DNA of 64,000 nucleotides. Origin: Thermodesulfobacteriota bacterium. GTDB lineage: Bacteria; Desulfobacterota; Binatia; UBA9968; JAJDTQ01. Of the stretch, positions 1 through 64,000 are shown piece after piece. The notes under the pieces are model-generated. The model saw only the letters and a program-made list of their open reading frames with translations. It was not told the origin of the DNA and did not search any database. Positions within the stretch are counted from its first letter, which is position 1. Each line of letters opens with the position of its first letter. Both the position numbers and the translations under genes were made by a program. The stretch spans positions 2,369,680 to 2,433,679 of the forward strand of contig OZ220712.1 of NCBI GenBank assembly GCA_965116735.1. The letters are read 5' to 3'.

Positions 1-504
1 GGCCGCTTCCGCTACGGCTCCATGGCGACCATGAGCGACCGAGGCCGCGTCCGCAAGGAATCGTTCGCGGCCCGCGCCTTCTCGTTCGCCGTCGAGGATC
101 CGGAGCGGGAGATCCACCTGCTGCGCGGGCATTCCTTCGATCAACCCCTGGCGTCGAAGCGGGCCGGGTCTTTGCGACTCGTTGACACCGACGAGGCCCT
201 GGAGTTCGAGGCGACGCTGCCCGACGAGCAACCCACCTTCATGCGCGATACCGTCTCCATGATCCGGGCCGGCCTGGTGGGCGGAATCTCTCCCGGTTTC
301 CGAGTGCCTCCTCGAGACGTGGTTCCCGGCGCTGAAACCTTCGAACCGGAGCCGGGCAACCCGGACGTGGCAATCCGCGTGATCCGGAGGGCCGTGTTGT
401 TCGAGCTCTCGCTTGTGACGCGCCCGGCCTATCCCGATACCGAAGTGGATCTCCGCCAGTGGATGCCGGCGGCGACGCCGGAGAGGAGGCGCTGGTGGCT
501 CTGA
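1..504 (+). CDS. HK97-family phage prohead protease, N-terminus outside window
   Basis: The reading frame is open from nt 1. The C-terminal motif LFELSLVTRPAYPDT matches the conserved E-x-S-L-V-x-x-P-A signature of HK97/S78 prohead proteases. Confidence 0.6.
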   Translation, partial: GRFRYGSMATMSDRGRVRKESFAARAFSFAVEDPEREIHLLRGHSFDQPLASKRAGSLRLVDTDEALEFEATLPDEQPTFMRDTVSMIRAGLVGGISPGFRVPPRDVVPGAETFEPEPGNPDVAIRVIRRAVLFELSLVTRPAYPDTEVDLRQWMPAATPERRRWWL

Positions 505-875
505 GTCCCTGGCCGTCGAGCACGGCCACCGTCGCCTTGCGTGCGGCGACAAAAACCCTCCGAGCCGCCTTGGGCCGGGGCGAGAGCACGTCTCACCCCT
601 TTACGTTTGACGACGTGGACGCGGAAGTGCAGCGCCTGGGTGCGACCGTGGCGGCGCGTGTTGAAGAGTACGCCCCGAACGCGCCACAACCCTCGAAGGA
701 CGAAGCGGTGATCCGCGGCGCGGCCTGGCTCCGGGACACACGAGGGGCGCTTCCGAAAGAGTCCGTCGGCCCTCTGAGCGTGGAGCACGTGACGAATACC
801 GCGGCGTGGTTCCTCCACAGTGGCGCCGCCAGCCTCCTGACGCGCTGGAAGGTTCGTCGGGGAGGGGCTTGTTGA
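459..875 (+). CDS. Hypothetical phage protein, possibly a head-tail connector
   Basis: ORF of 138 aa between the protease and the next structural gene. It overlaps both neighbours, so it may be spurious. Confidence 0.25.
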   Translation: MDAGGDAGEEALVALSPWPSSTATVALRAATKTLRAALGRGESTSHPFTFDDVDAEVQRLGATVAARVEEYAPNAPQPSKDEAVIRGAAWLRDTRGALPKESVGPLSVEHVTNTAAWFLHSGAASLLTRWKVRRGGAC

Positions 876-1933
876 TGCGCTGGCCGTGGTCCAAACGCGA
901 GAAGCGGGAAAGCTCCTTCACGGACGCCTTGGTGACGCAGATCCTCGCGACGGCGTCCGGGGCGTCTCTTGCGCTGCCCACCACCATCGCGGCACTCGAG
1001 ACCGCCGCGAACCTCTACGCCCGGGCCTTCGCCGCGGCGAAGGTCCAGGGTCCTGCCTGGGCGCAAGTGGCGTTGTCTCCGGCGTGTCTCGGGATGATCG
1101 GCCGGGCGCTCATCCGCGAGGGAGAGATCGTGCTCGCCATTGACGCGGCAGACGGGGAGCTGCGCTTGTGGCCGGCCGCTGACCATGACGTGACGGGAGG
1201 GTATGACCCTGCCGGGTGGGTTTACAGGCTGAACTTGGCGGGTCCTTCCTACCTGGCGACGCGCACCGTGGGCGCGGAAGGTGTTGTCCACGTCCGCTAC
1301 GCCGCCGATCCCGCGCGGCCGTGGCGCGGCGTGGGGCCGTTGGACAGCGCCCGCACCACGGGCGCCCTGGCCGCCAGCCTCGAGCAACGATTGAGCGAAG
1401 AAGCCGGAGGCCCGGTGGGGCACCTGCTTCCGGTTCCGGCGGACGGCGGCGACGGTGGAGATGGCGATCCGCTCGCGAAGTTGAAAGCCGACGTCCGGGC
1501 CGCCAGGGGCCGGCCGCTCCTGATCGAGACGACCAGCGCGGGCTGGGGCGAGGGCCGCGCCAACGCCCCGAATCAGGACTGGCAGCCTCGCCGACTCGGG
1601 GCCAACCCACCGGCGACCCTGCCCGTGCTCCGGGACGCCGCCAGCATGGCCGTCCTGGACGCTTGCGGAGTGCCGCGGGCGCTGGCGGAATCAGCGGACG
1701 GAACCGCGGCCCGTGAAGGGTGGAGACGCTTCGTCATGGGCGCTGTGGAGCCCCTGCTCGGTATCGTAGGGGCCGAGGTGTCCCGCAAGCTCGAGACGGC
1801 CGTCTCCTTCGACCTGGGCGGCCTGTGGGCGCACGATCTGCAAGGCCGGGCCAGCGCGTTTCAACGGCTCGTGGCCGGTGGCGTGCCTGTTAACGAGGCC
1901 CTGGCGACGTCCGGTCTGCTCGCGGAGGAATGA
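806..1933 (+). CDS. Phage structural protein, portal-like or capsid-like
   Basis: ORF of 375 aa directly downstream of the prohead protease in the same orientation, with protein-like composition. The exact family cannot be resolved by eye. Confidence 0.4.
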   Translation: MVPPQWRRQPPDALEGSSGRGLLMRWPWSKREKRESSFTDALVTQILATASGASLALPTTIAALETAANLYARAFAAAKVQGPAWAQVALSPACLGMIGRALIREGEIVLAIDAADGELRLWPAADHDVTGGYDPAGWVYRLNLAGPSYLATRTVGAEGVVHVRYAADPARPWRGVGPLDSARTTGALAASLEQRLSEEAGGPVGHLLPVPADGGDGGDGDPLAKLKADVRAARGRPLLIETTSAGWGEGRANAPNQDWQPRRLGANPPATLPVLRDAASMAVLDACGVPRALAESADGTAAREGWRRFVMGAVEPLLGIVGAEVSRKLETAVSFDLGGLWAHDLQGRASAFQRLVAGGVPVNEALATSGLLAEE

Positions 1934-2139
1934 TGAATCCACCACGCGTGTGCCCCTGTGGCCGTCCTACCGTGACGCGGTACGACGATCACTGCGCCCG
2001 ATGTATCCGGCGCGCCAAGCCGGCGACGCGACCGATGGCTGGCTCCGTGCCGGTGGCTGGCGGGGGCGGGGGAGGGCGGCTGGGCAAGAGAGATCGTAAG
2101 TTCTGGGTCGCTCCTGGGGAACTTCAGCCCTTTTTTTGA
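1930..2139 (+). CDS. Small zinc-ribbon-like protein
   Basis: ATG overlaps the upstream stop (ATGA). It carries a CPCG...HCARC cysteine pattern. Confidence 0.3.
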   Translation: MMNPPRVCPCGRPTVTRYDDHCARCIRRAKPATRPMAGSVPVAGGGGGGRLGKRDRKFWVAPGELQPFF

Positions 2140-2423
2140 GGCGTGGTATCCTCGTCCTCGATGTAGCCCTCACTGCGTAAATGTTCGAAATAGGCCTTTT
2201 TGCTCATTGGACAGTTGGCGAGGTTTCGGGCTTGCCGCATGCTAACCTTAATTTGCTTAGGGATATAGTCGTGCCCCTTTGCCTTTGAGGCTCTTCTTAT
2301 TCCATAGGAAAAAAGAACCTTGCCATTGTACTCTATCTCGACAAAGCCGTGCCTAGTGTTGTCTCCGGAAGCCGCGGATAGTTTCTTGGCGATCTTCTCC
2401 GCATGTGTCTGGTTTAACACCAT
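2124..2423 (-). CDS. Hypothetical protein, cargo gene C of the low-GC module
   Basis: 99 aa and clearly lower GC than its surroundings. It is translationally coupled to the upstream gene (2423/2425) and has no recognisable family. Confidence 0.5.
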   Translation of the reverse strand: MVLNQTHAEKIAKKLSAASGDNTRHGFVEIEYNGKVLFSYGIRRASKAKGHDYIPKQIKVSMRQARNLANCPMSKKAYFEHLRSEGYIEDEDTTPQKKG

Positions 2424-2424
2424 T

Positions 2425-2916
2425 CTATTTGCGGGGTCGTAGGTGCTTCCGAAGGATGGTCAATTGCGTCCTGGGAGTGCTGCCAAGCTGCTTGGAAGGC
2501 CTGCGACTAAACACTTCATACATGTCAAGAATGTGTGCAGCGAGGTTTCCGACCGCATCCTCGCTGGTTTCTCCTGGCATGGCAACATTGGCCTTTTCAA
2601 AGCTTGCCGTGAAATCGTCAGGGGCATTTTGTATAACCCTCACCTCGATAGGCTTGATAACATCGTATGGTTCTTCCGGAAAGGCGTTGATAAACGTCAC
2701 CACGCAATAGGGCGCACCGGAATGCTGCGGGGAATGATTGGGAAGCTGACGGACGGCTTCATACCATTCATCAACATTGTGGGATTGTGGACTCCACGGC
2801 AGTCCAGGACCGGTCTGATCGTTACCCAAGAACTGGCTCGCAAGAATCCCTCTGACGATTCCTGGATCCCATCCGTAGCTATCGTCGGTCTTTGAGGCAC
2901 TGGCTTCATCTATCAC
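2425..2916 (-). CDS. Hypothetical protein, cargo gene B of the low-GC module
   Basis: 163 aa, low GC. It overlaps the upstream gene by 4 nt (2913-2916). Confidence 0.5.
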   Translation of the reverse strand: MIDEASASKTDDSYGWDPGIVRGILASQFLGNDQTGPGLPWSPQSHNVDEWYEAVRQLPNHSPQHSGAPYCVVTFINAFPEEPYDVIKPIEVRVIQNAPDDFTASFEKANVAMPGETSEDAVGNLAAHILDMYEVFSRRPSKQLGSTPRTQLTILRKHLRPRK

Positions 2917-3293
2917 TGGAGGGTTCCCTTTTTCTCTTCTTCCAGTCTCTGCCTCTGGAGATTTTCGTATTCGTCGACCTTACCGAGCAGCCATGTAGCG
3001 ATTGATCTTGCGTTTTCGGGTCTCATCACTACACCCACTGAGAGATGCCGTACATACTTGAGTTGACCGGGTTGGGGGTCGATCTGAGCGCCAATCCGAC
3101 CTTCCGGCTCCACCACGTGTGTAATTGAGGTCGGGAGCGCGTGCTGTTCCGAGTAAAGATGCATGGCGATTTCACCCTTATTCGTTACTCCTCCCCATGC
3201 CCCGTCAACCGCAACTAGCCGATAATCTTGGTCCTTCTCGAACTGAAAGACGGCCTTATTCGGGATCCCTTGTGAGGACCGCTTCGCTGCCAT
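2913..3293 (-). CDS. Hypothetical protein, cargo gene A of the low-GC module
   Basis: 126 aa, low GC, first gene of a tightly coupled three-gene minus-strand operon. Confidence 0.5.
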   Translation of the reverse strand: MAAKRSSQGIPNKAVFQFEKDQDYRLVAVDGAWGGVTNKGEIAMHLYSEQHALPTSITHVVEPEGRIGAQIDPQPGQLKYVRHLSVGVVMRPENARSIATWLLGKVDEYENLQRQRLEEEKKGTLQ

Positions 3294-3662
3294 ATTTCAC
3301 CACCTCTTTCCGGTTCTTTGAGGATATGGACGGGCTTGACGGGTAGCGACTCATGTTTACAAGGAGGGAAGTTCCCTGATCAGATCCATTCACCCTAATG
3401 GTCAGGCCCTAGAGCGATAGGGAGGACGATGTTCGAGCAACAGCTCCCTCTCTTCTTGGTCTAGTAAAAGCGAAAGTGCTTGTCAAGAAGTTTCAGTTGG
3501 GTCTCCACACGCTCCCCCGCCCAGCCGCGCGGCGCCGGCAAGGCACAAGTAGACCGGCAAGCCGCTCTCGCTGGCGGCGGTCGGTCACGGCCTACCCACT
3601 GCGCGACATGCATCCGCACAGCCGCGCCACCATGTCCAACCCCCGCCACCAGTTGATCGTTC

Positions 3663-3693
3663 GATCAATCGGTTTCCCGTAAACCGATTGATC
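3663..3693. promoter_or_regulatory. Perfect 13-bp inverted repeat with a 5-nt loop, putative operator or terminator
   Basis: GATCAATCGGTTT-cccgt-AAACCGATTGATC lies about 30 bp upstream of the promoter-like element. Confidence 0.4.
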
Positions 3694-3724
3694 CGCCTAT
3701 CTCCGTCCGGGCGGTACCCCCCAC

Positions 3725-3753
3725 TTGACTCGATTCCCGTTCCAAGGTATAAA
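3725..3753 (+). promoter_or_regulatory. Sigma70-like promoter: TTGACT, 17-nt spacer, TATAAA
   Basis: Near-consensus -35 and -10 hexamers with a 17-nt spacer, about 30 nt upstream of an AGGAGG RBS and the TTG start at 3783. Confidence 0.45.
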
Positions 3754-3782
3754 TCCGTAAGCTTCGTTAGGAGGTATACCCC

Positions 3783-3995
3783 TTGCCAACCAAAGATGGA
3801 GCATACGTCACCGCGCATTTGAACCCGCGCGACATGGATGATTTCAAGCGTGTGAAGGCCTACATGCGGGCGAAGAACGAGGCATCCGGGTGGCCGGCCG
3901 AACGCGCGGATCCTACAAACTCAAACGTCGTGCGCTTCGCCCTGCTGATTGCGCGGGGTACTATCGAGGCTTGGGAGAAGGAAGTGGCACCCTAA
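3783..3995 (+). CDS. Small putative DNA-binding protein (ribbon-helix-helix-like) of the integration module
   Basis: 70 aa with an AGGAGG RBS 8 nt upstream of a TTG start. A predicted strand-helix-helix layout is read by eye. It sits upstream of the integrase. Confidence 0.4.
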   Translation: MPTKDGAYVTAHLNPRDMDDFKRVKAYMRAKNEASGWPAERADPTNSNVVRFALLIARGTIEAWEKEVAP

Positions 3996-4024
3996 GCTTC
4001 GGGCAAGTCTCTGTGATCAGACCA

Positions 4025-4228
4025 ATGAGGAGGTCCCCAATCACCGAGGTCGAGCTCGCGCGCTACCTGAAGGCGTTGCGGCGTGCCGGCTTCGATTCGG
4101 GCCGCGTGGAAATTTCGCCGGACGGCAAGATTTCCGTCATCGCGGGGGAGGGGGAGCCCGAACCCACGGGCGCCAACGACTTCGACAGGTTGATAGGGAG
4201 GGTCAAGAACGATGCGCCGCCGTCTTAG
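4025..4228 (+). CDS. Small hypothetical protein immediately upstream of the integrase, possibly an excisionase-like accessory
   Basis: ATG at 4025 within ORF 3890..4228. Its stop overlaps the integrase start. Confidence 0.35.
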   Translation: MRRSPITEVELARYLKALRRAGFDSGRVEISPDGKISVIAGEGEPEPTGANDFDRLIGRVKNDAPPS

Positions 4229-5285
4229 AAATCCGTTTCCGGGCGTGACGGTCGTCGAGGATCGCCACGGCAAGAGCCGCTACCGCCTGCGCCGGGTCGT
4301 CAAGGGCCGGAGCGTGGACACCTACCTCCCCAATCCGTATGCTTCGCCAGCGTTTCGAGCGGCATACGACGAAGCGATTGAGGGCGCGCGTGTAGCAACA
4401 ACGCGCCGCGCACAGCCCGGCACGCTGGCCTACCTCATCACCTCGTACCTGGATTCCACGGCGTTCAGAAACCTCGCCGCCGATACGCGGCGGTCAAAGC
4501 GTTACCGCTTGGACTGGCTCAGGGAAGCCGTTGGCCAAGGCCGGTACGCCTCGATGGAACCCCGCCACGTCGAAGCACTCATGCAAAAGAAGGGCGGGCC
4601 AGCTGCGGGCAACCGGCTCAAGGCGGACTTGGCGCAACTGTACAGGTACGCGGCGAAGCGGTTCGGCTACACCGGCCCGAACCCTGCGGCACTCGCGGAT
4701 GGACTCAAGGTCAAGCCTGGCGGTTATCACACCTGGACCGAGGAGGAGATCGCAATCTACCGAGCGCACCATCCCACCGGGACCAAGGCGCGCTTGGCGC
4801 TGGAGATCTTCCTCGGCACGGGCGCGGCCAGACAGGACGGAGCTGCACTCACTCGCGGGAACATCCGCGGGGATCGGCTCTACTATCGCCGGCACAAGAC
4901 CGGCCAGGACGTGGACCTGCCCATTATGCCAGAGCTGGCCGCGGAGCTGGCGCACGTTCCTGCGAACCAGATGATGCTCATCGGCCACAGCCAGAACGGC
5001 CGGGCATACTCCGTCGCCGGACTCGGCAACGCCTTCGCCGACTGGTGCCGGGATGCGGGATTGCCACACTGCTCCGCTCATGGATTGCGCAAGGCAGGCG
5101 CGCGGCGACTAGCCGAAGCGGGCGCCACGGAGTTCGAGATCATGGCGTTTCTCGCGCACAAGAACACGCGGGAAGCGGCGAGGTACGCGATGGCGGCGAA
5201 CCGAAGCAGGCTGACCAGCTCGGGCATGGCGAAGCTCAAAAAAGTTGTCCAACCTTTGCGGAGGTTGGACAACTCGGACCGCTAA
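4212..5285 (+). CDS. int: Tyrosine-type site-specific recombinase (phage integrase)
   Basis: C-terminal catalytic region HSAHGLRKAGARRLAEAGATEFEIMAFLAHKN...AARY carries the R..HxxR..Y signature of tyrosine recombinases. It ends 20 nt from the tRNA 3' end. Confidence 0.9.
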   Translation: MRRRLRNPFPGVTVVEDRHGKSRYRLRRVVKGRSVDTYLPNPYASPAFRAAYDEAIEGARVATTRRAQPGTLAYLITSYLDSTAFRNLAADTRRSKRYRLDWLREAVGQGRYASMEPRHVEALMQKKGGPAAGNRLKADLAQLYRYAAKRFGYTGPNPAALADGLKVKPGGYHTWTEEEIAIYRAHHPTGTKARLALEIFLGTGAARQDGAALTRGNIRGDRLYYRRHKTGQDVDLPIMPELAAELAHVPANQMMLIGHSQNGRAYSVAGLGNAFADWCRDAGLPHCSAHGLRKAGARRLAEAGATEFEIMAFLAHKNTREAARYAMAANRSRLTSSGMAKLKKVVQPLRRLDNSDR

Positions 5286-5305
5286 CATCGTGAAATATAT
5301 AGAGA

Positions 5306-5382
5306 AAAAGCAAGAGGTGGTGGTCGCAGCAGGACTCGAACCTGCGACCTCTTGCATGTGAGGCAAGCGCTCTAGCCGACTG
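5306..5382 (-). tRNA. tRNA-Val (anticodon CAC)
   Basis: Minus-strand sequence GGTCGCATAGCTCAGTCGGCTAGAGCGCTTGCCTCACATGCAAGAGGTCGCAGGTTCGAGTCCTGCTGCGACCACCA. Hand folding gives a 7-bp acceptor stem, a D arm, an anticodon stem CTTGC/GCAAG with loop CTCACAT, a T-loop TTCGAGT and an encoded CCA. Confidence 0.85.
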
Positions 5383-5463
5383 AGCTATGCGACCACTGTG
5401 GGACCTTGACGTTTACCACCTCAGGGGGCGGGTTTCAACAACGCCGCGACCCCGGCGGGCAAG

Positions 5464-5730
5464 TCACTCCCGCTCCTTGTGCCGCTGCTTGATGCGCTGG
5501 TTCAGCGACTGCAGGATGCCGGCGGCGACAGCGGCGATGACGTCAACCGCGGCGTCGAGATGTTCTTCGGGAATATCTGCTTTCCTTGCGTCCGCAAGGC
5601 GCCGGTCCACTCAGGGATCGCAGTTGCGCGTCATCGCCACGGCGAGGCCGAGAAAGATCTTCTCCCGCTCGCTGAGGCACTCGACGGCGTGGGCGTCGCG
5701 ATAGAACTGGCGGAAGTCTGCCTTCTTCAT
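5464..5730 (-). CDS. AhpD-like / carboxymuconolactone-decarboxylase-family selenoprotein with in-frame UGA = Sec at 5611..5613
   Basis: CAGGAGG SD sits 6 nt upstream of the ATG at 5730. Translation reads MKKADFRQFYRDAHAVECLSEREKIFLGLAVAMTRNCDP-U-VDRRLADARKADIPEEHLDAAVDVIAAVAAGILQSLNQRIKQRHKERE. The TGA occupies the second redox position of the family CxxC motif, giving CxxU. The frame stays protein-like after the TGA, and a hairpin begins 11 nt downstream. Confidence 0.7.
5584..5599 (-). promoter_or_regulatory. Bacterial SECIS-like hairpin downstream of the UGA
   Basis: On the mRNA: UGA, then 11 nt, then CCUUGC-GGAC-GCAAGG, a 6-bp stem with a G-rich apical loop. The G lies about 21 nt after the UGA, within the usual bSECIS window. 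Confidence 0.5.
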
Positions 5731-5783
5731 GGATGTCCTCCTGACGGCGCGGGCGCATCTTGGCGACCGCACCGGTGGTGCGA

Positions 5784-6191
5784 TCAGCCCTTGGCCATCT
5801 CCAGGATCTCGTCGTAGTGGGCGTCGCTCACCGGGACAAAGGAAAGCCGGCCCAGACGGAACAGGTCGAAGCCCTCCAGCTTGGGGTTGAGCTTCATCTC
5901 GGCCAGCGACACCTCGCGCTTCAACGCCTTGCCCACCTTGATGTCGAACACCAGGAGCCTGGGGTCATCCTTCTCGGGATCCGCATAGGCGCCGGTGGTG
6001 GCGGTGCCGAGGCCGACGCAGACCCGCTCGCCGCCGGTATGGTAGACGATGCAGCGATCGCCCTTCTTCACGGTCTTGAGGTGCTTGAGCGCAAGATTGT
6101 TCTTGATGCCGTCCCAGATCGTCGACTTGTCCCGCTGCAGGTCGGCAAAGGAATAAACGCTGGGTTCGGTCTTGAGCAGCCAGTTGGCCAT
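5784..6191 (-). CDS. EVE domain protein (PUA-like, DUF55)
   Basis: MANWLLKTEPSVYSF...GIKN...KKGDRCIVYHTGGER is typical of the EVE family. AAGGAGGAGG SD precedes the ATG at 6191. Confidence 0.8.
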   Translation of the reverse strand: MANWLLKTEPSVYSFADLQRDKSTIWDGIKNNLALKHLKTVKKGDRCIVYHTGGERVCVGLGTATTGAYADPEKDDPRLLVFDIKVGKALKREVSLAEMKLNPKLEGFDLFRLGRLSFVPVSDAHYDEILEMAKG

Positions 6192-6332
6192 CGTAATCCT
6201 CCTCCTTGTTCGGCGTCGTCTTGAGATACTGCAAACCGGCACATGCGGCAACCGTGGGGAGGAGTCAGACGCCCAGAGACATTTGTCTGAAACTGTCGCT
6301 CGGATCCCCGTCGCCCCGAATCCGCGCTGGTT

Positions 6333-6608
6333 TCAGCCTGCGACGAGGTTGATCTCCACCTTCATGCCGACAGCGTCCGCATAGCGTTCCAATGTCTTCA
6401 GCGACGGTTTGTGGCCGCTTTCCAGGCGAGCGACGGTAGGCTGGCTCGTCCCCATCCGGATAGCAACCTCGCTCTGACTCATTCCCGCCCTGACCCGTGC
6501 CTCAATGAGCTTCCGTGCCAATTCGAACTCGGGTTTGAGGGCCTCGAACTCCGCCCGGAACTCGGGATCCTTGTTCCACTCATTCCGCAGATCATCAAAT
6601 TTAATCAT
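6333..6608 (-). CDS. HTH XRE-family antitoxin (HigA-like)
   Basis: HTH segment AGMSQSEVAIRMGTSQPTVARLESG. Encoded immediately downstream of the toxin gene. Confidence 0.8.
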   Translation of the reverse strand: MIKFDDLRNEWNKDPEFRAEFEALKPEFELARKLIEARVRAGMSQSEVAIRMGTSQPTVARLESGHKPSLKTLERYADAVGMKVEINLVAG

Positions 6609-6668
6609 AATATAGTTTCCTGCTATCGATCATTTGTGGTCGTATCCGAGAGTCGACTTATGGAATGG

Positions 6669-6995
6669 TCATTGATCTACCTCCTTCATTCTGGACAAGG
6701 CTGTCTCGACTGCCCTCTTGGGGATCCTTCGGGTCTTTTTGTGAAACGCATGCAAGACGACGATGCGACGGTCCTTGGCTGTCACATACAGAGCACGGGC
6801 AATCCCGTCACGGCCCTTGAGTCGCATTTCCCAGAGTTTGTCCCGTACAGGTTTGACATAAGGCTCGCGAACTTGATTCAGACCGAACTCTTCGATCAGG
6901 CCGACAATATGGTCCATCTTCGCTCGCATATCCGCAGGGAGTCTCTCAAGCTCTTCTCTGACCGTTTGGTTCAGGATTTCCACGCGCCAGACCAT
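6669..6995 (-). CDS. RelE/ParE-superfamily toxin (HigB / phage Gp49-like)
   Basis: MVWRVEILNQTVREELERLPADMRAKMDHIVGLIEEFG...KLWEMRLKGRDGIARALYV fits the Gp49/HigB-like family. Toxin-first gene order matches HigBA. Confidence 0.75.
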   Translation of the reverse strand: MVWRVEILNQTVREELERLPADMRAKMDHIVGLIEEFGLNQVREPYVKPVRDKLWEMRLKGRDGIARALYVTAKDRRIVVLHAFHKKTRRIPKRAVETALSRMKEVDQ

Positions 6996-7107
6996 CCCCA
7001 AGATATACCGATTTTGATATAGAGGGCAAGCGGAGTCACCCACAGATGATCGGAAAATCTCGTACCGCTCCCGCTTTCCCGATGGGTCTGTGGTACAACA
7101 GATATTC

Positions 7108-7995
7108 ATGGCGCTCGCACGCGAGAAGAAACCCAGAGACCGTCCGCTGCTTGGCGCCCACATGTCTATCGCCGGCGGGGTCCACAACGCGCTGCATGCC
7201 GGCGACAGCGTGGGCTGCGAGGCCATCCAGATCTTCACCAAGTCCTCGCGGCAGTGGGCCGCGAAACCCCTAAGCGAGGAAGACATCCTGACTTTCAGGG
7301 CGACGCAGAGGGCCAGCGGGATCCACACGGTGGTGGCCCACGACTCCTACCTGCTGAATCTGGGCGCCCCCGACCGGGAACTGCGCGAGAAGTCGGTGGA
7401 CGCCTTCGTGGACGAGATGGAACGGTGCGAGGCGTTGGATATCCCCTGCCTCATCGCCCATCCCGGCGCCCACACCGGCGCGGGCGAGCGCGCGGGACTG
7501 CGCACCATCGCTCGTTCCCTGGACGCGATCCACCGCCGTTGCGCGGGCTTCAAGGTGCGGGTCGCGCTGGAGATCACCGCCGGCCAGGGCACCAACCTGG
7601 GCTACCGCTTCGAGCACATCCGTAACATCATCGACAGCGCCAGGGAAAGCGACCGGCTCCGCGTGTGCTTCGACACCCAGCACGCGTTCGCCGCCGGATA
7701 CGACATTCGCACTCCCGAAGGCTACGAGCGGACCTTTGCGGAGTTCGACGAGACCATCGGGGTCAAGCTCCTCGCCGCCTTCCACCTGAACGACTCGAAG
7801 AAAGAGCTCGACTGCCGGGTGGACCGCCACGAGCTCATCGGCAAGGGGCACATCGACGTGGAGCCGTTCCGGCTGCTGATGAACGACAGGCGCTTCTTCG
7901 GACTGCCCATGTGCCTTGAAACCCCCAAGGGCAAGGACCTGAAGGAGGATCGCGAGACTCTTGAGCTGCTACGGTCCTTTCGGGGCGACGCGTGA
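7108..7995 (+). CDS. nfo: Deoxyribonuclease IV (endonuclease IV, AP endonuclease family 2)
   Basis: Strong collinear similarity to Nfo: GAHMSIAGG, IFTKSSRQW, HDSYLLNLG, DAFVDEMERCEAL, AHPGAH. The start could alternatively be GTG 7090. Confidence 0.9.
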   Translation: MALAREKKPRDRPLLGAHMSIAGGVHNALHAGDSVGCEAIQIFTKSSRQWAAKPLSEEDILTFRATQRASGIHTVVAHDSYLLNLGAPDRELREKSVDAFVDEMERCEALDIPCLIAHPGAHTGAGERAGLRTIARSLDAIHRRCAGFKVRVALEITAGQGTNLGYRFEHIRNIIDSARESDRLRVCFDTQHAFAAGYDIRTPEGYERTFAEFDETIGVKLLAAFHLNDSKKELDCRVDRHELIGKGHIDVEPFRLLMNDRRFFGLPMCLETPKGKDLKEDRETLELLRSFRGDA

Positions 7996-8081
7996 GGACG
8001 CGTGAACCACGGTAGGCGCGTCGCCACCTTCACCCGGACACGAATCGTGAACTGCATCACGCTTCGTTGATTCGCACGTGA

Positions 8082-9500
8082 TTGCGCGCTAATCTTCGTA
8101 AGGTCGTCTTCCACACGGACCGGGGATCCCCGGCGAATCGAGCATCAGGAAAGCGAGGGCCGCTAGTGAGCACGCATGGTCCTACCGGAAGAGACAGTCG
8201 GGTGCTGGGGGCTGAGGGCGCACGGCTGACGCGCAGAGCGGTCATTCGCGCCGGACTGGCAGCGGTCCTGGCGCCGCCCTGGATCCACTCCCCTCGCCCC
8301 GCCGACGCGGCCGCCGTCCGCGGAATCGGACCCGGCGGCGAGATCGTGCTGGGAGTGTCCGCCGCCTTCTCCGGCCCTTCCCGCGGCCTCGGCACCGAGC
8401 TCTACCGCGGCGCCAAATCGTACTTCAACCACGTCAACGAGAACGGCGGCGTCAACGGCCGCAAGATCGTCCTGAAGCTCTACGACGACGGCTACCAGCC
8501 TGATCCCTGCGTCGAGAACACCGTCAAGCTGATGCTGGAGGACCAGGTCTTCCTGCTCTTCGGGTACGTGGGCACCCCCACCGTCACCCGCGTTCTGCCG
8601 ATGTTGAAGAAGTTCCAGGCCCAGCGGGTCTACCTGTTCTTCCCCTTCACCGGCGCCCAACCCCAGCGCGAGCCGCCTTACGGCGAGTTCGCCTTCAACC
8701 TGCGGGCGTCCTACCGCCAGGAGACCGCGGGCCTGGTGAACAACTTCGTGCGCATAGGCCGGGAACGCATCGCCATGTTCTACCAGGCCGATGCCTACGG
8801 CCGCAGCGGCTGGGCGGGCGTGCGGGCGGCCCTGGCCAAGCACGGCATCGAGATGGTCGGCGAGGCCACGTACCGCCGGGGGTCGCGGTTCACCGGCAGC
8901 TTCCGGGCCCAGGTGGAGATCCTGAAGAAGGCCTCTCCCCACGCCGTGATCTGCGTCGGCGCCTACGCCGCCTGCGCCGGCTTCGCCCGCGACGCCGTGG
9001 ACCTGGGCCTGCGGGTCCCCATCGCCAACCTCTCCTTCGTCGGCAGCGAGAACCTGCTCAACCTGCTGTCGGAAGGGCAGGACGACCCCGATGCCTACGC
9101 CCGCTACCTGGTGAACTCACAGGTGGTGCCCAGCTACGAGGACACCTCGATCCCGGCCGTCAAGGAGTACCGCGAGCTGATGGCGCGCCACGACCCCCAG
9201 GTGCCCAAGGAACTGGTGAAGGAAGCCTACGAGCCGTTTCCGCACAGCTTCGTGAGCCTCGAAGGGTTTCTGGATGCGAAGCTGCTGGTGGAAATACTCC
9301 GGCGCCTCAAGGGCAGACCGGACAGAAGCGGCCTGGAGGAGGCCGTGTTCTCGGTGCGCGACTACGACCTGGGCATCGGCGAGGCGGTGTCCTTCGGGCC
9401 GGAGCGCCGGCAGGGGCTGCAGAAAGTCTACTACACGGTCGTCGAGGGGGGCCGGTTCGTCACCCTGGACGACTGGAAAGCCAAGTTCGGACGATCATGA
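8082..9500 (+). CDS. Periplasmic substrate-binding protein, LivJ-like (type 1 PBP), probable Tat signal
   Basis: Twin-arginine-like LTRRAVIRAGLAAVLAPP followed by a Peripla_BP_6-like body. The true start is probably GTG 8166 or 8199. Confidence 0.8.
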   Translation: MRANLRKVVFHTDRGSPANRASGKRGPLVSTHGPTGRDSRVLGAEGARLTRRAVIRAGLAAVLAPPWIHSPRPADAAAVRGIGPGGEIVLGVSAAFSGPSRGLGTELYRGAKSYFNHVNENGGVNGRKIVLKLYDDGYQPDPCVENTVKLMLEDQVFLLFGYVGTPTVTRVLPMLKKFQAQRVYLFFPFTGAQPQREPPYGEFAFNLRASYRQETAGLVNNFVRIGRERIAMFYQADAYGRSGWAGVRAALAKHGIEMVGEATYRRGSRFTGSFRAQVEILKKASPHAVICVGAYAACAGFARDAVDLGLRVPIANLSFVGSENLLNLLSEGQDDPDAYARYLVNSQVVPSYEDTSIPAVKEYRELMARHDPQVPKELVKEAYEPFPHSFVSLEGFLDAKLLVEILRRLKGRPDRSGLEEAVFSVRDYDLGIGEAVSFGPERRQGLQKVYYTVVEGGRFVTLDDWKAKFGRS

Positions 9501-10240
9501 AGATCAGGAAGCTCTTTCAGAAGACCCAGTTCGGCATCTTCGGGCTCTTCGGCCTGATCGTGCTGTCCACCTCGGCGCTGACCATCTACACGGTGCAGAC
9601 CCACCTGTCGGCGGAGTACGAGAGCAACAGCCGCAACATCGCCAAGACCATCGCGGACGCCAGCGTGGACATCCTGCTCAACCGCAACCTCGCCACGCTC
9701 CAGTCGCTCATCGACCAGTTCGTGGAGATCCAGGGCATCCGCTACGTCTACATCACCAGCGACAACGGCGAATACCTGGCCCACACCTTCGTTCCCGGCA
9801 TCCCCGAAGCGATTTTGGAGAGCGATCCGTTCGAGACCGCCACGGTCAAGCGGACGCTGCCCGGAATGGGCGAGTTCGTGGAAGTGGCCAGCCCGATCCT
9901 GGCAGGGTTCGGCGGCGTCGTGCACGTCGGCATGGACCTCGACACCATCGGCCTCAAGATACAGCGGGCCATCGGCCAGCAGGTGTACCTCATCTCGGTC
10001 CTGCTGGTGGTGGGGGTACTGGGGGCCATCTGGTTCGTCAATCTCGCCGCCAAGCCGTTGGGGGAACTCCTGGCCTTCGCCGTGAAATTGGCAAAGGAGG
10101 AGGACGCCGGCGGCGCCGGCGACGAGAAGATCCTCGCGCGCGACGACGAGGCCGGAGAACTGGCGCGCCTGCTCCTCCACGTCGCGCAACGCAAGAACGG
10201 CGCCGAAGAGCCGCCGCCGTCGACGGAACGGACCGGGTAG
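9497..10240 (+). CDS. Membrane sensor protein with periplasmic domain, two TM segments and a HAMP-like domain, no output domain
   Basis: ATG overlaps the SBP stop (ATGA). TM1 is FGIFGLFGLIVLSTSALTIY, followed by a roughly 150-aa extracytoplasmic domain, TM2 VYLISVLLVVGVLGAIWFV and a HAMP-like segment. No kinase or MCP signalling domain is present. Confidence 0.6.
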   Translation: MKIRKLFQKTQFGIFGLFGLIVLSTSALTIYTVQTHLSAEYESNSRNIAKTIADASVDILLNRNLATLQSLIDQFVEIQGIRYVYITSDNGEYLAHTFVPGIPEAILESDPFETATVKRTLPGMGEFVEVASPILAGFGGVVHVGMDLDTIGLKIQRAIGQQVYLISVLLVVGVLGAIWFVNLAAKPLGELLAFAVKLAKEEDAGGAGDEKILARDDEAGELARLLLHVAQRKNGAEEPPPSTERTG

Positions 10241-10262
10241 CAGGCAACGGGAGGCCGCGCGG

Positions 10263-11564
10263 GTGCGTATCCACAGAGCCGCCATCGCGTTTTTCTGCAC
10301 CATGCTGCAGATCTGCTTCGGGACGGTCTACGCCTGGAGCTTCTTCCAGACCATGCTGGTGCGCCAGTCCGGATGGACCCACACCGAGACCGCCTGGGCC
10401 TTCAGCATCGCCATCTTCTGCCTCGGCACCTCCGCGGCCTGGGCCGGCTCCGCGTTGGGGCGGCTGGGACCCAGGCGGCTGGCGCTGACCGGCAGCTTCA
10501 TGTTCGCCGGCGGCTACGTAATTGCCAGCGCGGCCCTGTGGCTGGATTACCTTCCGCTCTTCTACCTGGGGTACGGCGTCATCGGCGGAGCCGGCATCGG
10601 ACTCGGCTACGTGACCCCGGTGGCGACGGTAGCCAAGTGGTTCCCGGACATGAAGGGGCTGGTCACCGGCATCGTGGTGATGGGTTTCGGGATAGGGGCG
10701 CTGCTCCTGAGCAAGGGGCTGGCGCCGTTCCTGGTGGTGCGTACGGAGGGCGACCTGGCCCAGGTCTTCCTGTGGCTCGGCATAATATTCGCGGGAATAC
10801 TGATCCCTTGCAGCCTGGCGTTGAGCGATCCCGTGGCGCCGGTGAAGGCTCCGAGCGGCTCAGCGACCGCCACACCACTTGACGCCGCCGAGCCGGACTC
10901 CACCCTGCCCTACCTCAAGTCCGGCCAGTTCACCATCATGTGGACCGTCTTCTTCTTCAACATCGCCGCCGGCATCTCGGTCATCAGCTTCCAGTCGGAG
11001 CTGCTGCAGGAGGTCTGGGGTCTGGCCGACCCCACCGTGGAGCCCGCGGTGCTTGCGGAGTACGGGGCCACGCTGATCGCGGCCAGCTCCGTGTGCAATG
11101 GCGTCGGGCGGCTGTTCTGGGGCCTCCTGTCGGACCGCATCGGCCGGGTCAAGGTCTTCCGCATCCTGCTGGCCAGCCAGATGGTGGTGTTCGGGGTGCT
11201 CATGACCGAGGAGAACCCGTGGGTCTTCTCCGTGCTGGTGTGCTACGTCCTGCTGTGTTTCGGCGGCGGTTTCGCAACCATGCCGCCGTACATCCTGGAC
11301 GTCTTCGGCACGGAGAAGATGGCGAAGATGTATGGCGTGGTGCTGACCGCCTGGGCGGCCGCGGGCATTTTCGGCCCGCTCTACGTGGGATACCTGAAGG
11401 ACTCCTACCCGGATCGGGCGGTCATGTACTGCTTCCTGATCGGTATCCTGATGCTCGGGGCCGGCTACCTGTTCTCGTACCTGCTGAACGACGGCCGCCT
11501 CCGGCTCGGCCGTCCGACGCTGGAGACCACCCTCAGGCAATACGGCATTCCGGTCCGGGCCTGA
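10263..11564 (+). CDS. MFS transporter, oxalate/formate antiporter (OFA) family
   Basis: N-terminal LQICFGTVYAWSFF and twelve predicted TM segments, typical of the OFA family. GTG start. Confidence 0.85.
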   Translation: MRIHRAAIAFFCTMLQICFGTVYAWSFFQTMLVRQSGWTHTETAWAFSIAIFCLGTSAAWAGSALGRLGPRRLALTGSFMFAGGYVIASAALWLDYLPLFYLGYGVIGGAGIGLGYVTPVATVAKWFPDMKGLVTGIVVMGFGIGALLLSKGLAPFLVVRTEGDLAQVFLWLGIIFAGILIPCSLALSDPVAPVKAPSGSATATPLDAAEPDSTLPYLKSGQFTIMWTVFFFNIAAGISVISFQSELLQEVWGLADPTVEPAVLAEYGATLIAASSVCNGVGRLFWGLLSDRIGRVKVFRILLASQMVVFGVLMTEENPWVFSVLVCYVLLCFGGGFATMPPYILDVFGTEKMAKMYGVVLTAWAAAGIFGPLYVGYLKDSYPDRAVMYCFLIGILMLGAGYLFSYLLNDGRLRLGRPTLETTLRQYGIPVRA

Positions 11565-11576
11565 ACCGAGGAAGCC

Positions 11577-12206
11577 ATGAAGTTCCACGACTGCAGCACC
11601 GCACCCAGTCCGCGCCGGGTACGCATCTTCATCGCCGAGAAGGGGCTGGACATCCCCACCGTGCAGGTGGACCTGCGCAACGGCGAACATCTCTCCGACA
11701 CGTTCCGCGCGCTCAACCCCTGGTGCACGGTGCCCGTCCTGGAGCTCGACGACGGCACCGCCATCAGCGAGGCGGTGGCGGTATGCCGGTATCTGGAGGA
11801 CGCTCATCCCGAGCCGCCGCTCATGGGCGTGGACGCCCGTGACCGGGCCGTGGTGGCCATGTGGGAGCACCGTTTCGAGATCGACGGCTTCCTCGCCGTC
11901 ACCGAGGCGTTTCGCAACGAAGCCAAGGGACTGGCGGGGCGGGCGCTGACCGGACCGGGAAGCGTCGCGCAGATCCCGGAGCTGGTGGAGCGTGGACGCA
12001 CGCGAGTGGAACGGTTCTTCTCCGCCCTCGACGCCCAGCTCGCCCACCACCCCTTTGTCGCGGGCGAGCGCTACACCATCGCCGACATCACCGCGCAGGT
12101 GGCCGTGGACTTCGCCGCCTGGATCAAGATGAGCCTCCCGGCCGAGTGCCGCCGCGCCACCGAGTGGTACGGCCGGGTCAGCCAGCGTCCCAGCGCGGCC
12201 AGGTAG
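11577..12206 (+). CDS. Glutathione S-transferase
   Basis: N-terminal thioredoxin-like GST domain (SPRRVRIFIAEKGLD...NPWCTVPVLELDDG) and a C-terminal helical domain. SD GAGGAAG. Confidence 0.85.
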   Translation: MKFHDCSTAPSPRRVRIFIAEKGLDIPTVQVDLRNGEHLSDTFRALNPWCTVPVLELDDGTAISEAVAVCRYLEDAHPEPPLMGVDARDRAVVAMWEHRFEIDGFLAVTEAFRNEAKGLAGRALTGPGSVAQIPELVERGRTRVERFFSALDAQLAHHPFVAGERYTIADITAQVAVDFAAWIKMSLPAECRRATEWYGRVSQRPSAAR

Positions 12207-12224
12207 GGCGACCGCCGGTCGCCC

Positions 12225-12914
12225 CTATACGGACCCCGGCCACAGGCCGAAGCTCTTTTCGTCGGGCAGGAAAGACTTGAGCAGGCCGTCCTCGACTCCG
12301 GCGTCCTGCACGTCGCCGTTCAGGATGCCGAAGAAGAAAATGTGCAGCATCTGCTCGATGAGGGGCCGAAGGGAGGGGTCCCGCTTGGGATTGTACCAGG
12401 TGTAGATCCAGTTCATCATGCCGAAGAGGGCCAGCGCCGCCACCCGCACGTTGATTTTCGCGGCGTGCTCGTTCCGCTGAAGCTCCTCGACCATGTCCAC
12501 CAGGGCTTTCACGTAACGCCGCTTGAGATCCAGGATCCGCCGCTCGTAGTCCGCCGTCAGCGCGGTGTCCTCCCGGGACATCACCTTCATCTCGTCCATG
12601 TTGTGCAGGAAGAAGCCCAGATGGTTGTGGACGAACAGCGCGATCTTCTCCCGCGCGGACTTCCCGGATTCCTGTACCCTGCCGGCGTTCTCCAGCAACG
12701 TCACGAGGCAGCGTTCCTGTATCAGGCAGAGCAGCTCTTCCTTGGTGCGGAAGTAGTAGTAGAGGCCGGCGAGGCTCATGCCCGTGGCGCGGCTGATCTC
12801 GCGGATGGAAGTCCCGTCGAAACCCTTCTCCGCGAAGATCCTCGCGGAGTGCTCGAGGATCTGCTGCAGCTTCTCGTCGTGGTGGGCGGTAGGCGACCCT
12901 GAATCGTTCGGCAT
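12225..12914 (-). CDS. TetR/AcrR family transcriptional regulator, likely fatty-acid degradation repressor
   Basis: HTH FAEKGFDGTSIREISRATGMSLAGLYYYFRTKEELL. Transcribed divergently from the beta-oxidation operon. Confidence 0.85.
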   Translation of the reverse strand: MPNDSGSPTAHHDEKLQQILEHSARIFAEKGFDGTSIREISRATGMSLAGLYYYFRTKEELLCLIQERCLVTLLENAGRVQESGKSAREKIALFVHNHLGFFLHNMDEMKVMSREDTALTADYERRILDLKRRYVKALVDMVEELQRNEHAAKINVRVAALALFGMMNWIYTWYNPKRDPSLRPLIEQMLHIFFFGILNGDVQDAGVEDGLLKSFLPDEKSFGLWPGSV

Positions 12915-13037
12915 CAGCACGGATCTTGTCAAATAGGGTTTTCGAAGTCAACGAAACGGCCGCGGCGGCCGCGGGTCGGACCGCCCCCGCCGTCGAATTG
13001 AATCGCCATACCTCATGGTGTATAGCTGCCGGTTTGT

Positions 13038-13817
13038 ATGGATATGGAGTTCGAAAACATCACCGTTGAAAGGGACGGGCTCGTGGCGGTGGCCACCCTG
13101 AACCGTCCCAAACAGCTAAATGCACTCTCCTACGGGCTTTGCAAGGATCTGTGCGAGGCGCTGGAGGAACTCGACCACGACGAGTCCGTCCGGGTCTTCG
13201 TCATTACGGGAGGCGAACGCGTGTTCGCGGCGGGCGCCGACATCAACGAGATGGTGGAGGCTACCCCGTTCGCCGGCCGGGCCCACGAGCGGCTGGCCTT
13301 CAGGGACCGCATCAACCACCTCTCCAAGCCCGTCATCGCCGCGGTGAGCGGCTTCGCCCTGGGGGGCGGCTGCGAGCTGGCCATGAGTTGCGACATCATC
13401 ATCGCCTCGGAATCCGCGGTGTTCGGGCAACCCGAGGTCAACCTCGGCACCATACCGGGTTCCGGGGGCACGCAGCGGCTCACCCGCCTGGTGGGCAAGC
13501 ACAAGGCCATGGAGCTGGTGCTGACCGGCCGGTTCATGGATGCCGCCGAGGCGGCGCGGTGCGGCCTGGTGAACAAGGTCGTGCCGGTGGAGGTGCTGCT
13601 GGACGAAGCCAAGGCCATGGCGCGGACCATTGCCGGCAAGCCGCCCATCGCCATCCGGTTCGCCAAGGAAGCCATCCTCAAGGCCGCCAACACGCCCCTC
13701 GACGACGGCCTGGCTTTTGAACGCAAGTCTTTCACCACGCTTTTCGCCTCCGAGGACCGGAAGGAGGGCATGCAGGCGTTCCTTGACAAACGCAAACCCG
13801 AGTTCAAGGGAAAATGA
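13038..13817 (+). CDS. Enoyl-CoA hydratase (crotonase family)
   Basis: VATLNRPKQLNAL...FAAGADI...GGGCELAMSCD crotonase motifs. Confidence 0.9.
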   Translation: MDMEFENITVERDGLVAVATLNRPKQLNALSYGLCKDLCEALEELDHDESVRVFVITGGERVFAAGADINEMVEATPFAGRAHERLAFRDRINHLSKPVIAAVSGFALGGGCELAMSCDIIIASESAVFGQPEVNLGTIPGSGGTQRLTRLVGKHKAMELVLTGRFMDAAEAARCGLVNKVVPVEVLLDEAKAMARTIAGKPPIAIRFAKEAILKAANTPLDDGLAFERKSFTTLFASEDRKEGMQAFLDKRKPEFKGK

Positions 13818-14596
13818 GTTACGACACGATTCTCTACGAAAAGCTCGGCGGCGTCGCCACCATCACCCTGAACCGGCCCGAGGCGCTCAACGCGTTCACG
13901 GCGGAGATGAACCGGGAGCTGCTGGACGCCCTCAAGGACGGCAGCCGCGACAAGGACGTCCGCTGCTTCGTCCTGACCGGCGCCGGCGACCGCGCGTTCT
14001 GCGCCGGACAGGACCTCAAGGAACGTTCGCCGGACCGGAAGGGATCGCTCGGAGAGTCCTTGAGGTCCCGCTACAACCCCATCATCCTGGCCATCCGCCG
14101 GACCGAGAAGATCGTCCTGTGCGCCGTCAACGGCGTGGCCGCGGGCGCGGGATGCAACCTCACCCTGGCCTGCGACCTGCGCATCGCCTCGGAGAACGCG
14201 CGCTTCATCGAAGCGTTCGTGCGCGTGGGGCTGGGCCCGGACTGCGGCGGCAGCTATTTCATGCCGCGGCTCATCGGCCTCGGCAAGGCCACCGAGCTTT
14301 TCCTGCTGGGAGAGCCCCTGAACGCCCAGGACGCGCTCCGCTACGGCCTGGTGACCAAGGTCGTGCCGGCGGCGGAACTGGCGGCGGAAACCCGTGCCAT
14401 GGCGGAAAGGCTGGCCCGCGGCCCCCGCAGCGCCGGCCTGATCAAGCGGACCCTCAACAGGTCCATGTACGCCGAGCTGGCGGCGCAGCTCGAATACGAA
14501 GCGAGCACCCAGGAGATCGCCGGCCGCACCGCCGACTACGACGAGGGAGTCCGCGCGTTCATGGAGAAACGGGACCCGGTGTTCAAGGGGGAATAG
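13814..14596 (+). CDS. Enoyl-CoA hydratase/isomerase family protein
   Basis: ITLNRPEALNAF...FCAGQDL...GAGCNLTLACD. Start overlaps the upstream stop. Confidence 0.9.
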   Translation: MSYDTILYEKLGGVATITLNRPEALNAFTAEMNRELLDALKDGSRDKDVRCFVLTGAGDRAFCAGQDLKERSPDRKGSLGESLRSRYNPIILAIRRTEKIVLCAVNGVAAGAGCNLTLACDLRIASENARFIEAFVRVGLGPDCGGSYFMPRLIGLGKATELFLLGEPLNAQDALRYGLVTKVVPAAELAAETRAMAERLARGPRSAGLIKRTLNRSMYAELAAQLEYEASTQEIAGRTADYDEGVRAFMEKRDPVFKGE

Positions 14597-14634
14597 GTTC
14601 CTGACGGAACCCGCGGTTCTCCCCAAAATCGGTC

Positions 14635-15498
14635 ATGGTCAACGAAAACAAGATCGGAGTTATCGGCGCCGGCACCATGGGAGCCGGCATCGCCCAGGTG
14701 GCCGTCCAGGGCGGCTTCGAGGCGATGGTGTACGACATCGCGCAGGAGTTCCTCGACCGCGGGCTGGGGCGGATCCGCGGGTTCATCGGGCGCAGCCGGG
14801 AGAAGGGCAACATCGACGAAGACCAGGAAAAACGCATCCTCTCGCGCCTCAAGGGGTCGCTGGCCCTGGAGGACCTCGCCGACGCCACCCTGGTCATCGA
14901 AGCGGCCACCGAGAACCTCGAGGTCAAGCGGGAGCTGTTCCAGAAGCTGGACGCCACGTGCGCGGCGGAAACGCTGCTGGCCACCAACACCTCCTCCTTG
15001 TCGGTGACCGCCATCGGCGGCGCGGTGAAGGACGCCTCCCGCGTGCTGGGCATGCATTTCTTCAATCCCGCGCCGCTCATGGCGCTGGTGGAGGTGGTGC
15101 AGGGCGAGCTGACCAGCGACGCCACGGTTGCCAAGGCGGTGGACATCGTCGGCAAGTTCGGCAAGACGCCCGTCCGCGCCAAGGACACGCCCGGGTTCAT
15201 CGTCAACCGCATCGCCCGGCCGTTCTACAACGAGGCGCTGCGCATCCTGAGCGAAGGCGAAGTCGACGTGGGCACCGTGGACCGCGTCATGCGCGAAGCG
15301 GGCGGCTTCCGCATGGGTCCCTTCGAGCTTCAGGACCTCATCGGCATCGATATCAACTTCACCGCGACGGAGACGCTCTACCGGGCGTTCTTCGAAGACC
15401 CGCGCTTCCGGCCAAGCCCCTTGCAGCAGAAGCTGTACCTGGCCGGCCACCTCGGACGGAAGACCGGGAAGGGCTTCTACGACTATGGCGCAAAATAG
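14635..15498 (+). CDS. 3-hydroxyacyl-CoA dehydrogenase (3-hydroxybutyryl-CoA dehydrogenase-like)
   Basis: N-terminal Rossmann motif [15 protein letters not shown] and a C-terminal HCDH domain. Confidence 0.9.
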
Positions 15499-16234
15499 CG
15501 TGGCGATCCTCGGGGGCAACCGCATGGCGGAGGACTGGTTCCGCCTGGCCCGGGACGGCGGCCTGACCGTCCATCGATACGGGCGCGCCGCCGAGGTGGA
15601 CCCGGCGACGGCGGTGGTGGTGGATACCCTGCCCCACGGGGTGGAAGCCAAGACGCAACTGCTGGAAGAACTCGACGGCACGGTGCCGGGCGCGTCGGTG
15701 GTTCTGACCTCGTGCCTGCGCTGGTCCGCCACCACCATCGCCTGCTGGAGCCGGCGTCCGGAGCGCGTCGTCGGCTTCGCCACCTTCCACCCCCTGGAGG
15801 GACGCAACGTCATCGAGCTGGCGCGCGGGCTCGATACCGCCGACGAGGCGGTGCGGGCGGCCGAATCCCTGGTGCGCGGCCTGGGCAGGGAGAGCGCCTT
15901 GGTGAAGGATGCGCCGGGTTTGGTGTTCCCGCGGATCCTGAGCCTCATCATCAACGAGGCGGCACGCGGCCTGGACGAGGGTATCGCCACCGCCGAGGAG
16001 ATCGACATCGCGCTGAGGCTGGGCACCAACTATCCGCAGGGGCCGCTCCGTTGGGCCGATGAGATCGGCCTGGACGAGGTCCTCGCGGTCATCGAGGGAC
16101 TCCAGGAAGAAACCGGCGACGACCGCTACCGGCCCTCGCCGCTGCTGAAGAAGCTGGTGGCATCCGGGCGGCTGGGCGAAGCCGTGGGGCAGGGATTCTA
16201 CGAACACGGGGAACCCGGCGACGACGCTGCTTGA
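15485..16234 (+). CDS. 3-hydroxyacyl-CoA dehydrogenase-like protein with degenerate NAD-binding motif
   Basis: C-terminal HCDH-like region ([16 protein letters not shown]). The N-terminal GxGxxG is degenerate ([11 protein letters not shown]). Confidence 0.7.
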
Positions 16235-16300
16235 CCGGCCCGCGAGAATATCGGAACATTCAATTCGAAACGCGCCATCGCGGCGCAGGAAAGGCGCAAC

Positions 16301-17503
16301 ATGCCCGAAGCCGTTATCATCGACGCCGCTCGCACCCCCATGGGCCGCTATGGAGGTATCCTCAAGGACATCCGGCCGGATGACCTGGCGGCGCACGTCA
16401 TCGCCAAGCTCATCGCCCGCAACGGGATCGACAAGGAGACCATCGAGGACGTGATCCTGGGCTGCACCAACCAGGCCGGGGAAGACTGCCGCAACGTGGG
16501 TCGCAACGCGTCCCTGCTCGCCGGCATCCCGGAGTCGGTGCCCGGCGCCACCGTCAACCGCCTGTGCGGTTCGGGATTGGAGGCCGTCAACCAGGCCGGC
16601 AGGGCGGTGGGGGCCGAGGAGGGCGACCTCTTCGTGGCCGGGGGCGTGGAAATGATGACGCGGGCGCCGCTGGTGATGCCCAAGGGCGCCGTCGCGTTCG
16701 CGCGCGGCGACGTCACGGTCTACGACAGCGTGCTCGGATGGCGTTTTCCGAACCCCCGCATGGGCGAACTGTACCCGCTGATAAGCCTGGGCGAGACCGC
16801 GGAGAACGTGGCGGAGAAGTACTCCATCGACCGCCCGCGGCAGGACGCCTTCGGCCTCAGGAGTCATCGCAACGCCGTGGCGGCCCAGGAAGCGGGGCGG
16901 CTGGACGACGAGATCATCCCCGTGCCCGTGCCCCAACGGCGCGGCGACCCGGTGGCGCACGCCCGGGACGAGGGCCCGCGGCCGGACACCAGCCTGGAAC
17001 AGCTTGCGGCGTTGAGGCCGGCGTTCGTAAAGAACGGCACCGTGACCGCGGGAAACTCGTCGCCGCTGTCGGACGGCGCCGCGGCGCTGCTGGTCGCTTC
17101 CCGCGAGCGGGCGGAGGCGCTGAAGCTGAAACCCATGGTCCGGATCGTCGCTTCGGCGGTGGCGGGGGTGGATCCCGCGTTCATGGGCATCGGACCCATC
17201 CCGGCTAGCCGCAAGGCGCTCGAGCGGGCCGGGCTCACCGCCGAACAGTTGGACTTGGTGGAGCTCAACGAGGCCTTTGCCTCCCAGTCGCTGGCGTGTG
17301 TCAAGGAGCTTGACCTGGACCCGGACAAGGTCAACGTGAACGGCGGCGCCATCGCCCTGGGCCACCCTTTGGGTTGCAGCGGCGCGAGAATCATGACAAC
17401 GTTGATCCACGAGATGAAGCGTCGCGGAAGCCGTTACGGCATGGCTACCATGTGCATCGGCGTGGGACAGGGCATCGCCACCATCGTCGAGCGGGCGGAC
17501 TAG
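16301..17503 (+). CDS. Acetyl-CoA C-acyltransferase (thiolase)
   Basis: Thiolase signatures NRLCGSGLEAV, GNSSPLSDGAAALL and NVNGGAIALGHPLGCSGARI. Confidence 0.9.
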   Translation: MPEAVIIDAARTPMGRYGGILKDIRPDDLAAHVIAKLIARNGIDKETIEDVILGCTNQAGEDCRNVGRNASLLAGIPESVPGATVNRLCGSGLEAVNQAGRAVGAEEGDLFVAGGVEMMTRAPLVMPKGAVAFARGDVTVYDSVLGWRFPNPRMGELYPLISLGETAENVAEKYSIDRPRQDAFGLRSHRNAVAAQEAGRLDDEIIPVPVPQRRGDPVAHARDEGPRPDTSLEQLAALRPAFVKNGTVTAGNSSPLSDGAAALLVASRERAEALKLKPMVRIVASAVAGVDPAFMGIGPIPASRKALERAGLTAEQLDLVELNEAFASQSLACVKELDLDPDKVNVNGGAIALGHPLGCSGARIMTTLIHEMKRRGSRYGMATMCIGVGQGIATIVERAD

Positions 17504-17638
17504 GGGGTCCCACCAGGCACTACATATGCTTTGGCAAGACGGCCGGAAATGCTATATATGGTGTTTTAGTAGGTTCCGTTTTCTGGAATGAAAGGGGTTT
17601 CATCCCGGAGTCGCACCAGACCCTGAATAGGGCGGAGC

Positions 17639-20260
17639 ATGAAAAGCAAAGCGTCCAGACTCCTGGTTCTCCTGTCTCTCGCGGCAGTGCTCGTGGTGGC
17701 GGTGGTGGCGGGAGCGGAAGCGCTGCTTGAGAACCGCAAGGAAGCCGTTCGCCGGAGCATCGAAGGCGCCCTCGGGCGCGCCGTGGCTTTCGATTCCATC
17801 AGCCTGAACTTCCTCGGCAGTCCCGGAAACCTCGGCATCACGGTGACCGACCTGCGGGTGGCCGACGATCCGCGGTTCGCGGCGACCCCGCTGGTCCATA
17901 CCGACCAGCTCACGATCACACTGGGGTGGTTGTCGCTGCTCGCGGGCAAGCCGACGGTGTCCCACATCGTCCTTCACCGCCCCGAAATACAGATCATCCG
18001 TAACGAGTACGGCGACATCAACTTCCTGACGCCGGCGCAGCCGCTCGACGCCCTCTTCCGCTCAGCCCATCGAACCGCCATGGCCGTTCACGCCAGCGGC
18101 GGCAAGCTCTACTTCATCGACCGTTCCGCCGACAAGCCCGAGGAACTCCGCCTGCACGACCTGTCCGTGGCGCTCCAATGGTCGCTGGAACCGAGTGTCT
18201 ACGTCGAGGTGTCCGGCGCCATGGCCACGGGCGGAGAGCTGCCGTTCTCTTTGGCCGGCACCGTTGGAACGTCACGGCCGTTGCCGGAGTGGGCCGGAAA
18301 CGCCGTGGACCTGGAGTTGCGGGCAACGGCCGTGCCTCCGGTTCTGGTGGCGCGGGGCTGGAAGTCGATCGAGAATCACCTCCCCTCCTATTTCCGCCCG
18401 TCCGGACCGATCGCCGTGAACGCACGCGTCTCCGGAACGCTCGAACGTCCCCGGATCTTGGAGATGGACGTAACCGCGGCACTGTTCGGCGCGGTTACGA
18501 ACAACGCCCGGCTGGCCGGCAACCTGGACTTCTCCCGGGCCCTGTCCTGGAACGAGGGCCGCGTCAAGGCCGAGCTGCGGCTCGGACCGGTGAGCATCGA
18601 CCAACTGCGGCAGATTCCATGGGTGGACCGGGTGGTGCCGCCGGGGCTGGCGGTGCATCAACCCATGACCCTGTCGAATCTGGTCGAGGGAAGCTTCGAC
18701 GACCTCAGGGTCGACACGTCGGTCACCGCGGACGCCAACACACTCCAGTACGGCAGGTGGCTCGACAAGGAGCCGGGGGTGGCGGCCCGTCTCGCCATGA
18801 AGACAAGGGTGCGCGACCACCGGGTGGTCATCTACGAGTCCGAGGCGCGGCTCCATAACGGCCGGGTGGTGTTCTCCGGCTCCGTCGACCGTCACCCCGA
18901 GCAGGTGGTGCGGCTACGCCTCAAGACCGACGGCGTAGCACTGGGGGGATGGGAGACGCTGGTGCCGGCAACGGCGGGTTACAAGCTGGAGGGCACCCTC
19001 AGCGGCGGACTCTCGCTGCGGCACAAGGCAGCCCCGCAAGACGAGCCTGCGACGCTGATGGGCAGCCTGCGGCTCGCCGACGTCAACGTCATCGGCCCTC
19101 CGGGAAAGCGCCGGACCATCCAGGGGCTCCAGGCGGACCTGGAGTTCCGCGGCGAAGATGTCGAGATCCGGAGGCTTCAACTGCGGTCGGGACTGTCGGA
19201 TCTCCGAGTCCGCGGACTCCTGGTGAACCTGAGCAGCCCCACGTTGCATTACAGTGTCCAGTCCGACCTGCTCAACGTGGCGGACCTCACCGGTGACGCG
19301 AGATACCGAGCGGATTCCTTCAGCAACGTCGCGAGCGAGGGATCCGCCGACTTCGCCAAGGGCGTCCTGTCCGTCAGGGGCTTCGTCTCCTCCAGCAACG
19401 GGCGGCTCAACGGGATCGCGTACCGAAACCTTGAGGGGCGCGTGAACTGGACCGGCGGCGACCTGAAGGCCGACAGGGTGACGGTCGAGACCCTGGGCGG
19501 CAAGGTACGTGGGCACGGCACGCTGACGAGCCGAAACGGCCAGACCTTCGACCTGGAGTTGAGCCCCACGGCGGAGGGCCTGGAACTCGGCAGTCTGCTG
19601 CCGCTGTTTCCCGCCGCCGCCAAGGACTCCATCAACGGCCGCATCAACCTCCGCGGCCGCTTCCAAAGCACCGGCAAGGACTGGCCGGCCATGGTCCGCA
19701 ACCTGAGTGGACACGGGAAGGTGACGCTGGACAAGGGAGTCCTCCGCAAGTTCAATCCCGTGCGCGGCGTGCTGGCCGCCATGGAGGCCGTGGAAGGAAT
19801 CGACAGGATCGACACCGCCGGACCGGCCTACATCCCGCTGGTGAGCGGCGACCGCGCACCTTTCCGGCTCATCGAGGGGACCTTCACCGTCCACAAGGGC
19901 CGCATCCGGAGCGACGATCTGCTGCTGATCTCCGACGAGTACAGCGTCGTCGGAAGGGGTTGGGCGAACCATGACGGCAAGGTGGACCTGCGGGCAACGC
20001 TGGTGCTGTCATCCGGATTCTCCCACGACCTGAGCGGACGCTACCGCAATGTCCGCTATCTCTTCGATGCCGACGGCATCAGCGTGCCGTTCCGGCTCGC
20101 CGGCAACATCCCAGAGGTCTCCGTCGAGCCCGATGCCGCACAGCTCACCCGCTACATGTACGACAAGCTCGCCGAGGAGAGGGGGCCGAGACCCGACGAC
20201 GCCGACGCGGCCAACCTGTGGGAGCGACTGGGGCGAGGCTTCCGAGAGCTGCTCCGTTGA
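17639..20260 (+). CDS. AsmA-family outer-membrane biogenesis protein
   Basis: N-terminal signal/anchor MKSKASRLLVLLSLAAVLVVAVVAG and a long beta-rich 873-aa body typical of AsmA-like proteins. Confidence 0.75.
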   Translation: MKSKASRLLVLLSLAAVLVVAVVAGAEALLENRKEAVRRSIEGALGRAVAFDSISLNFLGSPGNLGITVTDLRVADDPRFAATPLVHTDQLTITLGWLSLLAGKPTVSHIVLHRPEIQIIRNEYGDINFLTPAQPLDALFRSAHRTAMAVHASGGKLYFIDRSADKPEELRLHDLSVALQWSLEPSVYVEVSGAMATGGELPFSLAGTVGTSRPLPEWAGNAVDLELRATAVPPVLVARGWKSIENHLPSYFRPSGPIAVNARVSGTLERPRILEMDVTAALFGAVTNNARLAGNLDFSRALSWNEGRVKAELRLGPVSIDQLRQIPWVDRVVPPGLAVHQPMTLSNLVEGSFDDLRVDTSVTADANTLQYGRWLDKEPGVAARLAMKTRVRDHRVVIYESEARLHNGRVVFSGSVDRHPEQVVRLRLKTDGVALGGWETLVPATAGYKLEGTLSGGLSLRHKAAPQDEPATLMGSLRLADVNVIGPPGKRRTIQGLQADLEFRGEDVEIRRLQLRSGLSDLRVRGLLVNLSSPTLHYSVQSDLLNVADLTGDARYRADSFSNVASEGSADFAKGVLSVRGFVSSSNGRLNGIAYRNLEGRVNWTGGDLKADRVTVETLGGKVRGHGTLTSRNGQTFDLELSPTAEGLELGSLLPLFPAAAKDSINGRINLRGRFQSTGKDWPAMVRNLSGHGKVTLDKGVLRKFNPVRGVLAAMEAVEGIDRIDTAGPAYIPLVSGDRAPFRLIEGTFTVHKGRIRSDDLLLISDEYSVVGRGWANHDGKVDLRATLVLSSGFSHDLSGRYRNVRYLFDADGISVPFRLAGNIPEVSVEPDAAQLTRYMYDKLAEERGPRPDDADAANLWERLGRGFRELLR

Positions 20261-20309
20261 GCGCCCGCCGCCGGTGATCTCTCCCTCGAATCGCTCGGGG
20301 GAGGAACCC

Positions 20310-20474
20310 CTAGTGTCGCGTCCCGCAAATACCTGGCATAATTTGCTTGTCTTTTTCGCCGTCGGCTGCGTTGCTCTTCCTCGCGTGGTGCCCGCCACTG
20401 CTCGTCATCGCGCCTTGCCGACAACAAAAAATCCTGCGCAACTTATGCCAGGTATTTGCGGGACGCGACACTAG
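20310..20474. mobile_element. MITE-like nested palindromic element, copy 1 (165 bp, 32-bp perfect terminal inverted repeats)
   Basis: TIR-L CTAGTGTCGCGTCCCGCAAATACCTGGCATAA and TIR-R TTATGCCAGGTATTTGCGGGACGCGACACTAG are exact reverse complements. An inner stem TTTTTCGCCGTCGGC/GCCGACAACAAAAAA is present. The core is about 95% identical to the element at 48084..48248, in inverted orientation. Both ends are bounded by CTAG. Confidence 0.6.
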
Positions 20475-20485
20475 CTCTTCCGCCA

Positions 20486-20772
20486 TGGACGTCAACGAGA
20501 TCTACCTCCGGGTAAGCCGGCGCGACATCGCCTACATCAAGTTCATCGTGGAGTCCTATGAGCTGCTGGGCATCATCCGTACGGTAGACCCGGCCGCGGC
20601 GGTCATCGTACTGCTGGTGCTGGAGGACTCCCTTCCACTCGCTCGTGAGGTGCTGGCCGCCCTGGCGGATGAAGTGGACATCGAGGAGGTTCCGCGTCCC
20701 GCCGGCCTGGGCGACGACTGGCTGCTCGCGGAGTTGACCACCCCCGGACCGCACGCCGGCGACGACGCATGA
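20486..20772 (+). CDS. Small conserved protein (DUF4911-like) upstream of RNase R
   Basis: MDVNEIYLRVSRRDIAYIKFIVESYELLGIIRTVDP... starts right after the MITE-like element. The track ORF start at 20347 lies inside the element and is rejected. Confidence 0.5.
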
Positions 20773-20824
20773 CCGGTCGGCGCTCCCCCCTCGACCGCTA
20801 TCCCGGCGGCCACATACCACACCG

Positions 20825-22963
20825 ATGAACGACCCCTCCGCCCTCAAACCCCGCATTCTCTCGTTCATGCTGTCGAGACCGGGCCACCGCTTCAGCCTGC
20901 GGGAGATCCGCAAAGGGTTCGGCAAGCCGGCAAGGGAAACCGTGGTCGACGCGCTCAAGGAGCTGATCCACGAGCGCAAGGTCATCCGTCTTCACAAGAA
21001 CCACTACACCCTCGCCAAGGCCGCCAGCGTGGTGTCGGGGGTCGTGCAGGGGCATCCCGACGGCTTCGGTTTCGTGGTGCCGGACCAGAAGGGGATGGAG
21101 GACATCTACCTCAGCCGCCGGGAGATGCGGCGGGTGATGCACGGCGACCGGGTGCTGGTGCGTCCGGAGAAGAAGCGCCACGGCGACACCCAGGGCCACG
21201 TGGTGGAAGTGCTGGAGCGGGGACAGCGCCGCATCGTCGGCGTGGTCCAGACCGACGGGGATCGTGTCCTGGTAGTGCCCATGGAACCGCGCATCGCCCC
21301 CGCGATTCCCTTGTCGGCGTCCGCGGCGGTCACTCCCGGCCAGGTGGCGGCAGTGGAGATGACCCGCTACGGCGGCGGCTACACGACTCCGGAAGCCCGG
21401 CTCGAGCGGCTTCTGGGATCTCCCGACGATCCCGAGGTCCAGGCGCAGGCGGTGATCTTCCGCTACGGCCTGCCGGACGATTTCCCGGCCGAGGCCCGCC
21501 AGGAGGCCGCGCGCCACGGCGCCGCCGTGAGCTCCACGGTCCTCCACGGGCGCCGGGACCTGCGGGGGCTGACGACCTTCACCGTCGACGGCGAGACCGC
21601 CCACGACTTCGACGATGCCGTGAGCATCGAGACGACCGCGGCGAAGGGTTACCGGCTCTACGTCTCCATCGCCGACGTGGCCGCCTACGTGCCCCAGGGC
21701 TCGGCTCTGGACGGCGAGGCGTACGCGCGCGGCACCAGCGTGTACTTTCCGGACCGGGCCCTTCCCATGCTGCCGCCGGCGCTGTCCAGCGGCATCTGCA
21801 GCCTCAAGGCCGGAACCGACCGGCTCGCCCGGACGGCGCTGCTGGAAATCAACCGCAAGGGAGAGGTGGAGCGGACGGAGCTGTTCCGCTCGGTCATCCG
21901 CAGCGACGCCCGGCTCACCTACACCGCGGTCGCGCAGATCCTGACGGACGGAGACACAGGGGTCATCGACGGGCACCCGGAACTCGCCACGCATCCGGAG
22001 ATCATCGAGGCGCTCAGGGCCATGGAGGAGCTGACGCACATCCTGATGGAACGGCGGCGCGCCCGCGGCAGCCTCGACTTCGAGCTGCCGGAAACCGAAA
22101 TTCTGCTCGACGACCACAACATGCCCACGGACATCCGGCGCGCGGAACGCACCATCGCCCACCGGCTGATCGAGGAGTTCATGATCGCCGCCAACGAGGC
22201 GGTGGCGGGCTACCTGCGGGAGCGGAAGTTCCCCTGCGTCTACCGGGTGCACGAAGGTCCCGACGAGGACACCCTGGACGCCATCGAGCCCTTCCTCTCC
22301 ACCCTTGGATACCCGCTGCACCGCGGCGGCGAGAAGGTCTCGGCCGCAGAAATCCAGCGGGTTCTGGAGGCGTGCCGCGGCAAGCCCGAGGAGCGCGTGC
22401 TGAACCGGATGCTGCTGCGCTCCATGAAGCAGGCCGTCTACGATCCCGAGAACATCGGCCACTTCGGCCTTGCCTCCGGCGCCTACCTCCACTTCACCTC
22501 GCCGATACGCCGTTACCCCGACCTCGTGGTGCACCGGCTCATCGATCAGGCCCAGACGGATTCCAGGCTCGCCCCGCGGACACGGGAAGAGCTCGCCGCC
22601 TACCTCCAGGAGGCCGCCGACCACAGCTCCGCGCGGGAGCGCCTGGCCATGGACGCGGAGCGCGAGATGGTGGACCTCAAAAAGGCCCAGTTCATGACCG
22701 ACAAGATCGGCGAGGTGCACACCGGCGTCATCACCGATCTCACCAACTTCGGCTTCTTCGTGGAACTGGACCGCTGGTTCGTGGAAGGGCTGGTCAACCT
22801 CAGGTCGCTGGAGGATGACTACTACCGATATTACGAGACCGCCCACCTCATCAAGGGCCAGAACCACGGCCGCGCGTTCCGCATGGGCGACGCCGTCACG
22901 GTGCGCGTCGTCCGGGTCAAGCTGTTCCAGGGCGAGATCGATTTCGAGCTGGCACGGCCGTGA
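20825..22963 (+). CDS. rnr: Ribonuclease R (RNB-family 3'-5' exoribonuclease with S1 domain)
   Basis: N-terminal HTH and cold-shock-like region, central RNB catalytic domain and C-terminal S1 domain (GEVHTGVITDLTNFGFFVEL). Confidence 0.9.
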   Translation: MNDPSALKPRILSFMLSRPGHRFSLREIRKGFGKPARETVVDALKELIHERKVIRLHKNHYTLAKAASVVSGVVQGHPDGFGFVVPDQKGMEDIYLSRREMRRVMHGDRVLVRPEKKRHGDTQGHVVEVLERGQRRIVGVVQTDGDRVLVVPMEPRIAPAIPLSASAAVTPGQVAAVEMTRYGGGYTTPEARLERLLGSPDDPEVQAQAVIFRYGLPDDFPAEARQEAARHGAAVSSTVLHGRRDLRGLTTFTVDGETAHDFDDAVSIETTAAKGYRLYVSIADVAAYVPQGSALDGEAYARGTSVYFPDRALPMLPPALSSGICSLKAGTDRLARTALLEINRKGEVERTELFRSVIRSDARLTYTAVAQILTDGDTGVIDGHPELATHPEIIEALRAMEELTHILMERRRARGSLDFELPETEILLDDHNMPTDIRRAERTIAHRLIEEFMIAANEAVAGYLRERKFPCVYRVHEGPDEDTLDAIEPFLSTLGYPLHRGGEKVSAAEIQRVLEACRGKPEERVLNRMLLRSMKQAVYDPENIGHFGLASGAYLHFTSPIRRYPDLVVHRLIDQAQTDSRLAPRTREELAAYLQEAADHSSARERLAMDAEREMVDLKKAQFMTDKIGEVHTGVITDLTNFGFFVELDRWFVEGLVNLRSLEDDYYRYYETAHLIKGQNHGRAFRMGDAVTVRVVRVKLFQGEIDFELARP

Positions 22964-22978
22964 GCCGTTCGGCCGCGC

Positions 22979-23848
22979 TCAACGGGCCGTGGTGACCAGG
23001 ATGATGCCGATAACTACCAGCACCGTGCCGAGGACAGTGGTCCTGGTGACCCGCTCCATGTCTCGGAGAAAGATGACGGTGGCCAGCAGGATCCACATGG
23101 GCAGGGTCGCCGTGATGGGCGCGATGACGACGACCTCGCCGCTGTTGAGGGCATAGAGGATGCCGGCGCCGCCCAGCGACTCGAAGGCGCCCGCCCACAC
23201 GAACGCCCACAGCGCCCGCCTGTCCCAGATGTAGCGCTGCGCCAGCGGCGGCACGGCCTGGGCAATCCCCACGACCAACAGTCCCACCAGGCCCATGACC
23301 GCCGCGAAGAACAGCGGCTCGGGGGTGAGGGTCAACGCCACCCGGCGCAACGGGAAAGCGACGCCGGCCAGGAATGCGGCGGTCATCGGCAACAGGACGT
23401 ACCATCGCGAAACCTCCATCCGGGCCTCGGCGCGCTGCCAGGAAATCGCGGTAATGCCCGCGATGACCGTGACGTTGCCGAGGAACACCCGCGGCGTCAG
23501 CACCTCTCCCAGCAGCGTGACCGCGATGAGCCCGGCCCAGAAAGGGTGGGTGGCGCGCAGGGGGCCGGTGCGCGCCGCGCCGATCATCTGCATGCCCTGG
23601 TAGGTGAGGTGGCGGATGAAGGGCTGGAAGCTCCCGGCGATGACGATGAGCCAGAGGGCGGTCCAGTTCCACGACGGCACTCCGAGGATCGCCACCGGAA
23701 TACCGAACATCGCGCACATGGCGATCAGGGACACCACCGTCACGGTGGCCGAGTTGGAATACCTCATGCCCTTGCGGGCCAGGACAAAGCTCAAGGCATA
23801 GAGGACGGCCGACAGGATGGCGATGAGTTCGGGAGGCATGACGGCCAA
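22979..23848 (-). CDS. DMT-family transporter (EamA-like)
   Basis: Ten predicted TM segments with duplicated EamA halves. Confidence 0.8.
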   Translation of the reverse strand: MAVMPPELIAILSAVLYALSFVLARKGMRYSNSATVTVVSLIAMCAMFGIPVAILGVPSWNWTALWLIVIAGSFQPFIRHLTYQGMQMIGAARTGPLRATHPFWAGLIAVTLLGEVLTPRVFLGNVTVIAGITAISWQRAEARMEVSRWYVLLPMTAAFLAGVAFPLRRVALTLTPEPLFFAAVMGLVGLLVVGIAQAVPPLAQRYIWDRRALWAFVWAGAFESLGGAGILYALNSGEVVVIAPITATLPMWILLATVIFLRDMERVTRTTVLGTVLVVIGIILVTTAR

Positions 23849-23854
23849 GTCCGG

Positions 23855-24697
23855 CTAGTGGCTTGTAGCGATGATGGTGATGGTTCCGGCGACCACGGCG
23901 AGGGTGCCCGCCGCCGACTTCGCGGTGATCCGTTCCACGCCACGCAACACCAACACGGCCAGGAGCAGGGTCCACAGGGGAGAGGTGGCCACCAGGGGCG
24001 CCACCGCCACCACCTTGCCCATGCTCACGGCGATGAGCGAGCACAGCGACGCCGCGGTCTCGAAGGCCCCCGCCACCACGAACGGCAGCACGGCGCGCCG
24101 GTCCCAGGCGATTCGGTCGCGCGTGCCGCCCGCCGACAGGGAAACGGCGAGACAGACGGATGCCACCGTGGCCAGCACCGCGGCGAAGAAGAGCGGCTGA
24201 TTCGAGATGTCGAGGGCGTAGCGCCGCACCGGAAACGCGATGCCGGCAAGGAACGCCGCGCTCAGCGGGAACAGGATGTGCCACCAGCGGTAGCTGGGGG
24301 CGCCGCGGTCGGGACTCCAGGAGATCAGGACCGTCCCGGCCACCACCAGCACCGTGCCCGCCATGACGCCCGGAGTCAGGCTCTCCCCCAGCAGCGCCAC
24401 CGACCATGCCGCGCTCCAGAGCGGGTAGGTGGTCCGCAACGGTTGGCTGCGGGAGGCGCCGATCCTTGCCACTCCGGTGAAGGTGAGGTAGCTCGTGCCC
24501 GTCTGCATGACTCCCAGGAGCACGAAGATCGACACCGCAAGCGATGCCACCGGGGGAACACCGCCCGTGGCCAGGACGGCGCACCAGAGCAGCGTCATCC
24601 GCACTGCCATCGCCACGCAGGTGGCGGTGAGGGGCGTGGAATAACGCAGCCCCAGCCGCGAGGAGACCGAGACCGACGCGTAGGCGAAGGCCGCCAT
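23855..24697 (-). CDS. DMT-family transporter (EamA-like), tandem paralog
   Basis: Paralog of the preceding gene. The start is chosen at MAAFAYASVS; the upstream Arg-rich extension of the track ORF is rejected. Confidence 0.75.
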   Translation of the reverse strand: MAAFAYASVSVSSRLGLRYSTPLTATCVAMAVRMTLLWCAVLATGGVPPVASLAVSIFVLLGVMQTGTSYLTFTGVARIGASRSQPLRTTYPLWSAAWSVALLGESLTPGVMAGTVLVVAGTVLISWSPDRGAPSYRWWHILFPLSAAFLAGIAFPVRRYALDISNQPLFFAAVLATVASVCLAVSLSAGGTRDRIAWDRRAVLPFVVAGAFETAASLCSLIAVSMGKVVAVAPLVATSPLWTLLLAVLVLRGVERITAKSAAGTLAVVAGTITIIATSH

Positions 24698-24746
24698 CAG
24701 GGCTATGGCTTCCGCGGGCACCGGAGCGGGGATCCTCGGCCGCGCG

Positions 24747-25670
24747 TCACTCCGGACCCGCCGCCGGCCGCGGGCTGGCGGCGCCCGGCGCAAGCCAGCG
24801 GGACGCCAGGTCCTCCACTCCGACGCCGGCATCCGGGGCCGTCAGGCGCAGCAGCCTGTCCACTTGCGGGAGATCCACGGTCATGCGCGGATCCAGCAGC
24901 CCCAGGTAGTCGTCGTAGAGCACCGCCGCCAGATCGGGCGCATACCTGAACACCCGCTCGAGCATGGCCAGAGTCTCGCTTCGGTGGCCCTGCAGGTATC
25001 GGATCGCCTCCCGGTGGGAGACCAGGAACATCCTCAAGGCGTTGCCCTTGTCACGCAGGGTGGAGGCCATGGTTTCGATGCTGATGGGGAGCGGATCGCC
25101 CGCCACCTCCGGCCAGTCGGAGACGGGCAGGAAACCGCGTTCCCTGGCGACGAAGTCGAACGGGCGCGGTATGAGCACCGCGTCGGTGGAACCCGCCGTC
25201 AGCCGGTCCAACGCGTGCTGGTCCGTGTCCACCGGTTCGAGCCCTACATCGGCGCCCAGCTCGAGGCCGGCGCGGTCCCGCAACGTCCCGGCCAGCGGCG
25301 CGGTCTCGGCGATGATCCGGCGGCACGCCACCGCCTTGCCGCGCAGGCCGGCGATCGCCTCGATGCCGGGCGCGGCCATGAGCAGGTAGGGGCTGCGGTT
25401 CATGCAGGAGCCGATGAGCCGCGTCGCGCCGGTACGGAGGAAATGCTGCAGCGACGCCCGCCCGATGACCAGGGACAGGTCGGCCTCGCCCGCCGCCAGC
25501 GCCTGGTTCCGCTCTTCCGTGCCCTGAACATGGTCCCAGGACAGCTCCAGCCCGCGGCGCCGGTAGATCCCCCGCTCGATGGCCAGATAGCCCGTCGGGT
25601 CGCGCGCCACCATCTCTTTCCCCTCGCCGAGGACCCCGTACAGGACCCTCAACCGTGTCACTTCCATCAT
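24747..25670 (-). CDS. NMT1/THI5-like (SsuA/TauA-type) substrate-binding-domain protein
   Basis: GGGAGG SD precedes ATGATG at 25670. The body resembles aliphatic sulfonate/nitrate binding proteins. No obvious signal peptide. Confidence 0.7.
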   Translation of the reverse strand: MMEVTRLRVLYGVLGEGKEMVARDPTGYLAIERGIYRRRGLELSWDHVQGTEERNQALAAGEADLSLVIGRASLQHFLRTGATRLIGSCMNRSPYLLMAAPGIEAIAGLRGKAVACRRIIAETAPLAGTLRDRAGLELGADVGLEPVDTDQHALDRLTAGSTDAVLIPRPFDFVARERGFLPVSDWPEVAGDPLPISIETMASTLRDKGNALRMFLVSHREAIRYLQGHRSETLAMLERVFRYAPDLAAVLYDDYLGLLDPRMTVDLPQVDRLLRLTAPDAGVGVEDLASRWLAPGAASPRPAAGPE

Positions 25671-25851
25671 GCCTCCCGGGTTTCCACCCCCGGACCAGCC
25701 ACGTCCCACGCGGCCCCGCCGGGCGGAACTTGACACCACCATAGCGAAGGTGTACCGCCTTGCATAGAAGGGCCGGGCCGGTTCGACACCGTCGCACGGC
25801 TGATTCGGCAAGCACGGGACCCGAGCCCGATCGTCGCAAGGAGGCACGGCC

Positions 25852-26928
25852 ATGACCATCGCACTGTCCCACGGCGGAACCACCATCTATTCGTCCCCTT
25901 CCCGCTCCCAGGAGGTCTGGGTAGGCACCCAAAAGGGCATCGCCGTGCTGGAGCGGGACTCCGGCGGCAACGGCTGGCGCGTCGCCCGGCACATGCTCCC
26001 GGACAAGCACATCAGCGCCATCCACCAGGAGCCGGAAAGCGGGTTGTTCTTCGCCGGAGCGTTCCACGGCGGGCTGCACGTAAGCGCCGACCAGGGCGCC
26101 TCCTGGGAGGCGCGGGAGAACGGGCTCACCTCCAACGACGTCTACAGCGTCGCCTCCTCCCGGAGCAACGGCGGCACCCGGCTTTACTGCGGCACCGAGC
26201 CGGCGCACCTGTTCTGCAGCGATGACCTGGGCGGGCACTGGACCGAGCTGCCAGCGCTGCGGTCGGTGCCCAGCGTGCCCGACTGGAGTTTCCCGGCGCC
26301 GCCTCACATCGCCCATGCCAAGCACATCAACTTCGATCCCCACGATCCCGACACCGTGTACGTGAGCGTGGAGGTGGGCGGACTGCTGAGGAGCACGGAC
26401 CGCGGCGAGTCCTTCGAGCAGCTCCACGGCATCTACGAGGACGCGCACCGGCTGGTGATCCACCCGGAAGACAGCAGGCGGTTGTACGTCGTCACCGGGC
26501 GCGGGTTGTACGTCTCCGTCGACGGCGGCAAGAGCTTCGAGGAATGGTTCTCCCGCCCGTCGGACATCGGCAACTATCCAGACGGCTGCGTGCTCCATCC
26601 GCAACGGCCCGACCTGATGTTCCTGAGCGCGGCCGAGTACAGCCCGGGACAGTGGCGAAAGACCGGTTCGGCCGAAGCGCGCATCTCCCGCAGCAAGGAC
26701 GGCGGGAGCACGTGGGAGATCCTGGCCAACGGGCTCCCGCACCGGCTGCAGGCGAGCATCGAGGCGCTCTGCCTGGAAGCGGCCGGCGACGACGTCTCGG
26801 TCTTCGCCGCCACCACCAACGGGGACGTCTATTGCAGTGACGACGCCGGGGATAGCTGGTCGGTCATCGCCAGCGGGCTGGCGCCCATCTCCAAGGACGC
26901 CCACTACAAGGATCTGCAGGCAGCGTAG
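25852..26928 (+). CDS. BNR/Asp-box repeat protein (beta-propeller, sialidase / Ycf48-like fold)
   Basis: Six SxDxGxxW/F Asp-box motifs: SADQGASW, SDDLGGHW, STDRGESF, SVDGGKSF, SKDGGSTW and SDDAGDSW. SD AAGGAGG. Confidence 0.75.
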   Translation: MTIALSHGGTTIYSSPSRSQEVWVGTQKGIAVLERDSGGNGWRVARHMLPDKHISAIHQEPESGLFFAGAFHGGLHVSADQGASWEARENGLTSNDVYSVASSRSNGGTRLYCGTEPAHLFCSDDLGGHWTELPALRSVPSVPDWSFPAPPHIAHAKHINFDPHDPDTVYVSVEVGGLLRSTDRGESFEQLHGIYEDAHRLVIHPEDSRRLYVVTGRGLYVSVDGGKSFEEWFSRPSDIGNYPDGCVLHPQRPDLMFLSAAEYSPGQWRKTGSAEARISRSKDGGSTWEILANGLPHRLQASIEALCLEAAGDDVSVFAATTNGDVYCSDDAGDSWSVIASGLAPISKDAHYKDLQAA

Positions 26929-27048
26929 GGGCGACGTTCGAAAGAACCGCGTTCCGGAACGAGGCAGGGCGCCATGTCCCTGTCCTGCGCTCGGGCGGAC
27001 TCGCTTACCCGGAGACCGAGGCTCCGGAAACGGACAGGAATCATTCGA

Positions 27049-28065
27049 ATGAAGTTCGGGCTACTGGTTGATTGTCACGTTCGCAAGGACCAGGGACAGA
27101 CTCTGGCCTTCGACGAAATGTTCGGACAGATCGACGCCGCCGAGGCCATGGGGATGGACTCCATCTGGATCGTGGAGCACCACTTTCGGCCCCAGGCTTC
27201 CGTCCTCTCTTCCTCCATGGCGGTGGCGGGCGCCATCGCCTCGCGCACGAAGCGCATCCGCATCGGCACCGCGGTGCAGGTGCTGCCGCTGGGCAACCCC
27301 CTGCGCATCGCCGAAGAGGTGGCCTCCATCGACCACATGAGCCACGGGCGGTTCGATTTCGGCGTCGGCCGGAGCAGCATCCCCAAGTTCTACGAAGGCT
27401 TCAACATCCCCTACTCGGAAAGCACGGCGCGTTTCACCGAGTCGTTCGAGATCGTCATGCGCGCCTTCACCCAGGACACCTTCTCCTTCGAGGGCGACTA
27501 CTACTCGTACCACGACGTCAGCATCTCGCCGCGGCCGTTGCAGAAGCCCTATCCGCCGATTTACATGGCCGTGCGCACCCCCGAAGGGTTCGCCGCCACC
27601 GCCCGGCGGGGATTCAACGTGGTGCTGTGGTTCATGGGCGACTATTACGAGGACCGCCTGCAGATCTACCGCGACGAGTGGCAGGCCGCGGGCCACGCCC
27701 AACCGCCCGATATCCACGTGCGCATCCCCATATTCATCGCCGAGTCGGAAGCGCAGGGGCGGGAAATACCGAGGGCCAGCGTGGTCCACGACCTCCACCG
27801 GGTCATCGCCGAAGCCACCGCCATGAAAGCGGCCGACCGCGTGGCCCAGGCCCAAAGGTACCTGGAAGACTACGACGAGTTCCTGGGCACCCGCGTCATC
27901 TTCGGCTCACCCGAATCGGTTATCGAGCGCATCGAGGAATTCCGCGAGCGCATGGGAATGACGGGACTCATCCTGGACATGAACCACGGCGGCCAGATCC
28001 CGCAGGAGCAGGTCATCAACTCCATCCGGCTGCTGACCGAGAAGGTGGCGCCAAGGCTCGCGTAG
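27049..28065 (+). CDS. LLM-class flavin-dependent oxidoreductase (luciferase-like monooxygenase)
   Basis: MKFGLLV...MGMDSIWIVEHHF...RIGTAVQVLPL matches luciferase-like monooxygenase family motifs. Confidence 0.85.
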   Translation: MKFGLLVDCHVRKDQGQTLAFDEMFGQIDAAEAMGMDSIWIVEHHFRPQASVLSSSMAVAGAIASRTKRIRIGTAVQVLPLGNPLRIAEEVASIDHMSHGRFDFGVGRSSIPKFYEGFNIPYSESTARFTESFEIVMRAFTQDTFSFEGDYYSYHDVSISPRPLQKPYPPIYMAVRTPEGFAATARRGFNVVLWFMGDYYEDRLQIYRDEWQAAGHAQPPDIHVRIPIFIAESEAQGREIPRASVVHDLHRVIAEATAMKAADRVAQAQRYLEDYDEFLGTRVIFGSPESVIERIEEFRERMGMTGLILDMNHGGQIPQEQVINSIRLLTEKVAPRLA

Positions 28066-28200
28066 ACGCTCGGCAAACCTTCCATCATTCCGGGGACTCG
28101 TTCCTTTTCGTGTCGTCCGCGCCGGCCGCGACAACCGTGTGGCGGAGATCGTCAGGAAGACGTTCCGCCCCAAACCCCCGGCGTGAGCATTCTCTTTCCC

Positions 28201-28998
28201 CTATGCGTCGTCGTCATCCGGTTCAGCGTCATACACGCAATCGAACAACTGGCCGTATCCTTCCACTTCCGAGTACACGTGCGCCAGCCCCAGACCGGCC
28301 CACATCATGGCCTGCATGCTGGTCACCACCGGGACGCCAAGGTCCAGCTCCAGGCTGTCGATGATGGCGACGCTGGGCATGAGGGCGCCGGTGATCCAGA
28401 TGCCGTCGGCGGAGGGGGTGGAGAGAAACAGGTCCTTGGCGGCGTGGTAGATCTCCGCCAGGGGCATGGTAGAGACGCCGTAGCGGCGTGACATGGCGGC
28501 CTCGTCGGAGGGCCACAGGGAGCGTGCCGCCACCACCTCGATGCCGGCATGCCCCACGTACTCCGCGAGCAGCCGGTGCATGACCTCGTCGAAGGGCGTC
28601 AGCATCACCACCCGGGTCATGCCCAAGGCCCCCATGGCGCGGATGCAGGCGCCGATGTCCGTGGCAAAGGGAATGGCGGTGTGGCCTGCCACCTCGGCCA
28701 GGAGCGTCTCCTCGAAGCCCCATCCACGGGTCACCACCAGCGGCACCCCGGCCTGGATGATCGAATCCACCCGCCGGTCCTCCAGCTCCTTCACCGCCGC
28801 GTCCATGCGGCTCACCGCATCGTCGTACTGCTGCTGGGTCAACTGGGTGACGTGGAGCGAGGTCATCACGATGGTGACCCCGTCGGGGGCCATGAGGTAA
28901 AACTCGTAGCCGTTGTTCTCGTGGCCGGGACTGGGAGTTACGAAACCGATGCGCGCGCGCCAGCCGTAAGTAGCGCCCATGGAGGCTTTCAGTGCCAT
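28201..28998 (-). CDS. Asp/Glu/hydantoin racemase-family enzyme (arylmalonate decarboxylase / maleate isomerase-like)
   Basis: RIGFVTPSPGHENNGYEFY...VVTSMQAMMW matches this family. SD CAGGAGA precedes the ATG at 28998. The 654-aa track ORF is a high-GC artefact extension. Confidence 0.75.
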   Translation of the reverse strand: MALKASMGATYGWRARIGFVTPSPGHENNGYEFYLMAPDGVTIVMTSLHVTQLTQQQYDDAVSRMDAAVKELEDRRVDSIIQAGVPLVVTRGWGFEETLLAEVAGHTAIPFATDIGACIRAMGALGMTRVVMLTPFDEVMHRLLAEYVGHAGIEVVAARSLWPSDEAAMSRRYGVSTMPLAEIYHAAKDLFLSTPSADGIWITGALMPSVAIIDSLELDLGVPVVTSMQAMMWAGLGLAHVYSEVEGYGQLFDCVYDAEPDDDDA

Positions 28999-29078
28999 GC
29001 GGGTCTCCTGGAAACCGCTCCCCGTTCGTCCTGAGCGTAGCGAAGCGAAGTCGAAGGACGCAAATCCACCGCGAAATC

Positions 29079-30200
29079 TTACAGTCCGTAGAGCCGCCTG
29101 GGGTTGGTGTCCAGGATGGCGTCCTTTGCGGCGTCCGAGATGTCCGTGCGCTCCCGCAGGATGCGCGCGGCGAAGCGTTCCCTGTCGCCGTGGGGCATGT
29201 CCGTCCCCATGACGATCTGCTCCTGTCCCACCAGATCCATCACCTGCGGCAGCAGCGAGTCCTCGATCTCGGCGCTGAAGAAGAGATTGCCCTTCTCCAC
29301 GTAGTCCATGGCCGGCAGCGCCTGATTCGGGACGCACTCGGGGAGGAACTTGAGCAGCAACTCTCCCTGGTTCTCGTAGCGGTGCTTGAGCCGGTCGAGC
29401 ATGAACGGCACCCACATGCACCCGGCCTCGAGGAACACCACCCGCATGTCCGGATGCCGGTCGAGGACGCCGCCGGCGATGAGCGAGGTGCATGCCATCA
29501 GCACCGGCATGTGGAAGGCGATGACACCGGACGGGTAGATGTGCGAGTAGAGGTTGTTCACCGACGGGCAGGACCAACCCACGTGGACGCCCAGCGCGAG
29601 GTTGTTTCCCTCCACCGCCTCGTAGAAAGGCAGCAGCGCGTCGTCGTCCAGCAGCCGGTCTCCGGCGGTTCCCAGCACCATGACGGACACGGCTCCCAGC
29701 TCCGCGGCCTCGTTTACCGAGCGCACGGCGCCGTCCACGTCGTCGAGATTCACCACCGCGGCCCACTTGATGCGGTCGTTGCCGCTCAACCGGTCGCCCA
29801 GCCAGCGGTTGTAGGAGTCGCACAGAGCCGTGGCCAGGGGAACGTTGTCGGTGAGCGGATAGGCGAGAAAGAGCGTCGTGTACACCACCTGCACGGCGAT
29901 CTCTTCCTCGTCCATGATCGCCAGCCGCTCGGGTATGTTGGTGAGCTCCTGGCTGCCGACGCTGTCCACCTTGCCCACCGAGTGCTTCGCGAGCTCGCCG
30001 TTGATAGTCAGCGGCGTTCCGAGGTTGTTGCAGCCCCGGCCCACCCGGCGCGGGAAGAGCTGTTCGTCGATCATCCAGTAGGCCATGCCGTCCACCCCTA
30101 CCACCCGGGGCCGCTGCCCGCGGAAATTGGGGTCCAGGTACTTGTCGTCGAAAGTCTCCAGGCACTCTTCCACGTGGCCGTCAGCGTCTACACAGTCCAT
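29079..30200 (-). CDS. Amidohydrolase-2 family metal-dependent hydrolase/decarboxylase (ACMSD/LigW-like)
   Basis: N-terminal DCVDADGHV and a TIM-barrel amidohydrolase_2 body, with the C-terminal HGDRERFAARILRERTDISDAAKDAILDTNPRRLYGL typical of the family. Confidence 0.85.
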   Translation of the reverse strand: MDCVDADGHVEECLETFDDKYLDPNFRGQRPRVVGVDGMAYWMIDEQLFPRRVGRGCNNLGTPLTINGELAKHSVGKVDSVGSQELTNIPERLAIMDEEEIAVQVVYTTLFLAYPLTDNVPLATALCDSYNRWLGDRLSGNDRIKWAAVVNLDDVDGAVRSVNEAAELGAVSVMVLGTAGDRLLDDDALLPFYEAVEGNNLALGVHVGWSCPSVNNLYSHIYPSGVIAFHMPVLMACTSLIAGGVLDRHPDMRVVFLEAGCMWVPFMLDRLKHRYENQGELLLKFLPECVPNQALPAMDYVEKGNLFFSAEIEDSLLPQVMDLVGQEQIVMGTDMPHGDRERFAARILRERTDISDAAKDAILDTNPRRLYGL

Positions 30201-30332
30201 TTCTCACCTCCGTCGATTCAGGGTAACATTGCCCGGGTGTCCCGTCTCCGAGCACGGGACACCCACCAACATTGAAGGCACCATGGTAAGTTGTCAAGCA
30301 TCCTGGTGGCGGACGAATACGGAGCCCTTCCC

Positions 30333-31682
30333 ATGAGCACACCCGAGACGGAAGTAACCAAGCGACTGGCGGAGTGGGTCTGTGAGTCGGATTTCGACGC
30401 CGTCCCCGATGCCGTGCGCGACGAAGCCGCGCGCACGCTGCTCAACTGGATGGGTTGCGCCGTCGGCGGATCGCGCCACGAATCCGTGGATATCGCGCTG
30501 AGGGCGCTGGGGCCGTTCATGGGGCAGCCGCAGGCGTCGGTGCTGGGCCGTGCGGAGAAGGTGGACGTGCTGCACGCTGCCCTGCTCAACGGCATCAGCT
30601 CCCACGTGTTCGACTTCGACGATACCCACCTACAGACCATCATTCATCCCGCCGGGCCGGTGGCGTCAGCGCTGATGCCGCTGGCCGAGCACCGGCCGGT
30701 GTCGGGCCGGGACTTCCTCCACGCCCTGATCCTCGGGGTCGAGGTGGAGTGCCGCATCGGCAACGCCGTCTACCCGGATCACTACGACGTGGGCTGGCAC
30801 ATCACCGGCACGGCCGGGGTGTTCGGCGCCGCTGCCGCCGCCGGACGCCTGCTGGGACTAGACGTCCAGCGCATGTGCTGGGCCCTGGCCGGCGCCGCCA
30901 CCCAGGCCGCGGGCCTGCGAGAGATGTTCGGCACCATGTTGAAGCCCTTCCTCATCGGGCGGGCAGCCCAGAACGGTCTGGCCGCCGCCCTGCTGGCCGC
31001 CGAGGGGCTGACCGGCTCCGAGCAGGCCCTCGAGGCCCCCCGCGGGTTCGCCCGGGTGCTGTCCGCGAAACAGGACTACGCCGCCATCTGCGACGGCCTC
31101 GGCGAAAGCTACGAGATCCTGCTCAACACCTACAAGCCCTACCCCTGCGGCGTCGTGATCCACCCGAGCCTCGACGGCTGCATCAGCCTGAAGCGACAAT
31201 ACGGACTCACCGGCGACGACATCGAGTCCGTGGACCTGCGGGTCCACCCGTTGGTGCTGGAGCTGACCGGGAACAAGACGCCGCGCACCGGCCTCCAGGG
31301 CAAGTTCAGCGTGTACCACGCGGTGGGCGCCGCCCTCGTGCTCGGACGGGTGGGCGTAGCCGAGTTCACCGACGAAGTCGTCCGGGACTCACGGGTCACG
31401 GCCGTTCGGGACCGGGTCTCCGCGGTGGTGGACGGGAATATCCGGGAAGCCGGCGCCGTGGTTACGATACGGCTGAAGGACGGACGCACCGTCGAGGAGG
31501 TCGTGGAGCAGGCCTCCGGCAGCCTGGAGTGTCCGCTGTCCGACGAACAGATGGACACGAAGGTCCACGCCCTCGCCGATCCGATGCTGGGGGAGGCTTC
31601 CACCCAAGAGATGATTCGCGGTTGCCGGGAAGTTGCGGCGCTGAAGGATGCCGGCGCCCTTGCCCGCGCGGCCACGCCCTAG
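30333..31682 (+). CDS. MmgE/PrpD family protein (2-methylcitrate dehydratase / cis-aconitate decarboxylase-like)
   Basis: Two-domain MmgE/PrpD fold motifs. An alternative TTG start lies at 30291. Confidence 0.85.
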   Translation: MSTPETEVTKRLAEWVCESDFDAVPDAVRDEAARTLLNWMGCAVGGSRHESVDIALRALGPFMGQPQASVLGRAEKVDVLHAALLNGISSHVFDFDDTHLQTIIHPAGPVASALMPLAEHRPVSGRDFLHALILGVEVECRIGNAVYPDHYDVGWHITGTAGVFGAAAAAGRLLGLDVQRMCWALAGAATQAAGLREMFGTMLKPFLIGRAAQNGLAAALLAAEGLTGSEQALEAPRGFARVLSAKQDYAAICDGLGESYEILLNTYKPYPCGVVIHPSLDGCISLKRQYGLTGDDIESVDLRVHPLVLELTGNKTPRTGLQGKFSVYHAVGAALVLGRVGVAEFTDEVVRDSRVTAVRDRVSAVVDGNIREAGAVVTIRLKDGRTVEEVVEQASGSLECPLSDEQMDTKVHALADPMLGEASTQEMIRGCREVAALKDAGALARAATP

Positions 31683-31688
31683 AGTAGT

Positions 31689-31797
31689 CCCTCTCCCTCT
31701 GGGAGAGGGTGGCCGGAGGCCGGGTGAGGGCGCTCGCATCAAGGCCCGCCGGTCGGACGGGACGCCCTCACCCCGGCCCTCTCCCAAAGGGAGAGGG
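31689..31797. repeat. Composite palindromic intergenic element: hairpin A, long hairpin B, hairpin A'
   Basis: CCCTCTCCC-tct-GGGAGAGGG at 31689-31709. GGGTGAGGGCG...CGCCCTCACCC at 31722-31773, an 11-bp stem. CCCTCTCCC-aaa-GGGAGAGGG at 31777-31797. It begins 6 nt after the MmgE/PrpD stop and has no U-tract. Confidence 0.5.
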
Positions 31798-31838
31798 AGT
31801 GGGCGGGGTTGGAGCACCGTGCCACTTGGGGAGAAAAA

Positions 31839-33350
31839 ATGTCCGATCACTACGACGTCATCATCATCGGCGGCGGCTCGGGCGGCTGCGTCGCCGCCGC
31901 CCGGCTCAGCGAAGACCCGCGCCGCAGGGTGCTGCTGCTGGAAGCCGCGCCGGACCCGCAACCGATACCGGAACCCATCCGGCTGGCCAGCCTCCGCGAC
32001 CGGGTCTGGCTCGAGACACCCTACGTCGACATGGTCCCGGTCGTGCGGCCCATCGACGGCAGCCCGTTCCGCTCCCTGGCGGGAAAGATCATGGGCGGGG
32101 GCTCGTCGGTCAACGCCATGGCCTGGGTATGGCCGACCCGGCATGACATGGACCGCTGGGTGGCGGCGGGGAATCCCGACTGGTCCTGGGACACGGTCCA
32201 CAAAGTCCTGAAGCGCATCGAGGCGGACCAGGACTTCCCCGACGATCCGGACCACGGCCACGCCGGACCGGTCTACGTCAAGCGTCCCTTCAGCCTTGAT
32301 TCGGACCTGTCACCGGTGGTGCGGGCGTGTATCGACGGCGCCGTCGAATTGGGCCTCCCGCGTCTCCCCGACACCAACATCTCCGACCCCGTGGGCGTGG
32401 GACCGGGGGCCTGCAACATCAAGGACGGCGTGCGCCAGTCCGCGGTGGTGAGCCATCTCGAACCGGCACGCGAGCGCCCGAACCTCACCGTCAAGGCCGA
32501 GGCGCCGGTGCTGGGGCTGACCCTGTCGGGCAGCCGCGTGGACGGCGTGCGCTACGAGAAGGACGGCCGCATCCACACGGACACCGCGGGCCAGGTGGTT
32601 CTGGCCGCGGGCGCGTACCGCACACCCCAGGTCCTCATGTTGTCGGGCATCGGCCCGGCCGCGGAGCTGGAACGGATGGGCATCGAGGTGACCCACGGGC
32701 TGGAGGGCGTCGGAGGAAACTTCCAGGACCACGCCGTCATCCACGTGACCTTCGAGGCCGCCCAGGACTTCGAGGTGGAGTGGACCATGTCGAGGCTTCG
32801 TCTCATGACACGGACTTCCCCGAGCGTGGATCACGGCGACTTCAGCGCTTCGCTGCGGCCGCCCACCCGGATCGAGGGCGTGGGCACCCTCCTGCCCTTG
32901 TCCGTTCAACTGCTCGAGCAAGGGGCGTCGGGACGGATCCGCCTCCCCAGCCTGGATGCCAGGGATTTCCCCGTCGTGGAGACAGGACTGCTGGAAGACC
33001 CGAAGGACGTGGAGAAGATGGTGGCGGCCATGGAGTTCCTCCGGGACCTCGCCCGGACCGCGCCGATGCGCGAGTTCTGCGGCGCGGTGCGCAACCCGGC
33101 GCCCGACGAGGACTGGGCGGCCTTCGCCCGCTCCACCTACGACAGCTACCACCACGCCTCCGGCACCTGCAGGATGGGGCCGGCGGAAGACCCCGCCTCC
33201 GTGGTGGACCAGCGCCTGCGCGTCCACGGACTCGACAACCTGTGGGTGGCCGACGCCTCGATCATGCCCGAGGTAACCCGCGCCAACACCAACGCCACGG
33301 TCTACGTCATCGCCGAACGGCTAGCGGAGTTCCTGAGCAGCGCGGCGTGA
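31839..33350 (+). CDS. GMC-family FAD oxidoreductase (choline dehydrogenase-like)
   Basis: N-terminal YDVIIIGGGSGGCVAAARLSED FAD motif and a C-terminal GMC signature (HASGTCRMGP). Confidence 0.9.
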   Translation: MSDHYDVIIIGGGSGGCVAAARLSEDPRRRVLLLEAAPDPQPIPEPIRLASLRDRVWLETPYVDMVPVVRPIDGSPFRSLAGKIMGGGSSVNAMAWVWPTRHDMDRWVAAGNPDWSWDTVHKVLKRIEADQDFPDDPDHGHAGPVYVKRPFSLDSDLSPVVRACIDGAVELGLPRLPDTNISDPVGVGPGACNIKDGVRQSAVVSHLEPARERPNLTVKAEAPVLGLTLSGSRVDGVRYEKDGRIHTDTAGQVVLAAGAYRTPQVLMLSGIGPAAELERMGIEVTHGLEGVGGNFQDHAVIHVTFEAAQDFEVEWTMSRLRLMTRTSPSVDHGDFSASLRPPTRIEGVGTLLPLSVQLLEQGASGRIRLPSLDARDFPVVETGLLEDPKDVEKMVAAMEFLRDLARTAPMREFCGAVRNPAPDEDWAAFARSTYDSYHHASGTCRMGPAEDPASVVDQRLRVHGLDNLWVADASIMPEVTRANTNATVYVIAERLAEFLSSAA

Positions 33351-33363
33351 GAAGGAGTAACTC

Positions 33364-34875
33364 ATGTCTGATCACTACGACGTCATCATCATCGGCGGCG
33401 GCTCCGGGGGCTGCGTGGCCGCGGCGCGGCTCAGCGAGGACCCACGCCGCAAGGTGCTGCTGCTGGAAGCCGCCACGGATCCGCGGCCGGCGCCAGACAC
33501 CGTCCGGCTGGCCAGCGGCCGGGACCGGCTCTGGTTCGAGAGTCCCTACATCGACACGTTGCCCGTCGCGCGGCCCATCGACGGGAGCCTTTTCTATCCC
33601 ATGGCCGGGAAGATCATGGGCGGGGGCTCGTCCGTCAACGCCATGGGCTGGGTGTGGCCGCTCCGCCACGACATGGAGCGGTGGGTGGCGGCGGGCAATC
33701 CCGACTGGTCCTGGGAAACGGTCCATGAAGTGCTGAAACGCATCGAGGCGGACCAGGACTTTCCCGACGACCCCGACCACGGCCACGCCGGACCGGTCTA
33801 CGTCAAGCGCCCTTTCGGCCTGGACTCGGACCTCGCCCCGGTGGTCCGGGCCTATATCGACGGCGCCGCCGAGTTGGGCATCCCGCGCCTGCCCGACACC
33901 AACCTCCCCGATCCCGTGGGCGTGGGCCCCGGGGTCTGCAACATCAAGGACGACGTGCGCCAATCCGCGGTGGTGAGCCATCTCGATCCCGCGCGGGAAC
34001 GTCCCAACCTCACCATCAAGACGGAAGCGCCGGTGCTCGGCCTGACCCTGTCGGGCAGCCGCGTCGACGCGGTGCGCTACGAGAAGGACGGCCAAGTCCA
34101 CACGGACACGGCCGGCCAGGTGGTGCTGGCGGCGGGCGCCTACCGCAGCCCGCAGCTCCTGCTCTTGTCGGGCATCGGACCGGCCGCGGAACTGGAGGCG
34201 TTCGGCATCGAGGTCACCCATGCCATGGACGGCGTGGGGAAAAACTTCCAGGACCACGCCTCCATCCACATGACCTTCGCGGCCGCCAGGGAGTTCGAGG
34301 TGGACTGGACCCTGCCGAGGCTGCGGCTCATGGCCCGGAGCTCCGCCGGCCTGGACCACGGCGACTTCAGCGTCACCCTGCGCCCGCCCACGAAGATCCA
34401 GGACCTCGGCTCCCTGCTCCCCCTCTCCGCCCAACTGCTGGAGCAGGAGGCGCACGGGCGGATCCGCCTCAAAAGCGCCGACCCCAAGGACTTCCCGGCC
34501 GTCGAAACCGGGCTGCTGGAGCACCCCGCGGACGTGAAGAAGATGGTCGCCGCCATGGAGTTCATCCGCGACCTGACCCGGACCTCACCCATGCGGGAGT
34601 TCTACGGCGAGCTGCGCAACCCGGCGCCGGACGAGGACTGGGCGACCTGGGCCCGCTCGACCTACGACAGCTACCAACACGCCAGCGGCACCTGCAAGAT
34701 GGGGCCTGCCGACGACCCCGACGCGGTGGTGGACCAGCGGCTGCGGGTCCACGGACTGGACAACCTGTGGGTGGCCGACGCCTCGGTGATGCCCGAGGTA
34801 GTGCGCGCCAATACCAACTCCACGGTGTACGTCATCGGAGAACGGTTGGCGGAGTTCCTGAGCAGCGCGGCGTAG
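33364..34875 (+). CDS. GMC-family FAD oxidoreductase, tandem paralog
   Basis: About 85% identical to the preceding gene over its full length. Confidence 0.9.
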   Translation: MSDHYDVIIIGGGSGGCVAAARLSEDPRRKVLLLEAATDPRPAPDTVRLASGRDRLWFESPYIDTLPVARPIDGSLFYPMAGKIMGGGSSVNAMGWVWPLRHDMERWVAAGNPDWSWETVHEVLKRIEADQDFPDDPDHGHAGPVYVKRPFGLDSDLAPVVRAYIDGAAELGIPRLPDTNLPDPVGVGPGVCNIKDDVRQSAVVSHLDPARERPNLTIKTEAPVLGLTLSGSRVDAVRYEKDGQVHTDTAGQVVLAAGAYRSPQLLLLSGIGPAAELEAFGIEVTHAMDGVGKNFQDHASIHMTFAAAREFEVDWTLPRLRLMARSSAGLDHGDFSVTLRPPTKIQDLGSLLPLSAQLLEQEAHGRIRLKSADPKDFPAVETGLLEHPADVKKMVAAMEFIRDLTRTSPMREFYGELRNPAPDEDWATWARSTYDSYQHASGTCKMGPADDPDAVVDQRLRVHGLDNLWVADASVMPEVVRANTNSTVYVIGERLAEFLSSAA

Positions 34876-34946
34876 GAGCCAACGCGGGCCGTAGGGCGAC
34901 CGGCCGGTCGCCCTACCACTAGTGCTGGACGGCGACGCCCTTCGAC

Positions 34947-35762
34947 TTACGCCTCGGTGAGATCCAGCAGGACCCCGTCTGGGTCCGCCATGGCGTACTG
35001 GCCGATGACGCAGCCTTCGAGGTCGGCGCGGGTCATGGGGCCGAAACGGCCCGCGTCCAGGTTGGCGGGGGCCGATTCGGGGGCCGACTCGCTCAGCTCC
35101 TCTATTTCCTTGCGGGTGCGCTCCAGGTCTTCCACGGCGAAACCGATGTGGTCGAGTCCCTCGCGCATGCCGCGGTAGAGGGAGTTGTCGCAGGGGCGTA
35201 CCAGCAGTTGCACCTTGCCGTCGGTGACGCGGAAGCTGCCGTCGGGGCCCGGCGCCTCGCCGGCATCGAGCTCGAACACCTTGTGGTAGAACTCCGCCAC
35301 CCGTTCGGGCTGCTTCGAACGGATCGAGATGTGGCTGATCTGCCGCGGCTGGTCCCAGCCGTCCTCCAGGTAGCCCTCTCGTACCTTGGCCACGCCCTTC
35401 TGCGAGATGTCGTACTGGGTGCCGCAGGGGTCGGTGCCTCGGGAGACGGAAAACGGCACGTGGGGTAGGCTCTTGGCCACCAGCAACTCCGGATAGTCGT
35501 TGCGCATGCGCTCCAGCACCAGCGGGATCTCCTCCACCTCGAAGCCGAAGTGGTCCAGCCCGGACTGGTTTCCGGGATGCTTCTGCAGCATGGCGAAGCC
35601 GATGACGCCGTCGCTGATGTGGCCGCGGTTGGGGTTGTAGTTGCCCTTCTCGTCGGTCATGCCGGTGGTGATCTTCTTCATGCCGAAGATGGTCTGGTAA
35701 AACCGGGCCATACGGTCCCAGTTCTCCGTGTTGAGGGCGATGTGCCGGATACGCGTCTTCAT
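34947..35762 (-). CDS. Two-domain VOC-family protein (glyoxalase / extradiol dioxygenase-like)
   Basis: MKTRIRHIALNTENWDRMARFY and a second VOC repeat (HISIRSKQPERVAEFY). GGGAGG SD. The 1033-aa track ORF upstream of this start overlaps plus-strand genes and is rejected. Confidence 0.8.
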   Translation of the reverse strand: MKTRIRHIALNTENWDRMARFYQTIFGMKKITTGMTDEKGNYNPNRGHISDGVIGFAMLQKHPGNQSGLDHFGFEVEEIPLVLERMRNDYPELLVAKSLPHVPFSVSRGTDPCGTQYDISQKGVAKVREGYLEDGWDQPRQISHISIRSKQPERVAEFYHKVFELDAGEAPGPDGSFRVTDGKVQLLVRPCDNSLYRGMREGLDHIGFAVEDLERTRKEIEELSESAPESAPANLDAGRFGPMTRADLEGCVIGQYAMADPDGVLLDLTEA

Positions 35763-35924
35763 GGTCGACCTCCCGCCCCAGTCGTACAAGCCCCTGGGGA
35801 TGCCATCCGGATCGAACATTTCGGCGCGGGTGTCAAGCCCGGCGCACCGAGCCCGACTCCCCTGTCCCACTCCTCGCCCGTTGTGGTATAAGGCAACGAT
35901 TCCAACGCGGAGGACTTCAAACGC

Positions 35925-36812
35925 ATGAAATTCTGTACCTACGACGACAGGCAGGCGGGGGTGGTGGTGGACGGCAAGGTCTATCCCGTGGGCGCCGCCA
36001 TGGTGGCGGCCGGGATACTGAACGACGGCTACACCATGGTCCAGGTCATCGAGGCGATGACCGGCAACCCGGACGCCGCAGGCTGTGTCGACGAATGCGT
36101 CGGGGCGGGCAATGCGACGCCGCTGGACCAGGTGACCCTGCGCGCGCCCATCGACAACCCGACCTCGCTGTGGGCGGCGGCGGCCAACTACATGGACCAC
36201 CGGAAGGAGATGGAGACGCGCATGGGCGGCGGCCACCAGGAGCTGCCGGACAAGGACGACCACATGTCGCAGGACTTCCTGAAGCCGGTGTCTTCCATCA
36301 TCGGACCCGGCGGCACCGTGATCATCCCCAAGGTCTCCCACGACGTGGACTTCGAGTGCGAGCTGTGCGTGGTCATCGGCAAGACCGCGCGCAAGGTCAC
36401 CGAGGACGAGGCCCTGGACTACGTCTTCGGCTACACCATCTGCTGGGACATCAGCCAGCGGGATCCCTGGGGGCGCGGCAAACAGAATACCCGCAACATT
36501 CGCAAGGGCTTCGACACCTTCAGCCCCCTGGGGCCCTGGATCGTCACCCGGGACGAGATCCCGGAGCCCCAGGACCTCTCCCTCAGCGCTTGGCACAACG
36601 GCGAGCAGGTCATGACCTCTCACACCAGCGACATGATCTGCGGCGTCCGGGACCACATCCGCTTCCTGTCGAGCGTGGTGACCCTCAGACCCGGTGATCT
36701 CATCACCACCGGAACGCCGGCTGGGGTCCACACCCTGCTGGACGGCGACAAGCTGAGGGGAGAGATCGAAAAGATCGGCGTGATGGAGTTGAACGTCAAG
36801 GCGGAAGCCTGA
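35925..36812 (+). CDS. Fumarylacetoacetate hydrolase (FAH) family protein
   Basis: C-terminal FAH-fold motifs (LCVVIGK, GDLITTGTPAGV). Confidence 0.85.
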   Translation: MKFCTYDDRQAGVVVDGKVYPVGAAMVAAGILNDGYTMVQVIEAMTGNPDAAGCVDECVGAGNATPLDQVTLRAPIDNPTSLWAAAANYMDHRKEMETRMGGGHQELPDKDDHMSQDFLKPVSSIIGPGGTVIIPKVSHDVDFECELCVVIGKTARKVTEDEALDYVFGYTICWDISQRDPWGRGKQNTRNIRKGFDTFSPLGPWIVTRDEIPEPQDLSLSAWHNGEQVMTSHTSDMICGVRDHIRFLSSVVTLRPGDLITTGTPAGVHTLLDGDKLRGEIEKIGVMELNVKAEA

Positions 36813-36833
36813 GGACGACAGAAGGAGGGTTCC

Positions 36834-37811
36834 ATGAGATCGATCGTTCGCCTCACTGGCGTGCTGCTGGTCGCGGCAGCGTTTGCATTCGCCGCGGTAC
36901 CCGCGCAGGCCGACTTCCCCAGCAAGACCATCAACTGGGTGGTGCAGTTTCCGCCCGGCGGGGGTTATGACGCCATGAGCCGGGCGCTGGCCCGAAGCCT
37001 CGACAAGTACCTGCCCAAGGGCATTCGCGTCATCGTCAAGAACGTCACCGGCGCGGGCGGGCGGCGCGGCGCCATCTACCTGTACCGCTCCAAGCCGGAC
37101 GGCCACACGGTAGGGCTCCTGGACCTCCTGGGCCTGATCCCGCCCACCATCACCTCCTCGAAAAACCCCGGCTACGAACTGAACAAGTTCCAGTGGATCG
37201 CCCGCATGGGGAACGACGCCTACACGCTGTTCGTGGCGGGCAAATCCCCCCACAAGACCCTGGACGACCTCAAGAAGCTCGACCGGCTGCCCTGGGGAGT
37301 CGAGGGCATCGGAACCGGGCGGTGGCTGCCGTCCTACCTGGCGGCCAAGAACCTGGGGCTGCGCTTCGACGTCGTCACCGGTTACCGCGGAACCGGAGAC
37401 AGCGTGCCCGGCCTGATGCGGGGCGACTTCGTCACCTGGCTGAACCCGAGCGAGCACTCCACGGTGGGGCCGCTGGCGAAAGAAGGCAATCTCCGCTGCG
37501 TCGTCCACCTGGCGCCGAAACGTTCCTGGGCCTGTCCGGAAACGCCCACCTCGGCTGAGCTGGGCAACGGCTACCTGAGCAGCGTCCTGCGGCTGGTGGC
37601 CCTGCCCCCCGGCGTCCCTCCCGAGACGGCGAAGAAGCTGGAGGAGATCGTGGTCAAGGCCATGAACGACCCGCTGTTCACGGACTGGGCCAAGAAGAGC
37701 GGCACGCCCATCGATCCGGGCGACTCGGCGGCCGCGGTGAAGTCGGCCAACAACCTGATCGGCCACGTGCAAAAGGAGGCCGACGGCATCCGCAAGGCGC
37801 TCAAGAAGTAG
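36834..37811 (+). CDS. Tripartite tricarboxylate transporter substrate-binding protein TctC (Bug family)
   Basis: Signal peptide followed by the conserved FPPGGGYDAMSR motif. Confidence 0.85.
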   Translation: MRSIVRLTGVLLVAAAFAFAAVPAQADFPSKTINWVVQFPPGGGYDAMSRALARSLDKYLPKGIRVIVKNVTGAGGRRGAIYLYRSKPDGHTVGLLDLLGLIPPTITSSKNPGYELNKFQWIARMGNDAYTLFVAGKSPHKTLDDLKKLDRLPWGVEGIGTGRWLPSYLAAKNLGLRFDVVTGYRGTGDSVPGLMRGDFVTWLNPSEHSTVGPLAKEGNLRCVVHLAPKRSWACPETPTSAELGNGYLSSVLRLVALPPGVPPETAKKLEEIVVKAMNDPLFTDWAKKSGTPIDPGDSAAAVKSANNLIGHVQKEADGIRKALKK

Positions 37812-37853
37812 GAAACGGTCCGGGATTCCGTATCGACCGGCAACGCGATGCGG

Positions 37854-37883
37854 GCACGGGCGGGTTTGAAACCCGCCCCTACG
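37854..37883. repeat. 30-nt palindromic intergenic element, copy 1 (GCACGGGCGGGTTTGAAACCCGCCCCTACG)
   Basis: Identical 30-mer to 53509..53538. It contains the 21-bp perfect palindrome GGGCGGGTTTGAAACCCGCCC. Confidence 0.5.
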
Positions 37884-37932
37884 ACGTATTCTTCCCGTGG
37901 CGCACGCGGGACGACAACCGAACGAGGACGAC

Positions 37933-39060
37933 ATGCCGGGTGTAATCGACGCGGACACGCATATTTCCGAGTCGGAGGGGATGTGGGAGCTCATGGAGCC
38001 TTCCATGTATCCCCGTCGGCCGGTGATGACCGAGGTGCCGGACGACACGCTCTACGCGGACATCAACGTCCTGTGGCTGATCGACGGCAACCTCTTCCCC
38101 AAGCCCGCCGGCCGGGGCGGCTTCCGGCTCGTGACGCCGTCCCGCTCCAAGGCCCAGGGCCGGCGAGAGGACGTGCTCATCGCCTGCCGGGAGATCACCG
38201 ACGTGCCAGCGCGGCTGGCGGACATGGACCGGCTGGACGTGGACGTGCAGGTCATCTACCCGACCCTGTTCCTGATCTACCTCACCGACGACCCGGAGTT
38301 GGAGACCGCGCTGTGCCGCGCCTACAACGACTGGATGGCGGACGTATGGTCCAAGTCCGGCGGACGGCTCCGCTGGGTGTTGGTGCCGCCGCTCCACTCC
38401 ATGGACGCCTCGCTGGAGGAGATGCGGAAGGCCAAGTCCAACGGCGCGGTGGGAGTCGCGCTGAGGGGGCTCGAAGGCGACCGCAGCGTCGCCGACCCCT
38501 ACTTCTTCCCCCTCTACGCAGAGGCCGAGAAGCTGGACCTTCCCATCTGCATCCACACCGGATCAGGCTCGCGCACCCTTCTCAACATGTTCGACCTGGC
38601 CATCAGCTCGGTCTTCGCCAACCAGGTGGTGGTGCCCCTGTTCGCGTTCCGGGACATCGTGGCCAACCACCTGCCGGCGCGATATCCCGGTCTGCGTTTC
38701 GGTTTCATCGAGGCCAAGGCAAGCTGGATCCCCTACCTGATCCACCTGCTTCGGCGCGAGTCCCGGGCCGTGAACATGAGCGGCCGTAAAGGCATCCAGC
38801 GTCCCAGGTGGAAGCACGAGTCCAACGTGGACCTCTTCCGCGACTACCGCATCTACGTGGCCTGTGAAGCCGACGAGGACCTGCCCTATCTGCTCAACTA
38901 CACCGGCGCGGACAACCTCCTCATCGGCTCGGACTACGGCCACACCGACCCCGCCAACGAGCCGCGCATGGTGGACGTGATGCGGGCGCGCGAGGACGTC
39001 CCGGCGGGCGTCATCGAGAAGATACTGGTGGACAACCCGAAGGCGTTTTACGGGCTCTGA
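37933..39060 (+). CDS. Amidohydrolase-2 family protein (ACMSD/LigW-like), second copy
   Basis: MPGVIDADTHI... and a C-terminal family motif. SD GAGGA precedes ATG 37933. Confidence 0.85.
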   Translation: MPGVIDADTHISESEGMWELMEPSMYPRRPVMTEVPDDTLYADINVLWLIDGNLFPKPAGRGGFRLVTPSRSKAQGRREDVLIACREITDVPARLADMDRLDVDVQVIYPTLFLIYLTDDPELETALCRAYNDWMADVWSKSGGRLRWVLVPPLHSMDASLEEMRKAKSNGAVGVALRGLEGDRSVADPYFFPLYAEAEKLDLPICIHTGSGSRTLLNMFDLAISSVFANQVVVPLFAFRDIVANHLPARYPGLRFGFIEAKASWIPYLIHLLRRESRAVNMSGRKGIQRPRWKHESNVDLFRDYRIYVACEADEDLPYLLNYTGADNLLIGSDYGHTDPANEPRMVDVMRAREDVPAGVIEKILVDNPKAFYGL

Positions 39061-39154
39061 CGGAGGGCCCGCCCGACGCAGCCGGCCGCGCCCCGCATTG
39101 CGGACACGAGCGCCGCGGGCGCTGCCGGCCGGACGTTTCAGAGGAGGCGCCGCG

Positions 39155-39976
39155 GTGGCGGATTCACGGGAGAGCATCGGCGAGCGGGCGGCGCGGGAAG
39201 TGGGCGTGCTGCTGGGCAAGTGCGCGGCGGGGGAAGCGGAGGTCGCCACCACCTACTTCAGCCGGCCGCGGCCCAGGGAAGACCACATCCGGTTCCTGAG
39301 ACAGCAGACCGGCCGGGAGCTGACCCGCGTGTACCAGTTGGGCGGCCTGCTGGCCAATCAATTGGGCTGGCTGGGCGTCACCGTGGACCGGCACACCTAC
39401 CTGGAGACCCTGGAGAAGCTTCACGAGGAGACCAACCACTACGTCATGTGCCACGACGTGCTGGCGTGGTTCACGGGCGAACAGCCCTTCATCGGCGAGT
39501 TGCGCCGCTACGACATCTTCAACCCCGACCCGACCCTCCCCGAAAACGAGGCCAGCATCCGGCTGTCCCGTGAGAAGAAGGCCATCGCGGACGAGCTGGC
39601 GGCGGAGGGGGCGCCCTGGGCGGCCCTGGTGGGGGACGAAGGGGTGCTGGAGGGCGGCGGCTCGGGCACGTTCTTCGCCTTGAGCCGGATCAAGGGCGGC
39701 GAGCTCGAACGGCGGGTGGCCGAAGCCATGAAGGTGGTCCTGAACGACGAGCTGCGGCACGGCGCCGACCAGTTGCAGCGGTTCCACGACCTCGACTTGA
39801 CCGAGGAAGACCTGGAGCGGATCAAGGGATACGTCAAGCGTCACGGCGACGCGCGGGTGCGGTTCCGCAATGCCCAGTTCAACTATCCCGTGAGCGAGGC
39901 GCGCATGCGCGAGATCGAAGCCGGCAAGATCGAGCCGTTGTACGTCTGGGAAGAGGTCGCGCGGAGCGAGACGTGA
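39155..39976 (+). CDS. Hypothetical protein
   Basis: GAGGAGG SD sits 7 nt upstream of GTG 39155. Protein-like composition with no confident family assignment. Confidence 0.5.
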   Translation: MADSRESIGERAAREVGVLLGKCAAGEAEVATTYFSRPRPREDHIRFLRQQTGRELTRVYQLGGLLANQLGWLGVTVDRHTYLETLEKLHEETNHYVMCHDVLAWFTGEQPFIGELRRYDIFNPDPTLPENEASIRLSREKKAIADELAAEGAPWAALVGDEGVLEGGGSGTFFALSRIKGGELERRVAEAMKVVLNDELRHGADQLQRFHDLDLTEEDLERIKGYVKRHGDARVRFRNAQFNYPVSEARMREIEAGKIEPLYVWEEVARSET

Positions 39977-40054
39977 CCCACCCCCCAAGCCGCTCCCCCG
40001 GATCGGCGGCGGGGACTTCGTATCATCCGGCGGCCTGACGACGGAGGAAGCGAG

Positions 40055-40822
40055 ATGTACTCTCTGAAAGGACACACTGCCGTCGTTACGGGCGGCGCCA
40101 ACGGTATCGGCCGCGCCACCGTCGGATTGCTGGGCGAAGCCGGCGCCAACGTCGTCATCGCCGACCTCGATGAAGCGGGCGGCGCGCAAGCCGTGGAGGA
40201 GTTGACGGCACAGGGCGTCGCCGCGCTGTTCGTCAAGACCGACGTAACGCGGGGCGAAGACGTGGACGCCCTGATCCGGGCTACGACGGCGCGGTTCGGA
40301 TCGCTGGAGGTCCTGATGCCGTTCGCCGGAATCGGGCTCGAGAAGCTTGCCCTCGATACGACCCGTGAGGAATGGGACCGGATGATCGCCACCAATCTCA
40401 CCGGCAGTTTCCTCGTGATGCAGGCGGCGGGCGCGGTCATGGCGGAGGCGGGCTACGGCCGGATCGTGGCCATGGCCTCCATCTCCGGCATGCGCGGCGG
40501 CACCGGCCGGGTCGCCTACGGCGCCACCAAGGGCGCGATGATCACCATGACCCGTGTCATGGCCCTGGAATGGGCGGAGACCGGCGTGACCGTAAACGCG
40601 CTGGCGCCGGGACCCGTCGACACCGCCCTGACGCGCAAGATGTACGACGACGAAACCCGCCGCGCGTATGACCGGGCCATTCCCATGCGCCGTTTCGCCC
40701 TTCCGGAAGACGTAGCCCACGCGGCGCTGTTCCTGGCTTTGCCGCAGTCCGGCTACATCACCGGCATCACCCTGCCGGTGGACGGCGGATTCACTTCCAG
40801 CGGGGTGATCAAGCGGAGTTGA
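40055..40822 (+). CDS. SDR-family oxidoreductase
   Basis: TGGANGIGRA cofactor motif and a YGATK catalytic motif. Confidence 0.9.
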   Translation: MYSLKGHTAVVTGGANGIGRATVGLLGEAGANVVIADLDEAGGAQAVEELTAQGVAALFVKTDVTRGEDVDALIRATTARFGSLEVLMPFAGIGLEKLALDTTREEWDRMIATNLTGSFLVMQAAGAVMAEAGYGRIVAMASISGMRGGTGRVAYGATKGAMITMTRVMALEWAETGVTVNALAPGPVDTALTRKMYDDETRRAYDRAIPMRRFALPEDVAHAALFLALPQSGYITGITLPVDGGFTSSGVIKRS

Positions 40823-40914
40823 GCCGGGAAGCTCACCTTGGAGGACCTACACGTCAAGGCCCGTGGCCCCGCCAGCGACTGGCACGCGCTCTCCGGAACC
40901 GCCAGGGTGGATCG

Positions 40915-42021
40915 TCAAAGATTGTAGAAGGCCAGGCCGTTCTCACGCAGGATCTTCCGCTTGACGGCCTCGGAGATGTCGGTGCGTTCCCGGATCTCCT
41001 CGATTCCGGTCTCGCGGGCCTCGGCATGGGGGATGTCGCCCTCGATGAGTATCTGGTCCTCTCCCACCAGATCGATCACCTGCGGCAGGAGCGGCTCCTC
41101 GGCCTCGCAGGTCACGTAAACCCGCCCTTCCTTGAGATACTCGCTGGGAAGTTTCTTCGAACGGTTGCCGAGCATCGCGACAACCGGATGGTAGTGGTCC
41201 ATCCGCCCCACCATGTACGGGATCCATTCGGAACCCGCCTCCAGGAAAGCCACCCGAAGCTTCGGGAAACGGTCCAGCACCCCGCCCCCCAGGATGCTGA
41301 AGAATCCCATCAGCACCGGCAGCGTGAAGCTGAGGATGAGTGCCGCGTAGGGGTCCTCGCAGGTCTGCGTCAGGCCCGGCGCGCTCCAGCCGGTATGGAT
41401 GCAAACCGGCAGGTCCACCTCGCAGGCGGCGGCATAGAACGGCGAAAGGTCCGGGTGGTGCAGCAGCCGCTGGCCGGCGCTGCCCCCGATCATGAGCCCC
41501 ACCGCGCCCAGCTCCCGTGCCCGGCGGACCTCCGCCACGCACGCATCCGGGTCCCGCATGGGAATGACCGCGGCCCACTTCACGCGCTCCGGCCGCTCGG
41601 CGCAGCGTTGCGCGATCCACGTGTTGTAGCTCCGCATCAACGCCGCCTCGAACCTCGGGTCTTCGGTAAGGCGATGGAAGAGGATCGAGGAATAGATGAC
41701 CTGTATGTCGATGCCGAAGGCGTCCAGGTCCTTGATCCGCGCGTCGATGTCGGTCATCCCCTGGCTGCCGATGTTGAAGATCTTGTCCCGCGCGAACTTC
41801 ATCTCCAGCGGCGTGCCGCTGAACGTCGTGCCCGAACCCCACAACCTGGGATGGATCTGACCGTCGATCAGCCACCAGGCATCGATGTGGGAGTGGGTCG
41901 CAAGCCCCTCCCCCCGAACCACCACCGGCCGCCTGTCGCGAAACTCATCATCCAGATAGTCCCACGTCTCCGGCACTTCCATGACATGGGAGTCCGCATC
42001 GACAACGCCCAGCTCTCGCAT
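40915..42021 (-). CDS. Amidohydrolase-2 family protein, third copy
   Basis: MRELGVVDADSHV... and C-terminal family motifs. Confidence 0.85.
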   Translation of the reverse strand: MRELGVVDADSHVMEVPETWDYLDDEFRDRRPVVVRGEGLATHSHIDAWWLIDGQIHPRLWGSGTTFSGTPLEMKFARDKIFNIGSQGMTDIDARIKDLDAFGIDIQVIYSSILFHRLTEDPRFEAALMRSYNTWIAQRCAERPERVKWAAVIPMRDPDACVAEVRRARELGAVGLMIGGSAGQRLLHHPDLSPFYAAACEVDLPVCIHTGWSAPGLTQTCEDPYAALILSFTLPVLMGFFSILGGGVLDRFPKLRVAFLEAGSEWIPYMVGRMDHYHPVVAMLGNRSKKLPSEYLKEGRVYVTCEAEEPLLPQVIDLVGEDQILIEGDIPHAEARETGIEEIRERTDISEAVKRKILRENGLAFYNL

Positions 42022-42444
42022 AGGTCCATCCTCCTACAGGATTCGCTCGGCCACCGCCGCAACGCGGCACGCTCCGGTCGCACTATCGGGCAAAAGGGCC
42101 ACCGCTGTCAACGGTAGGCCCTGCTTGCGGTTCCGGGTACCGTTTCTCGGGAGGAACAACTGGACGCCGCTGTGTCAGCGGCCCGGACGCCGAACGGCCG
42201 GTGACTCGAGGAGCCGGTCTTCATGTCCAAGGTCCGGTCCCTGTACCGTTCGATCGATTTTTGAAACTTCCGCCGCCACCGCTGTCGCCGATGCCTTCCT
42301 TGAGAAGGAACGCCTTTCTACCTCGACTTTCGACCGCCGTGCACGTTTCGCCTGCGTTTCGCGAATGCTACTTTGTTTGCCCGATGAAAAGTATTACCGT
42401 TAATTTATAGCAATTTTCGATTGGTCAACCCCGTCTTTCACCAC

Positions 42445-43080
42445 TCATGCTTCGGTATGGTTCGCGATTCGCGAATCTGCACTTCGCCCCGCACTGCCAT
42501 CCACCGCCGTCTGCGCCACGACAAGCGTCACGGCCGCAACATCGCCGGCGGCCGCCCAGCCGTGGCGCATGCGTGCATCGAAGTGGACCGACTCGCCGGC
42601 ATTGAGCTCAATGATACTGTACGGCTCCATATAGAACCTCACCGACCCGCTCACGACGTAGACGAATTCCTCTCCGGTGTGGGCGTGGGCCCCGGCTACG
42701 ACGTCGTCGTCCGTCGCCTTCGCGACCGCAATGACTCGGGGGTGCAGCGCCTTCGTCGACAATTCGCCGCTCAACACGAGGGTTTCGCAGTCCGAGCTTC
42801 CAAGCCGAAGGCCCTCGCCGAGCCGGTTGACCGTCCGTGATCCGTGGGCGAAGGTGGCGAAACTCCCGCCTTCGAAGAACTCGGCCAGATTGAGGTCGAG
42901 GCCTTCACACAACCGGACCAGCACATCGTAGTTCGGAGATGTCTGGTTGTTCTCGATCTTGGAGAGGGTGGAGACGGCAACGCCCGTCTTGTTGCTTACG
43001 GTCGAAAGGGTCCAACCGTTCTCCCTTCTCAGGCGATGCAACGCCGTCCCTACATTATGTGAACGTCTACGGGTGGGCAT
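42445..43080 (-). CDS. XRE-family HTH plus cupin-domain transcriptional regulator
   Basis: N-terminal HTH (LHRLRRENGWTLSTVSNKTGVAVSTLSKIENNQTSP) and a C-terminal cupin (GAHAHTGEEFVYVVSGSVRFY). Confidence 0.85.
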   Translation of the reverse strand: MPTRRRSHNVGTALHRLRRENGWTLSTVSNKTGVAVSTLSKIENNQTSPNYDVLVRLCEGLDLNLAEFFEGGSFATFAHGSRTVNRLGEGLRLGSSDCETLVLSGELSTKALHPRVIAVAKATDDDVVAGAHAHTGEEFVYVVSGSVRFYMEPYSIIELNAGESVHFDARMRHGWAAAGDVAAVTLVVAQTAVDGSAGRSADSRIANHTEA

Positions 43081-43489
43081 AAGGTTTCTCGACGTTGAAC
43101 TAGATTGACCTCCGCGCCGCTATCGGTTGAGTTCAAGTTTGCGGCGCAGGCGACCACAATTTTTCGGAACCGGCGCCGGACAACGATAATTTATAAGAAC
43201 ATATAACCTTGTCCAACGCAAGTATGAATTTGCGGCGCAATTTAAACGAGTAGTATTTTCAAGAAAGACCGTAATGGAACTTGCGGGCGAAGACCCGGGA
43301 CTCCAGGCGAGTCGGAATGAAGAGACGGTCGGGGGGCCGGAGGACGGGGACCGGAAGGAACACGTCGTGTCGGCCCGCGACGATTCGGCTCCTTTAACTC
43401 CGGCGCGGATGTCGTGCTAGGATACCCCTTTTGCGGGCGGGGGGAGCAGGAAGCCCCGGAAAGTGGACCTGCCTCGCATGGGAGGACTC

Positions 43490-44128
43490 ATGAAACTCTA
43501 CGGCTACTTCAGAAGCTCCGCGTCCTACCGGGTGCGCGTGGCGCTGGCGCTCAAGGACGTCGACTACGTCCTCCAGCCGGTGCACCTCCGCCGCAACGAG
43601 CAGCGGGCACCCGGCTTTCTGGACCGCAATCCCCAAGGCTTGGTTCCAGCCCTGGAGGACGACGGCTCGGTGATCACGCAATCCCTGGCCATCATCGAGT
43701 ATCTCGATGAACGCATTCCGGCGCCGCCCCTACTGCCGCCTACCGCTGTGGACCGGGCGTGGGTCCGGGCAATGGCTCAGATCGTCGCCTGCGATGTCCA
43801 CCCGATCAACAACCTCCGGGTCCTGCAGTACCTGGAGAACGATCTCGGCCTGGACGACGATGCGCGAGGCGCGTGGGCCAGACGCTGGATCGACGAGGGT
43901 TTTTCGGCCATGGAGGCCATGCTCAAGGACGATTCGCGAACGGGCGCCCACTGCTTCGGGAACCAGCCGACGCTGGCGGACATCTGTCTCGTGCCTCAGG
44001 TGTTCAACTCGCGCCGCTTCGGTCTGGATCTGGCCCGCTACCCGACCCTTGCACGGATCTACGAGAACTGCATGCGATTGCCCGCCTTCGCGGATCAGGC
44101 CCCCGAACGACAACCCGACGCCGAATGA
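43490..44128 (+). CDS. maiA: Maleylacetoacetate / maleylpyruvate isomerase (GST zeta class)
   Basis: MKLYGYFRSSASYRVRVALALKDVDY...NPQGLVPAL matches the MaiA/GST-zeta N-terminus. SD GGGAGG. Confidence 0.8.
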   Translation: MKLYGYFRSSASYRVRVALALKDVDYVLQPVHLRRNEQRAPGFLDRNPQGLVPALEDDGSVITQSLAIIEYLDERIPAPPLLPPTAVDRAWVRAMAQIVACDVHPINNLRVLQYLENDLGLDDDARGAWARRWIDEGFSAMEAMLKDDSRTGAHCFGNQPTLADICLVPQVFNSRRFGLDLARYPTLARIYENCMRLPAFADQAPERQPDAE

Positions 44129-45507
44129 CCCTGACGCCTCATCGGCTGGTGGCTTCCGCCGTCTGCGCCGCCGGGGTGGCGCTGGCCCTGGCGCCGGCAC
44201 CCACGGGGATGCCGGTGGAAATCCTGCCCGCGGCCGCGGTCACGGTGGTGTGCATCGGGCTGTGGGCGACCGCCGTCATACCCGAGTACCTGACCGCGGT
44301 CATCTTCTGCTTCCTTGCCGTTACCGTGGCCGGCGCCCCGCCGGACGTGGTCTTCGCCGGTTTCCAGTCAACCGCGGCGTGGCTCGTGTTCGGCGGGTTG
44401 ATCGTTGCCGCCTCGGTGCAGGCCACCGGCCTCGGAGCCCGTATCGCCACCGCCGCGGTCGCCTACTTCGGCAAGTCCTACCGGGGGTTCCTCTGGCGTA
44501 TCGTACTCACCGCCGCCCTCATGGGCTTCATCATGCCCTCCAACATGGGCCGGGTGCTCGTCATGCTGCCGATCTTCCTGAACATGGGAGAGCGGCTCGG
44601 GTTCGGCCCGGGCAGCAAGGGCCGTGTCGGCATCACCCTCGCCGTGGCGGCCGGCAGCATCTTCCCGAGCTTCGGCATCCTGACGGCGGCCGTGCCCAAT
44701 GTCGTGCTCCTGGGAGCGGCCGAGAGCCTCCACGGAATCAAGATCACCTACGGCGAATTTTTCCTGTTGCATTTCCCGGTCATCAGCATCGTCAATATCG
44801 TGGCGCTTCCCTTCCTGGTCGCGGCCCTTTTCCCGGCCCGGCTCGAACCGGCTTCGGCGCCGGCCGCAAGCGCGCCGTGGACGGCCGCCGAACGCAACCT
44901 GGTGCTGATCCTGGCGGTGACCCTGGCGCTCTGGGTCACGGACCACTGGCACGGGATGTCTCCCGCGTGGATCGCGCTGGGAGCGGGCATTCTCTGTCTG
45001 CTGCCGCGCCTGGGATGCATCCCGCCCACCTCCCTCACGGGCAAGGTCAACCTCGGTCCGTGGCTCTTCATTTGCGGCATCATCGGCATGGGATCGGTGG
45101 TGGTGCACAGCGGGCTGGGCGGCCTGCTGGCCGGCTGGCTGCTGGACCGGCTCCCCATGCAGCCCGGCCACGACCTCTCCAATCTCGCCGCCATGAGCGC
45201 CGTGGGCATGATCATCAGCATGGCCACCACGGTCCCGGGCGAGCCGGTCATCGCCGCCACGCTGGCCCGGGACATCAGCGCCGCCAGCGGCTGGCCCGTG
45301 GCCACCGTGCTGCTGGTGCAGGCCGTCAACTGGACCATGGTGCCCTTCCCCTACGAGCTGCCGCCCATGGTGGTGGCGTCGCGAATGGCCGGGATGGGGA
45401 TCGGTCACGCCACCCGTCTGCTGCTAACCCTCACGCTGCTGGCATGGGTGGTCACGTTGCCGCTTCATTTCGTCTGGTTCCGCCATCTAGGCTACTTCGG
45501 AGGGTAG
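44125..45507 (+). CDS. Integral membrane permease (putative anion/organic acid transporter)
   Basis: Start overlaps the maiA stop (ATGA). About 12 to 14 predicted TM segments. The track ORFs 43707 and 43759 are upstream artefact extensions. Confidence 0.6.
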   Translation: MTLTPHRLVASAVCAAGVALALAPAPTGMPVEILPAAAVTVVCIGLWATAVIPEYLTAVIFCFLAVTVAGAPPDVVFAGFQSTAAWLVFGGLIVAASVQATGLGARIATAAVAYFGKSYRGFLWRIVLTAALMGFIMPSNMGRVLVMLPIFLNMGERLGFGPGSKGRVGITLAVAAGSIFPSFGILTAAVPNVVLLGAAESLHGIKITYGEFFLLHFPVISIVNIVALPFLVAALFPARLEPASAPAASAPWTAAERNLVLILAVTLALWVTDHWHGMSPAWIALGAGILCLLPRLGCIPPTSLTGKVNLGPWLFICGIIGMGSVVVHSGLGGLLAGWLLDRLPMQPGHDLSNLAAMSAVGMIISMATTVPGEPVIAATLARDISAASGWPVATVLLVQAVNWTMVPFPYELPPMVVASRMAGMGIGHATRLLLTLTLLAWVVTLPLHFVWFRHLGYFGG

Positions 45508-45563
45508 GCTACTTCGGAGGATAGGATACTTCGGAGGGTAGGATACTTCGCAGGGTAGGAATA
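45488..45563. repeat. Tandem direct repeat, four and a half copies of the 17-bp unit TAGGNTACTTCGGAGGG, ending in a T-run
   Basis: Units start at 45488, 45505, 45522 and 45539, with a partial fifth at 45556. Unit 1 encodes the last 7 codons of the permease, and its stop codon is the TAG that begins unit 2. Confidence 0.7.
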
Positions 45564-45593
45564 TTTTTTGGCGACCTGACCCGAGACACCGGA

Positions 45594-46316
45594 ATGAGCT
45601 GGGAGATCGGCCTCTACGCTTTCGCCGTGGTGCTTGCGGCCGCGAGCCTGCAGGGAATTACCGGAGCCGGCATGATGATCCTGTCGGTGCCGCCTCTCGT
45701 GGTGGCGATGCCGGCTACGGTGGTGGTGCCCGGCATCGTCCTTCTCTACCTGCCCTTGGGCACCGCCCAGATCATCCAGCTCCGCCGTGACATCGACCGC
45801 CGGCGCCTGGCCACGCTGCTGCTGAGCTCCGCCCCGATGGTTCCCCTGGGCGCCCTGGTCCTGAGGGAGGTGGACACGGTCACGTTGCAGCGGGGCATCG
45901 GTTTGCTGATGATCGCACTGGCGCTGCTGCTGCAGGTGAAACCGGGGCCTCCGTTCTCGCGGGAGCTGCCTCCCTGCGTCGGCACCGGCCTGATCGCCGG
46001 CTTTCTCGCCGCCAGCACTTCGGTGTCCGGTCCGCCGCTGGTGCTGTTCGGGCTCAAGCAGCGCTGGGAACCGGCCCGCTTCCGCGCCACCCTGATCGCC
46101 TACTTCCTGGTGATCTCCGCCTTCTCCCTGCCCTTCTACTGGGAGATGGAGCTGCTCACTGCCGCGGTCTGGTGGTTCGTGCTCTACGGTCTGCCCGGCA
46201 TCGCCCTTGGGTACTTCACCGGCGCATGGCTCCGGGCACGGGTCTCGGTGGCCGCGTTCCGCTGGCTCGCCACCGGCGTGGTGGTCGCCGGGGGCCTCGC
46301 CGCGGCCCTGCTTTGA
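45594..46316 (+). CDS. Sulfite exporter TauE/SafE-family membrane protein
   Basis: Glycine-rich TM helices (LQGITGAGMMIL) typical of DUF81/TauE. Confidence 0.8.
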   Translation: MSWEIGLYAFAVVLAAASLQGITGAGMMILSVPPLVVAMPATVVVPGIVLLYLPLGTAQIIQLRRDIDRRRLATLLLSSAPMVPLGALVLREVDTVTLQRGIGLLMIALALLLQVKPGPPFSRELPPCVGTGLIAGFLAASTSVSGPPLVLFGLKQRWEPARFRATLIAYFLVISAFSLPFYWEMELLTAAVWWFVLYGLPGIALGYFTGAWLRARVSVAAFRWLATGVVVAGGLAAALL

Positions 46317-46435
46317 AGCCAAAACCGGTATCCGGAAGCCCTGATTCAAGGTTGACAACGCCACGGCGCGTTGATAGAAGCGCCAAATCACCCGAGGTCG
46401 GGTGCCCATCGTCAACCATCCGAAGGGAGAGGAAA

Positions 46436-47968
46436 ATGCGAAATCGTTTACGAACCACTGTCCTGGCGCTGTTCGTCGCGGGACTGGCCCTGTGCCTCGC
46501 CACCACGGCGTTGGCGCAGAAGAAGACGCGTATCAGCATCGGCACCACCGAGACCATGGAGACGCACAACCCGTACGGGGACAGCGTCGCCCTGCTCTAC
46601 GGCATCTACACCGAGCTGAGCGGCCCGCTGTGCAAGTTCGACTGGGAGAACGGCAAGTGGGTGCCGGGGCTGGCCAAGAGCTGGACCGTCGAGGACCCCA
46701 ACAACTGGGTCTTCGAGCTGGACCCGGGCTACACGTTCCAGGACGGCTCGCCGGTGACCGCGGACGACATCGTGCACTCCTTCTGGCGTGTGCTGAACGA
46801 CCCCCAGACCAAGCAGATCGCTTCGGTGGCCCGCCCGGTCAAGGAGGCCACCGCCATCAGCAAGCACAAGGTGCGGGTCACCACCAAGAAGCCCACCGCG
46901 CCGCTCCTGGACTTCCTCTGCGACGCGCTCATCATCACCAGCAAGAAGGTCTACGACAAGCACGGCGCCAGGACCGCGGACAGGAAGTTCCACTACGGCG
47001 GCGGCCCCTACGAGCTGGTGGAATTGGTGCCCGGACAGCGCATGGTCACCCGCAAGCGCCCCGATCACCCGGCCGCCAAGCTGAACCCCAAGGCGCCCGA
47101 CGAGATCGTGTTCCGGGTCATGCGCGAGGCCGAGCAGCGGGTGGCGGCGCTCTTGAACGACGAAGTGCAGATCGCGCAGCTCATTCCGCCGCATCTGTTC
47201 AAGACCGTGGACGGCTCCCCGAACCACAAGATCGTGAAAGTCGACTCCGTCGTGATCATGTTCCTGGCCATGCAGCCCAAGCCGCCCTTCGACAAGAAGG
47301 AAGTGCGCCAGGCCGTGTGTCACGCCATCGACCGGGACAAGATCATCAAGACCCTTCTCCAAGGGCAGGCGACACGGCTCGACGGGCCCCTGGGTCCCGG
47401 CCAGTTGGGGTACAACCCGAACCTGAAGACCCGTTACACCTACGACCCCAAGAAGTCGCGTGAGCTGCTGGCCAAGGCCGGCTACCCCGACGGAGGCGTC
47501 GAGGTGGAGTTGCAGACCCCTGTCGGCCGCTACGTCCTGGACAAGCAGGCGACCGAGGCCATGATCCCGATGCTCAACGCGGCGGGCTTCAAGGCCAAGC
47601 TGCGGACGCCGGAGTGGCCTACCCTGTGGGCCAACGTCCAGAAGGGCAAGGTGCCGTTCTTCTACATGGGCCGTGGCGGCGTCGTCGACCCGAGCTCCGC
47701 GTTCCACCAGTACTTCAGAAAGGGCGGCTCGCCGCGGATCGGCTACTCCCATCCCGACATCGATGCGGCCCTCGACGCGGAACAGCAGGAGTTCGATCCC
47801 GAGAAGCGGAATCAGCACCTCACCACCGCTATGGAGCTCATCACCGACCATGCGCCCGCCTGCTTCATGTGGCGGCAGCAGTTCCTGTGGGGCATGAGCA
47901 ACAAGATCGACTACCAGCCCCTTGCCGATTCCCGCATCTACGGCATGGACATCAGCGTGAACCCGTAA
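46436..47968 (+). CDS. ABC transporter substrate-binding protein, family 5 (DppA/OppA/NikA-like)
   Basis: GAAGGGAGAGG SD precedes ATG 46436. Signal peptide MRNRLRTTVLALFVAGLALCLATTALA is followed by an SBP_bac_5 body. Confidence 0.85.
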   Translation: MRNRLRTTVLALFVAGLALCLATTALAQKKTRISIGTTETMETHNPYGDSVALLYGIYTELSGPLCKFDWENGKWVPGLAKSWTVEDPNNWVFELDPGYTFQDGSPVTADDIVHSFWRVLNDPQTKQIASVARPVKEATAISKHKVRVTTKKPTAPLLDFLCDALIITSKKVYDKHGARTADRKFHYGGGPYELVELVPGQRMVTRKRPDHPAAKLNPKAPDEIVFRVMREAEQRVAALLNDEVQIAQLIPPHLFKTVDGSPNHKIVKVDSVVIMFLAMQPKPPFDKKEVRQAVCHAIDRDKIIKTLLQGQATRLDGPLGPGQLGYNPNLKTRYTYDPKKSRELLAKAGYPDGGVEVELQTPVGRYVLDKQATEAMIPMLNAAGFKAKLRTPEWPTLWANVQKGKVPFFYMGRGGVVDPSSAFHQYFRKGGSPRIGYSHPDIDAALDAEQQEFDPEKRNQHLTTAMELITDHAPACFMWRQQFLWGMSNKIDYQPLADSRIYGMDISVNP

Positions 47969-48083
47969 CGCCACGGGCTCACACGAGCGAAGATGAGGGG
48001 CATGCTTCCGAGATCGGAGGCATGCCCCTCTTGATTTGGGAACGGAGGGGCGGTTGCCGCAGGACCGGCGCCGACCCTCGCCA

Positions 48084-48248
48084 CTAGTGTGGTGTCTGGT
48101 TAATTCGCATAATAATATGCGGAGGATTTTTCGTCGTCGGCAAGGCGCGACGACGAGCAGTGGCGGGCACCACGCGAGGAAGAGCAACGCCGCCGACGGC
48201 GAAAAAGACCCGCAGATTATTGTGCGAATTAACCAGACACCACACTAG
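48084..48248. mobile_element. MITE-like nested palindromic element, copy 2 (165 bp)
   Basis: TIR-L CTAGTGTGGTGTCTGGTTAATTCGCATAATAAT and TIR-R ATTATTGTGCGAATTAACCAGACACCACACTAG, one mismatch. The core is about 95% identical to the copy at 20310..20474 but inverted. The TIR sequences differ between copies yet each is self-complementary. Confidence 0.6.
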
Positions 48249-48273
48249 AAGAGCACCAAGCAGGGAGGCCTTC

Positions 48274-49176
48274 ATGAAACCCCGATTCCGCGGCATCTTC
48301 ATTCCGACCCTCACCACCTTCCACGACGACGGCGAGGTGGACTTCGACGTGCTCGGCGAGATGCTGGAGTTCAACATCAGCGCCGGCGTCCACGGTCTGT
48401 TCGTGCTCGGCTCCACCGGCATGGGGCCGGCGATGACGACCGAACAACGCCTCGCCACGGCGGAATTCGTCATGGAGCGCGTGCGGGGCCGGCTGCCGGT
48501 CATCATGCACGCCGGCGCCGCCGACGTGCAGACCACCTGCCGGCTTGCCCAACACTCGCAGAACCTGGGCGTGGATGCCGTCGCCGTGGTGCCGCCGTAC
48601 TACTACACCGACCACACGCCGTGGGAGATTACCGCGCACTACAAGGCGGTGGCGGCCGCGGTCAACGGCACTCCGTTGTTCCTTTACGACAACGTCAAGT
48701 ACTCGGGATGGGCCTTTACGCCGGCCACGGCCAAGGCCCTGCAGCAGGAAGTGCCGTCGCTGTGCGGCATGAAGGCGAGCTACTACGCCCAGGGACCGCT
48801 GATGGGCTATCTGGAGGCCATGCCCGAGGACTTCGCGGTCATGTCGGGCAACAGCATCGATCTCCTGCCGGCCACGCCCCACGGGCTGAGCGGCGCCATC
48901 CCGCCCCTGACCAGCGCCATCCCCGAGATCTGCGTGGCGCTGTGGGAGGCCCTGGAGCGAAGAGACTACGAGCAGGCGATTCCGCTGCAGAAGAAGGCCG
49001 ACGACTTCGGCCGGACCATCGGCCGGCTGGGGCAGCGCTTCGGCCGCAGCGCCCATCGTGAAGCCATGCGGGCGCGGGGCTTCAGGATCCAGCGCTACCC
49101 GCGCTGGCCTTCCGAGGAGCTTACCGAGGAAGCGATGCAGACCGTCGCCGACGCCTTGAAGGCCACCGGCGTCTGA
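48274..49176 (+). CDS. Dihydrodipicolinate synthase-family lyase (DapA/NAL family)
   Basis: IPTLTTFHDDGEVD...GLFVLGSTGMG and the TIM-barrel DapA family. SD GGGAGG. Confidence 0.85.
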   Translation: MKPRFRGIFIPTLTTFHDDGEVDFDVLGEMLEFNISAGVHGLFVLGSTGMGPAMTTEQRLATAEFVMERVRGRLPVIMHAGAADVQTTCRLAQHSQNLGVDAVAVVPPYYYTDHTPWEITAHYKAVAAAVNGTPLFLYDNVKYSGWAFTPATAKALQQEVPSLCGMKASYYAQGPLMGYLEAMPEDFAVMSGNSIDLLPATPHGLSGAIPPLTSAIPEICVALWEALERRDYEQAIPLQKKADDFGRTIGRLGQRFGRSAHREAMRARGFRIQRYPRWPSEELTEEAMQTVADALKATGV

Positions 49177-49197
49177 CGGCCCGCGCGACGAGCAAAC

Positions 49198-49629
49198 TCA
49201 GGCCTTCTTTTCGGCGGGGGCGGCCTTCGGCGGCTCGAGGTCCCAGCCCTGGGTGGACATGTCCATGATGATACCGTGAGGACCCCGCACCTTCTGCTCG
49301 AAGTAGAAGCTGTGGTGCGAGCCCACGGTGTCGCCGAGCAGTTCCGCCTCCGTCCCCTCCAGCCGTGTTTTGGCCTCCTTGAGGTCGTCCACCTGGAACC
49401 CCATGTGATGGAGCCCCTCGTAGCTGGCCCCTCCCACCATGTCCGCGGCCTCGTCGGAAGGATAGTTCAGGAAAGCGAAGTTGATGTGCCCGTCGGAGAG
49501 GAAGACGCCCCCGCCACGAGGCGAGTCCGGCACCTTCTTGACGAACTTGAGACCGAACACCTTCTGGTAGAACGCGGCGGTCTTTTCCGGGTCCTTGGTG
49601 GCGATGGCGATATGCCTCAATCGTGCCAT
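49198..49629 (-). CDS. VOC-family protein (glyoxalase/bleomycin-resistance fold)
   Basis: MARLRHIAIATKDPEKTAAFY... SD AAGGAGAGG. Confidence 0.8.
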   Translation of the reverse strand: MARLRHIAIATKDPEKTAAFYQKVFGLKFVKKVPDSPRGGGVFLSDGHINFAFLNYPSDEAADMVGGASYEGLHHMGFQVDDLKEAKTRLEGTEAELLGDTVGSHHSFYFEQKVRGPHGIIMDMSTQGWDLEPPKAAPAEKKA

Positions 49630-49678
49630 GGTTCCTCTCCTTCTCTTTCGTGCGTGTTTTCGACTGAACCGGACGCGG

Positions 49679-50389
49679 TCACTCGACGGCCTCCATGGCC
49701 CGGGCGATGCCGCCGAGAAACACCTGCCAGAACTCCAGCGACTGCCGCGCGGCTTCGAGAATGCCCTCCCACTCGACATCCGTCGTGGCGTAGTTGGCCA
49801 ACAGCTCCATGGTCTGGCCCTTGTGGTCGGTATCGGCCTCGCGGTGCAGCTTGAAATTGGGAAGTTGCTCCAAGGTCAGCCCGAGGTCCTTTGTCCAGCG
49901 CTCCTGGGCGCGGGTCTGGTGCGCCCCGCCGGGAATGATGGGGTCGAGGTTGACCCGCTCCAGCACCGCCACGCCGCCGAGCCCTTCCAGCCACGACAGG
50001 TTGAAGGCCAGCCAGCTCCAGCCGCAGATGGCTGCCCGGGTGGTGGGCAGCGGCTGCGCGTGGTGCACCTCGTCGGCGCTGAGGCCCACGGCCTCGCCGT
50101 GCCGCACCCACAGGGTGTAGTGGTCCGAGCCGCAACGCGGGTCGAACAGCATCTCCTCGGTCTCGTGAGCGAGGAGTTCCTTCTTGACCTCCATGTGCGG
50201 ACAGCGCGCGATCAGGTAGGCCCAGGCCGAGCGCCTCCCGCGCACGAACAGCCCGAACTGCCGCGCGATGATCTGCGCCCGCCGCGGAGTCAGCCGCATG
50301 TCGTAGAACTCCTGGACCTCGGGTTCGGCGAACGTGTCCCGTGTCAACTGGTTCAGTGACTCGTCGTACCGTGCTACCGTCGCATCCAT
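49679..50389 (-). CDS. Heme-oxygenase-like diiron oxidase (HDO), CADD/PqqC/TenA-like, paralog 1
   Basis: HREADTDH is an HxxxDxxH diiron motif, with the helix LLAHETEEMLFD. SD AAAGGAG. Confidence 0.7.
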   Translation of the reverse strand: MDATVARYDESLNQLTRDTFAEPEVQEFYDMRLTPRRAQIIARQFGLFVRGRRSAWAYLIARCPHMEVKKELLAHETEEMLFDPRCGSDHYTLWVRHGEAVGLSADEVHHAQPLPTTRAAICGWSWLAFNLSWLEGLGGVAVLERVNLDPIIPGGAHQTRAQERWTKDLGLTLEQLPNFKLHREADTDHKGQTMELLANYATTDVEWEGILEAARQSLEFWQVFLGGIARAMEAVE

Positions 50390-50402
50390 CCCGTTGCTCC
50401 TT

Positions 50403-51119
50403 TCAGCCGTCCACCGGTATGCGCTCCATGGCCTCCAGCACGCCGGCGCGATAGATGGTCATGAGTTCCATGGATTCCCTGACGGCGCGCAGCGCCTCCT
50501 CCTGCAACGGCCCGGTGGCGTGCTTCTCGAGATCGGGCAGGAACATGTCGCTGTGCTCCTCGTCGGCCTGGGAGTGGACGTCGAAGTTGGGCATCTCCTT
50601 CATCTTGAAGCCCATGTCCTCGCTCCAGCGCCGGCCCATGCGGGTGGAGTGGCCGCCGCCGTGGTCTCCCAGCAGGCGGTCGTCGTTGCACCACTCGGTC
50701 ACCGTCAGCGCCGCCAGCCCCTCCAGCCAGGGCTTCTCGCGGGTGATCCAGCCCCAGGCGTAGAGCACCGCGCGGGTGGTGGGAAGGGGGTCGGCGTTCA
50801 GGATGTCCTCCGGCTGGAGTCCCACCGTCTTGCCCTGGTTGAGGATCAGGGTGATGTGGCCGTGCTCGCTGAACTCGTCCTTGATCACCTCGCCGTACTC
50901 GTGCTGCAGGATCTTCTGCTTCACCGACCAGACCGGGCAGTTCCCGGACACGTGCGCCCAGCAATCGCGGCGGTGGCGTATGAAATGGGCCAGTTCCCGG
51001 ACGATCACCTGGGCGCGCAACGGCGTCTGCTTCAGGTCGAAGTAACGGGTAACGACATCGGAAGCCGAATGCTCCCGCACGATATCGCCGATGGCTTTGC
51101 GCCACTCGTGAACTTCCAT
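50403..51119 (-). CDS. Heme-oxygenase-like diiron oxidase (HDO), CADD-like, paralog 2
   Basis: HSQADEEH motif (HxxxDxxH) with ILQHEYGEVIKDEF. Overall collinear with Chlamydia CADD. SD AGGAGGG. Confidence 0.7.
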   Translation of the reverse strand: MEVHEWRKAIGDIVREHSASDVVTRYFDLKQTPLRAQVIVRELAHFIRHRRDCWAHVSGNCPVWSVKQKILQHEYGEVIKDEFSEHGHITLILNQGKTVGLQPEDILNADPLPTTRAVLYAWGWITREKPWLEGLAALTVTEWCNDDRLLGDHGGGHSTRMGRRWSEDMGFKMKEMPNFDVHSQADEEHSDMFLPDLEKHATGPLQEEALRAVRESMELMTIYRAGVLEAMERIPVDG

Positions 51120-51161
51120 GCTCGATCCCTCCTGACCCGTCTCGCCGAAGCGCGACGCGAA

Positions 51162-52727
51162 TCAAAACCCGATGGCACAGCCGTCCTTGCGCGGATCCGA
51201 CCCGCCCATGAGCACGCCGGTCTCCGGCTCGATGGCGACGGCGTGGGCGCCGCCGAAACTCTCGGGCGTCGCCGACACCACGCGGTGGCCGCGCGCATCC
51301 AAGCCGCTTAGGGTGCCGGACGCAACGCCCGGCTCCAGCGCCACCTCCAGCCCCGACAGGTGGTTGAACCGCGGCGCCGCCAGCGCCTCCTGCGCGTCCA
51401 TGCCGAAATCCACCACGTTGGCGATGATCTGGGCCTGCACCTGGGCCTGCACGTGACCGCCCTTGAGCCCCACCACCAGCACCGGCCGCCCGTCCCGGCA
51501 CACCATCCCCGGCATCAGCGTGTGGCTGCAACGCTTGTGGGGGCCGAGGCAGTTGGGGTGCCCTTCGTCGAGACAGAACATGTGGCCGCGGTTCTGGAGC
51601 ACGATGCCGGTATCCTCCACCGCCACGCCCGAGCCGAAGCCCATGAACAGGCTCTGGATGAACGAGACCCGGTTGCCTTGGCCGTCGGCCACGGCCACGT
51701 ACTCGGTGTCCCCACCCAGCGGGGCCGCGTCCACGCGCGCCGCCGCCTCCTCCATGGCGATACCGGCCCGGAGCGCGCCGATGCGCGCCTCGGCCGCCAG
51801 GTCCCGCCAGCTCACGGTCATGCTGTCGCGGTCGGCGAGGTAGAGCTCGCGGTCGGCAAAGGCGCGCTTCTTGGCTTCGATGAAGAGGTGGAGGTGGTCA
51901 GCGCCGTTGTGTTCCAGGGAGCCCAGGTCGTAGCCCTCCAGGATGCCGAGCATCTCGAGCGCCACGAACCCTTGCGTGGCCGGCGGCAACTGGTACACCT
52001 CGTGGCCGCGGTAGGACGCGTGGATGGGTTCCACCCACTCCGAGGCGTGCTCCTCCATGTCCCGCGGGCTGAACGCCCCGCCCAGCTTCGTGGAGCAGCG
52101 CACGAACTTCTCCGCCACCTCGCCGCGGTAGAAGTATTCGGCGCCGCCCTCGGCGATGCCGCGCAGCGTGCGGGCGAGATCCGGCTGCCGGAAGATCTCT
52201 CCCGGCCGCGGCGCGCGTCCGTCCACCAGGTAGGCCTCGGCCGCTTCCCGGTTCTTTCGGAGCTTGCCCTCCAGGCCGCGCCACTCCTCGCTGGTGAAGG
52301 CGCTCACCGGAAAGCCTTCCTCGGCATAGCGGATGGCGGGCTCCAGGACCGCCGCCAGCGTGCGCGTGCCGTGAGCCGCGAGCAACGTCTCCCACCCGTG
52401 CACCGCGCCGGGCACCGTCACCGAATGGATCCCGGTCTGCGGCACCACGTCCAGGCCCTGCTTCCGGAAAGCCGTGGCATCGGCGCCGTAGGGGGACCGG
52501 CCGCTGGCGTCCAGGGCCTTCATCTCACCGGTCTCGGCGATGTAGAGGAGCGCGAAGGCGTCGCCGCCGACGCCGATGGACATGGGTTCCAGCACCCCCA
52601 GCATGGCCGCGGCGGCAACCGCCGCATCCACGGCATTGCCGCCCTCGGACAGGACCTGGACGCCCACCAGCGAAGCGAGGCGCTGGCTACAGGCGACCAT
52701 CCCATTCCTGCCCATCACTGTACCCAT
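51162..52727 (-). CDS. ggt: Gamma-glutamyltransferase
   Basis: GGNAVDAAVAAAAML...GVGGDAF and a C-terminal Thr nucleophile region, typical of GGT. Confidence 0.9.
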   Translation of the reverse strand: MGTVMGRNGMVACSQRLASLVGVQVLSEGGNAVDAAVAAAAMLGVLEPMSIGVGGDAFALLYIAETGEMKALDASGRSPYGADATAFRKQGLDVVPQTGIHSVTVPGAVHGWETLLAAHGTRTLAAVLEPAIRYAEEGFPVSAFTSEEWRGLEGKLRKNREAAEAYLVDGRAPRPGEIFRQPDLARTLRGIAEGGAEYFYRGEVAEKFVRCSTKLGGAFSPRDMEEHASEWVEPIHASYRGHEVYQLPPATQGFVALEMLGILEGYDLGSLEHNGADHLHLFIEAKKRAFADRELYLADRDSMTVSWRDLAAEARIGALRAGIAMEEAAARVDAAPLGGDTEYVAVADGQGNRVSFIQSLFMGFGSGVAVEDTGIVLQNRGHMFCLDEGHPNCLGPHKRCSHTLMPGMVCRDGRPVLVVGLKGGHVQAQVQAQIIANVVDFGMDAQEALAAPRFNHLSGLEVALEPGVASGTLSGLDARGHRVVSATPESFGGAHAVAIEPETGVLMGGSDPRKDGCAIGF

Positions 52728-52767
52728 GATGCTCCTGAAAGCCCGTTCCGAGCGCGGTCGCGCGCCC

Positions 52768-53466
52768 TCAAGCCGCCCGGTCCTCCGGCACCTCCATCAT
52801 CGCCGACCCCAGCGCTCCCCGGTACGCCCGATCCAGCGCCAGGCAGTCCCGCGCCGCCCGGATGATGAGGGCGCCGGTGTCGGCGTCGCGCACGTACTTC
52901 TCGAACACCGGGTCGAACATGTCCGAGTGGCCGATGTCCGCGGTCATGTGGAGCTGGGTGTTGGCGTCGAGCTTCTCCACCGAGCCGACGATCTCACGCG
53001 CCTTCTTCATGGCCATGCGGTGGGTGAAGCCGCCGCCCTTGACGATCTCGTTGTTGTTCTTGCGTTCGGTGGTGTGGTTGACCATCAGCGCCTCGATCCA
53101 CGAGCGCGTGGAGCACAGGTGGAACCACGCCCAGAACGCCGCCCGCGCCCCCGGCAGAAGGGTGGCCTCGTCCGCGGCCGCGGCCATGTCCTCGTCGGTC
53201 AGGTGCGCCGCGCCCAGCCGCTCGTCGAAGATCAGCTCGTCCTTCTCATGCTCCCAGACGGCCCGCTTCACGTCCAGCGGCGCCTTGGCCCCGGCCACCG
53301 CCCAGCAGTCGCGCCGGCTCTTGATGTAGTGGGGGTAGTGGAGATCGAGAACGGCCTGACGCGCCGGGGTGAGGCGGACGCCGAAGATGCGCCGGTATTC
53401 CGCGCTCTCGAAATGCCGGTTGACCATGTCGTCGACGACGGTGCGCGCTTTCGTCCACTCGCTCAT
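52768..53466 (-). CDS. Heme-oxygenase-like diiron oxidase (HDO), CADD-like, paralog 3
   Basis: HMTADIGH motif (HxxxDxxH) with AVWEHEKDELIFDE. SD GGAGG. Confidence 0.7.
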   Translation of the reverse strand: MSEWTKARTVVDDMVNRHFESAEYRRIFGVRLTPARQAVLDLHYPHYIKSRRDCWAVAGAKAPLDVKRAVWEHEKDELIFDERLGAAHLTDEDMAAAADEATLLPGARAAFWAWFHLCSTRSWIEALMVNHTTERKNNNEIVKGGGFTHRMAMKKAREIVGSVEKLDANTQLHMTADIGHSDMFDPVFEKYVRDADTGALIIRAARDCLALDRAYRGALGSAMMEVPEDRAA

Positions 53467-53508
53467 GGGTACCTCCGATTCGGATGGATCCGCCGGCGTG
53501 GACCCGCG

Positions 53509-53538
53509 GCACGGGCGGGTTTGAAACCCGCCCCTACG
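53509..53538. repeat. 30-nt palindromic intergenic element, copy 2
   Basis: Identical to 37854..37883. It lies in the leader region upstream of HDO paralog 3. Confidence 0.5.
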
Positions 53539-53567
53539 TCCAGGGCTCGCACGCTGCCGTTGCCGGT

Positions 53568-53906
53568 TCAGACGGGCCAGCCGTGCTCGGACACGTCCAC
53601 CCGGTTCTCCTCCGGATCGGTGATCCAGCTCTCCGCGACGGCGCCGTAGGTGTTGGCGTTGGCGGTGGCCTTCACGGACTCCTCGACGGCCTTGACGCTG
53701 TCCACGACGAATCCGAAGTGGTGGATTCCGTAGGGCAGGTTCGGGCTGCTGATCAGCGCCACGTCGACGTGCCCGTCGGAGAGGTAGATGGTGCCGTTGG
53801 GTCCCCGGCTCTTCTCCTCCAGACCGAAGTGCTCCTTGTAGTAGTCCGCCACCTTGTCGCGGTCGTGGGTGTTGATGGCGATGTGTCGTATCCTGGGCCG
53901 TGCCAT
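53568..53906 (-). CDS. Small VOC-family protein
   Basis: MARPRIRHIAINTHDRDKVADYY... SD GGAAGGAGA. Confidence 0.8.
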   Translation of the reverse strand: MARPRIRHIAINTHDRDKVADYYKEHFGLEEKSRGPNGTIYLSDGHVDVALISSPNLPYGIHHFGFVVDSVKAVEESVKATANANTYGAVAESWITDPEENRVDVSEHGWPV

Positions 53907-53946
53907 GGGTATTCTCCTTCCTGACGGATCGCCTCGGGAGGCGTTG

Positions 53947-54969
53947 TCAGTTTCCGATAATGTTCCTGAGCTTGACCTTGACCGCGGGCGAGGTGGACAG
54001 CACGCGCTTGACCTGGGCCGCCACGTCGTCCGCCGAGACGTAGTCGATGACCATCCTCGTCTTCTTGGCGAGGGCCAGGAACTCCGGGTCTTCCAGCGTC
54101 GCCTTGAAGGCCCGGCGCAGCACCTCGACGCGGTCGGCGGGGGTCTTGGGCGGCGCGGCGAACGGGCGGAAGAAGCGGTACTGGGCCATCCACGCGTTGA
54201 ACGCCTCCATGTCCTCGGCGGCCTTGATGAAGTCGGTGTACTTGGGCAGGCCCTTCACGCGCGGGTCGTCGGAGTCGCCCTGTATGAGCACCGGGATCAG
54301 CCGGCCGTCGCCCTTGGCGTTGAGCATGTCACGGGCGGTGATCTTCATGGACACCCACTGCCAGCAGGCGCCGTCCACCTCCCTCCGGGTCATGGCGGCG
54401 CGAATGCCCGCCGTGCCCTGGTAGCCGGGCACCAGCTTCACGTTGGCGCCGATCAACTGCTTGAGGATCCTGGGCTGCTCGCGGGTGCTGCTGCCGGCCG
54501 CCCCCATGGTAATGGGCTTCTTCGACGTCACCAGGTCCTGGAGCTTCTTGACGCCGCTGAAGCCCATGAACGCGCACACCGGCATGCCCACGCTGGGCGC
54601 CCCGATCCAGTGGAACTTGCCGGCGTCGAACTTGATCCCCTCGGTGCCCATGGTCTGTTCCATGACCAGGCCGCTGATGAGCATGGCGAAGGTCAACCCG
54701 TCGGGTTTGGCGACGTTGTAGAGGTAGTTGGCGGCGATGAGGCTGCCGGCCCCCGGCATGTTCTGGACGATGAGGTTGGGCTTGCCCGGCAGGTGCTTGG
54801 GCATGTGGCGCGCGATGGCGCGCGCGTAGGTGTCGTAGCCGCCGCCCGGAGACGTGCCGACGATGAGCCGCAACGTCTTGCCGGTGTAGTCCGGCGCCGC
54901 GTGAGCCGAGGAGAGCCAGCACAACGAAGCGGCGACTACCAGACAACCGAGGGTTCCGATCCTGTTCAT
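53947..54969 (-). CDS. TctC (Bug-family) tripartite tricarboxylate transporter substrate-binding protein
   Basis: SD GGAGGAG precedes the ATG at 54969. Signal peptide followed by the TSPGGGYDTYAR motif. Confidence 0.85.
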   Translation of the reverse strand: MNRIGTLGCLVVAASLCWLSSAHAAPDYTGKTLRLIVGTSPGGGYDTYARAIARHMPKHLPGKPNLIVQNMPGAGSLIAANYLYNVAKPDGLTFAMLISGLVMEQTMGTEGIKFDAGKFHWIGAPSVGMPVCAFMGFSGVKKLQDLVTSKKPITMGAAGSSTREQPRILKQLIGANVKLVPGYQGTAGIRAAMTRREVDGACWQWVSMKITARDMLNAKGDGRLIPVLIQGDSDDPRVKGLPKYTDFIKAAEDMEAFNAWMAQYRFFRPFAAPPKTPADRVEVLRRAFKATLEDPEFLALAKKTRMVIDYVSADDVAAQVKRVLSTSPAVKVKLRNIIGN

Positions 54970-55164
54970 GAGAGCTCCTCCCCACGCGTTGCAGCGCCGC
55001 AAGGTACAAGGCGGCGCATAGCCTGTTTTCCGGTCTCCCTCCCATTTACTCCCCTTCGGTGTTGCGGTTCAACCCTGGCGGGCGGCCGGGAGTTCGCGCC
55101 GCCGGGACGGCTGGTGTATAGGATCAGGGGCTCGTGACCCCCATCGATCTCAAGGGAGGGAGAC

Positions 55165-56082
55165 ATGGACAAGATACATTTCCCCTACCGATCCGGCAGC
55201 CATCTCGCGTTCCTGCACGTGGCGGCGGAGTCCGGCTCCTGGGAGAGACACGGTCTGGACGTGGAGTACGACGTCTACATCAGCTCGGAGGATGCCCACA
55301 AGCATGTGGCCGACGGCAGCGTGGAGTTCGTCGGCGGCAACCACGTCTCCACCTACGGCGCGCGCACGCGCGGCGACCAGTGGCTCTACCTGGGGCAGAC
55401 CGTGAGCCTTCTCGACCACCGGCTCGTGGTGAGGGCCGACTCGGGTATCGAGGGTCTACCCGATCTCAAGGAGAAGGTGGTGGCCACGCGCGGCAACCAC
55501 CCGGGCCTCAACACCTGGCTGTTCCTGAAGCAGAACGGGCTCGACCAGGACCGCGGCGACGTAACGCTCGAAACGATTCGCGGCGCCGCCACCTGGGAGG
55601 CGGTGCGGGACGGCAAGGCCGACGCGGCGCTGGTCAGCCCGCCGGCCGACGTCTTCGCGGAGCGCGCCGGCCTCCGTGTCATCGCCGTGGACCCGCTGCC
55701 CATGGTCTGGTTCACCACCATGTCCAGCGGACGAAAGTTCGTGGACGCCCATCCCGACATCGTCGAACGCTTCCTCAAGGGAGCGTGCCAGGGCATTGCC
55801 TACTTCAAGACCCACCGGCAGGAGTCCATCCGCATCATACAGGAAAAGCACAAGGCCGAAGGGGAACTGGACCTCGAGGCGGCGACCCGCCTGTGGGAGA
55901 GCCTGTCGAAGATCCTGAGCCCGAAGCCCTATGCCTCGTTCCAGGCCGTGGGCAACGTCTACGAACTGGCCAAGCGCAAGGACCCGGCGGCCGCGGAGGT
56001 CGAGCCCACATCCCTGTGGGACTATCACCACCTGCGCCGGATCGACGACAGCGGCTTCATCGACAGCCTGTACCAAACGTGA
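55165..56082 (+). CDS. NMT1/THI5-like substrate-binding-domain protein
   Basis: SD AAGGGAGGGAGAC. SsuA/NMT1-like fold motifs. No signal peptide. Confidence 0.65.
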   Translation: MDKIHFPYRSGSHLAFLHVAAESGSWERHGLDVEYDVYISSEDAHKHVADGSVEFVGGNHVSTYGARTRGDQWLYLGQTVSLLDHRLVVRADSGIEGLPDLKEKVVATRGNHPGLNTWLFLKQNGLDQDRGDVTLETIRGAATWEAVRDGKADAALVSPPADVFAERAGLRVIAVDPLPMVWFTTMSSGRKFVDAHPDIVERFLKGACQGIAYFKTHRQESIRIIQEKHKAEGELDLEAATRLWESLSKILSPKPYASFQAVGNVYELAKRKDPAAAEVEPTSLWDYHHLRRIDDSGFIDSLYQT

Positions 56083-56175
56083 TCAAGGGCATGGCGGACA
56101 GCCGCGGGCACGGGCGGAACGCGACCCGGCGAGCCGATGGCGCCCCATGTCCCCCGGCGCCGGCACGGAGAACAC

Positions 56176-57213
56176 ATGAATGACCCGACCACCGTGCTGG
56201 TCACGGGCGCTGGCGGTTTCATCGCCAAGCACGTGGTGCTGGAGCTGCTGGCGGCCGGCTATGGCGTGGTGGGCTCGGTGCGGTCGGATTCGCGCCGGGA
56301 CGAAGTCCTGGCGGCGGTGCCGGCGCATCTCCCGTCCCGCCGGGACCTCGGCCAACGCCTGCGCTTCGTCAAGCTGGATCTCTCCAGCGACGCCGGCTGG
56401 CGCGAAGCCATGGCGGGCGTGGACGTGCTGATGCACACGGCGTCGCCCCTTCCCATGGCGCAGCCGAGAGACGAGAACGACTTGGTCCGGCCCGCGGTCG
56501 ACGGCACCTTGCGGGCCCTCGGCGCCGCGCGCGCGGCGGGCGTCCGGCGCGTGGTGCTGACCTCCTCGACCGCCGCGGTGACGAACCGGAGACCCGGGAA
56601 TGACAAGGAACGCTTTGACGAGTCGGACTGGAGCGACCCGGCATGGACCGGGATGACGCCCTACTCGAAGTCGAAGACCCTGGCCGAACGCGCGGCATGG
56701 GACTTTGTCGACGACCGTGCGCCGGAAATCGAACTGACCACCATCAACCCTTGTCTCGTCCTCGGCCGCCCCGTCGACGACTTCTACGGCACCTCGCTGC
56801 GCGTAGTGGAAAGGCTGCTCCGAGGGAAGGACCCCCTGCTTCCCAAGGTGGGCATGGGGATCGTCGACGTCACCGACGTCGCCCGCATGCACGTGCGCGC
56901 CGTGACGGCGGCGGGCGCGCCAGGGAAACGGCTCATCGGGGCCGCGGAGTTCATGTGGATTGCGGAGATCGCCGAGATCCTGAAGGCGGCCTACCCCGAA
57001 CGAAGGATCCCGCTGCGGACGGCGCCCGATTTCCTGATCCGCCTCGCCGGCCTCTTCGACCGCTCCATCCGCTCCATCGTCCCGCTGCTCGGCAGGCGCC
57101 AGGAACTGGACAGCTCTCGCGCCCGAGCGCTGCTGGACATGGACTTCATCCCCGCCGCCGAGAGTGTCCGGGCGGCAGGCCGCTACATCATGGAGCGCGG
57201 ACTGGCCGGCTAA
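56176..57213 (+). CDS. NAD-dependent epimerase/dehydratase (extended SDR)
   Basis: VLVTGAGGFIAKHVV Rossmann motif and a YSKSK catalytic motif. Confidence 0.85.
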   Translation: MNDPTTVLVTGAGGFIAKHVVLELLAAGYGVVGSVRSDSRRDEVLAAVPAHLPSRRDLGQRLRFVKLDLSSDAGWREAMAGVDVLMHTASPLPMAQPRDENDLVRPAVDGTLRALGAARAAGVRRVVLTSSTAAVTNRRPGNDKERFDESDWSDPAWTGMTPYSKSKTLAERAAWDFVDDRAPEIELTTINPCLVLGRPVDDFYGTSLRVVERLLRGKDPLLPKVGMGIVDVTDVARMHVRAVTAAGAPGKRLIGAAEFMWIAEIAEILKAAYPERRIPLRTAPDFLIRLAGLFDRSIRSIVPLLGRRQELDSSRARALLDMDFIPAAESVRAAGRYIMERGLAG

Positions 57214-57261
57214 CGCCGGCACCCCTGGTCAGTCCGGTCTGGCGCTCGCGCTCAATTCCTT

Positions 57262-58296
57262 TCACTGCTTGGCGTAGACGATCTCCTTGTACTTGGCGAG
57301 CAGCTCCGGCGGCGCCCCGTAGAGGTCGGTGACAGTCTTCTCGATGGTCTCCGGAGAGGCCGGAGAGATGACGAGGTTTTGGCGCTCGGCATTCTTCAGG
57401 AGTTCGGGGTTGCTCAGGGTGTCCATGAAGGCCTTGCGCAGGATGGCCACGCGGTCGGGGGGCGTGCCCGGAGGCAGCGCGAAGAGGCGCAGGAGCTTCA
57501 TGGTGCTTATGAAAAAGTCCGCGATCCGTTGCTGCTCGGCGTTGAGGTTGAGATCCTTGAGCGTGGCGATGCCGGGGATGGGCTTGAGCCGCGGCTCCTC
57601 CCCCATGGACAGGATCGGGCGTACGAGGCCGCTCTTGATGTAGCGGCGGTAGTTGCCCTGCATGGTCTGCTGGGACATGACCCGCGCGTCCAGCTCCTTC
57701 CGCTCCATGGCTGCCATGACGTTGGCCGTGCCCCGGTAGCCCATGATCGCCTTGATGGGATAGCCCAGGTGGCGGAGAAACAGCGTGGCCGCGGTGGATG
57801 CCGAGCCCCTGCCCGTGGACCCGGCGTGAAGGGGCTTCTTCAAGTTCTTGAAGTCTTCGAAGGTCTTGACGGGAAGGTCGCTGCGGACCCACAAAACCTC
57901 CGGAAGGCTGCCGATGGCCGGATCTCCGAGCCAAATGAATTTCCGCGGGTCGAACCTGACGGACGGGTCTCCAACCACGCCATCGACCAGCGAGCCGGCA
58001 TTGAACACGACGACGGTGAGGCCGTTGCCCGGCTGCATGGCATAGACACGGTTGGCGGCGGACTTGCTCCCGGCTCCCGGCATATTCATCACCAGCACCG
58101 ACGGATTGCCGGGCACGTGCTTGCTGAGGTACCTGCCCAGGAGCCGGGAGAACGTATCGAAACCGCCTCCGGGACTGTAGCCGACGATGATGCGGATGGT
58201 CTTGCCCTTGTAGAAGGGCGCGTCCGCCGCCCAGGTCGTCCCCGCCAGCATCAAAAGCGCTGCAAAACCGATGACTATGGTACGAAATGCTTTCAT
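57262..58296 (-). CDS. TctC (Bug-family) substrate-binding protein, third copy
   Basis: Signal peptide followed by YSPGGGFDTFSR. SD AAGGAG. Confidence 0.85.
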   Translation of the reverse strand: MKAFRTIVIGFAALLMLAGTTWAADAPFYKGKTIRIIVGYSPGGGFDTFSRLLGRYLSKHVPGNPSVLVMNMPGAGSKSAANRVYAMQPGNGLTVVVFNAGSLVDGVVGDPSVRFDPRKFIWLGDPAIGSLPEVLWVRSDLPVKTFEDFKNLKKPLHAGSTGRGSASTAATLFLRHLGYPIKAIMGYRGTANVMAAMERKELDARVMSQQTMQGNYRRYIKSGLVRPILSMGEEPRLKPIPGIATLKDLNLNAEQQRIADFFISTMKLLRLFALPPGTPPDRVAILRKAFMDTLSNPELLKNAERQNLVISPASPETIEKTVTDLYGAPPELLAKYKEIVYAKQ

Positions 58297-58381
58297 TGGA
58301 ATCTCCTTCCCGTGGGAGTTCCGGGTCGTTCGCCGAAGACGACCGACCGTGGTGTCAACGCGCCGGGGTTGCCCGGCGCCG

Positions 58382-58795
58382 TCAGATTCCGGCCTTACCC
58401 TTGATCTTGTCCAACAGCCGCACCGCCACCTCGATGTCCTCTTCCATCGTGCGGCCGCTCACCCCTATGGCCCCCACCATGGTGCCATCCTTGTCCTTGA
58501 TGAGCACCCCGCCGCCGATGGACGTGAGGTTCGGATCGCCATAGGCGGCGATGCCGCGGGTGCCCACCATCTTTTCGATCTCCACCGAGTCCCGGCCGAA
58601 CCAAACCGCGGAGTATCCCTTGTTGTGAGACAGGACGCTGGAGCGGTAGGGCGCGCCGTCCATGCGCGTGTAGTGCAACAGCTCCCGGTGGGCGTTCAGC
58701 ACCGCCCAGGATACCGGACGCCCGGTCTCGTTCGCCAGCTCGGCAAGCAGCTCGCCCGAAGCTTCGTGAATCACCGTGTGCGAAAGGTCTGCCAT
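58382..58795 (-). CDS. GlcG/HbpS-like heme-binding protein (DUF336)
   Basis: GGGVLIKDKDGTMVGAIGVSG motif. Start placed at ATG 58795, which has an AGGGAGG SD, rather than at the upstream TTG. Confidence 0.75.
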   Translation of the reverse strand: MADLSHTVIHEASGELLAELANETGRPVSWAVLNAHRELLHYTRMDGAPYRSSVLSHNKGYSAVWFGRDSVEIEKMVGTRGIAAYGDPNLTSIGGGVLIKDKDGTMVGAIGVSGRTMEEDIEVAVRLLDKIKGKAGI

Positions 58796-58874
58796 GTCGT
58801 GAACCTCCCTTGTCATCAACGGCCTTACGGCCCTTTTTCCCGCCTCTGCCGGACTACGTCACCAGCCTGTTCTC

Positions 58875-60140
58875 TTATTGACCGACGGGCGCGGAGTCAA
58901 GCCGCGAGGAGTCCCCCAGGTCGGGGCCACGCAGGTCGGAGCGCCAACCGAGCATTCCCAGGGTGGCGCCGGCACACACGAAGGCGGCCAGGAGCAGCGT
59001 CGTCGCCGAGCCCAGGACGGCGGCCACTACGCCCATCTGGGCTTCGCCGAGACCGGGCATGCCGACGCTCAGCATGCGGGTGAAGCTCGACACGCGGCCT
59101 CGTAGCGCGTCCGGGGTCACCAACTGGATCACCGCATTGCGCGGGATGGTCTGGACGGCGTCGAAGACGCCGAGCAGCGTTACCACGGCCAGCGACATGA
59201 GAAACCACGGCGAAAGCGCGAGACCCGCGAGGCACGCGGCGTAGCCGAGGATGCCTCCCGCCACCACCAGACCCTTGTAGCGCATGTCTCCGCACGCCAT
59301 GATCGCGGCCGCGCCGAGGATCGCTCCCACCGCGGGCGCCGACGAGAACAAACCGAAGCCGGTCGCGCCCATGCCGAGATCCACCGCGATCACCGGCAAA
59401 AGGATTCGATAAGCGCCGAAGAAGACCGCCACCACGTCCATGGACACCAGGACCGCGATGACCGACTCCCGCTTGACGAACGACAAAGCCTCCACCAGGC
59501 TCCTGACGGCGGACTGGCCGGTTGTGGCAGGGACCGACCGGTAGCTCATGAACAGCATCACCCCGGCGCTTAGGAGATAGACACAGCCGTTGAATCCATA
59601 GGTCACGCCGCTGCCGGCGATGGCGATCATCGGCCCCGCCAACGCCGGGCCGATGATCTGCGCCAGCTTCCACGCCGTGCCGGTGAAAGCAAAGGCGTTG
59701 ACCAGCAGGTTACGCGGCACCAGCGCGGGAGTGATGGCGGTACGCGCAGGCGCGCTGATGGCCACGAAAGACGAGCTCACCATGGAGATGACCAGGATGT
59801 GCCACAACTGGACCGTCCCGGTGACGATCAGCGCGGCCAGCAGGAGGTTCGCCGCGGCGCTGCCGAGCTGCATCACCATGATGAAGCTCCTGCGGTCGAC
59901 CCGGTCGGCGATGAGGCCGCCGGCGAGGGAAAAGACGATGATGGGGACGCCGCGGGCCAGACCGGTGAGCGCCAGGTAGGCCGTCGAGCCGGTCATCTCG
60001 TACACCACCCACAGGTCGACGATCCGCTGGATCTGGTTGCCCATGGAGGCGCTCACCACCGCCACGTAGAACAGCCGGAACTCGCGGTACGCGAGTGATC
60101 CACCTGCCCGTTGCAACCCGTCTTTGATTCTTCGGAGCAT
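58875..60140 (-). CDS. MFS transporter
   Basis: Twelve predicted TM segments. Start placed at MLRRIKDGL. The Arg/Pro-rich N-terminal extension of the track ORF is rejected. Confidence 0.8.
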   Translation of the reverse strand: MLRRIKDGLQRAGGSLAYREFRLFYVAVVSASMGNQIQRIVDLWVVYEMTGSTAYLALTGLARGVPIIVFSLAGGLIADRVDRRSFIMVMQLGSAAANLLLAALIVTGTVQLWHILVISMVSSSFVAISAPARTAITPALVPRNLLVNAFAFTGTAWKLAQIIGPALAGPMIAIAGSGVTYGFNGCVYLLSAGVMLFMSYRSVPATTGQSAVRSLVEALSFVKRESVIAVLVSMDVVAVFFGAYRILLPVIAVDLGMGATGFGLFSSAPAVGAILGAAAIMACGDMRYKGLVVAGGILGYAACLAGLALSPWFLMSLAVVTLLGVFDAVQTIPRNAVIQLVTPDALRGRVSSFTRMLSVGMPGLGEAQMGVVAAVLGSATTLLLAAFVCAGATLGMLGWRSDLRGPDLGDSSRLDSAPVGQ

Positions 60141-60184
60141 GAATGGGTGGCGGGCCGGCGATGGCGCGCAGGACGCGTCGCCCT

Positions 60185-61372
60185 TCACGCACGCATCGCG
60201 TTGCAATGTTCCAGCCGACGGAGGGTTTCGTCCAGGTAAGCCAACGGTACGATGCGACAATCGCCTCGGGACTGACGGGCGGTTCCGCCGTACACCACGA
60301 TCTTGGCGGAGATGTCCGGGATCAGATCGGCAACACGGTTGAGAGAATCGCAGTAGTCGGAAGCGACCGTGGAGCCGGACTTGACCTCGATCGCCCCAAT
60401 GCCGCGGCCGGTTTCATAGAAGATGTCGCATTCCAACCCCCTTGCATCGCGGAAGAAGGAGATATTGGACTGACGGCCCCTGTTGAAGCGGTGCTTGAGC
60501 ACCTCCGAGACGACCACGTTCTCGAAAAGGGCTCCTCGAAGGGGATGGGTAACGACCTGCTCCTTGTTCTCGATGCCGATCAGGTAGCTGGCGAGCCCGA
60601 CGTCGTGGAAATAAAACTTGGGTGTCTTGACCAAACGCTTTCGGAGATTGGCATGAAACGGCGGGAGCTGAAAGATGATGTAGCTCGTCTCCAGGACGGT
60701 CAGCCACTCCCGCGCCGTAGAATGTGAGACGCCGGCGTCCGAACCTAGCGAGCTCAGGTTCACCAGTTGGCCGACGCGTCCGGCGCACAGGCGCACGAAA
60801 CGCCGGAAACTTGAAAGGTTGCGTATCTCACCCAGCCGGCGGACGTCACGTTCGACATAGGTTTCGAAGTAGTCGCCGAGCGCTTGATGCGGGTCCAGCC
60901 CCTGGTCGAGAATCCGAGGATAGAACCCAGAATAGACAATGTCGTCCATGGCATCGCTCGCGCCCATGCGACGACGTTCGTTCAAGGAAAACGGCAACAG
61001 GCGGAGCAGTGCCGTGCGCCCGGCCAACGACTGACCGATGGCATTGGAGAGCTGAAACTGCTCGCTGCCCGTAAGCACGAAGAGACCGTTTCGGCCTTTC
61101 TCGTCGGCGAGGACCTGAAGGTAGGACAGAAGCTCGGGAACGTGCTGAACCTCATCAATGATCGCGCCGTCCCTGAACTGCGACAAGAAGCCCCGTGGGT
61201 CCGTTTCGGCAAAGTCCCGTTGGTCGGGTGCTTCGAGGTTGGCATACTCCAGATTCGAAAAGGCCATGCGACAGAGTGTCGTCTTGCCCGATTGTCGTGG
61301 GCCCGTGACTGTCACGAAAGGGTACTGGCGAAACAGCGCGCCCAGACGGGGCATGATCTCGCGCTCGATCAT
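60185..61372 (-). CDS. AAA-family ATPase with DUF4143 domain
   Basis: Walker A GPRQSGKTTL and a DUF4143-like C-terminal region. GC is somewhat lower than the surroundings. Confidence 0.8.
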   Translation of the reverse strand: MIEREIMPRLGALFRQYPFVTVTGPRQSGKTTLCRMAFSNLEYANLEAPDQRDFAETDPRGFLSQFRDGAIIDEVQHVPELLSYLQVLADEKGRNGLFVLTGSEQFQLSNAIGQSLAGRTALLRLLPFSLNERRRMGASDAMDDIVYSGFYPRILDQGLDPHQALGDYFETYVERDVRRLGEIRNLSSFRRFVRLCAGRVGQLVNLSSLGSDAGVSHSTAREWLTVLETSYIIFQLPPFHANLRKRLVKTPKFYFHDVGLASYLIGIENKEQVVTHPLRGALFENVVVSEVLKHRFNRGRQSNISFFRDARGLECDIFYETGRGIGAIEVKSGSTVASDYCDSLNRVADLIPDISAKIVVYGGTARQSRGDCRIVPLAYLDETLRRLEHCNAMRA

Positions 61373-61384
61373 GACGTCACGATA

Positions 61385-61594
61385 CTACAAGTTGCACAAA
61401 ATGCAAGTGGCGACTTCAATTTGTACACGCGCGTCCATGCCGATGAGGAAGGCGATGGCCACCAGCGGGTCCCACTGGGTCACCACCGACAGGAACAGCG
61501 CGTACATCAGCGGGGTGATGCCGTTGACCTTGCGGCTGGAGATCACCACCGGCCGGGTGAACTCGGCGGCAATCTTGAAGGCCTCGCTGAACAT
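61385..61594 (-). pseudogene. Possible truncated membrane-protein gene fragment
   Basis: 69-aa hydrophobic ORF wedged between the ATPase and the CoA ligase, without a convincing start context. Confidence 0.25.
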
Positions 61595-61597
61595 CGA

Positions 61598-63217
61598 TTA
61601 CTCCGGCCGAGGGTCACCCGGGCTCGCGGCGGCGTCCGGCCGGCTTCGCCGAGCCACCTCGCCGCGCAGAATCTTGCCCACCGGGCTCTTGGGAATAGCC
61701 TCGGTGAAATCAATCCGGTAAGGGATCTTGTAGTGCGCCAACTCTTCCCGGAGGCTTTGGCGCAACATCTCGGAGAGTTCGGACGAGGGATCGTAGCCCG
61801 CCGACGGCACCACCACCCCCAGCACGCGGTTGCCGATCTCCGGGTCGGGCTCGGGCAACACCACGGCTTCGGCCACCGCGGGATGCCGCTGGAGCGCGTT
61901 CTCCACCTCCGTTGGCACCAGGAACAACCCGCGGGTCTTGAAGCACTCGTCGCCGCGTCCGGCGATGAAGATGTAGCCGTCGTCGTCGCGGTAGGCCAGG
62001 TCGCCGGTATCGTAGACCCCGCCCCGGCGCGCCGCCTCGGTGCGGCCGGGATCGCCGTAGTATTCGAGGAAGAGTCCCGGGTCTTCGGTGGAGATCACCG
62101 TCCGCCCGACCGCGCCGTCGGCCACGGCGCGACCGTCGTCGTCGACGATGTCGATCCCCACGCCGGGCGCCGGTACTCCCACCGAGCCCGGTTTCACCGG
62201 ATGCCGCGCCCCCTGCCCGACCACGAGCTGGTACTCCGATACGCCATAGTGTTCGTACATCTCGCAGCCGAACCTTGCCTTCCACTGGCGGTATGTCGCT
62301 TCCCGGAGGGCCTCCCCGGTGGAGTGGGCACCCCGTAGCGTGTGGATGTCGTACGCGTCCTCCATGCCTTCGGTGGCCAGCATGCGGCGGTAGACCGTGG
62401 CCACCGAATGCAGAACGGTCACGCCCAGGGCCGCCACGTGATCGAGCACGTTCTCGGGCGTGGCGCGGCCCGACAGCACCGCGCAGGTGACCCCGTTGCG
62501 GAGCGGAAACAGCAGGTTGTGCCCCAGGGCGCTGATGAAGCTCCATTCGCCGGTGGCCATCACCACGTCGTTCGACTCCGGCGGAAGCCGATAGCGGTTG
62601 AGGTCTCCCAGGGCGACGATCCAGCGATGCGCGTGGACGATGCATTTGGGGCGGCCCGTTGTGCCGGAGGTGCACACCATGAAGGCCGGCTCGTGGGGCG
62701 AGGTGTCCCGGGTTGCAACGTCGGTTGAAGACGCGCGGAGGAGGGCCTCGAAGGGCAGTTCGTCGCTCGGCGACTCCCCCGCGCAGACCACGGTGCGGAG
62801 GTCCATCGGCTTGCGCAGGTCGCGCAGGGCTTGTGCGCGGCTGCTCTCGGTCACGGCCAGCCTGGGGCGGGTCTGCTCCAGGATGGCCCGGACTTCACGC
62901 ACCCCCAGCAGCGAATTGACCGCCACGGGCAGCGCCCCCAGCTTCACGGCGCCGAGAAACGCGGTGGCGAACTCCGGCGAGTTGGGCATCCGTACGAGCA
63001 CCCGGTCTCCAGGCGAGACCCCCAACTCCCGAAGCCCCTTGGCGAAACCGTGCACCCTGTCGAGGAGTTCCCGGTAGCTGAGACAGCCGTCGCGCCACAG
63101 CATGGCGGTCCGATCGCCATGACCCGCGGCCACGGGACGCTCCAGCACTTCCGCAATGATATTCAGTCGCGGCGGGATCTCGCGATAGCCCGGCCACAGC
63201 ATCGAAACCTCGGACAT
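61598..63217 (-). CDS. AMP-dependent aryl/acyl-CoA ligase (benzoate-CoA ligase family)
   Basis: AMP-binding motif TSGTTGRPKC and a C-terminal GE..KTRG.. region. Confidence 0.9.
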   Translation of the reverse strand: MSEVSMLWPGYREIPPRLNIIAEVLERPVAAGHGDRTAMLWRDGCLSYRELLDRVHGFAKGLRELGVSPGDRVLVRMPNSPEFATAFLGAVKLGALPVAVNSLLGVREVRAILEQTRPRLAVTESSRAQALRDLRKPMDLRTVVCAGESPSDELPFEALLRASSTDVATRDTSPHEPAFMVCTSGTTGRPKCIVHAHRWIVALGDLNRYRLPPESNDVVMATGEWSFISALGHNLLFPLRNGVTCAVLSGRATPENVLDHVAALGVTVLHSVATVYRRMLATEGMEDAYDIHTLRGAHSTGEALREATYRQWKARFGCEMYEHYGVSEYQLVVGQGARHPVKPGSVGVPAPGVGIDIVDDDGRAVADGAVGRTVISTEDPGLFLEYYGDPGRTEAARRGGVYDTGDLAYRDDDGYIFIAGRGDECFKTRGLFLVPTEVENALQRHPAVAEAVVLPEPDPEIGNRVLGVVVPSAGYDPSSELSEMLRQSLREELAHYKIPYRIDFTEAIPKSPVGKILRGEVARRSRPDAAASPGDPRPE

Positions 63218-63259
63218 GACCGCAACCCTGGGACGCCTCGGGCGTTGGCGCCTACTTGT

Positions 63260-64000
63260 TCACTCCTTCTTGCCTCCACCCTTGTCCGGAAACGGCCAGC
63301 CGGCGTCGTAGGGATAGGTGTAGCGGGGAGGGCGCTTTTCCTTGAACGCCCGCATGCCCTCCTGGCAGTCCTTGGTGCGGGTGATCTCGAGCACCGACTC
63401 CAGCTCCTCGCGATAGCCTTCGTCGGTACGGTTCCAGTTCCAGTACATCTTGACCAGCCGCTTGGCGTGACGAACCGACAGGTAGGGGTTGGCCGCGATT
63501 CTGGCGGCCAGGGCGAAGGCCTCGTCCATCAGCTTTTCGTGCGGCACCACCTCGTCCACCAGCCCGATGCGCAACGCCTCCTCGGCGTCGATGATGTCGC
63601 CGGTGAGGATCAGCCGCATGGCCCGGCCGATGCCCACGAGCTTGGGGAGGTTGCGGGAGCCGCCGCTTTCGGGAACGAAACCCGCCGGCACCGCCACCTC
63701 GCCGAAACGCGCCCGATCCGAGGCGATGCGCATGTCGCACAGAGTGGTCATCTCCAGGCCCACCCCCACGGCGGGGCCGTTCACCGCGGCGATGGTGGGC
63801 TGCGGCAGGTCCTCGAGCTTGCGCATGGCGCTCTGCAGCACCCGGTGCCGGAGATCGTTCAGGAAATACTCCGCCAGCTCCTTGTACGGACCCTCGATGC
63901 CGCTGGAACCCTCGAACGCCCCCAGCACCGCCCCTTCCGAGGTGAGGTCGCCACCGGCGCAGAAGCCTCGCCCCTCGCCCGTCAGGATCACCACCTTGAG
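63260..64000 (-). CDS. Enoyl-CoA hydratase/isomerase family protein, N-terminus beyond window end
   Basis: Crotonase motifs (FCAGGDL, AAVNGPAVGVGLE). The reading frame is open to the window edge. Confidence 0.8.
   Translation of the reverse strand, partial: LKVVILTGEGRGFCAGGDLTSEGAVLGAFEGSSGIEGPYKELAEYFLNDLRHRVLQSAMRKLEDLPQPTIAAVNGPAVGVGLEMTTLCDMRIASDRARFGEVAVPAGFVPESGGSRNLPKLVGIGRAMRLILTGDIIDAEEALRIGLVDEVVPHEKLMDEAFALAARIAANPYLSVRHAKRLVKMYWNWNRTDEGYREELESVLEITRTKDCQEGMRAFKEKRPPRYTYPYDAGWPFPDKGGGKKE

Follow-up and report, generated by a model that had tools for sequence, protein, structure and literature searches.

A probable tripartite hicBA-type toxin-antitoxin operon on a tRNA-Val-integrated phage-like element of a Binatia bacterium

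A phage-like element in the genome of a Thermodesulfobacteriota bacterium (class Binatia) carries three small, tightly coupled minus-strand genes, here called A, B, and C in operon order. Default-threshold searches of Pfam, PHROGs, PADLOC, and NCBIfam left their products unmatched, and single-sequence searches of the PDB with each of the three returned nothing meaningful. The locus raises the question of what these proteins are and whether they form one system. We conclude that A-B-C is likely a single operon, a tripartite hicBA-type type II toxin-antitoxin (TA) cargo on a tRNA-Val-integrated element with head genes only.

Gene structure and genomic setting

The locus lies in the window, which is the 64,000-nt stretch of DNA that was analyzed. 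A sequence-only reading of the window had described three coupled genes with 126, 163, and 99 codons for amino acids, and the open reading frames (ORFs) were found where that reading had placed them (Table 1). The coupling that it had noted was likewise seen: the stop codon of A overlaps the start codon of B by 4 nt (GTGA), and a 1-nt spacer separates the TAG stop codon of B from the ATG of C. Overlaps similar to those in the window occur in four other loci (L012, L013, L014, and L065). A, B, and C are real genes, given the homologs of C, the relatives of A, and the retention of the B domain upstream of C. A search for promoters, terminators, and operators around the operon found no promoter-like site and no operator beside A. 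The only notable element among the results was an inverted repeat of 13 nt at positions 3663 to 3693, roughly 370 nt upstream of A.

The base composition of the cassette falls below that of its surroundings, as had been claimed from the sequence. The GC fraction is 0.518 at positions 2124 to 3293, compared with 0.660 across the window and with 0.700 and 0.636 in the left and right flanks, respectively. This value is the lowest among 629 sliding segments of 1,170 nt (mean, 0.660; standard deviation, 0.032), about 4.4 standard deviations below the mean. At third codon positions, A, B, and C have a GC fraction of 0.55 to 0.59, whereas the portal and integrase genes reach 0.82 and 0.79, respectively. 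In other genomes, the GC content of the cassette is typically under that of the host locus, and integrase or insertion sequence (IS) genes often adjoin it.

Table 1. Features of the three-gene cassette, in positions of the window
Feature	Positions	Strand	Length and start	Description	Basis
Low-GC tract	2100..3450			Bounds the acquired cassette; GC about 0.50-0.54	
GAGGTGGTG	3298..3306	minus		Shine-Dalgarno-like, putative; stops 4 nt short of A's ATG	Sequence reading
Gene A	2913..3293	minus	126 aa, ATG	First gene of operon; large unannotated family with sub-threshold likeness to DUF3467 (PF11950); predicted accessory component	ORF call
Gene B	2425..2916	minus	163 aa, GTG	Predicted HicB-type antitoxin	ORF call
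B, N-terminal part	2677..2916	minus	about 80 aa	Non-conserved extension, variable in length and sequence between homologs	
B, C-terminal part	2428..2676	minus	about 83 aa	HicB-fold antitoxin domain and conserved LGPxPxxQLxxL tail	
Gene C	2124..2423	minus	99 aa, ATG	Predicted divergent HicA-type toxin; dsRBD alpha-beta-beta-beta-alpha core and two C-terminal helices	ORF call

The sequence-only reading had also placed the genes between phage structural genes and an integrase module. Indeed, an integrase gene and tRNA-Val flank the cassette on one side, and genes for the portal and the prohead protease flank it on the other. The element that hosts the cassette spans about 9 kb and is complete in L001. 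There, tRNA-Val is followed by integrase, two small ORFs, and, in the opposite orientation, A-B-C; next come portal, a 138-aa ORF, S78 protease, capsid, HNH, a large terminase that is divided between two ORFs, and another pair of small ORFs. These are head and packaging genes only, and the element has no tail genes; it is a decayed prophage or else satellite-like. Because the cassette is carried by such a small head- and packaging-only element, it may play a part in competition between satellites and phages or among phages. The DNA of the window was found again in one ENA contig and one Logan contig.

Homology of C and B to the HicA and HicB of Class 8

A search of 5.8 billion protein clusters with C retrieved 13 homologs besides its own sequence (35 to 57% identity). 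Five residues are invariant in the resulting 14-member family, namely, H25 (codon 2349-2351), R43, R44, H51, and D52. The AlphaFold2 model built from the 14-sequence alignment is confident (pLDDT, 82.7; pTM, 0.70) and has a helix at residues 5 to 14, strands at residues 18 to 21, 25 to 32, and 35 to 43, and helices at residues 53 to 57, 62 to 70, and 75 to 85. A Foldseek search with an AlphaFold model had been proposed along with the sequence-only reading; with the C model, it gave no significant match, and no HicA, in the PDB or BFVD. The Pfam HicA_toxin model matched neither C nor its relatives in the 14-member family up to an E value of 10. A search of the PDB with the C profile returned NHL-repeat beta-hairpin matches alone, which we judged to be spurious.

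The decisive link was made by sequence, with one of the hicBA classes of Gerdes (mBio 2024, PMC10865869), who defined 14 genetic contexts of HicA. According to that study, Class 8 hicBA occurs in Thermococcus, Archaeoglobus, methanogens, and Syntrophomonas and is known from bioinformatics alone. Its HicA has about 95 aa, with an alpha-beta-beta-beta-alpha core and two small extra helices at the C terminus, and its HicB has 331 to 376 aa in three domains, with an OB/tRNA-ligase-like middle domain, a C-terminal HicB fold, and no DNA-binding domain. Among the sequences of Table S1 of that study, a hidden Markov model (HMM) of the C family matched Class 8 HicA over the full length at 19 to 30 bits and had no match in Class 7 HicA. 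Profile-profile alignment of the C family with Class 8 HicA (hhalign) gave a probability of 96.3 and a P value of 1.8e-9 over 86 columns. H25, invariant in 14 of 14 C-family members, aligns with a His in all 10 of the Class 8 HicA sequences used, and a C-terminal CPMSxxxY...G-I motif is common to the two groups. C is thus predicted to be a HicA-type toxin, with H25, located after helix 1, as its putative catalytic His.

A parallel relationship was found for B. In a full-length search of the 5.8 billion protein clusters, B had no homolog besides itself, and the B homologs encoded at the loci described below (ORFs of about 110 to 238 aa) have only the C-terminal domain in common. Its alignment with Class 8 HicB's C-terminal domain (hhalign) gave a probability of 96.0 and a P value of 4.8e-9 over 79 columns. 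The only PDB entries matched by the B-domain profile were HicB 6u0i (E = 0.063), HicB 6hpb (E = 0.10), and 3k6q (E = 0.34); these matches are individually nonsignificant, and the alignment covers the N-terminal HicB fold of the PDB HicB chains. HicB-type Pfam models did not match B even at an E value of ≤10, and no DNA-binding domain was detected in it. The C-terminal tail of B is conserved even at loci without an A-like gene. Judged from these alignments, B is likely the HicB-type partner of C. The statement in the sequence-only reading that none of the three proteins belongs to a recognizable family stands as far as the curated libraries at default thresholds are concerned, but it does not hold for C and B, which are homologous to HicA and HicB. 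This homology, together with the low-GC cassette on a tRNA-Val element, agrees with its suggestion of toxin-immunity cargo.

The linkage of B and C was evaluated using loci found with a degenerate DNA motif for GIRR-x5-GHD[YH]IP, which was validated on the window. The scan yielded 7 genome loci, 20 metagenome contigs, and 0 IMG/VR contigs. The genome loci were mostly from Candidatus Binatia metagenome-assembled genomes (MAGs), with others from deltaproteobacterial and Nitrospiraceae MAGs, and the metagenome loci were from soil or groundwater. Wherever a locus retains DNA upstream of C, the B domain immediately precedes C, and the distance from the end of the B domain to the start of C is at most about 20 nt in all loci. 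C is frameshifted and B is intact in L012 and L032, which would fit the decay of a toxin gene. Co-occurrence in other genomes had been put forward as a check on the trio, and A-B-C does recur, in L003 (with A frameshifted), L014, and L065/L066, where it also adjoins a portal gene; A-B is found again in L013, whose contig ends ahead of C. B-C pairs also occur in nonphage chromosomal settings (L003, L011, and L017).

Gene A and its relatives

A belongs to a far larger family. A sequence search of the 5.8 billion protein clusters found one homolog of A, and a search of 1.84 billion representatives with an A-family profile found 2,296 clusters (defined at 50% identity) at an E value of ≤1e-3, including 836 at ≤1e-10. 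Where the sources name these proteins at all, the name is "hypothetical protein." The nearest described family is DUF3467 (PF11950), which A itself matches below the gathering cutoff (E = 0.15; 12.6 bits, with a cutoff of 25; residues 84 to 111). Subthreshold matches to PF11950 were found in 22 of 70 A-family members (best E value, 2e-4), and hhalign of A with DUF3467 gave a P value of 0.044. The two also have similar sizes and patterns, with an aromatic-x-N strand near the N terminus and a VxMxPxxAxxL...L strand-helix near the C terminus. No relatives of the A family or of DUF3467 were detected by sequence in the PDB, no helix-turn-helix (HTH) or ribbon-helix-helix (RHH) domain is recognizable in A, and an AlphaFold2 model of A made from two sequences had a pLDDT of 37.7. 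Full-text literature searches for DUF3467/PF11950 yielded no relevant paper. Two candidate identities of A were rejected. A relation to SecB had no signal in Pfam or PDB profile searches (E ≤ 10) with A and its family, and a split-off HicB domain was dismissed at the sequence level, as the A-family HMM had no match to the N-terminal domains of Class 8 HicB.

At 20 distinct B-C loci, enough upstream DNA was present for the first gene to be examined. In 13 of them, this gene belongs to the A family (5 loci), is a bona fide or near-threshold DUF3467 gene (4 loci: L009, L023/L038, L025, and L034), or falls into a third group of look-alikes (4 loci: L017, L020, L021, and L029). The first gene of L023/L038 passes the DUF3467 cutoff (E = 2.6e-8; 34.2 bits, with a cutoff of 25). 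At the remaining seven loci, the first gene is unrelated or absent; A is therefore not obligatory.

Genes resembling A were also found with other partners. In L041, an A-like gene is followed by a 112-aa ORF and then by a PemK/MazF toxin gene (PF02452; 4.6e-13). In L053, it is followed by a SocA_Panacea antitoxin gene (PF13274; 1.8e-16) and then by a 149-aa ORF, and this trio lies between terminase and portal genes. The A-like gene is start/stop-coupled to the gene in the antitoxin position in both cases. Three further A-like genes (L067 to L069) head three-gene operons with two tightly linked small ORFs downstream; Pfam searches gave no confident assignment for these partners, one of which, in L068, may by eye be a candidate RelE-like toxin. 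A tblastn search of phages and plasmids with A and a DUF3467 protein found only one weak A-like match, on the Methylorubrum extorquens AM1 megaplasmid, where the gene precedes small membrane proteins and no TA pair is recognizable.

Toxin-antitoxin-chaperone (TAC) systems join a portable SecB-like chaperone to HigBA, MqsRA, or HicAB (Bordes 2016, PMC5105189). It is a tentative proposal, on which we would place somewhat less than even weight, that the A family and DUF3467 together represent a widespread, portable first gene of TA or conflict operons that acts through the N-terminal extensions of antitoxins or as a missing regulator. The partners of such an accessory would be Class-8-like HicBA, PemK/MazF-type, Panacea-type, and other unrelated pairs, and A-like proteins would be functionally analogous to the SecB/ChAD of TAC while coming from another protein family. 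Alternatively, A could be the absent transcriptional regulator of those hicBA classes that have no DNA-binding domain.

Proposed function and alternative explanations

By analogy with studied HicA proteins, free C would use the face of its dsRBD fold that contains the His to cleave RNA and would thereby arrest translation, and the C-terminal HicB-fold domain of B would bind and mask C. A, which is translated just ahead of B, would most likely act on the antitoxin or on the operon. It might be a stabilizer or chaperone of the variable N-terminal extension of B, following the SecB/ChAD logic; an omega-like or PaaR-like repressor that supplies the DNA-binding function missing from B; or a sensor of the trigger. 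A role as regulator, chaperone, or sensor is most plausible because B has no autoregulating HTH or RHH domain and because Gerdes left open how Classes 7 and 8, which have no DNA-binding domain, are regulated (PMC10865869). The cassette as a whole probably stabilizes its element, aborts infection by competing phages, or does both.

The main alternative is that B-C is a self-sufficient two-gene hicBA and that A is an unrelated cargo gene, such as a small regulator or an antidefense protein, that shares its promoter. This would account for the 7 of 20 distinct B-C loci whose first gene is not A- or DUF3467-like, as well as for an A family (2,296 clusters) that greatly exceeds the C family in size and for A-like genes with other partners. 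However, the 4-nt overlap of A and B in the window has counterparts in L013, L014, and L065; an A-family, DUF3467, or possibly related gene comes first in 13 of the 20 loci, across divergent B-C pairs; and the A-like genes of L041 and L053 are start/stop-coupled to the gene in the antitoxin position. We consider this alternative unlikely. The sequence-only reading had seen in the RASKAKGH stretch of C a weak resemblance to HEPN motifs, and R44-x6-H51 is indeed invariant in the 14-member bacterial family. Together with the lack of matches in curated libraries and the failure of Foldseek to find HicA, this could suggest that C is an RNase of a HEPN-like or other novel type and that the trio is a defense system outside the known TA families. 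A HEPN identity of C is not supported: its model is alpha/beta, no HEPN match was found in Pfam or PADLOC, and R-x6-H is not conserved among the Class 8 relatives. A PADLOC run, also proposed earlier, matched none of the three proteins to an anti-phage defense component (PADLOC-DB v2, E ≤ 1). A novel RNase system of this kind seems very improbable to us.

Since the cassette lies beside a portal gene, the three proteins could also serve the phage-like element in morphogenesis or in an accessory role, such as that of factors for head completion or scaffolding. The portal gene adjoins the cassette in L065 as well as in the window, and the A-like trio of L053 has a similar position. Against this, cassette and head genes occupy opposite strands, the cassette is 15 to 20 GC points lower, none of its proteins has a PHROG match, the C motif is absent from 50,697 phage records and from IMG/VR, and B-C pairs are present in the nonphage chromosomal settings of L003, L011, and L017. 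Of all the explanations, we give this one the least credence. A tripartite hicBA-type TA operon is thus the explanation that we prefer.

This assignment ties Class 8, which is mostly archaeal and known only from bioinformatics, to an unannotated bacterial pair, and it would extend the class to a wider host range and to a much shorter HicB. The recurrent, coupled first gene is an obvious candidate for the question raised by Gerdes (2024) of how hicBA without a DNA-binding domain is regulated, and DUF3467 and its relatives gain a first functional context. If the A family is a general TA accessory module, it would provide a second example of the TAC principle in a different protein family, and new toxin and antitoxin families could be found through guilt by association.

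Comparison with known systems

In canonical HicAB (Escherichia coli K-12, Burkholderia pseudomallei, and Streptococcus pneumoniae; 6hpb, 6g26, and 5yrz), the gene order is the reverse of that found here. Compared with these systems and with Thermus thermophilus TTHA1913 (1whz), the operon of the window has an antitoxin without an HTH or RHH domain and has a third gene, and C is about 35 residues longer and has no match to the Pfam HicA_toxin model.

With TAC, the operon has in common the three-gene TA arrangement, a portable third family found with several unrelated TA families, and antitoxins with nonconserved extensions. It is not a member of TAC, because A has no similarity to SecB in Pfam or the PDB and the extension of B is N-terminal, unlike the C-terminal ChAD; furthermore, the operon here begins with A. 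Omega-epsilon-zeta is a three-gene TA operon with a separate regulator as a distinct first gene. Another example of a third-gene regulator in a TA operon is paaR-paaA-parE (PMC8832971). As in both of these, the first gene here is separate from the antitoxin gene, whose product has no DNA-binding domain; unlike in them, neither an HTH nor an RHH domain is recognizable in A, and no operator was found beside it. The third genes described in the Panacea study were sporadic and of other kinds. As for DUF3467, A remains below the gathering threshold of PF11950 (12.6 versus 25 bits), whereas bona fide members of that family hold the slot of A upstream of other B-C pairs.

Class 8 hicBA is the system that the operon resembles in most respects. 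In both, hicB precedes hicA and the two are tightly linked; C has 99 aa, compared with about 95 to 100 aa for Class 8 HicA, and its model has the extra helices (residues 62 to 70 and 75 to 85). Also in both, the antitoxin has a C-terminal HicB fold, a conserved tail, and no recognizable DNA-binding domain, and the profile-profile P values are about 1e-9 for toxin and antitoxin alike. Differences are found in B, which has 163 aa (about 110 to 238 aa in its relatives), aligns with Class 8 HicB over only its last 80 aa or so, and lacks the N-terminal and tRNA-ligase/OB-like middle domains, and in the RRxSKxxGHDYIP motif, which is invariant in the C family and absent from Class 8. The hosts here are bacteria (Binatia, Nitrospiraceae, and deltaproteobacteria), and a separate A- or DUF3467-like first gene, which is unmentioned for Class 8, is usual. 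By these sequence criteria, B-C appears to be a relative of Class 8 hicBA from bacteria, with a short HicB, and hence a known kind of system, and the new element is possibly the A/DUF3467-like gene that precedes it.

Host element and surroundings of the cassette

The element that hosts genes A, B, and C (a first gene related to DUF3467 below threshold, a HicB-type antitoxin, and a divergent HicA-type toxin, respectively) is only about 9 kb long in the whole copy at locus L001. It carries genes for an integrase, portal, S78 protease, capsid, HNH protein, and large terminase, the last being present as two separate ORFs. The head genes are arranged in an unusual order (terminase-HNH-capsid-protease-portal), and the element lacks tail genes. 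It resembles either a phage satellite that forms capsids or a prophage in decay.

Within the element, a convergent ORF of 69 aa, which carries a CxxC...CxxC motif resembling a zinc ribbon, overlaps the 3' end of gene C by 16 nt. The divergent intergenic region between gene A and a 70-aa ORF (3783-3995) contains a perfect 13-nt inverted repeat, a putative operator that may serve a regulatory switch of the element. Just past the tRNA-Val gene lies a second toxin-antitoxin (TA)-like pair (window 6333-6995, minus strand), also of low GC (about 0.50 to 0.53).

Features of the window and of related loci
Feature	Location	Strand	Remarks
Host element	window 1-5394; L001 7030-16105 (whole)		integrated at tRNA-Val
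69-aa ORF	window 1930-2139	+	next after portal gene
Inverted repeat	window 3663-3693		GATCAATCGGTTT-N5-AAACCGATTGATC
EVE-domain protein	window 5784-6251	-	near second TA-like pair
Xre-type HTH protein, 91 aa	window 6333-6608	-	after Gp49/HigB-like gene
Gp49/HigB-like protein	window about 6669-6995	-	PF05973; first of pair
265-aa protein	L011 6293-7090	+	directly upstream of HicB-like gene; one Binatia genome
Split HicA-like gene	L012 4575-4930; L032 275-632	-	frameshift
A-like ORF, 117 aa, and neighbours	L070 2507-3514; NC_012811.1, around 174621-174977		Methylorubrum extorquens AM1 megaplasmid
A-family gene, 112-aa ORF, PemK/MazF toxin	L041 8457-9441	+
A-family gene, SocA_Panacea antitoxin, 149-aa ORF	L053 8586-10039	-

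Variation at other loci with HicB-HicA pairs

Two contigs from different samples (L012 and L032) share an identical frameshift in the HicA-like gene, which may represent toxin pseudogenisation; the upstream HicB-like gene is intact in both. At L011, the first slot is occupied by a protein that is not DUF3467-like and whose N terminus is weakly proteasome-beta-like (Pfam E=0.076).

Relatives of gene A in other settings

The A-like ORF of M. extorquens, at a site without annotation in the megaplasmid record, adjoins an ORF of roughly 328 aa that looks by eye like a putative IS110-family transposase. It overlaps the start of a small-membrane-protein gene, which is followed by a second such gene. 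On two IMG/VR contigs (L053 and L041), A-family genes are coupled through start/stop codons to other TA-type pairs. The trio with SocA_Panacea is placed between the terminase and portal genes, and that with PemK/MazF lies downstream of a LexA-like repressor.

Follow-up and report, generated by a model that had tools for sequence, protein, structure and literature searches.

A probable non-autonomous foldback element of Candidatus Binatia with a near-invariant apical domain and variable arms that remain mirror images

Several families of short, foldable repeats have been described from bacterial genomes. Correia repeats (CREE/NEMIS) of Neisseria are non-coding, multicopy sequences of about 105-157 bp, in which inverted repeats surround a conserved core; they insert at TA (occasionally CA) with duplication of the target, exist as internal-deletion length variants and TIR variants, have no known transposase, and give a transcript hairpin that is a substrate of RNase III (PMC2649163). 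The mobile, non-coding bcr1 repeats of the Bacillus cereus group are about 155 bp long, and base-pair compensatory changes preserve their double-stranded fold (PMC3184786). REPINs form a whole-element hairpin in ssDNA or RNA, show frequent compensatory changes and make up within-genome populations (PMC3116915). With respect to target choice, IS630-family elements generate a 2-bp TA duplication (PMC2170065), while IS5-type MITEs, MITEPsy1 among them, use CTAG or YTAA as insertion sites (PMC3189936).

The repeat described here constitutes a new family, a variant form of foldback MITE comparable to Correia, bcr1 or REPIN. Two copies are present in the 64-kb window (the whole stretch of 64,000 nucleotides that was analysed), at positions 20310-20474 (copy 1) and 48084-48248 (copy 2), and neither the core-word search nor the profile search yielded a third one in it. 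Both are intergenic, exactly 165 bp long and carry CTAG at both ends, in agreement with the first-pass annotation of this DNA as to coordinates, length, ends and intergenic position. Copy 1 lies between an AsmA/YhdP-like gene (17639-20260, plus strand) and a DUF4911 gene (20485-20772, plus strand) followed by the gene for RNase R, and copy 2 between an SBP_bac_5 gene (46172-47968, plus strand) and a DHDPS-family gene (48274-49176, plus strand). The family-5 solute-binding protein gene preceding copy 2 has its own terminator hairpin at 47995-48030, and the exact-protein look-up found no record of the window DHDPS-family protein. The core was said to be alike in both copies, in opposite orientation, and to contain an inner stem; accordingly, 48 of 50 apical positions match, and 91 of 101 when the inner stem is included. 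A 24-nt core word does not occur in any of 100 shuffles, and the RNA fold energies of the two copies (-105.1 and -107.1 kcal/mol) compare with about -48 +/- 3.6 kcal/mol in shuffles (z about -16), so that neither the likeness nor the fold of the window copies is due to chance.

The element proper measures 159 bp (GTGT...ACAC) and is described on its reference strand, defined as the strand that tolerates G.U/G.T pairs, which is minus for copy 1 and plus for copy 2. In copy 1 it occupies positions 20313-20471 (nhmmer E = 1e-50), its arm on the minus strand being of subfamily 'E' (GTGTCGCGTCCCGCAAATACCTGGCATAA). The TA dinucleotides flanking it lie at 20311-20312 (the first target copy, in a target read as C-TA-G whose site is empty in relatives) and 20472-20473 (the second target copy). 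The left outer arm on the plus strand, 20313-20341, consists of the terminal 10 bp GTGTCGCGTC and a variable segment, and is the perfect reverse complement of the right outer arm at 20443-20471. Further inward, the plus-strand inner stem side TTTTTCGCCGTCGGC (20352-20366) pairs with GCCGACAACAAAAAA (20417-20431), its three non-Watson-Crick positions being G.U on the minus strand only. The stem encloses the apical domain at 20367-20416 (minus strand), 50 nt that are about 98% identical family-wide and include a small hairpin, GCAGUGG-CGGGCA-CCACGC. Copy 2 is arranged in the same way on the plus strand: the element proper at 48087-48245 (nhmmer E = 1e-50; arm subfamily B', GTGTGGTGTCTGGTTAATTCGCATAATAAT), the duplicated target TA at 48085-48086 and 48246-48247, the left arm at 48087-48122 paired with the right arm at 48210-48245, the inner stem formed by TTTTTCGTCGTCGGC (5' side, 48127-48141) and GCCGACGGCGAAAAA (3' side, 48192-48206), and the 50-nt apical domain, near-invariant in the family, at 48142-48191.

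That the termini of each copy are complementary to each other was likewise seen, with 32 nt of perfect complement in copy 1 (47 nt at 89% with the flanks counted) and 39 nt at 95% in copy 2, whose arms at 48087-48122 and 48210-48245 pair throughout but for a U.G wobble (plus strand) and a single A/G mismatch. The first-pass annotation had further held the arms of the two copies to be unrelated, which needs correction: an ungapped comparison gives 17 matches in 29 positions, the terminal CTAGTGT and an inner ATAA among them, and the 12 differences are all compensated on the opposite arm; the arms of the two copies are diverged homologues.

Further copies were collected with the exact invariant 20-mer CGCGTGGTGCCCGCCACTGC of the core, which occurs twice in the window. 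At least 97 stretches containing it were recovered from species-representative genome contigs, at least 15 of them on chromosome OZ244869 alone, and almost all genome matches are labelled Candidatus Binatia or carry older delta-proteobacterial names of the same MAGs. With 95 further stretches from JGI metagenomes, the family comprises at least 190 stretches in the genome and metagenome collections, nearly all in Candidatus Binatia MAGs; viral contigs gave no match to the 20-mer, and a scan of the metagenomes for the arm subfamily of copy 1 gave none either. To date the element is known almost exclusively from uncultured Binatia bacteria. A profile search of the genome loci returned 89 full and 87 truncated copies. 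Copies without the exact core word deviate from it by no more than 1-2 nt or contain nested inserts. Many copies in short-read MAGs are situated at contig ends.

An alignment of 71 distinct full copies shows how unevenly the element is conserved. Read along the reference strand from outside, the TA is followed by a semi-conserved terminal 10 bp (GTGTSSTGTC; mean pairwise identity 0.855) and by about 20 bp of variable arm (0.36), which is free to differ between subfamilies and yet is the exact complement of the opposite arm. Inward of the arms lies a conserved asymmetric internal loop with tandem G.A, and then a 15-bp inner stem with conserved U.G wobbles (0.83 for the loop and inner stem together), enclosing the near-invariant 50-nt apical domain, whose mean pairwise identity of 0.98 is inflated by collection with an exact 20-mer and amounts to 0.97 outside the collection word. 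The arms sort into at least 22 clusters that are visibly related by descent, with inner-stem variants travelling with arm types; these are therefore lineages of one element, not unrelated captured sequences. As regards a possible role of arms as guides, the variable arm segments of the window copies have no other match in the window within 3 mismatches. The description of the element as MITE-like holds good, since it is short (159 bp, below the limit of 500 bp), non-coding, bordered by complementary arms of 29-36 bp, dispersed in many copies, present or absent at orthologous sites and accompanied by a target duplication. One usual trait of MITEs is missing, in that the TIRs are not the conserved part (0.36 in the arm against 0.98 in the centre); the earlier remark was that a simple MITE family would share its TIRs, and this family indeed breaks the conserved-TIR rule.

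Correia repeats are nearest in kind to the Binatia element, with which they share the TA target, a conserved core enclosed by inverted repeats, shortened deletion variants and the lack of a known transposase. Their ends, TATAG[CT]GGATTAA(C/A)... (PMC2649163), differ from the (C)TA-GTGTSSTGTC found here, and there is no sequence homology; a relationship to the Neisseria repeats, suspected from the motifs TAGTGG and CAAGGCG, was dismissed because the published end patterns disagree. Moreover, the long form of CREE has an IHF site, whereas the window copies of the Binatia element have none (the IHF pattern WATCAANNNNTTR occurs nowhere in the window), and few TIR variants stand against at least 20 arm types whose left and right sides are strictly symmetrical. 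The hosts belong to different phyla as well, and no end-generated promoter was detected in the Binatia element. The bcr1 repeats are unrelated in sequence, occur in a Firmicute host and are bordered by 5-bp direct repeats instead of TA. In REPINs the ends (REP 16-mers) are invariant and the middle is variable, which is the reverse of the present element, and they are RAYT-associated and show no TA duplication, whereas the Binatia element has TA on both sides and no RAYT was seen near any copy. Integron attC sites, which are built as R''/L''..L'/R' with a GTTRRRY core site and a variable centre and stand in cassette arrays next to an intI gene, were set aside mainly from the alignment, as the centre of the element is invariant rather than variable and its copies are solitary and dispersed.

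The distribution of filled and empty sites indicates that the element has moved. Its 159 bp are accompanied by TA on each side, mostly in C-TA-G, and insertion, for which C-TA-G/A is preferred, adds 161 bp. The site of copy 1 is empty in the relatives L098, L099, L101 and L102, which have the same AsmA-DUF4911-RNase R order and spacers of 61-124 nt, compared with 224 nt in the window; the closest of them, L098, reads CCCCTGGCCC where the window has CCCC-TA-(159 bp)-TA-GCTC. Similarly, the site of copy 2 is without the element in its closest relative L103 (DHDPS 97% identical; spacer of 137 vs 305 nt), and window positions 14596-14634 are the empty counterpart of a site filled in L030 (OZ241976), with flanks aligning at about 90% on both sides. 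One clean case of TA duplication is provided by the empty site L095 (CCCTAGGCG) and the orthologous filled site L082 (CCCTA-(GTGTCC...GGACACTA)-TA-GGCG), and L061 and L072, at separate loci of one genome, are identical at 165 of 165 positions. Empty sites in relatives, target duplication and identical copies at separate loci together mark the element as mobile, and it is very probably a recently mobile, non-autonomous foldback element flanked by TA.

Over the 71 copies the left flank always reads ..TAG, while the right flank reads TAG in 51, TAA in 17 and TAC in 3, and these unequal right flanks imply that the element begins with G and ends with C and that TA is the repeat. Of the two duplications proposed for checking in the first-pass annotation, TA was therefore substantiated and the 4-bp CTAG was not: a left CTAG accompanied by a right CTAA or CTAC in about 20 of the 71 copies excludes a 4-bp, IS5-like duplication, by which the element is also set apart from IS5-type MITEs, which duplicate 4 nt. 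A 6-bp, IS481-like duplication (NCTAGN) was rejected by the flank statistics. CTAG occurs 22 times in the window, about nine-fold below the 201 occurrences expected, and 4 of the 22 belong to the two copies; this scarcity accounts for single sites having been struck independently by different subfamilies, as in L020/L094 and L062/L095.

Tenzen and Ohtsubo are said to have reported in 1991 that IS630 itself prefers TA within CTAG. The features of the insertion sites could be read as those of an ordinary double-stranded cut-and-paste MITE of the IS630/Tc1-mariner type, the arms of which would be TIRs bound by a transposase dimer and homogenised by gene conversion, with no role for an ssDNA hairpin. 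TA duplication is common to both, the TA flanks and the C-TA-G preference fit IS630/ISY100, and a TA duplication in CTAG is the product of double-stranded cut-and-paste transposases (PMC2170065), whose mechanism requires no hairpin; in size, TIRs, copy number and intergenic location the element resembles typical MITEs (PMC10969869), and the terminal 10 bp are conserved (0.855). We nevertheless regard this explanation as unlikely. The interior of the TIRs, about 20 bp where a transposase would bind, is essentially random from one active subfamily to another (0.36), in contrast to the invariant centre, and in the fetched loci, about 1.5 Mb, neither a TIR-pair search over 24-5000 bp nor an all-against-all comparison of repeated proteins yielded an IS with matching ends. 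A 1165-bp candidate parent IS in L133 with 15-bp inverted ends was discarded, as it has no recognisable protein family. Pfam searches of all 47 window genes detected no transposase of any kind. The only tyrosine recombinase gene seen in the window is located at 4197-5282 beside a tRNA, far from both copies.

The mutual complementarity of the arms is upheld by compensatory change throughout the family. Over the 71 copies, 93.7% of the cells of the hairpin pair, compared with 79.5% in shuffles, and pairing falls to 33-47% when the partner is slid out of register; cells with double changes number 606, against 171 in shuffles. The outer stems, described as covarying in the first-pass annotation, do so at 22 of 24 pairs with 98.5% of cells pairing, and none of 500 shuffles reached the observed covariation values; the terminal changes in the further copies are compensatory, and not random, as they would have to be if that description were mistaken. 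RNAalifold independently returned the same hairpin, with 32 of 57 pairs compensated, while the apical helices never vary and are thus uninformative on covariation. Of 15 pairs of copies with a difference at a single arm pair, six are fully compensated, and all six changes are transversions, for which no wobble intermediate is available, so that compensation took place in one step. An example is given by L056 and L057 of one MAG (C-G to G-C, with one other base difference). The orthologous L035 and L039 (flanks 88% identical) differ in situ by G-C to T-A.

Such one-step compensation between near-identical copies points to hairpin-templated DNA conversion rather than to slow compensatory evolution of the RNA type. 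Two unrelated copies, L054 and L172, have a 3' side that perfectly complements the 5' side as far as the inner stem, the rewritten stretch including the normally asymmetric internal loop, as results from snap-back or template-switch synthesis on a hairpin. Even the flanking TA is changed symmetrically in L060 and L073 (CTG...CAG). Exchange of arms (gene conversion) between copies also occurs, as in the chimeric copy L084, whose left arm is of type A' and whose right arm is of type B at a site where L035 is B/B; it speaks in favour of the homogenisation assumed for a cut-and-paste IS630-type MITE, and the likeness of the arms could also be sustained by ordinary conversion between inverted repeats. 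On balance, hairpin-templated conversion is the somewhat favoured cause of arm symmetry. The correction is not perpetual, as follows from the decayed stems of the old copies L094 and L068.

Compensated stems would also suit a functional RNA, and structured ncRNA genes or cis-regulatory RNA hairpins (e.g. RNase III substrates), in which an RNA function would maintain the stems and mobility would be incidental or ancient, have to be weighed against the mobile element. The covariation is of textbook quality, the stem has conserved U.G wobbles and tandem G.A, G.U pairs are biased to one strand, the 50-nt apical domain is near-invariant, and for Correia and bcr1 repeats both transcription and processing are on record (PMC2649163, PMC3184786). 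An RNA function of this sort is nonetheless improbable, and the structured RNA suggested in the first-pass annotation was not borne out. Both window copies and others are recent, TA-flanked, lineage-specific insertions, and with respect to adjacent genes the copies are oriented at random (co-directional in 24 cases, antisense in 17, divergent in 14 and convergent in 7); compensation occurs in one step between near-identical copies, and old copies decay. Scans found neither a sigma-70-like promoter nor a general terminator in the element, except for a weak terminator-like mini-hairpin in B-type arms only. At gathering thresholds Rfam recognised a tRNA only in the whole window and nothing on the element, and at E <= 10 the best sub-threshold match on the element scored about 14.5 bits, compared with a gathering threshold of about 65.

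The peptides assigned to the element by the ORF track had already been called spurious, and this judgement stands. A 43-codon frame from ATG at 48117 to TAG at 48246-48248 is open through copy 2 and most other copies, ending in the terminal TAG, and could be taken for a small protein. Its start codon, however, lies inside a perfect 32-bp stem and is ATG, TTG, GTG, CTG or ACG depending on the copy, its C-terminal half is encoded by the hypervariable arm, and conservation of the core extends to all three positions of the codons. A HMMER search of the 43-aa frame against 1.84 billion representatives returned only short proteins or C-terminal ends of unrelated proteins, none with a transposase domain; these matches are 3' read-throughs of unrelated genes (e.g. 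a DctM fragment) and form no family. The variable start, the hypervariable C-terminal half and the read-through matches effectively refute the small protein, the probability of which is negligible.

As to the form in which the mobile foldback element folds, the two strands provide unequal evidence. On the copy 2 plus/copy 1 minus strand, the ratio of G.U to A.C mismatches is 39:13 for the arms and 45:3 for the inner stem, counting each type once per arm cluster and column, although the asymmetry is partly inherited from common ancestors and the events are not fully independent; at one inner-stem position 53 of the 71 copies have a U.G wobble. A symmetric duplex process would be expected to give equal counts. 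The target is asymmetric, too. Among copies with TA intact on both sides, the preceding base is C in 52, G in 4 and T in none, and the following base is G in 40, A in 13 and C in 3; over all flank counts, C ranges from 52 to 59 and T from 0 to 2 on the left, and G from 40 to 49 and A from 12 to 13 on the right. C-TA..TA-G is found in 37-46 copies, and C-TA..TA-A 11-12 times as against 0-1 for its mirror T-TA..TA-G, although both arms are identical, an asymmetry that is based on about 13 copies and is weak in the metagenome set, which adds one CTA..TAA. The strand-asymmetric stem mismatches, and an insertion orientation that follows target asymmetry in spite of identical TIRs, speak against double-stranded transposition of the IS630/Tc1-mariner type. 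Local GC skew is not associated with element orientation, and AT skew, with the elements masked, is so only marginally (p = 0.07 in a t-test and 0.03 in a sign test). The asymmetries of wobble and target are properties of the element itself. From the one-strand wobble bias and the orientation-aware target we infer that the folded form that matters is probably one single strand; that a specific single strand is the form being recognised is a tentative proposal, to which we give slightly less than even weight.

Asymmetries of this kind would also be expected of a single-strand HUH/Y1 element, that is, a RAYT-moved REPIN-like element or an IS200/IS605-derived palindrome, excised and inserted as a folded strand 3' of (C)TA, in which case the right TA would be the element's own and no duplication. 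The wobble bias on one strand agrees with it, as do a strict left flank (C) next to a looser right flank (G/A) and the whole-element hairpin with compensatory changes known from REPINs (PMC3116915); the same genomes also hold GTAG-headed REP-like palindromes. The element itself, though, has neither a REP-type GTAG head nor a subterminal hairpin at each end. IS200/IS605-derived palindromes have separate subterminal hairpins, no TIR and a replication-coupled orientation, whereas the Binatia arms pair with each other and the expected replication-coupled bias is absent, there being no link to GC skew. Furthermore, both flanks act as TA and even change symmetrically in L060 and L073, and no RAYT or TnpA gene was encountered near any copy in the searched loci and the window, Pfam having detected no Y1 transposase or RAYT among the window genes. 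We consider such an origin distinctly unlikely.

The reading we prefer, and hold to be probable, is that of a non-autonomous, recently active, foldback MITE-like transposable element specific to Candidatus Binatia, the arms of which are kept by hairpin copying and which probably acts in a one-strand form. It would be mobilised in trans by an enzyme that needs the arms as a stem joining both ends, not as a sequence, and that would read sequence at the termini and, probably, in the apical domain only. Copying of one arm from the other in one step via the hairpin, by snap-back synthesis or template switching, would be the main source of symmetry, and the loss of non-folding copies may act as an added filter, so that foldable copies would propagate. 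The relevant folded form would probably be one particular single strand, of DNA or, less likely, of RNA. A more specific design can be sketched as a speculation to which we attach a low probability: the arms would hold no sequence information and serve only to fold one strand into a hairpin joining its two ends, the 50-nt apical domain (as ssDNA or RNA) would be the recognition module of the enzyme, insertion would be orientation-aware next to CTA, and one arm would possibly be regenerated in each round of copying.

For work on these bacteria, the repeat has practical consequences, since it breaks short-read Binatia assemblies, as its copies at contig ends attest, and gives rise, in gene calling, to spurious ORFs and to falsely extended C-termini; it is also usable as a strain-level insertion marker for an uncultured lineage. 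With a frozen centre and freely drifting arms that are still mirror images, the family inverts the usual MITE pattern. Together with the wobble bias to one strand, the orientation-aware target and the rewritten 3' sides of L054 and L172, this makes it a natural data set on whether a bacterial foldback element can be recognised by shape rather than by TIR sequence, and on how hairpin-templated conversion keeps palindromes perfect. If the apical domain is the handle of an enzyme, that enzyme would be worth finding, and if the arms serve folding alone, the element could represent a mobile-element design not yet described.

The insertion point of copy 2 of the foldback element (48084-48248) lies just downstream of a strong intrinsic-terminator hairpin on the plus strand (47995-48030; 16 pairs followed by TTGATTT), which serves the solute-binding protein gene and is retained in L103, the closest relative of the copy 2 locus, which does not carry the element. 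Within copy 2 itself, each B-type arm forms a mini-hairpin with a T run after it, so that both strands carry a terminator-like structure (48104-48123 on the plus strand and 48208-48229 on the minus strand); arm types other than the B-type have no mini-hairpin and T run of their own. The start of the window (1-5400) is occupied by a phage-derived or integrative element remnant with no relation to the foldback element, comprising a Caudovirus prohead protease fragment (1-501, plus strand) and a tyrosine integrase (4197-5282, plus strand) directly adjoining a tRNA gene (5321-5394, minus strand).

Among the loci compared (L-numbers), some elements carry other small palindromic (REP-like) repeats within the apical domain, at three recurrent sites: 3' of GGCAAGGCG (adding 24 or 48 nt), 3' of GAGGAAGA (the insert being CCCCGGGTCAAGGCCCGGGG...) and 3' of GCAGCCG. 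Further small-repeat types are the GTAG-headed GTAGGGGCGACCGGCGGTCGCCCC and the GGGCGGGTTTGAAACCCGCCC type, and these small repeats also occur unnested in the flanks. Grouped, the small-repeat loci are L003, L005, L021, L031, L036 and L084; L025, L092, L147, L148 and L178; L035, L071 and L176; L021, L043 and L156; and L072. Arms-only mini-derivatives of 18-55 bp, such as CTAGTGTCCTGACACTAG, retain the element termini alone (L005, ~3595-3612; L004, ~7840-7875; L016, 6888-6940; L062, ~2530-2555); they may have arisen by internal deletion or be scars left by excision. A 1165-bp segment in L133 (5087-6252) has 15-bp inverted ends beginning TA-GTGTCTCAG; the 162-aa ORF within it matches no Pfam family. 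In short-read MAGs, among the matches listed (L001-L097), a contig often ends no more than about 100 bp from a copy, which makes the element a frequent assembly breakpoint.

Across the whole window, CTAG is approximately nine-fold rarer than expected (22 occurrences observed versus 201 expected), with the ends of the two window copies accounting for four of the 22; CTAA, TTAG and TTAA are likewise depleted. In two pairs of loci from different species (L020/L094 and L062/L095), the elements sitting at one orthologous TA site belong to different arm subfamilies, which indicates that rare CTAG sites have been hit independently, or their occupant replaced. At the locus shared by L084 (1480-1727) and L035 (1229-1427), whose flanks are 95-98% identical, the left arm in L084 belongs to another subfamily than that in L035, and this arm switch is evidence that dispersed copies exchange sequence by gene conversion or recombination.

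Follow-up and report, generated by a model that had tools for sequence, protein, structure and literature searches.

What would a bacterium do with three related heme-oxygenase-like proteins, probably oxidases, encoded in a single operon? The question is raised by a locus in the window analysed here, a 64,000-nt stretch of contig OZ220712.1 from a Thermodesulfobacteriota bacterium of the Binatia (assembly GCA_965116735.1), in which seven co-oriented minus-strand genes (49198–55002) encode, from first to last, a TctC protein, VOC112, HDO3, a GGT-family hydrolase, HDO2, HDO1, and VOC143. The original prediction had singled out three HDO open reading frames (ORFs) of 236, 238, and 232 aa, with GGT, VOC, and TctC neighbours, as a candidate uncharacterised oxidative pathway; all were found as described, with the following coordinates and Pfam matches.

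53947–55002, minus strand: TctC/Bug-type periplasmic solute-binding protein, first operon gene (PF03401)
53568–53906, minus strand: VOC112, a 112-aa VOC (glyoxalase/dioxygenase-fold) protein (PF00903)
53508–53538, unstranded: 31-bp palindromic repeat with core GGGCGGGTTTGAAACCCGCCC, in the VOC112–HDO3 gap
52768–53466, minus strand: HDO3, 232 aa, paralog class B (by paralogy to HDO1/HDO2)
51162–52727, minus strand: cytoplasmic GGT-family Ntn amidohydrolase of the YwrD/class IV cephalosporin-acylase type (PF01019)
50403–51119, minus strand: HDO2, 238 aa, paralog class A (PF14518)
49679–50389, minus strand: HDO1, 236 aa, paralog class E (PF14518)
49198–49629, minus strand: VOC143, a 143-aa VOC protein, last operon gene (PF00903)
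55165–56082, plus strand: NMT1/SsuA-fold protein, divergent neighbour (PF09084)
48271–49176, plus strand: DHDPS-family gene, tail-to-tail with the operon and outside it

From TctC to VOC143, consecutive genes are separated by 40, 101, 40, 42, 13, and 49 nt. Each has an AGGAG-like Shine-Dalgarno sequence upstream, as had been claimed for the HDO genes, and a third-codon-position GC content of 0.81–0.95 fits these ORFs being real genes. VOC143 was listed as a 193-aa ORF; its Shine-Dalgarno-preceded ATG at 49629 gives the 143-aa form, in which the Pfam match (PF00903, 52.9 bits) begins at residue 3. Translation of TctC likely starts at ATG 54969, preceded by GGAGGAG, which would yield a 340-aa protein with an N-terminus (MNRIGTLGCLVVAASLCWLSSAHAAPDY) that reads as a signal peptide. 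The palindromic repeat resembles a REP-type intergenic hairpin and has an exact second copy at 37853–37883, also intergenic; no T-run follows the copy at 53508–53538, and it was not called as a terminator.

The three HDOs are indeed diverged paralogs, with BLASTP similarities far above chance: 35% identity between HDO1 and HDO2 (E = 9e-56), 32% between HDO2 and HDO3 (1e-31), and 27% between HDO1 and HDO3 (1e-25). Each carries its anticipated motif (HREADTDH at 182–189, HSQADEEH at 182–189, and HMTADIGH at 173–180, respectively), along with an upstream E/H-rich helix in the form of an H-E-x2-E-x3-D-x6-H segment. In a Pfam scan, HDO1 and HDO2 passed PF14518 (Haem_oxygenas_2; 58.4 and 49.3 bits, cut-off 28.9), while HDO3 failed this model and matched no other, its assignment thus being made only through its two paralogs. 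The AlphaFold2 model of HDO2 (pLDDT 92.6, pTM 0.89) has a heme-oxygenase-like fold, its best Foldseek match being CADD (PDB 8va9; E = 3.5e-7, TM 0.73/0.80), followed by SSO2700, PqqC, and BesC; TenA structures and FlcD were also among the matches. In a profile alignment, Asp83, His90, Glu144, His182, Asp186, and His189 (HDO1 numbering) fall on the CADD residues E81, H88, E142, H174, D178, and H181, consistent with the predicted diiron-ligand layout. All six positions are invariant in 215 distinct homolog sequences from three paralog classes, as are R52, R53, W56, K69, H75, E76, and E79, with R160 being Arg or Lys throughout. The HDOs are thus probably heme-oxygenase-like two-iron oxidases, and would be expected to bind metal and to use O2. 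Their family is small and has no characterised member, the 663 homologs of HDO2 (E ≤ 1e-5) being nearly all metagenomic.

By fold and sequence profile, the closest characterised relatives are the self-sacrificing p-aminobenzoate synthases CADD and NePabS (PDB 1rcw, 8va9, and 9pj4; profile E 2e-9 to 6e-9 for 9pj4). However, sequence identity is just ~16%, CADD Lys152 aligns to a conserved Met, and CADD Tyr27 (its role there taken from PMC9522330) to Asp, Asp, and Gly in the three window proteins. Unlike CADD, the HDO family also has a conserved GG-x4-R insertion and an H-E-x2-E segment, and its operons encode several paralogs and have no folate gene context. TIGR04305 gave no more than 42 and 27 bits where its cut-off is 200, and a p-aminobenzoate synthase assignment was rejected. 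The best profile match among solved structures is SSO2700 from Sulfolobus solfataricus (PDB 4lqx; 1.4e-15 to 2.3e-15, TM 0.78, ~20% identity), a TENA/THI-4 domain protein that is itself uncharacterised; at 322 aa it is ~85 aa longer than the HDOs, with the profile match covering chain residues ~128–301 and leaving a ~125-residue N-terminal part unmatched.

Likeness to TENA/THI-4 proteins raises the idea of thiamine-pyrimidine salvage, in which TenA-like hydrolases would be partnered by ThiY-like binding proteins of the NMT1 family and by an amidase of the deformylase type. PF03070 (TENA/THI-4) is indeed passed at 30.2 and 33.4 bits (cut-off 22), and distant clusters do contain NMT1-family binding proteins as well as a hydrolase of the M20 ArgE/DapE type. 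The PF03070 match nevertheless spans just profile positions ~52–132 of 210 and scores below PF14518, no TPP riboswitch was found in the window cluster or seven related loci, and three to six paralogs per cluster are unexpected for a single salvage step. Moreover, it is the full His/carboxylate metal set, and not any Cys, that is invariant among the paralogs, on which basis the HDOs were rejected as TenA thiaminases; of all readings weighed here, salvage is the least probable.

It is also very improbable that the HDOs work as PqqC-like oxidases needing no metal, or that they are proteins of the same fold that bind iron or protect against stress without being enzymes. Many homologs are labelled 'PQQ biosynthesis protein C' by JGI, and PqqC (PDB 1otw) shares the heme-oxygenase-like fold (TM 0.77); its profile match, however, is weak and partial (4e-3 to 9e-3), no NCBIfam PqqC model was matched at E ≤ 0.01, and PqqC contains no metal and depends on neighbouring pqqABDE genes, whereas pqq genes are absent nearby. 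Six strictly conserved CADD-type ligand positions are not a PqqC feature, and the presence of hydrolase and binding-protein genes in the same operon speaks for a metabolic role.

If the HDOs are metabolic oxidases, which substrate might their hydrolase partner act upon? The GGT-family protein matches PF01019 (494 bits) and exceeds the NCBIfam gamma-glutamyltransferase cut-off (TIGR00066, 405.5 vs 357.85). Its best PDB match, at 4e-120, is 2nlz, a YwrD-like 'cephalosporin acylase'; a weaker match (7.5e-45) is 5hft, taken here to be the oxamate amidohydrolase HpxW, a far more remote relative. HpxW illustrates that a GGT fold can serve a catabolic pathway by hydrolysing a small omega-amide. The window protein lacks a signal peptide: alignment pairs its residue 4 with residue 20 of E. 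coli 2e0w_A, presumably the mature, signal-peptide-free GGT chain, leaving no space for one. It retains the nucleophile Thr341 and the oxyanion-hole Gly423-Gly424, while E. coli Q430, D433, S462, and S463 correspond to R380, M383, H402, and T403. The cytoplasmic 2nlz protein has the same NRGHxF and HT substitutions, including His at the Ser462 position. In all 35 cluster-linked GGT copies, an LQNRGH[ML]F motif is present and the Gln430/Asp433 positions are Arg/Met or Arg/Leu, which replaces the binding residues for the alpha-amino group of a gamma-glutamyl substrate. Loss of Asp433 is known to abolish transpeptidation and bring glutaryl-amide (cephalosporin acylase) activity, with YwrD having no assigned role (PMC8062742). 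With nucleophile and oxyanion hole kept, these substitutions point to an amide without a free alpha-amino group as substrate. Together with the missing signal peptide, the 2nlz-like character, and the accessory status of the gene, they weaken the initial suggestion that a gamma-glutamylated amine or aromatic compound is processed.

That accessory status emerges from comparison with other loci. An order of TctC-VOC112-HDO3-GGT-HDO2-HDO1-VOC143 is common to 21 close Binatia loci. With HDO1 82–97% identical, these belong to near relatives, for which a shared order is by itself weak evidence and synteny reaching well past the operon ends is to be expected. A distant set comprises 21 soil loci that are flanked by >3 kb on either side and have class-A proteins 60–65% identical to HDO2. 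There, at least two HDO paralogs are present in 17 loci, a class-B HDO in 16, and GGT in only 9 (~43%), all on one strand; 18 carry a VOC112 ortholog (>140 bits) co-oriented with an HDO gene no more than 1.5 kb away. VOC112 (PF00903, 32.4 bits vs 20.6) is therefore the gene that most consistently accompanies the HDOs, and the conserved core consists of the HDO paralogs plus VOC112, not HDO plus GGT, the GGT gene also being absent from one close genome (L015). Paralog classes recur in a fixed order, A(A)DCB: class A (HDO2) is the most widespread, class B (HDO3) is represented by 49 distinct sequences from 48 loci with ligand positions kept in all, and class E (HDO1) occurs in 22 loci, always immediately after class A and only in the close Binatia clade. 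Gene order in the close loci, co-occurrence in the distant ones, and the fixed class order together argue for functional linkage. The two outcomes named beforehand as counting against the original prediction, TenA thiaminases and a cluster not conserved as a unit, do not apply.

The functional unit might still be limited to the HDO and VOC112 genes, with GGT, TctC, VOC143, and the rest being unrelated residents of gene-dense catabolic regions. The patchiness of GGT and the long close-clade synteny would fit this, as would the very numerous TctC-type and NMT1-type binding-protein genes in distant loci. We consider it unlikely, given that the operon runs on one strand throughout with gaps of 13–101 nt, that the window GGT gene lies between HDO genes, and that the specialised GGT subtype accompanies HDO clusters in close and distant lineages alike. 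VOC143, which falls into one BLAST cluster with VOC112, is found in all close loci, where TctC also keeps its position. TctC itself (PF03401, 37.3 bits vs 27) has as best solved relatives a terephthalate-binding protein, BugD, and Bug27, all only at E~1e-7. Counting against the reading favoured below, no TctA/TctB membrane partner was found within ±10 kb, and the operon contains no reductase or ferredoxin gene for the HDOs. The divergent NMT1-like gene may be linked to the operon: in one distant locus (L081), an ortholog (450 bits) and the GGT gene are ~5 kb apart. Its product (PF09084, 50.8 bits) has no signal peptide and no PDB sequence relative; no in-frame start lies between the preceding stop codon and 55165, and the MDKIHFPYRS start is common to eight orthologs.

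HDOs characterised to date, about a dozen, all serve natural-product or cofactor biosynthesis, often acting on amino acids, and the 2026 review describing them contains neither 'glutamyl' nor 'glyoxalase' (PMC13108848); in agreement with the claim that no described pathway has this gene composition, none was found in the literature. The window genes could accordingly form a biosynthetic cassette, in which HDOs N-oxygenate or fragment a gamma-glutamyl-conjugated amine or amino acid and GGT, with its above-cut-off family score, frees a small bioactive product. Fluopsin C provides a precedent, with two HDOs (FlcD and FlcE) encoded together for one pathway; no sequence-profile similarity to the window HDOs is detectable, however, and that pathway has no link to VOC, GGT, or binding-protein genes. 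We regard such a cassette as distinctly unlikely: (i) neither the operon nor its distant versions showed a gene for a gamma-glutamyl ligase or an exporter, and no NRPS, PKS, or ATP-grasp gene occurs among the Pfam-annotated genes of eight distant loci or 18 window genes; (ii) genes for secreted uptake binding proteins (TctC and NMT1/SsuA-type, with signal peptides) are interleaved with HDO genes; (iii) Asp433 and Gln430 are replaced in every GGT copy; and (iv) more than half of the distant clusters (12 of 21) have no GGT. Recurrent neighbours are instead of catabolic type, i.e., xanthine-dehydrogenase-family Mo hydroxylases, UbiD, Amidohydro_2 decarboxylase-type enzymes, dienelactone hydrolases, a bicupin, and amide hydrolases including the M20 enzyme and a PuuE-like deacetylase. 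Their named-enzyme matches all fall below curated cut-offs, and since genes for binding proteins and aromatic catabolism abound in Binatia genomes, some may be background. Interleaved binding proteins, catabolic-type neighbours, and the lack of NRPS/PKS/ATP-grasp genes nonetheless favour catabolism over biosynthesis.

We thus tentatively favour an O2-dependent catabolic module of Candidatus Binatia for an imported, anionic, N-containing (amide-bearing) small molecule. The secreted TctC-type protein would capture a carboxylated substrate for uptake. In the cytoplasm, each of the three HDOs would assemble a two-metal site (Fe/Fe or Fe/Mn) from the six ligand residues, with conserved Arg52, Arg53, Lys69, and Arg160 holding the anionic substrate, and would carry out successive or complementary oxidations with O2, whether hydroxylation, N-oxygenation, or C-C/C-N cleavage. 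Oxidised products could then be processed by the small VOC proteins, while the GGT-family Ntn hydrolase would cleave an amide lacking a free alpha-amino group, such as an N-acyl compound of the glutaryl or succinyl type, or an omega-amide like the oxamate or maleamate that N-heterocycle ring opening yields. Whatever its substrate, this gene set recurs across uncultured Binatia and matches no studied pathway.

The heme-oxygenase-like diiron oxidase (HDO) operon occupies 49198-55002 and comprises seven co-oriented minus-strand genes, given here in order of transcription and followed by two neighboring genes. An AGGAG-like Shine-Dalgarno sequence lies upstream of each operon start, the successive intergenic gaps are 40, 101, 40, 42, 13, and 49 nt, and GC at the third codon position is 0.81-0.95.

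Genes of the HDO operon and its neighbors
53947-55002, minus strand: TctC-type binding protein, first transcribed; probable ATG at 54969; signal peptide
53568-53906, minus strand: VOC112, 112-aa VOC protein, second transcribed
52768-53466, minus strand: HDO3, 232 aa, third transcribed
51162-52727, minus strand: GGT-family protein, 521 aa, fourth transcribed
50403-51119, minus strand: HDO2, 238 aa, fifth transcribed
49679-50389, minus strand: HDO1, 236 aa, sixth transcribed
49198-49629, minus strand: VOC143, 143-aa VOC protein, last transcribed
48271-49176, plus strand: DHDPS-family gene, convergent with the operon
55165-56082, plus strand: NMT1-fold gene, divergent neighbor of the operon

The DHDPS-family gene was ruled out as an operon member, being convergent and conserved among close relatives only. 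Promoter scanning returned no promoters, terminator matches were at chance level, and Rfam searches found no riboswitches. Repeats and other features were also observed in the window. An exact 31-bp palindromic repeat (GGGCGGGTTTGAAACCCGCCC core) that looks like a REP-type element has two intergenic copies, one at 37853-37883, where the flanking genes encode TctC and an amidohydrolase, the other at 53508-53538 in the HDO operon between VOC112 and HDO3. A 109-bp repeat occurs as two inverted intergenic copies (20338-20446 and 48112-48220; 91% identical) and is possibly a short mobile or regulatory element; one of the copies immediately precedes the DHDPS-family gene. The adjacent ~505-aa genes at 31839-33348 and 33364-34873 share 84% DNA identity, indicating recent tandem duplication, and both products start with MSDHYDVIIIGGGSGG, a putative FAD-binding-type N-terminus. 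Lastly, positions 1-5400 resemble an integrated mobile element or what is left of a prophage: this low-GC stretch (0.55 at 2-4 kb) carries small minus-strand open reading frames (ORFs) and a 357-aa ORF (4212-5285), a suspected integrase, directly adjoining a tRNA-Val gene (5318-5394).

The three HDO proteins are paralogs (pairwise BLASTP values of 9e-56, 1e-31, and 1e-25). HDO1 and HDO2 match PF14518, "iron-containing redox enzyme," at 58.4 and 49.3 bits (gathering score, 28.9), while HDO3 has no Pfam match and belongs to the family through paralogy alone. Profile alignment to CADD (1rcw) places family residues D83/H90/E144/H182/D186/H189 (HDO1 numbering) on CADD E81/H88/E142/H174/D178/H181. 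The three-His/three-carboxylate set on core helices by which HDOs are defined (PMC13108848) is thus present, with Asp instead of Glu as the first carboxylate. All six positions are invariant in 215/215 distinct homologs from about 85 loci, as are R52, R53, W56, K69, H75, E76, E79, W133, G154, and G155; W124, with a single Tyr among the 215, and R160, which is Arg or Lys, come close to invariance. The presence of four conserved basic residues suggests that the HDO substrate is anionic.

From a 40-sequence alignment, AlphaFold2 modeled HDO2 as all-helical and with high confidence (pLDDT, 92.6; pTM, 0.89), and HDO2 is predicted to adopt the seven-helix heme-oxygenase-like fold. CADD was the top Foldseek match in the PDB (E 3.5e-7; TM 0.73-0.80), alongside SSO2700, PqqC, Sden_3740, BesC, TenA, FlcD, and UndA; probability was 1.00 to CADD, SSO2700, PqqC, BesC, FlcD, and UndA. 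The model is less confident only near residues 71-90 and 181-190, i.e., both ligand-bearing stretches; this fits, rather than proves, the flexibility described for HDO metal-binding helices (PMC13108848). We infer from these sequences that HDO1, HDO2, and HDO3 each bind two metals and use O2. Every Foldseek PDB match is at 12-21% identity. That the three are metal-free or nonenzymatic proteins of the same fold seems very unlikely alongside the invariant ligand set. The original prediction of three diverged paralogs with a diiron-ligand layout is thus borne out by the BLASTP, CADD-alignment, and conservation data as regards a predicted metal site, and by the modeled fold of HDO2; profile-based membership, proposed there as a check, held for HDO1 and HDO2 and did not extend to HDO3.

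The three proteins are not p-aminobenzoate synthases of the CADD type: TIGR04305 scored 42.1 bits, 27 bits, and no match against a 200-bit cutoff; the position of the sacrificial Lys152 is a nearly invariant Met, and that of Tyr27, also sacrificial in CADD (PMC9522330), is Asp, Asp, and Gly in the window HDOs, where the ~16% identity of the N-terminal alignment leaves room for a 1-2-residue shift. Folate gene context is also absent. A role in thiamine salvage, to which the TenA-like fold and PF03070 (TENA_THI-4) matches might point, is extremely improbable: these matches are partial (profile positions ~52-132 of 210), the conserved catalytic Cys of TenA thiaminase II is absent (the three paralogs share no invariant Cys), and no TPP riboswitch was found in window positions 47500-58500 at E<=1, nor did seven related loci give one at the gathering score. 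The family is therefore not ordinary TenA, lacking the conserved Cys and retaining invariant putative diiron ligands.

PqqC was likewise rejected, with no match to any NCBIfam PqqC model at E<=0.01 and with VOC, GGT, binding-protein, and similar genes as neighbors in place of pqqABDE. Profile searches of the PDB gave no sequence match to another characterized HDO (SznF, UndA, BesC, AetD, HrmI, FlcD, or RohS). The family is small (263 members at E<=1e-3 and only 21 at E<=1e-30 among 1.84 billion representatives), and an exact-sequence look-up of HDO2 found no identical record. Homologs that have been named bear only generic names or the JGI designation "PQQ biosynthesis protein C." The latter, in full "pyrroloquinoline quinone (PQQ) biosynthesis protein C," is attached to many family members, including those at related loci L001, L003, and L084-L086. 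This label is probably wrong, and homologs so named could inflate PQQ-pathway calls in surveys of Binatia genomes; our analysis corrects this recurring misannotation.

The cluster is conserved as a unit. The window belongs to a Candidatus Binatia bacterium, and its nearest loci are in metagenome-assembled genomes labeled Binatia or "Deltaproteobacteria"; in 21 such close loci (HDO1 82-97% identical), the order TctC-VOC112-HDO3-GGT-HDO2-HDO1-VOC143 is kept, with GGT absent from one of them (L015). As these are near relatives, their shared gene order alone is weak evidence. More diverged loci, from other Binatia assemblies and a few labeled Verrucomicrobiota, Eisenbacteria, Methylomirabilota, or Terriglobales, extend this picture. 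Among the 21 distant loci in which the HDO genes are flanked by >3 kb on each side, with co-occurrence counted on stop-to-stop ORFs using phmmer, 17 encode at least two HDO paralogs, 18 have a 112-aa VOC gene within 1.5 kb, 16 have a class-B (HDO3-type) paralog, and 9 have a GGT gene; these HDO, VOC112, and GGT genes lie on one strand throughout. That the HDO+VOC core is real and its neighbors unrelated is a reading to which the lower GGT count would lend itself; set beside the common strand and the 13-101-nt gaps of the operon genes, we consider it unlikely.

Clustering of HDO sequences gave classes A (HDO2-type), B (HDO3-type), C, D, and E (HDO1-type), with identities of 68-86% inside a class and 30-58% across classes. 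Many loci repeat the order A(A)-D-C-B, and the smallest version is VOC112 + A + B. Such recurrent, fixed paralog classes argue that the cluster is old and the paralogs not interchangeable, a pattern expected of sequential enzymes or of complex subunits. Outside the window, the 523-aa metagenomic protein P0149 consists of two HDO domains fused in tandem; as its subfamily is more distant and differs in the third-helix motif, it gives only a weak hint that proteins of this fold pair up as heterodimers.

The operon's gamma-glutamyltransferase (GGT)-family Ntn hydrolase matches PF01019 (494 bits) and TIGR00066 (405.5; cutoff, 357.85), with Thr341 aligned to the E. coli nucleophile Thr391, and Gly423-Gly424 to the oxyanion-hole Gly483-Gly484. 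Its residue 4 aligns with residue 20 of E. coli 2e0w_A, which we take to be the mature, signal-peptide-free enzyme, and a hydrophobic leader is absent; the protein is predicted to have no signal peptide, unlike the secreted/periplasmic canonical gamma-glutamyltranspeptidase. Among solved structures, its best match is the YwrD-like "cephalosporin acylase" 2nlz (4e-120), YwrD itself being intracellular with no assigned role (PMC8062742). In E. coli, Asn411, Gln430, Asp433, and Ser462/463 bind the alpha-amino and alpha-carboxylate groups of the gamma-glutamyl moiety; Asp433 replacement abolishes transpeptidation and brings glutaryl-amide (class IV acylase) activity (PMC8062742). Here, Gln430 is replaced by R380, Asp433 by M383, Ser462 by H402, and Asn411 by Phe or Leu, and an LQNRGH[ML]F motif is present in 35/35 cluster-linked GGT copies. 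With Gln430, Asp433, and Ser462 replaced, the altered pocket suggests that this protein probably cleaves an amide whose acyl part has no free alpha-amino group. Action on a classical gamma-glutamyl conjugate is unlikely, and the original proposal of a gamma-glutamylated amine or aromatic substrate is weakened.

Of the remaining operon products, VOC143 and VOC112 match PF00903 at 52.9 and 32.4 bits (gathering score, 20.6), with all NCBIfam matches far under cutoffs. The mangotoxin partner MboB was discarded as a VOC-protein analogue, as it is a flavin/Fe2S2 reductase. The signal-peptide-bearing TctC protein matches PF03401 (37.3 bits versus 27); no TctA/TctB genes were found among scanned neighbors of the operon, and genes for Bug-type binding proteins often lie apart from tctA/tctB. 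PDB sequence searches returned no match for the NMT1-like protein and only marginal or generic ones for VOC112, TctC, and the DHDPS-family protein. The NMT1/SsuA-fold protein (55165-56082, plus strand) has no signal peptide, its MDKIHFPYRS start being common to eight orthologs, whereas the NMT1-type proteins encoded in distant HDO clusters are secreted; rather than forming part of a transporter, it may act in the cytoplasm as an enzyme or by binding a ligand. On the other side, co-directional plus-strand genes at 43490-47968 converge on the operon, with synteny kept in the close Binatia clade: they encode a GST (GST_N/GST_C), an SLC13/CitMHS-type permease, a TauE/SafE-family membrane protein, and a family-5 binding protein, which hints at organic-anion or sulfonate handling nearby.

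At distant loci, HDO genes are interleaved with genes for signal-peptide-bearing NMT1/SsuA-type binding proteins. Recurrent neighbors encode xanthine-dehydrogenase-family Mo hydroxylases, UbiD decarboxylases, Amidohydro_2 pairs, dienelactone hydrolases, a bicupin, a second VOC protein, and split TPP decarboxylases, with an M20 ArgE/DapE-type enzyme and a PuuE-like deacetylase as alternative amide hydrolases. None reaches a curated equivalog cutoff and, as Binatia genomes are rich in such genes, these catabolic neighbors are only suggestive. Organosulfonate, phosphonate, and purine themes were set aside, the NCBIfam matches behind them (sulfo/phosphonopyruvate-decarboxylase-like split TPP enzymes, a PhnS-like binding protein, and PuuE-like and XdhA-like proteins) being far under cutoff. 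A biosynthetic cassette using a gamma-glutamyl carrier would agree with precedent, as the only about a dozen characterized HDOs nearly all serve natural-product or cofactor biosynthesis (PMC13108848). No NRPS, PKS, ATP-grasp, or gamma-glutamyl ligase was found among the Pfam-annotated genes of eight annotated distant loci or the 18 scanned window genes and, with the GGT pocket altered as well, we regard such a cassette as distinctly unlikely.

In the mechanism that we consider most likely, if tentatively, the TctC protein would capture a carboxylated nitrogen-containing compound, which would then be imported. The HDO paralogs, through their predicted two-metal sites, would carry out successive O2-using oxidations, the VOC proteins would convert the oxidized intermediates, and the GGT-fold amidase would hydrolyze an N-acyl or omega-amide intermediate. 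A bolder reading, possible yet doubtful, is that of a first catabolic HDO system, in which as many as five diiron-oxidase paralog classes would form a set fixed long ago, may act as hetero-oligomers, and would have a small dedicated VOC partner. By a new O2-dependent route, these proteins would break down an anionic nitrogen compound (e.g., an N-heterocyclic carboxylate by ring hydroxylation or cleavage, or an N-acyl compound by C-N/C-C scission), with a repurposed GGT-fold amidase finishing the resulting amide.

Almost every HDO studied has led to new oxidative chemistry (PMC13108848). In the literature searched, we found nothing on HDOs with gamma-glutamyl or glyoxalase gene clusters and nothing relevant on catabolic HDOs, in keeping with the original view that a pathway of this composition is undescribed. 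The HDO superfamily is itself already known; in that literature we found no description of this clade, of the fixed multi-paralog architecture and VOC partner that go with it, or of its apparently degradative setting. The clade is set apart by an apparently degradative, binding-protein-rich operon, fixed paralog sets, and a constant VOC partner. As a lead, the operon is well founded, both toward new HDO chemistry and toward the orphan YwrD-like branch of the GGT family. If true, these proposals would (i) bring a first catabolic role and a multi-paralog architecture to HDO enzymology, (ii) provide a function for the orphan YwrD-like GGT branch, and (iii) fill a metabolic gap in the Binatia, uncultured bacteria known here from metagenome-assembled genomes alone.
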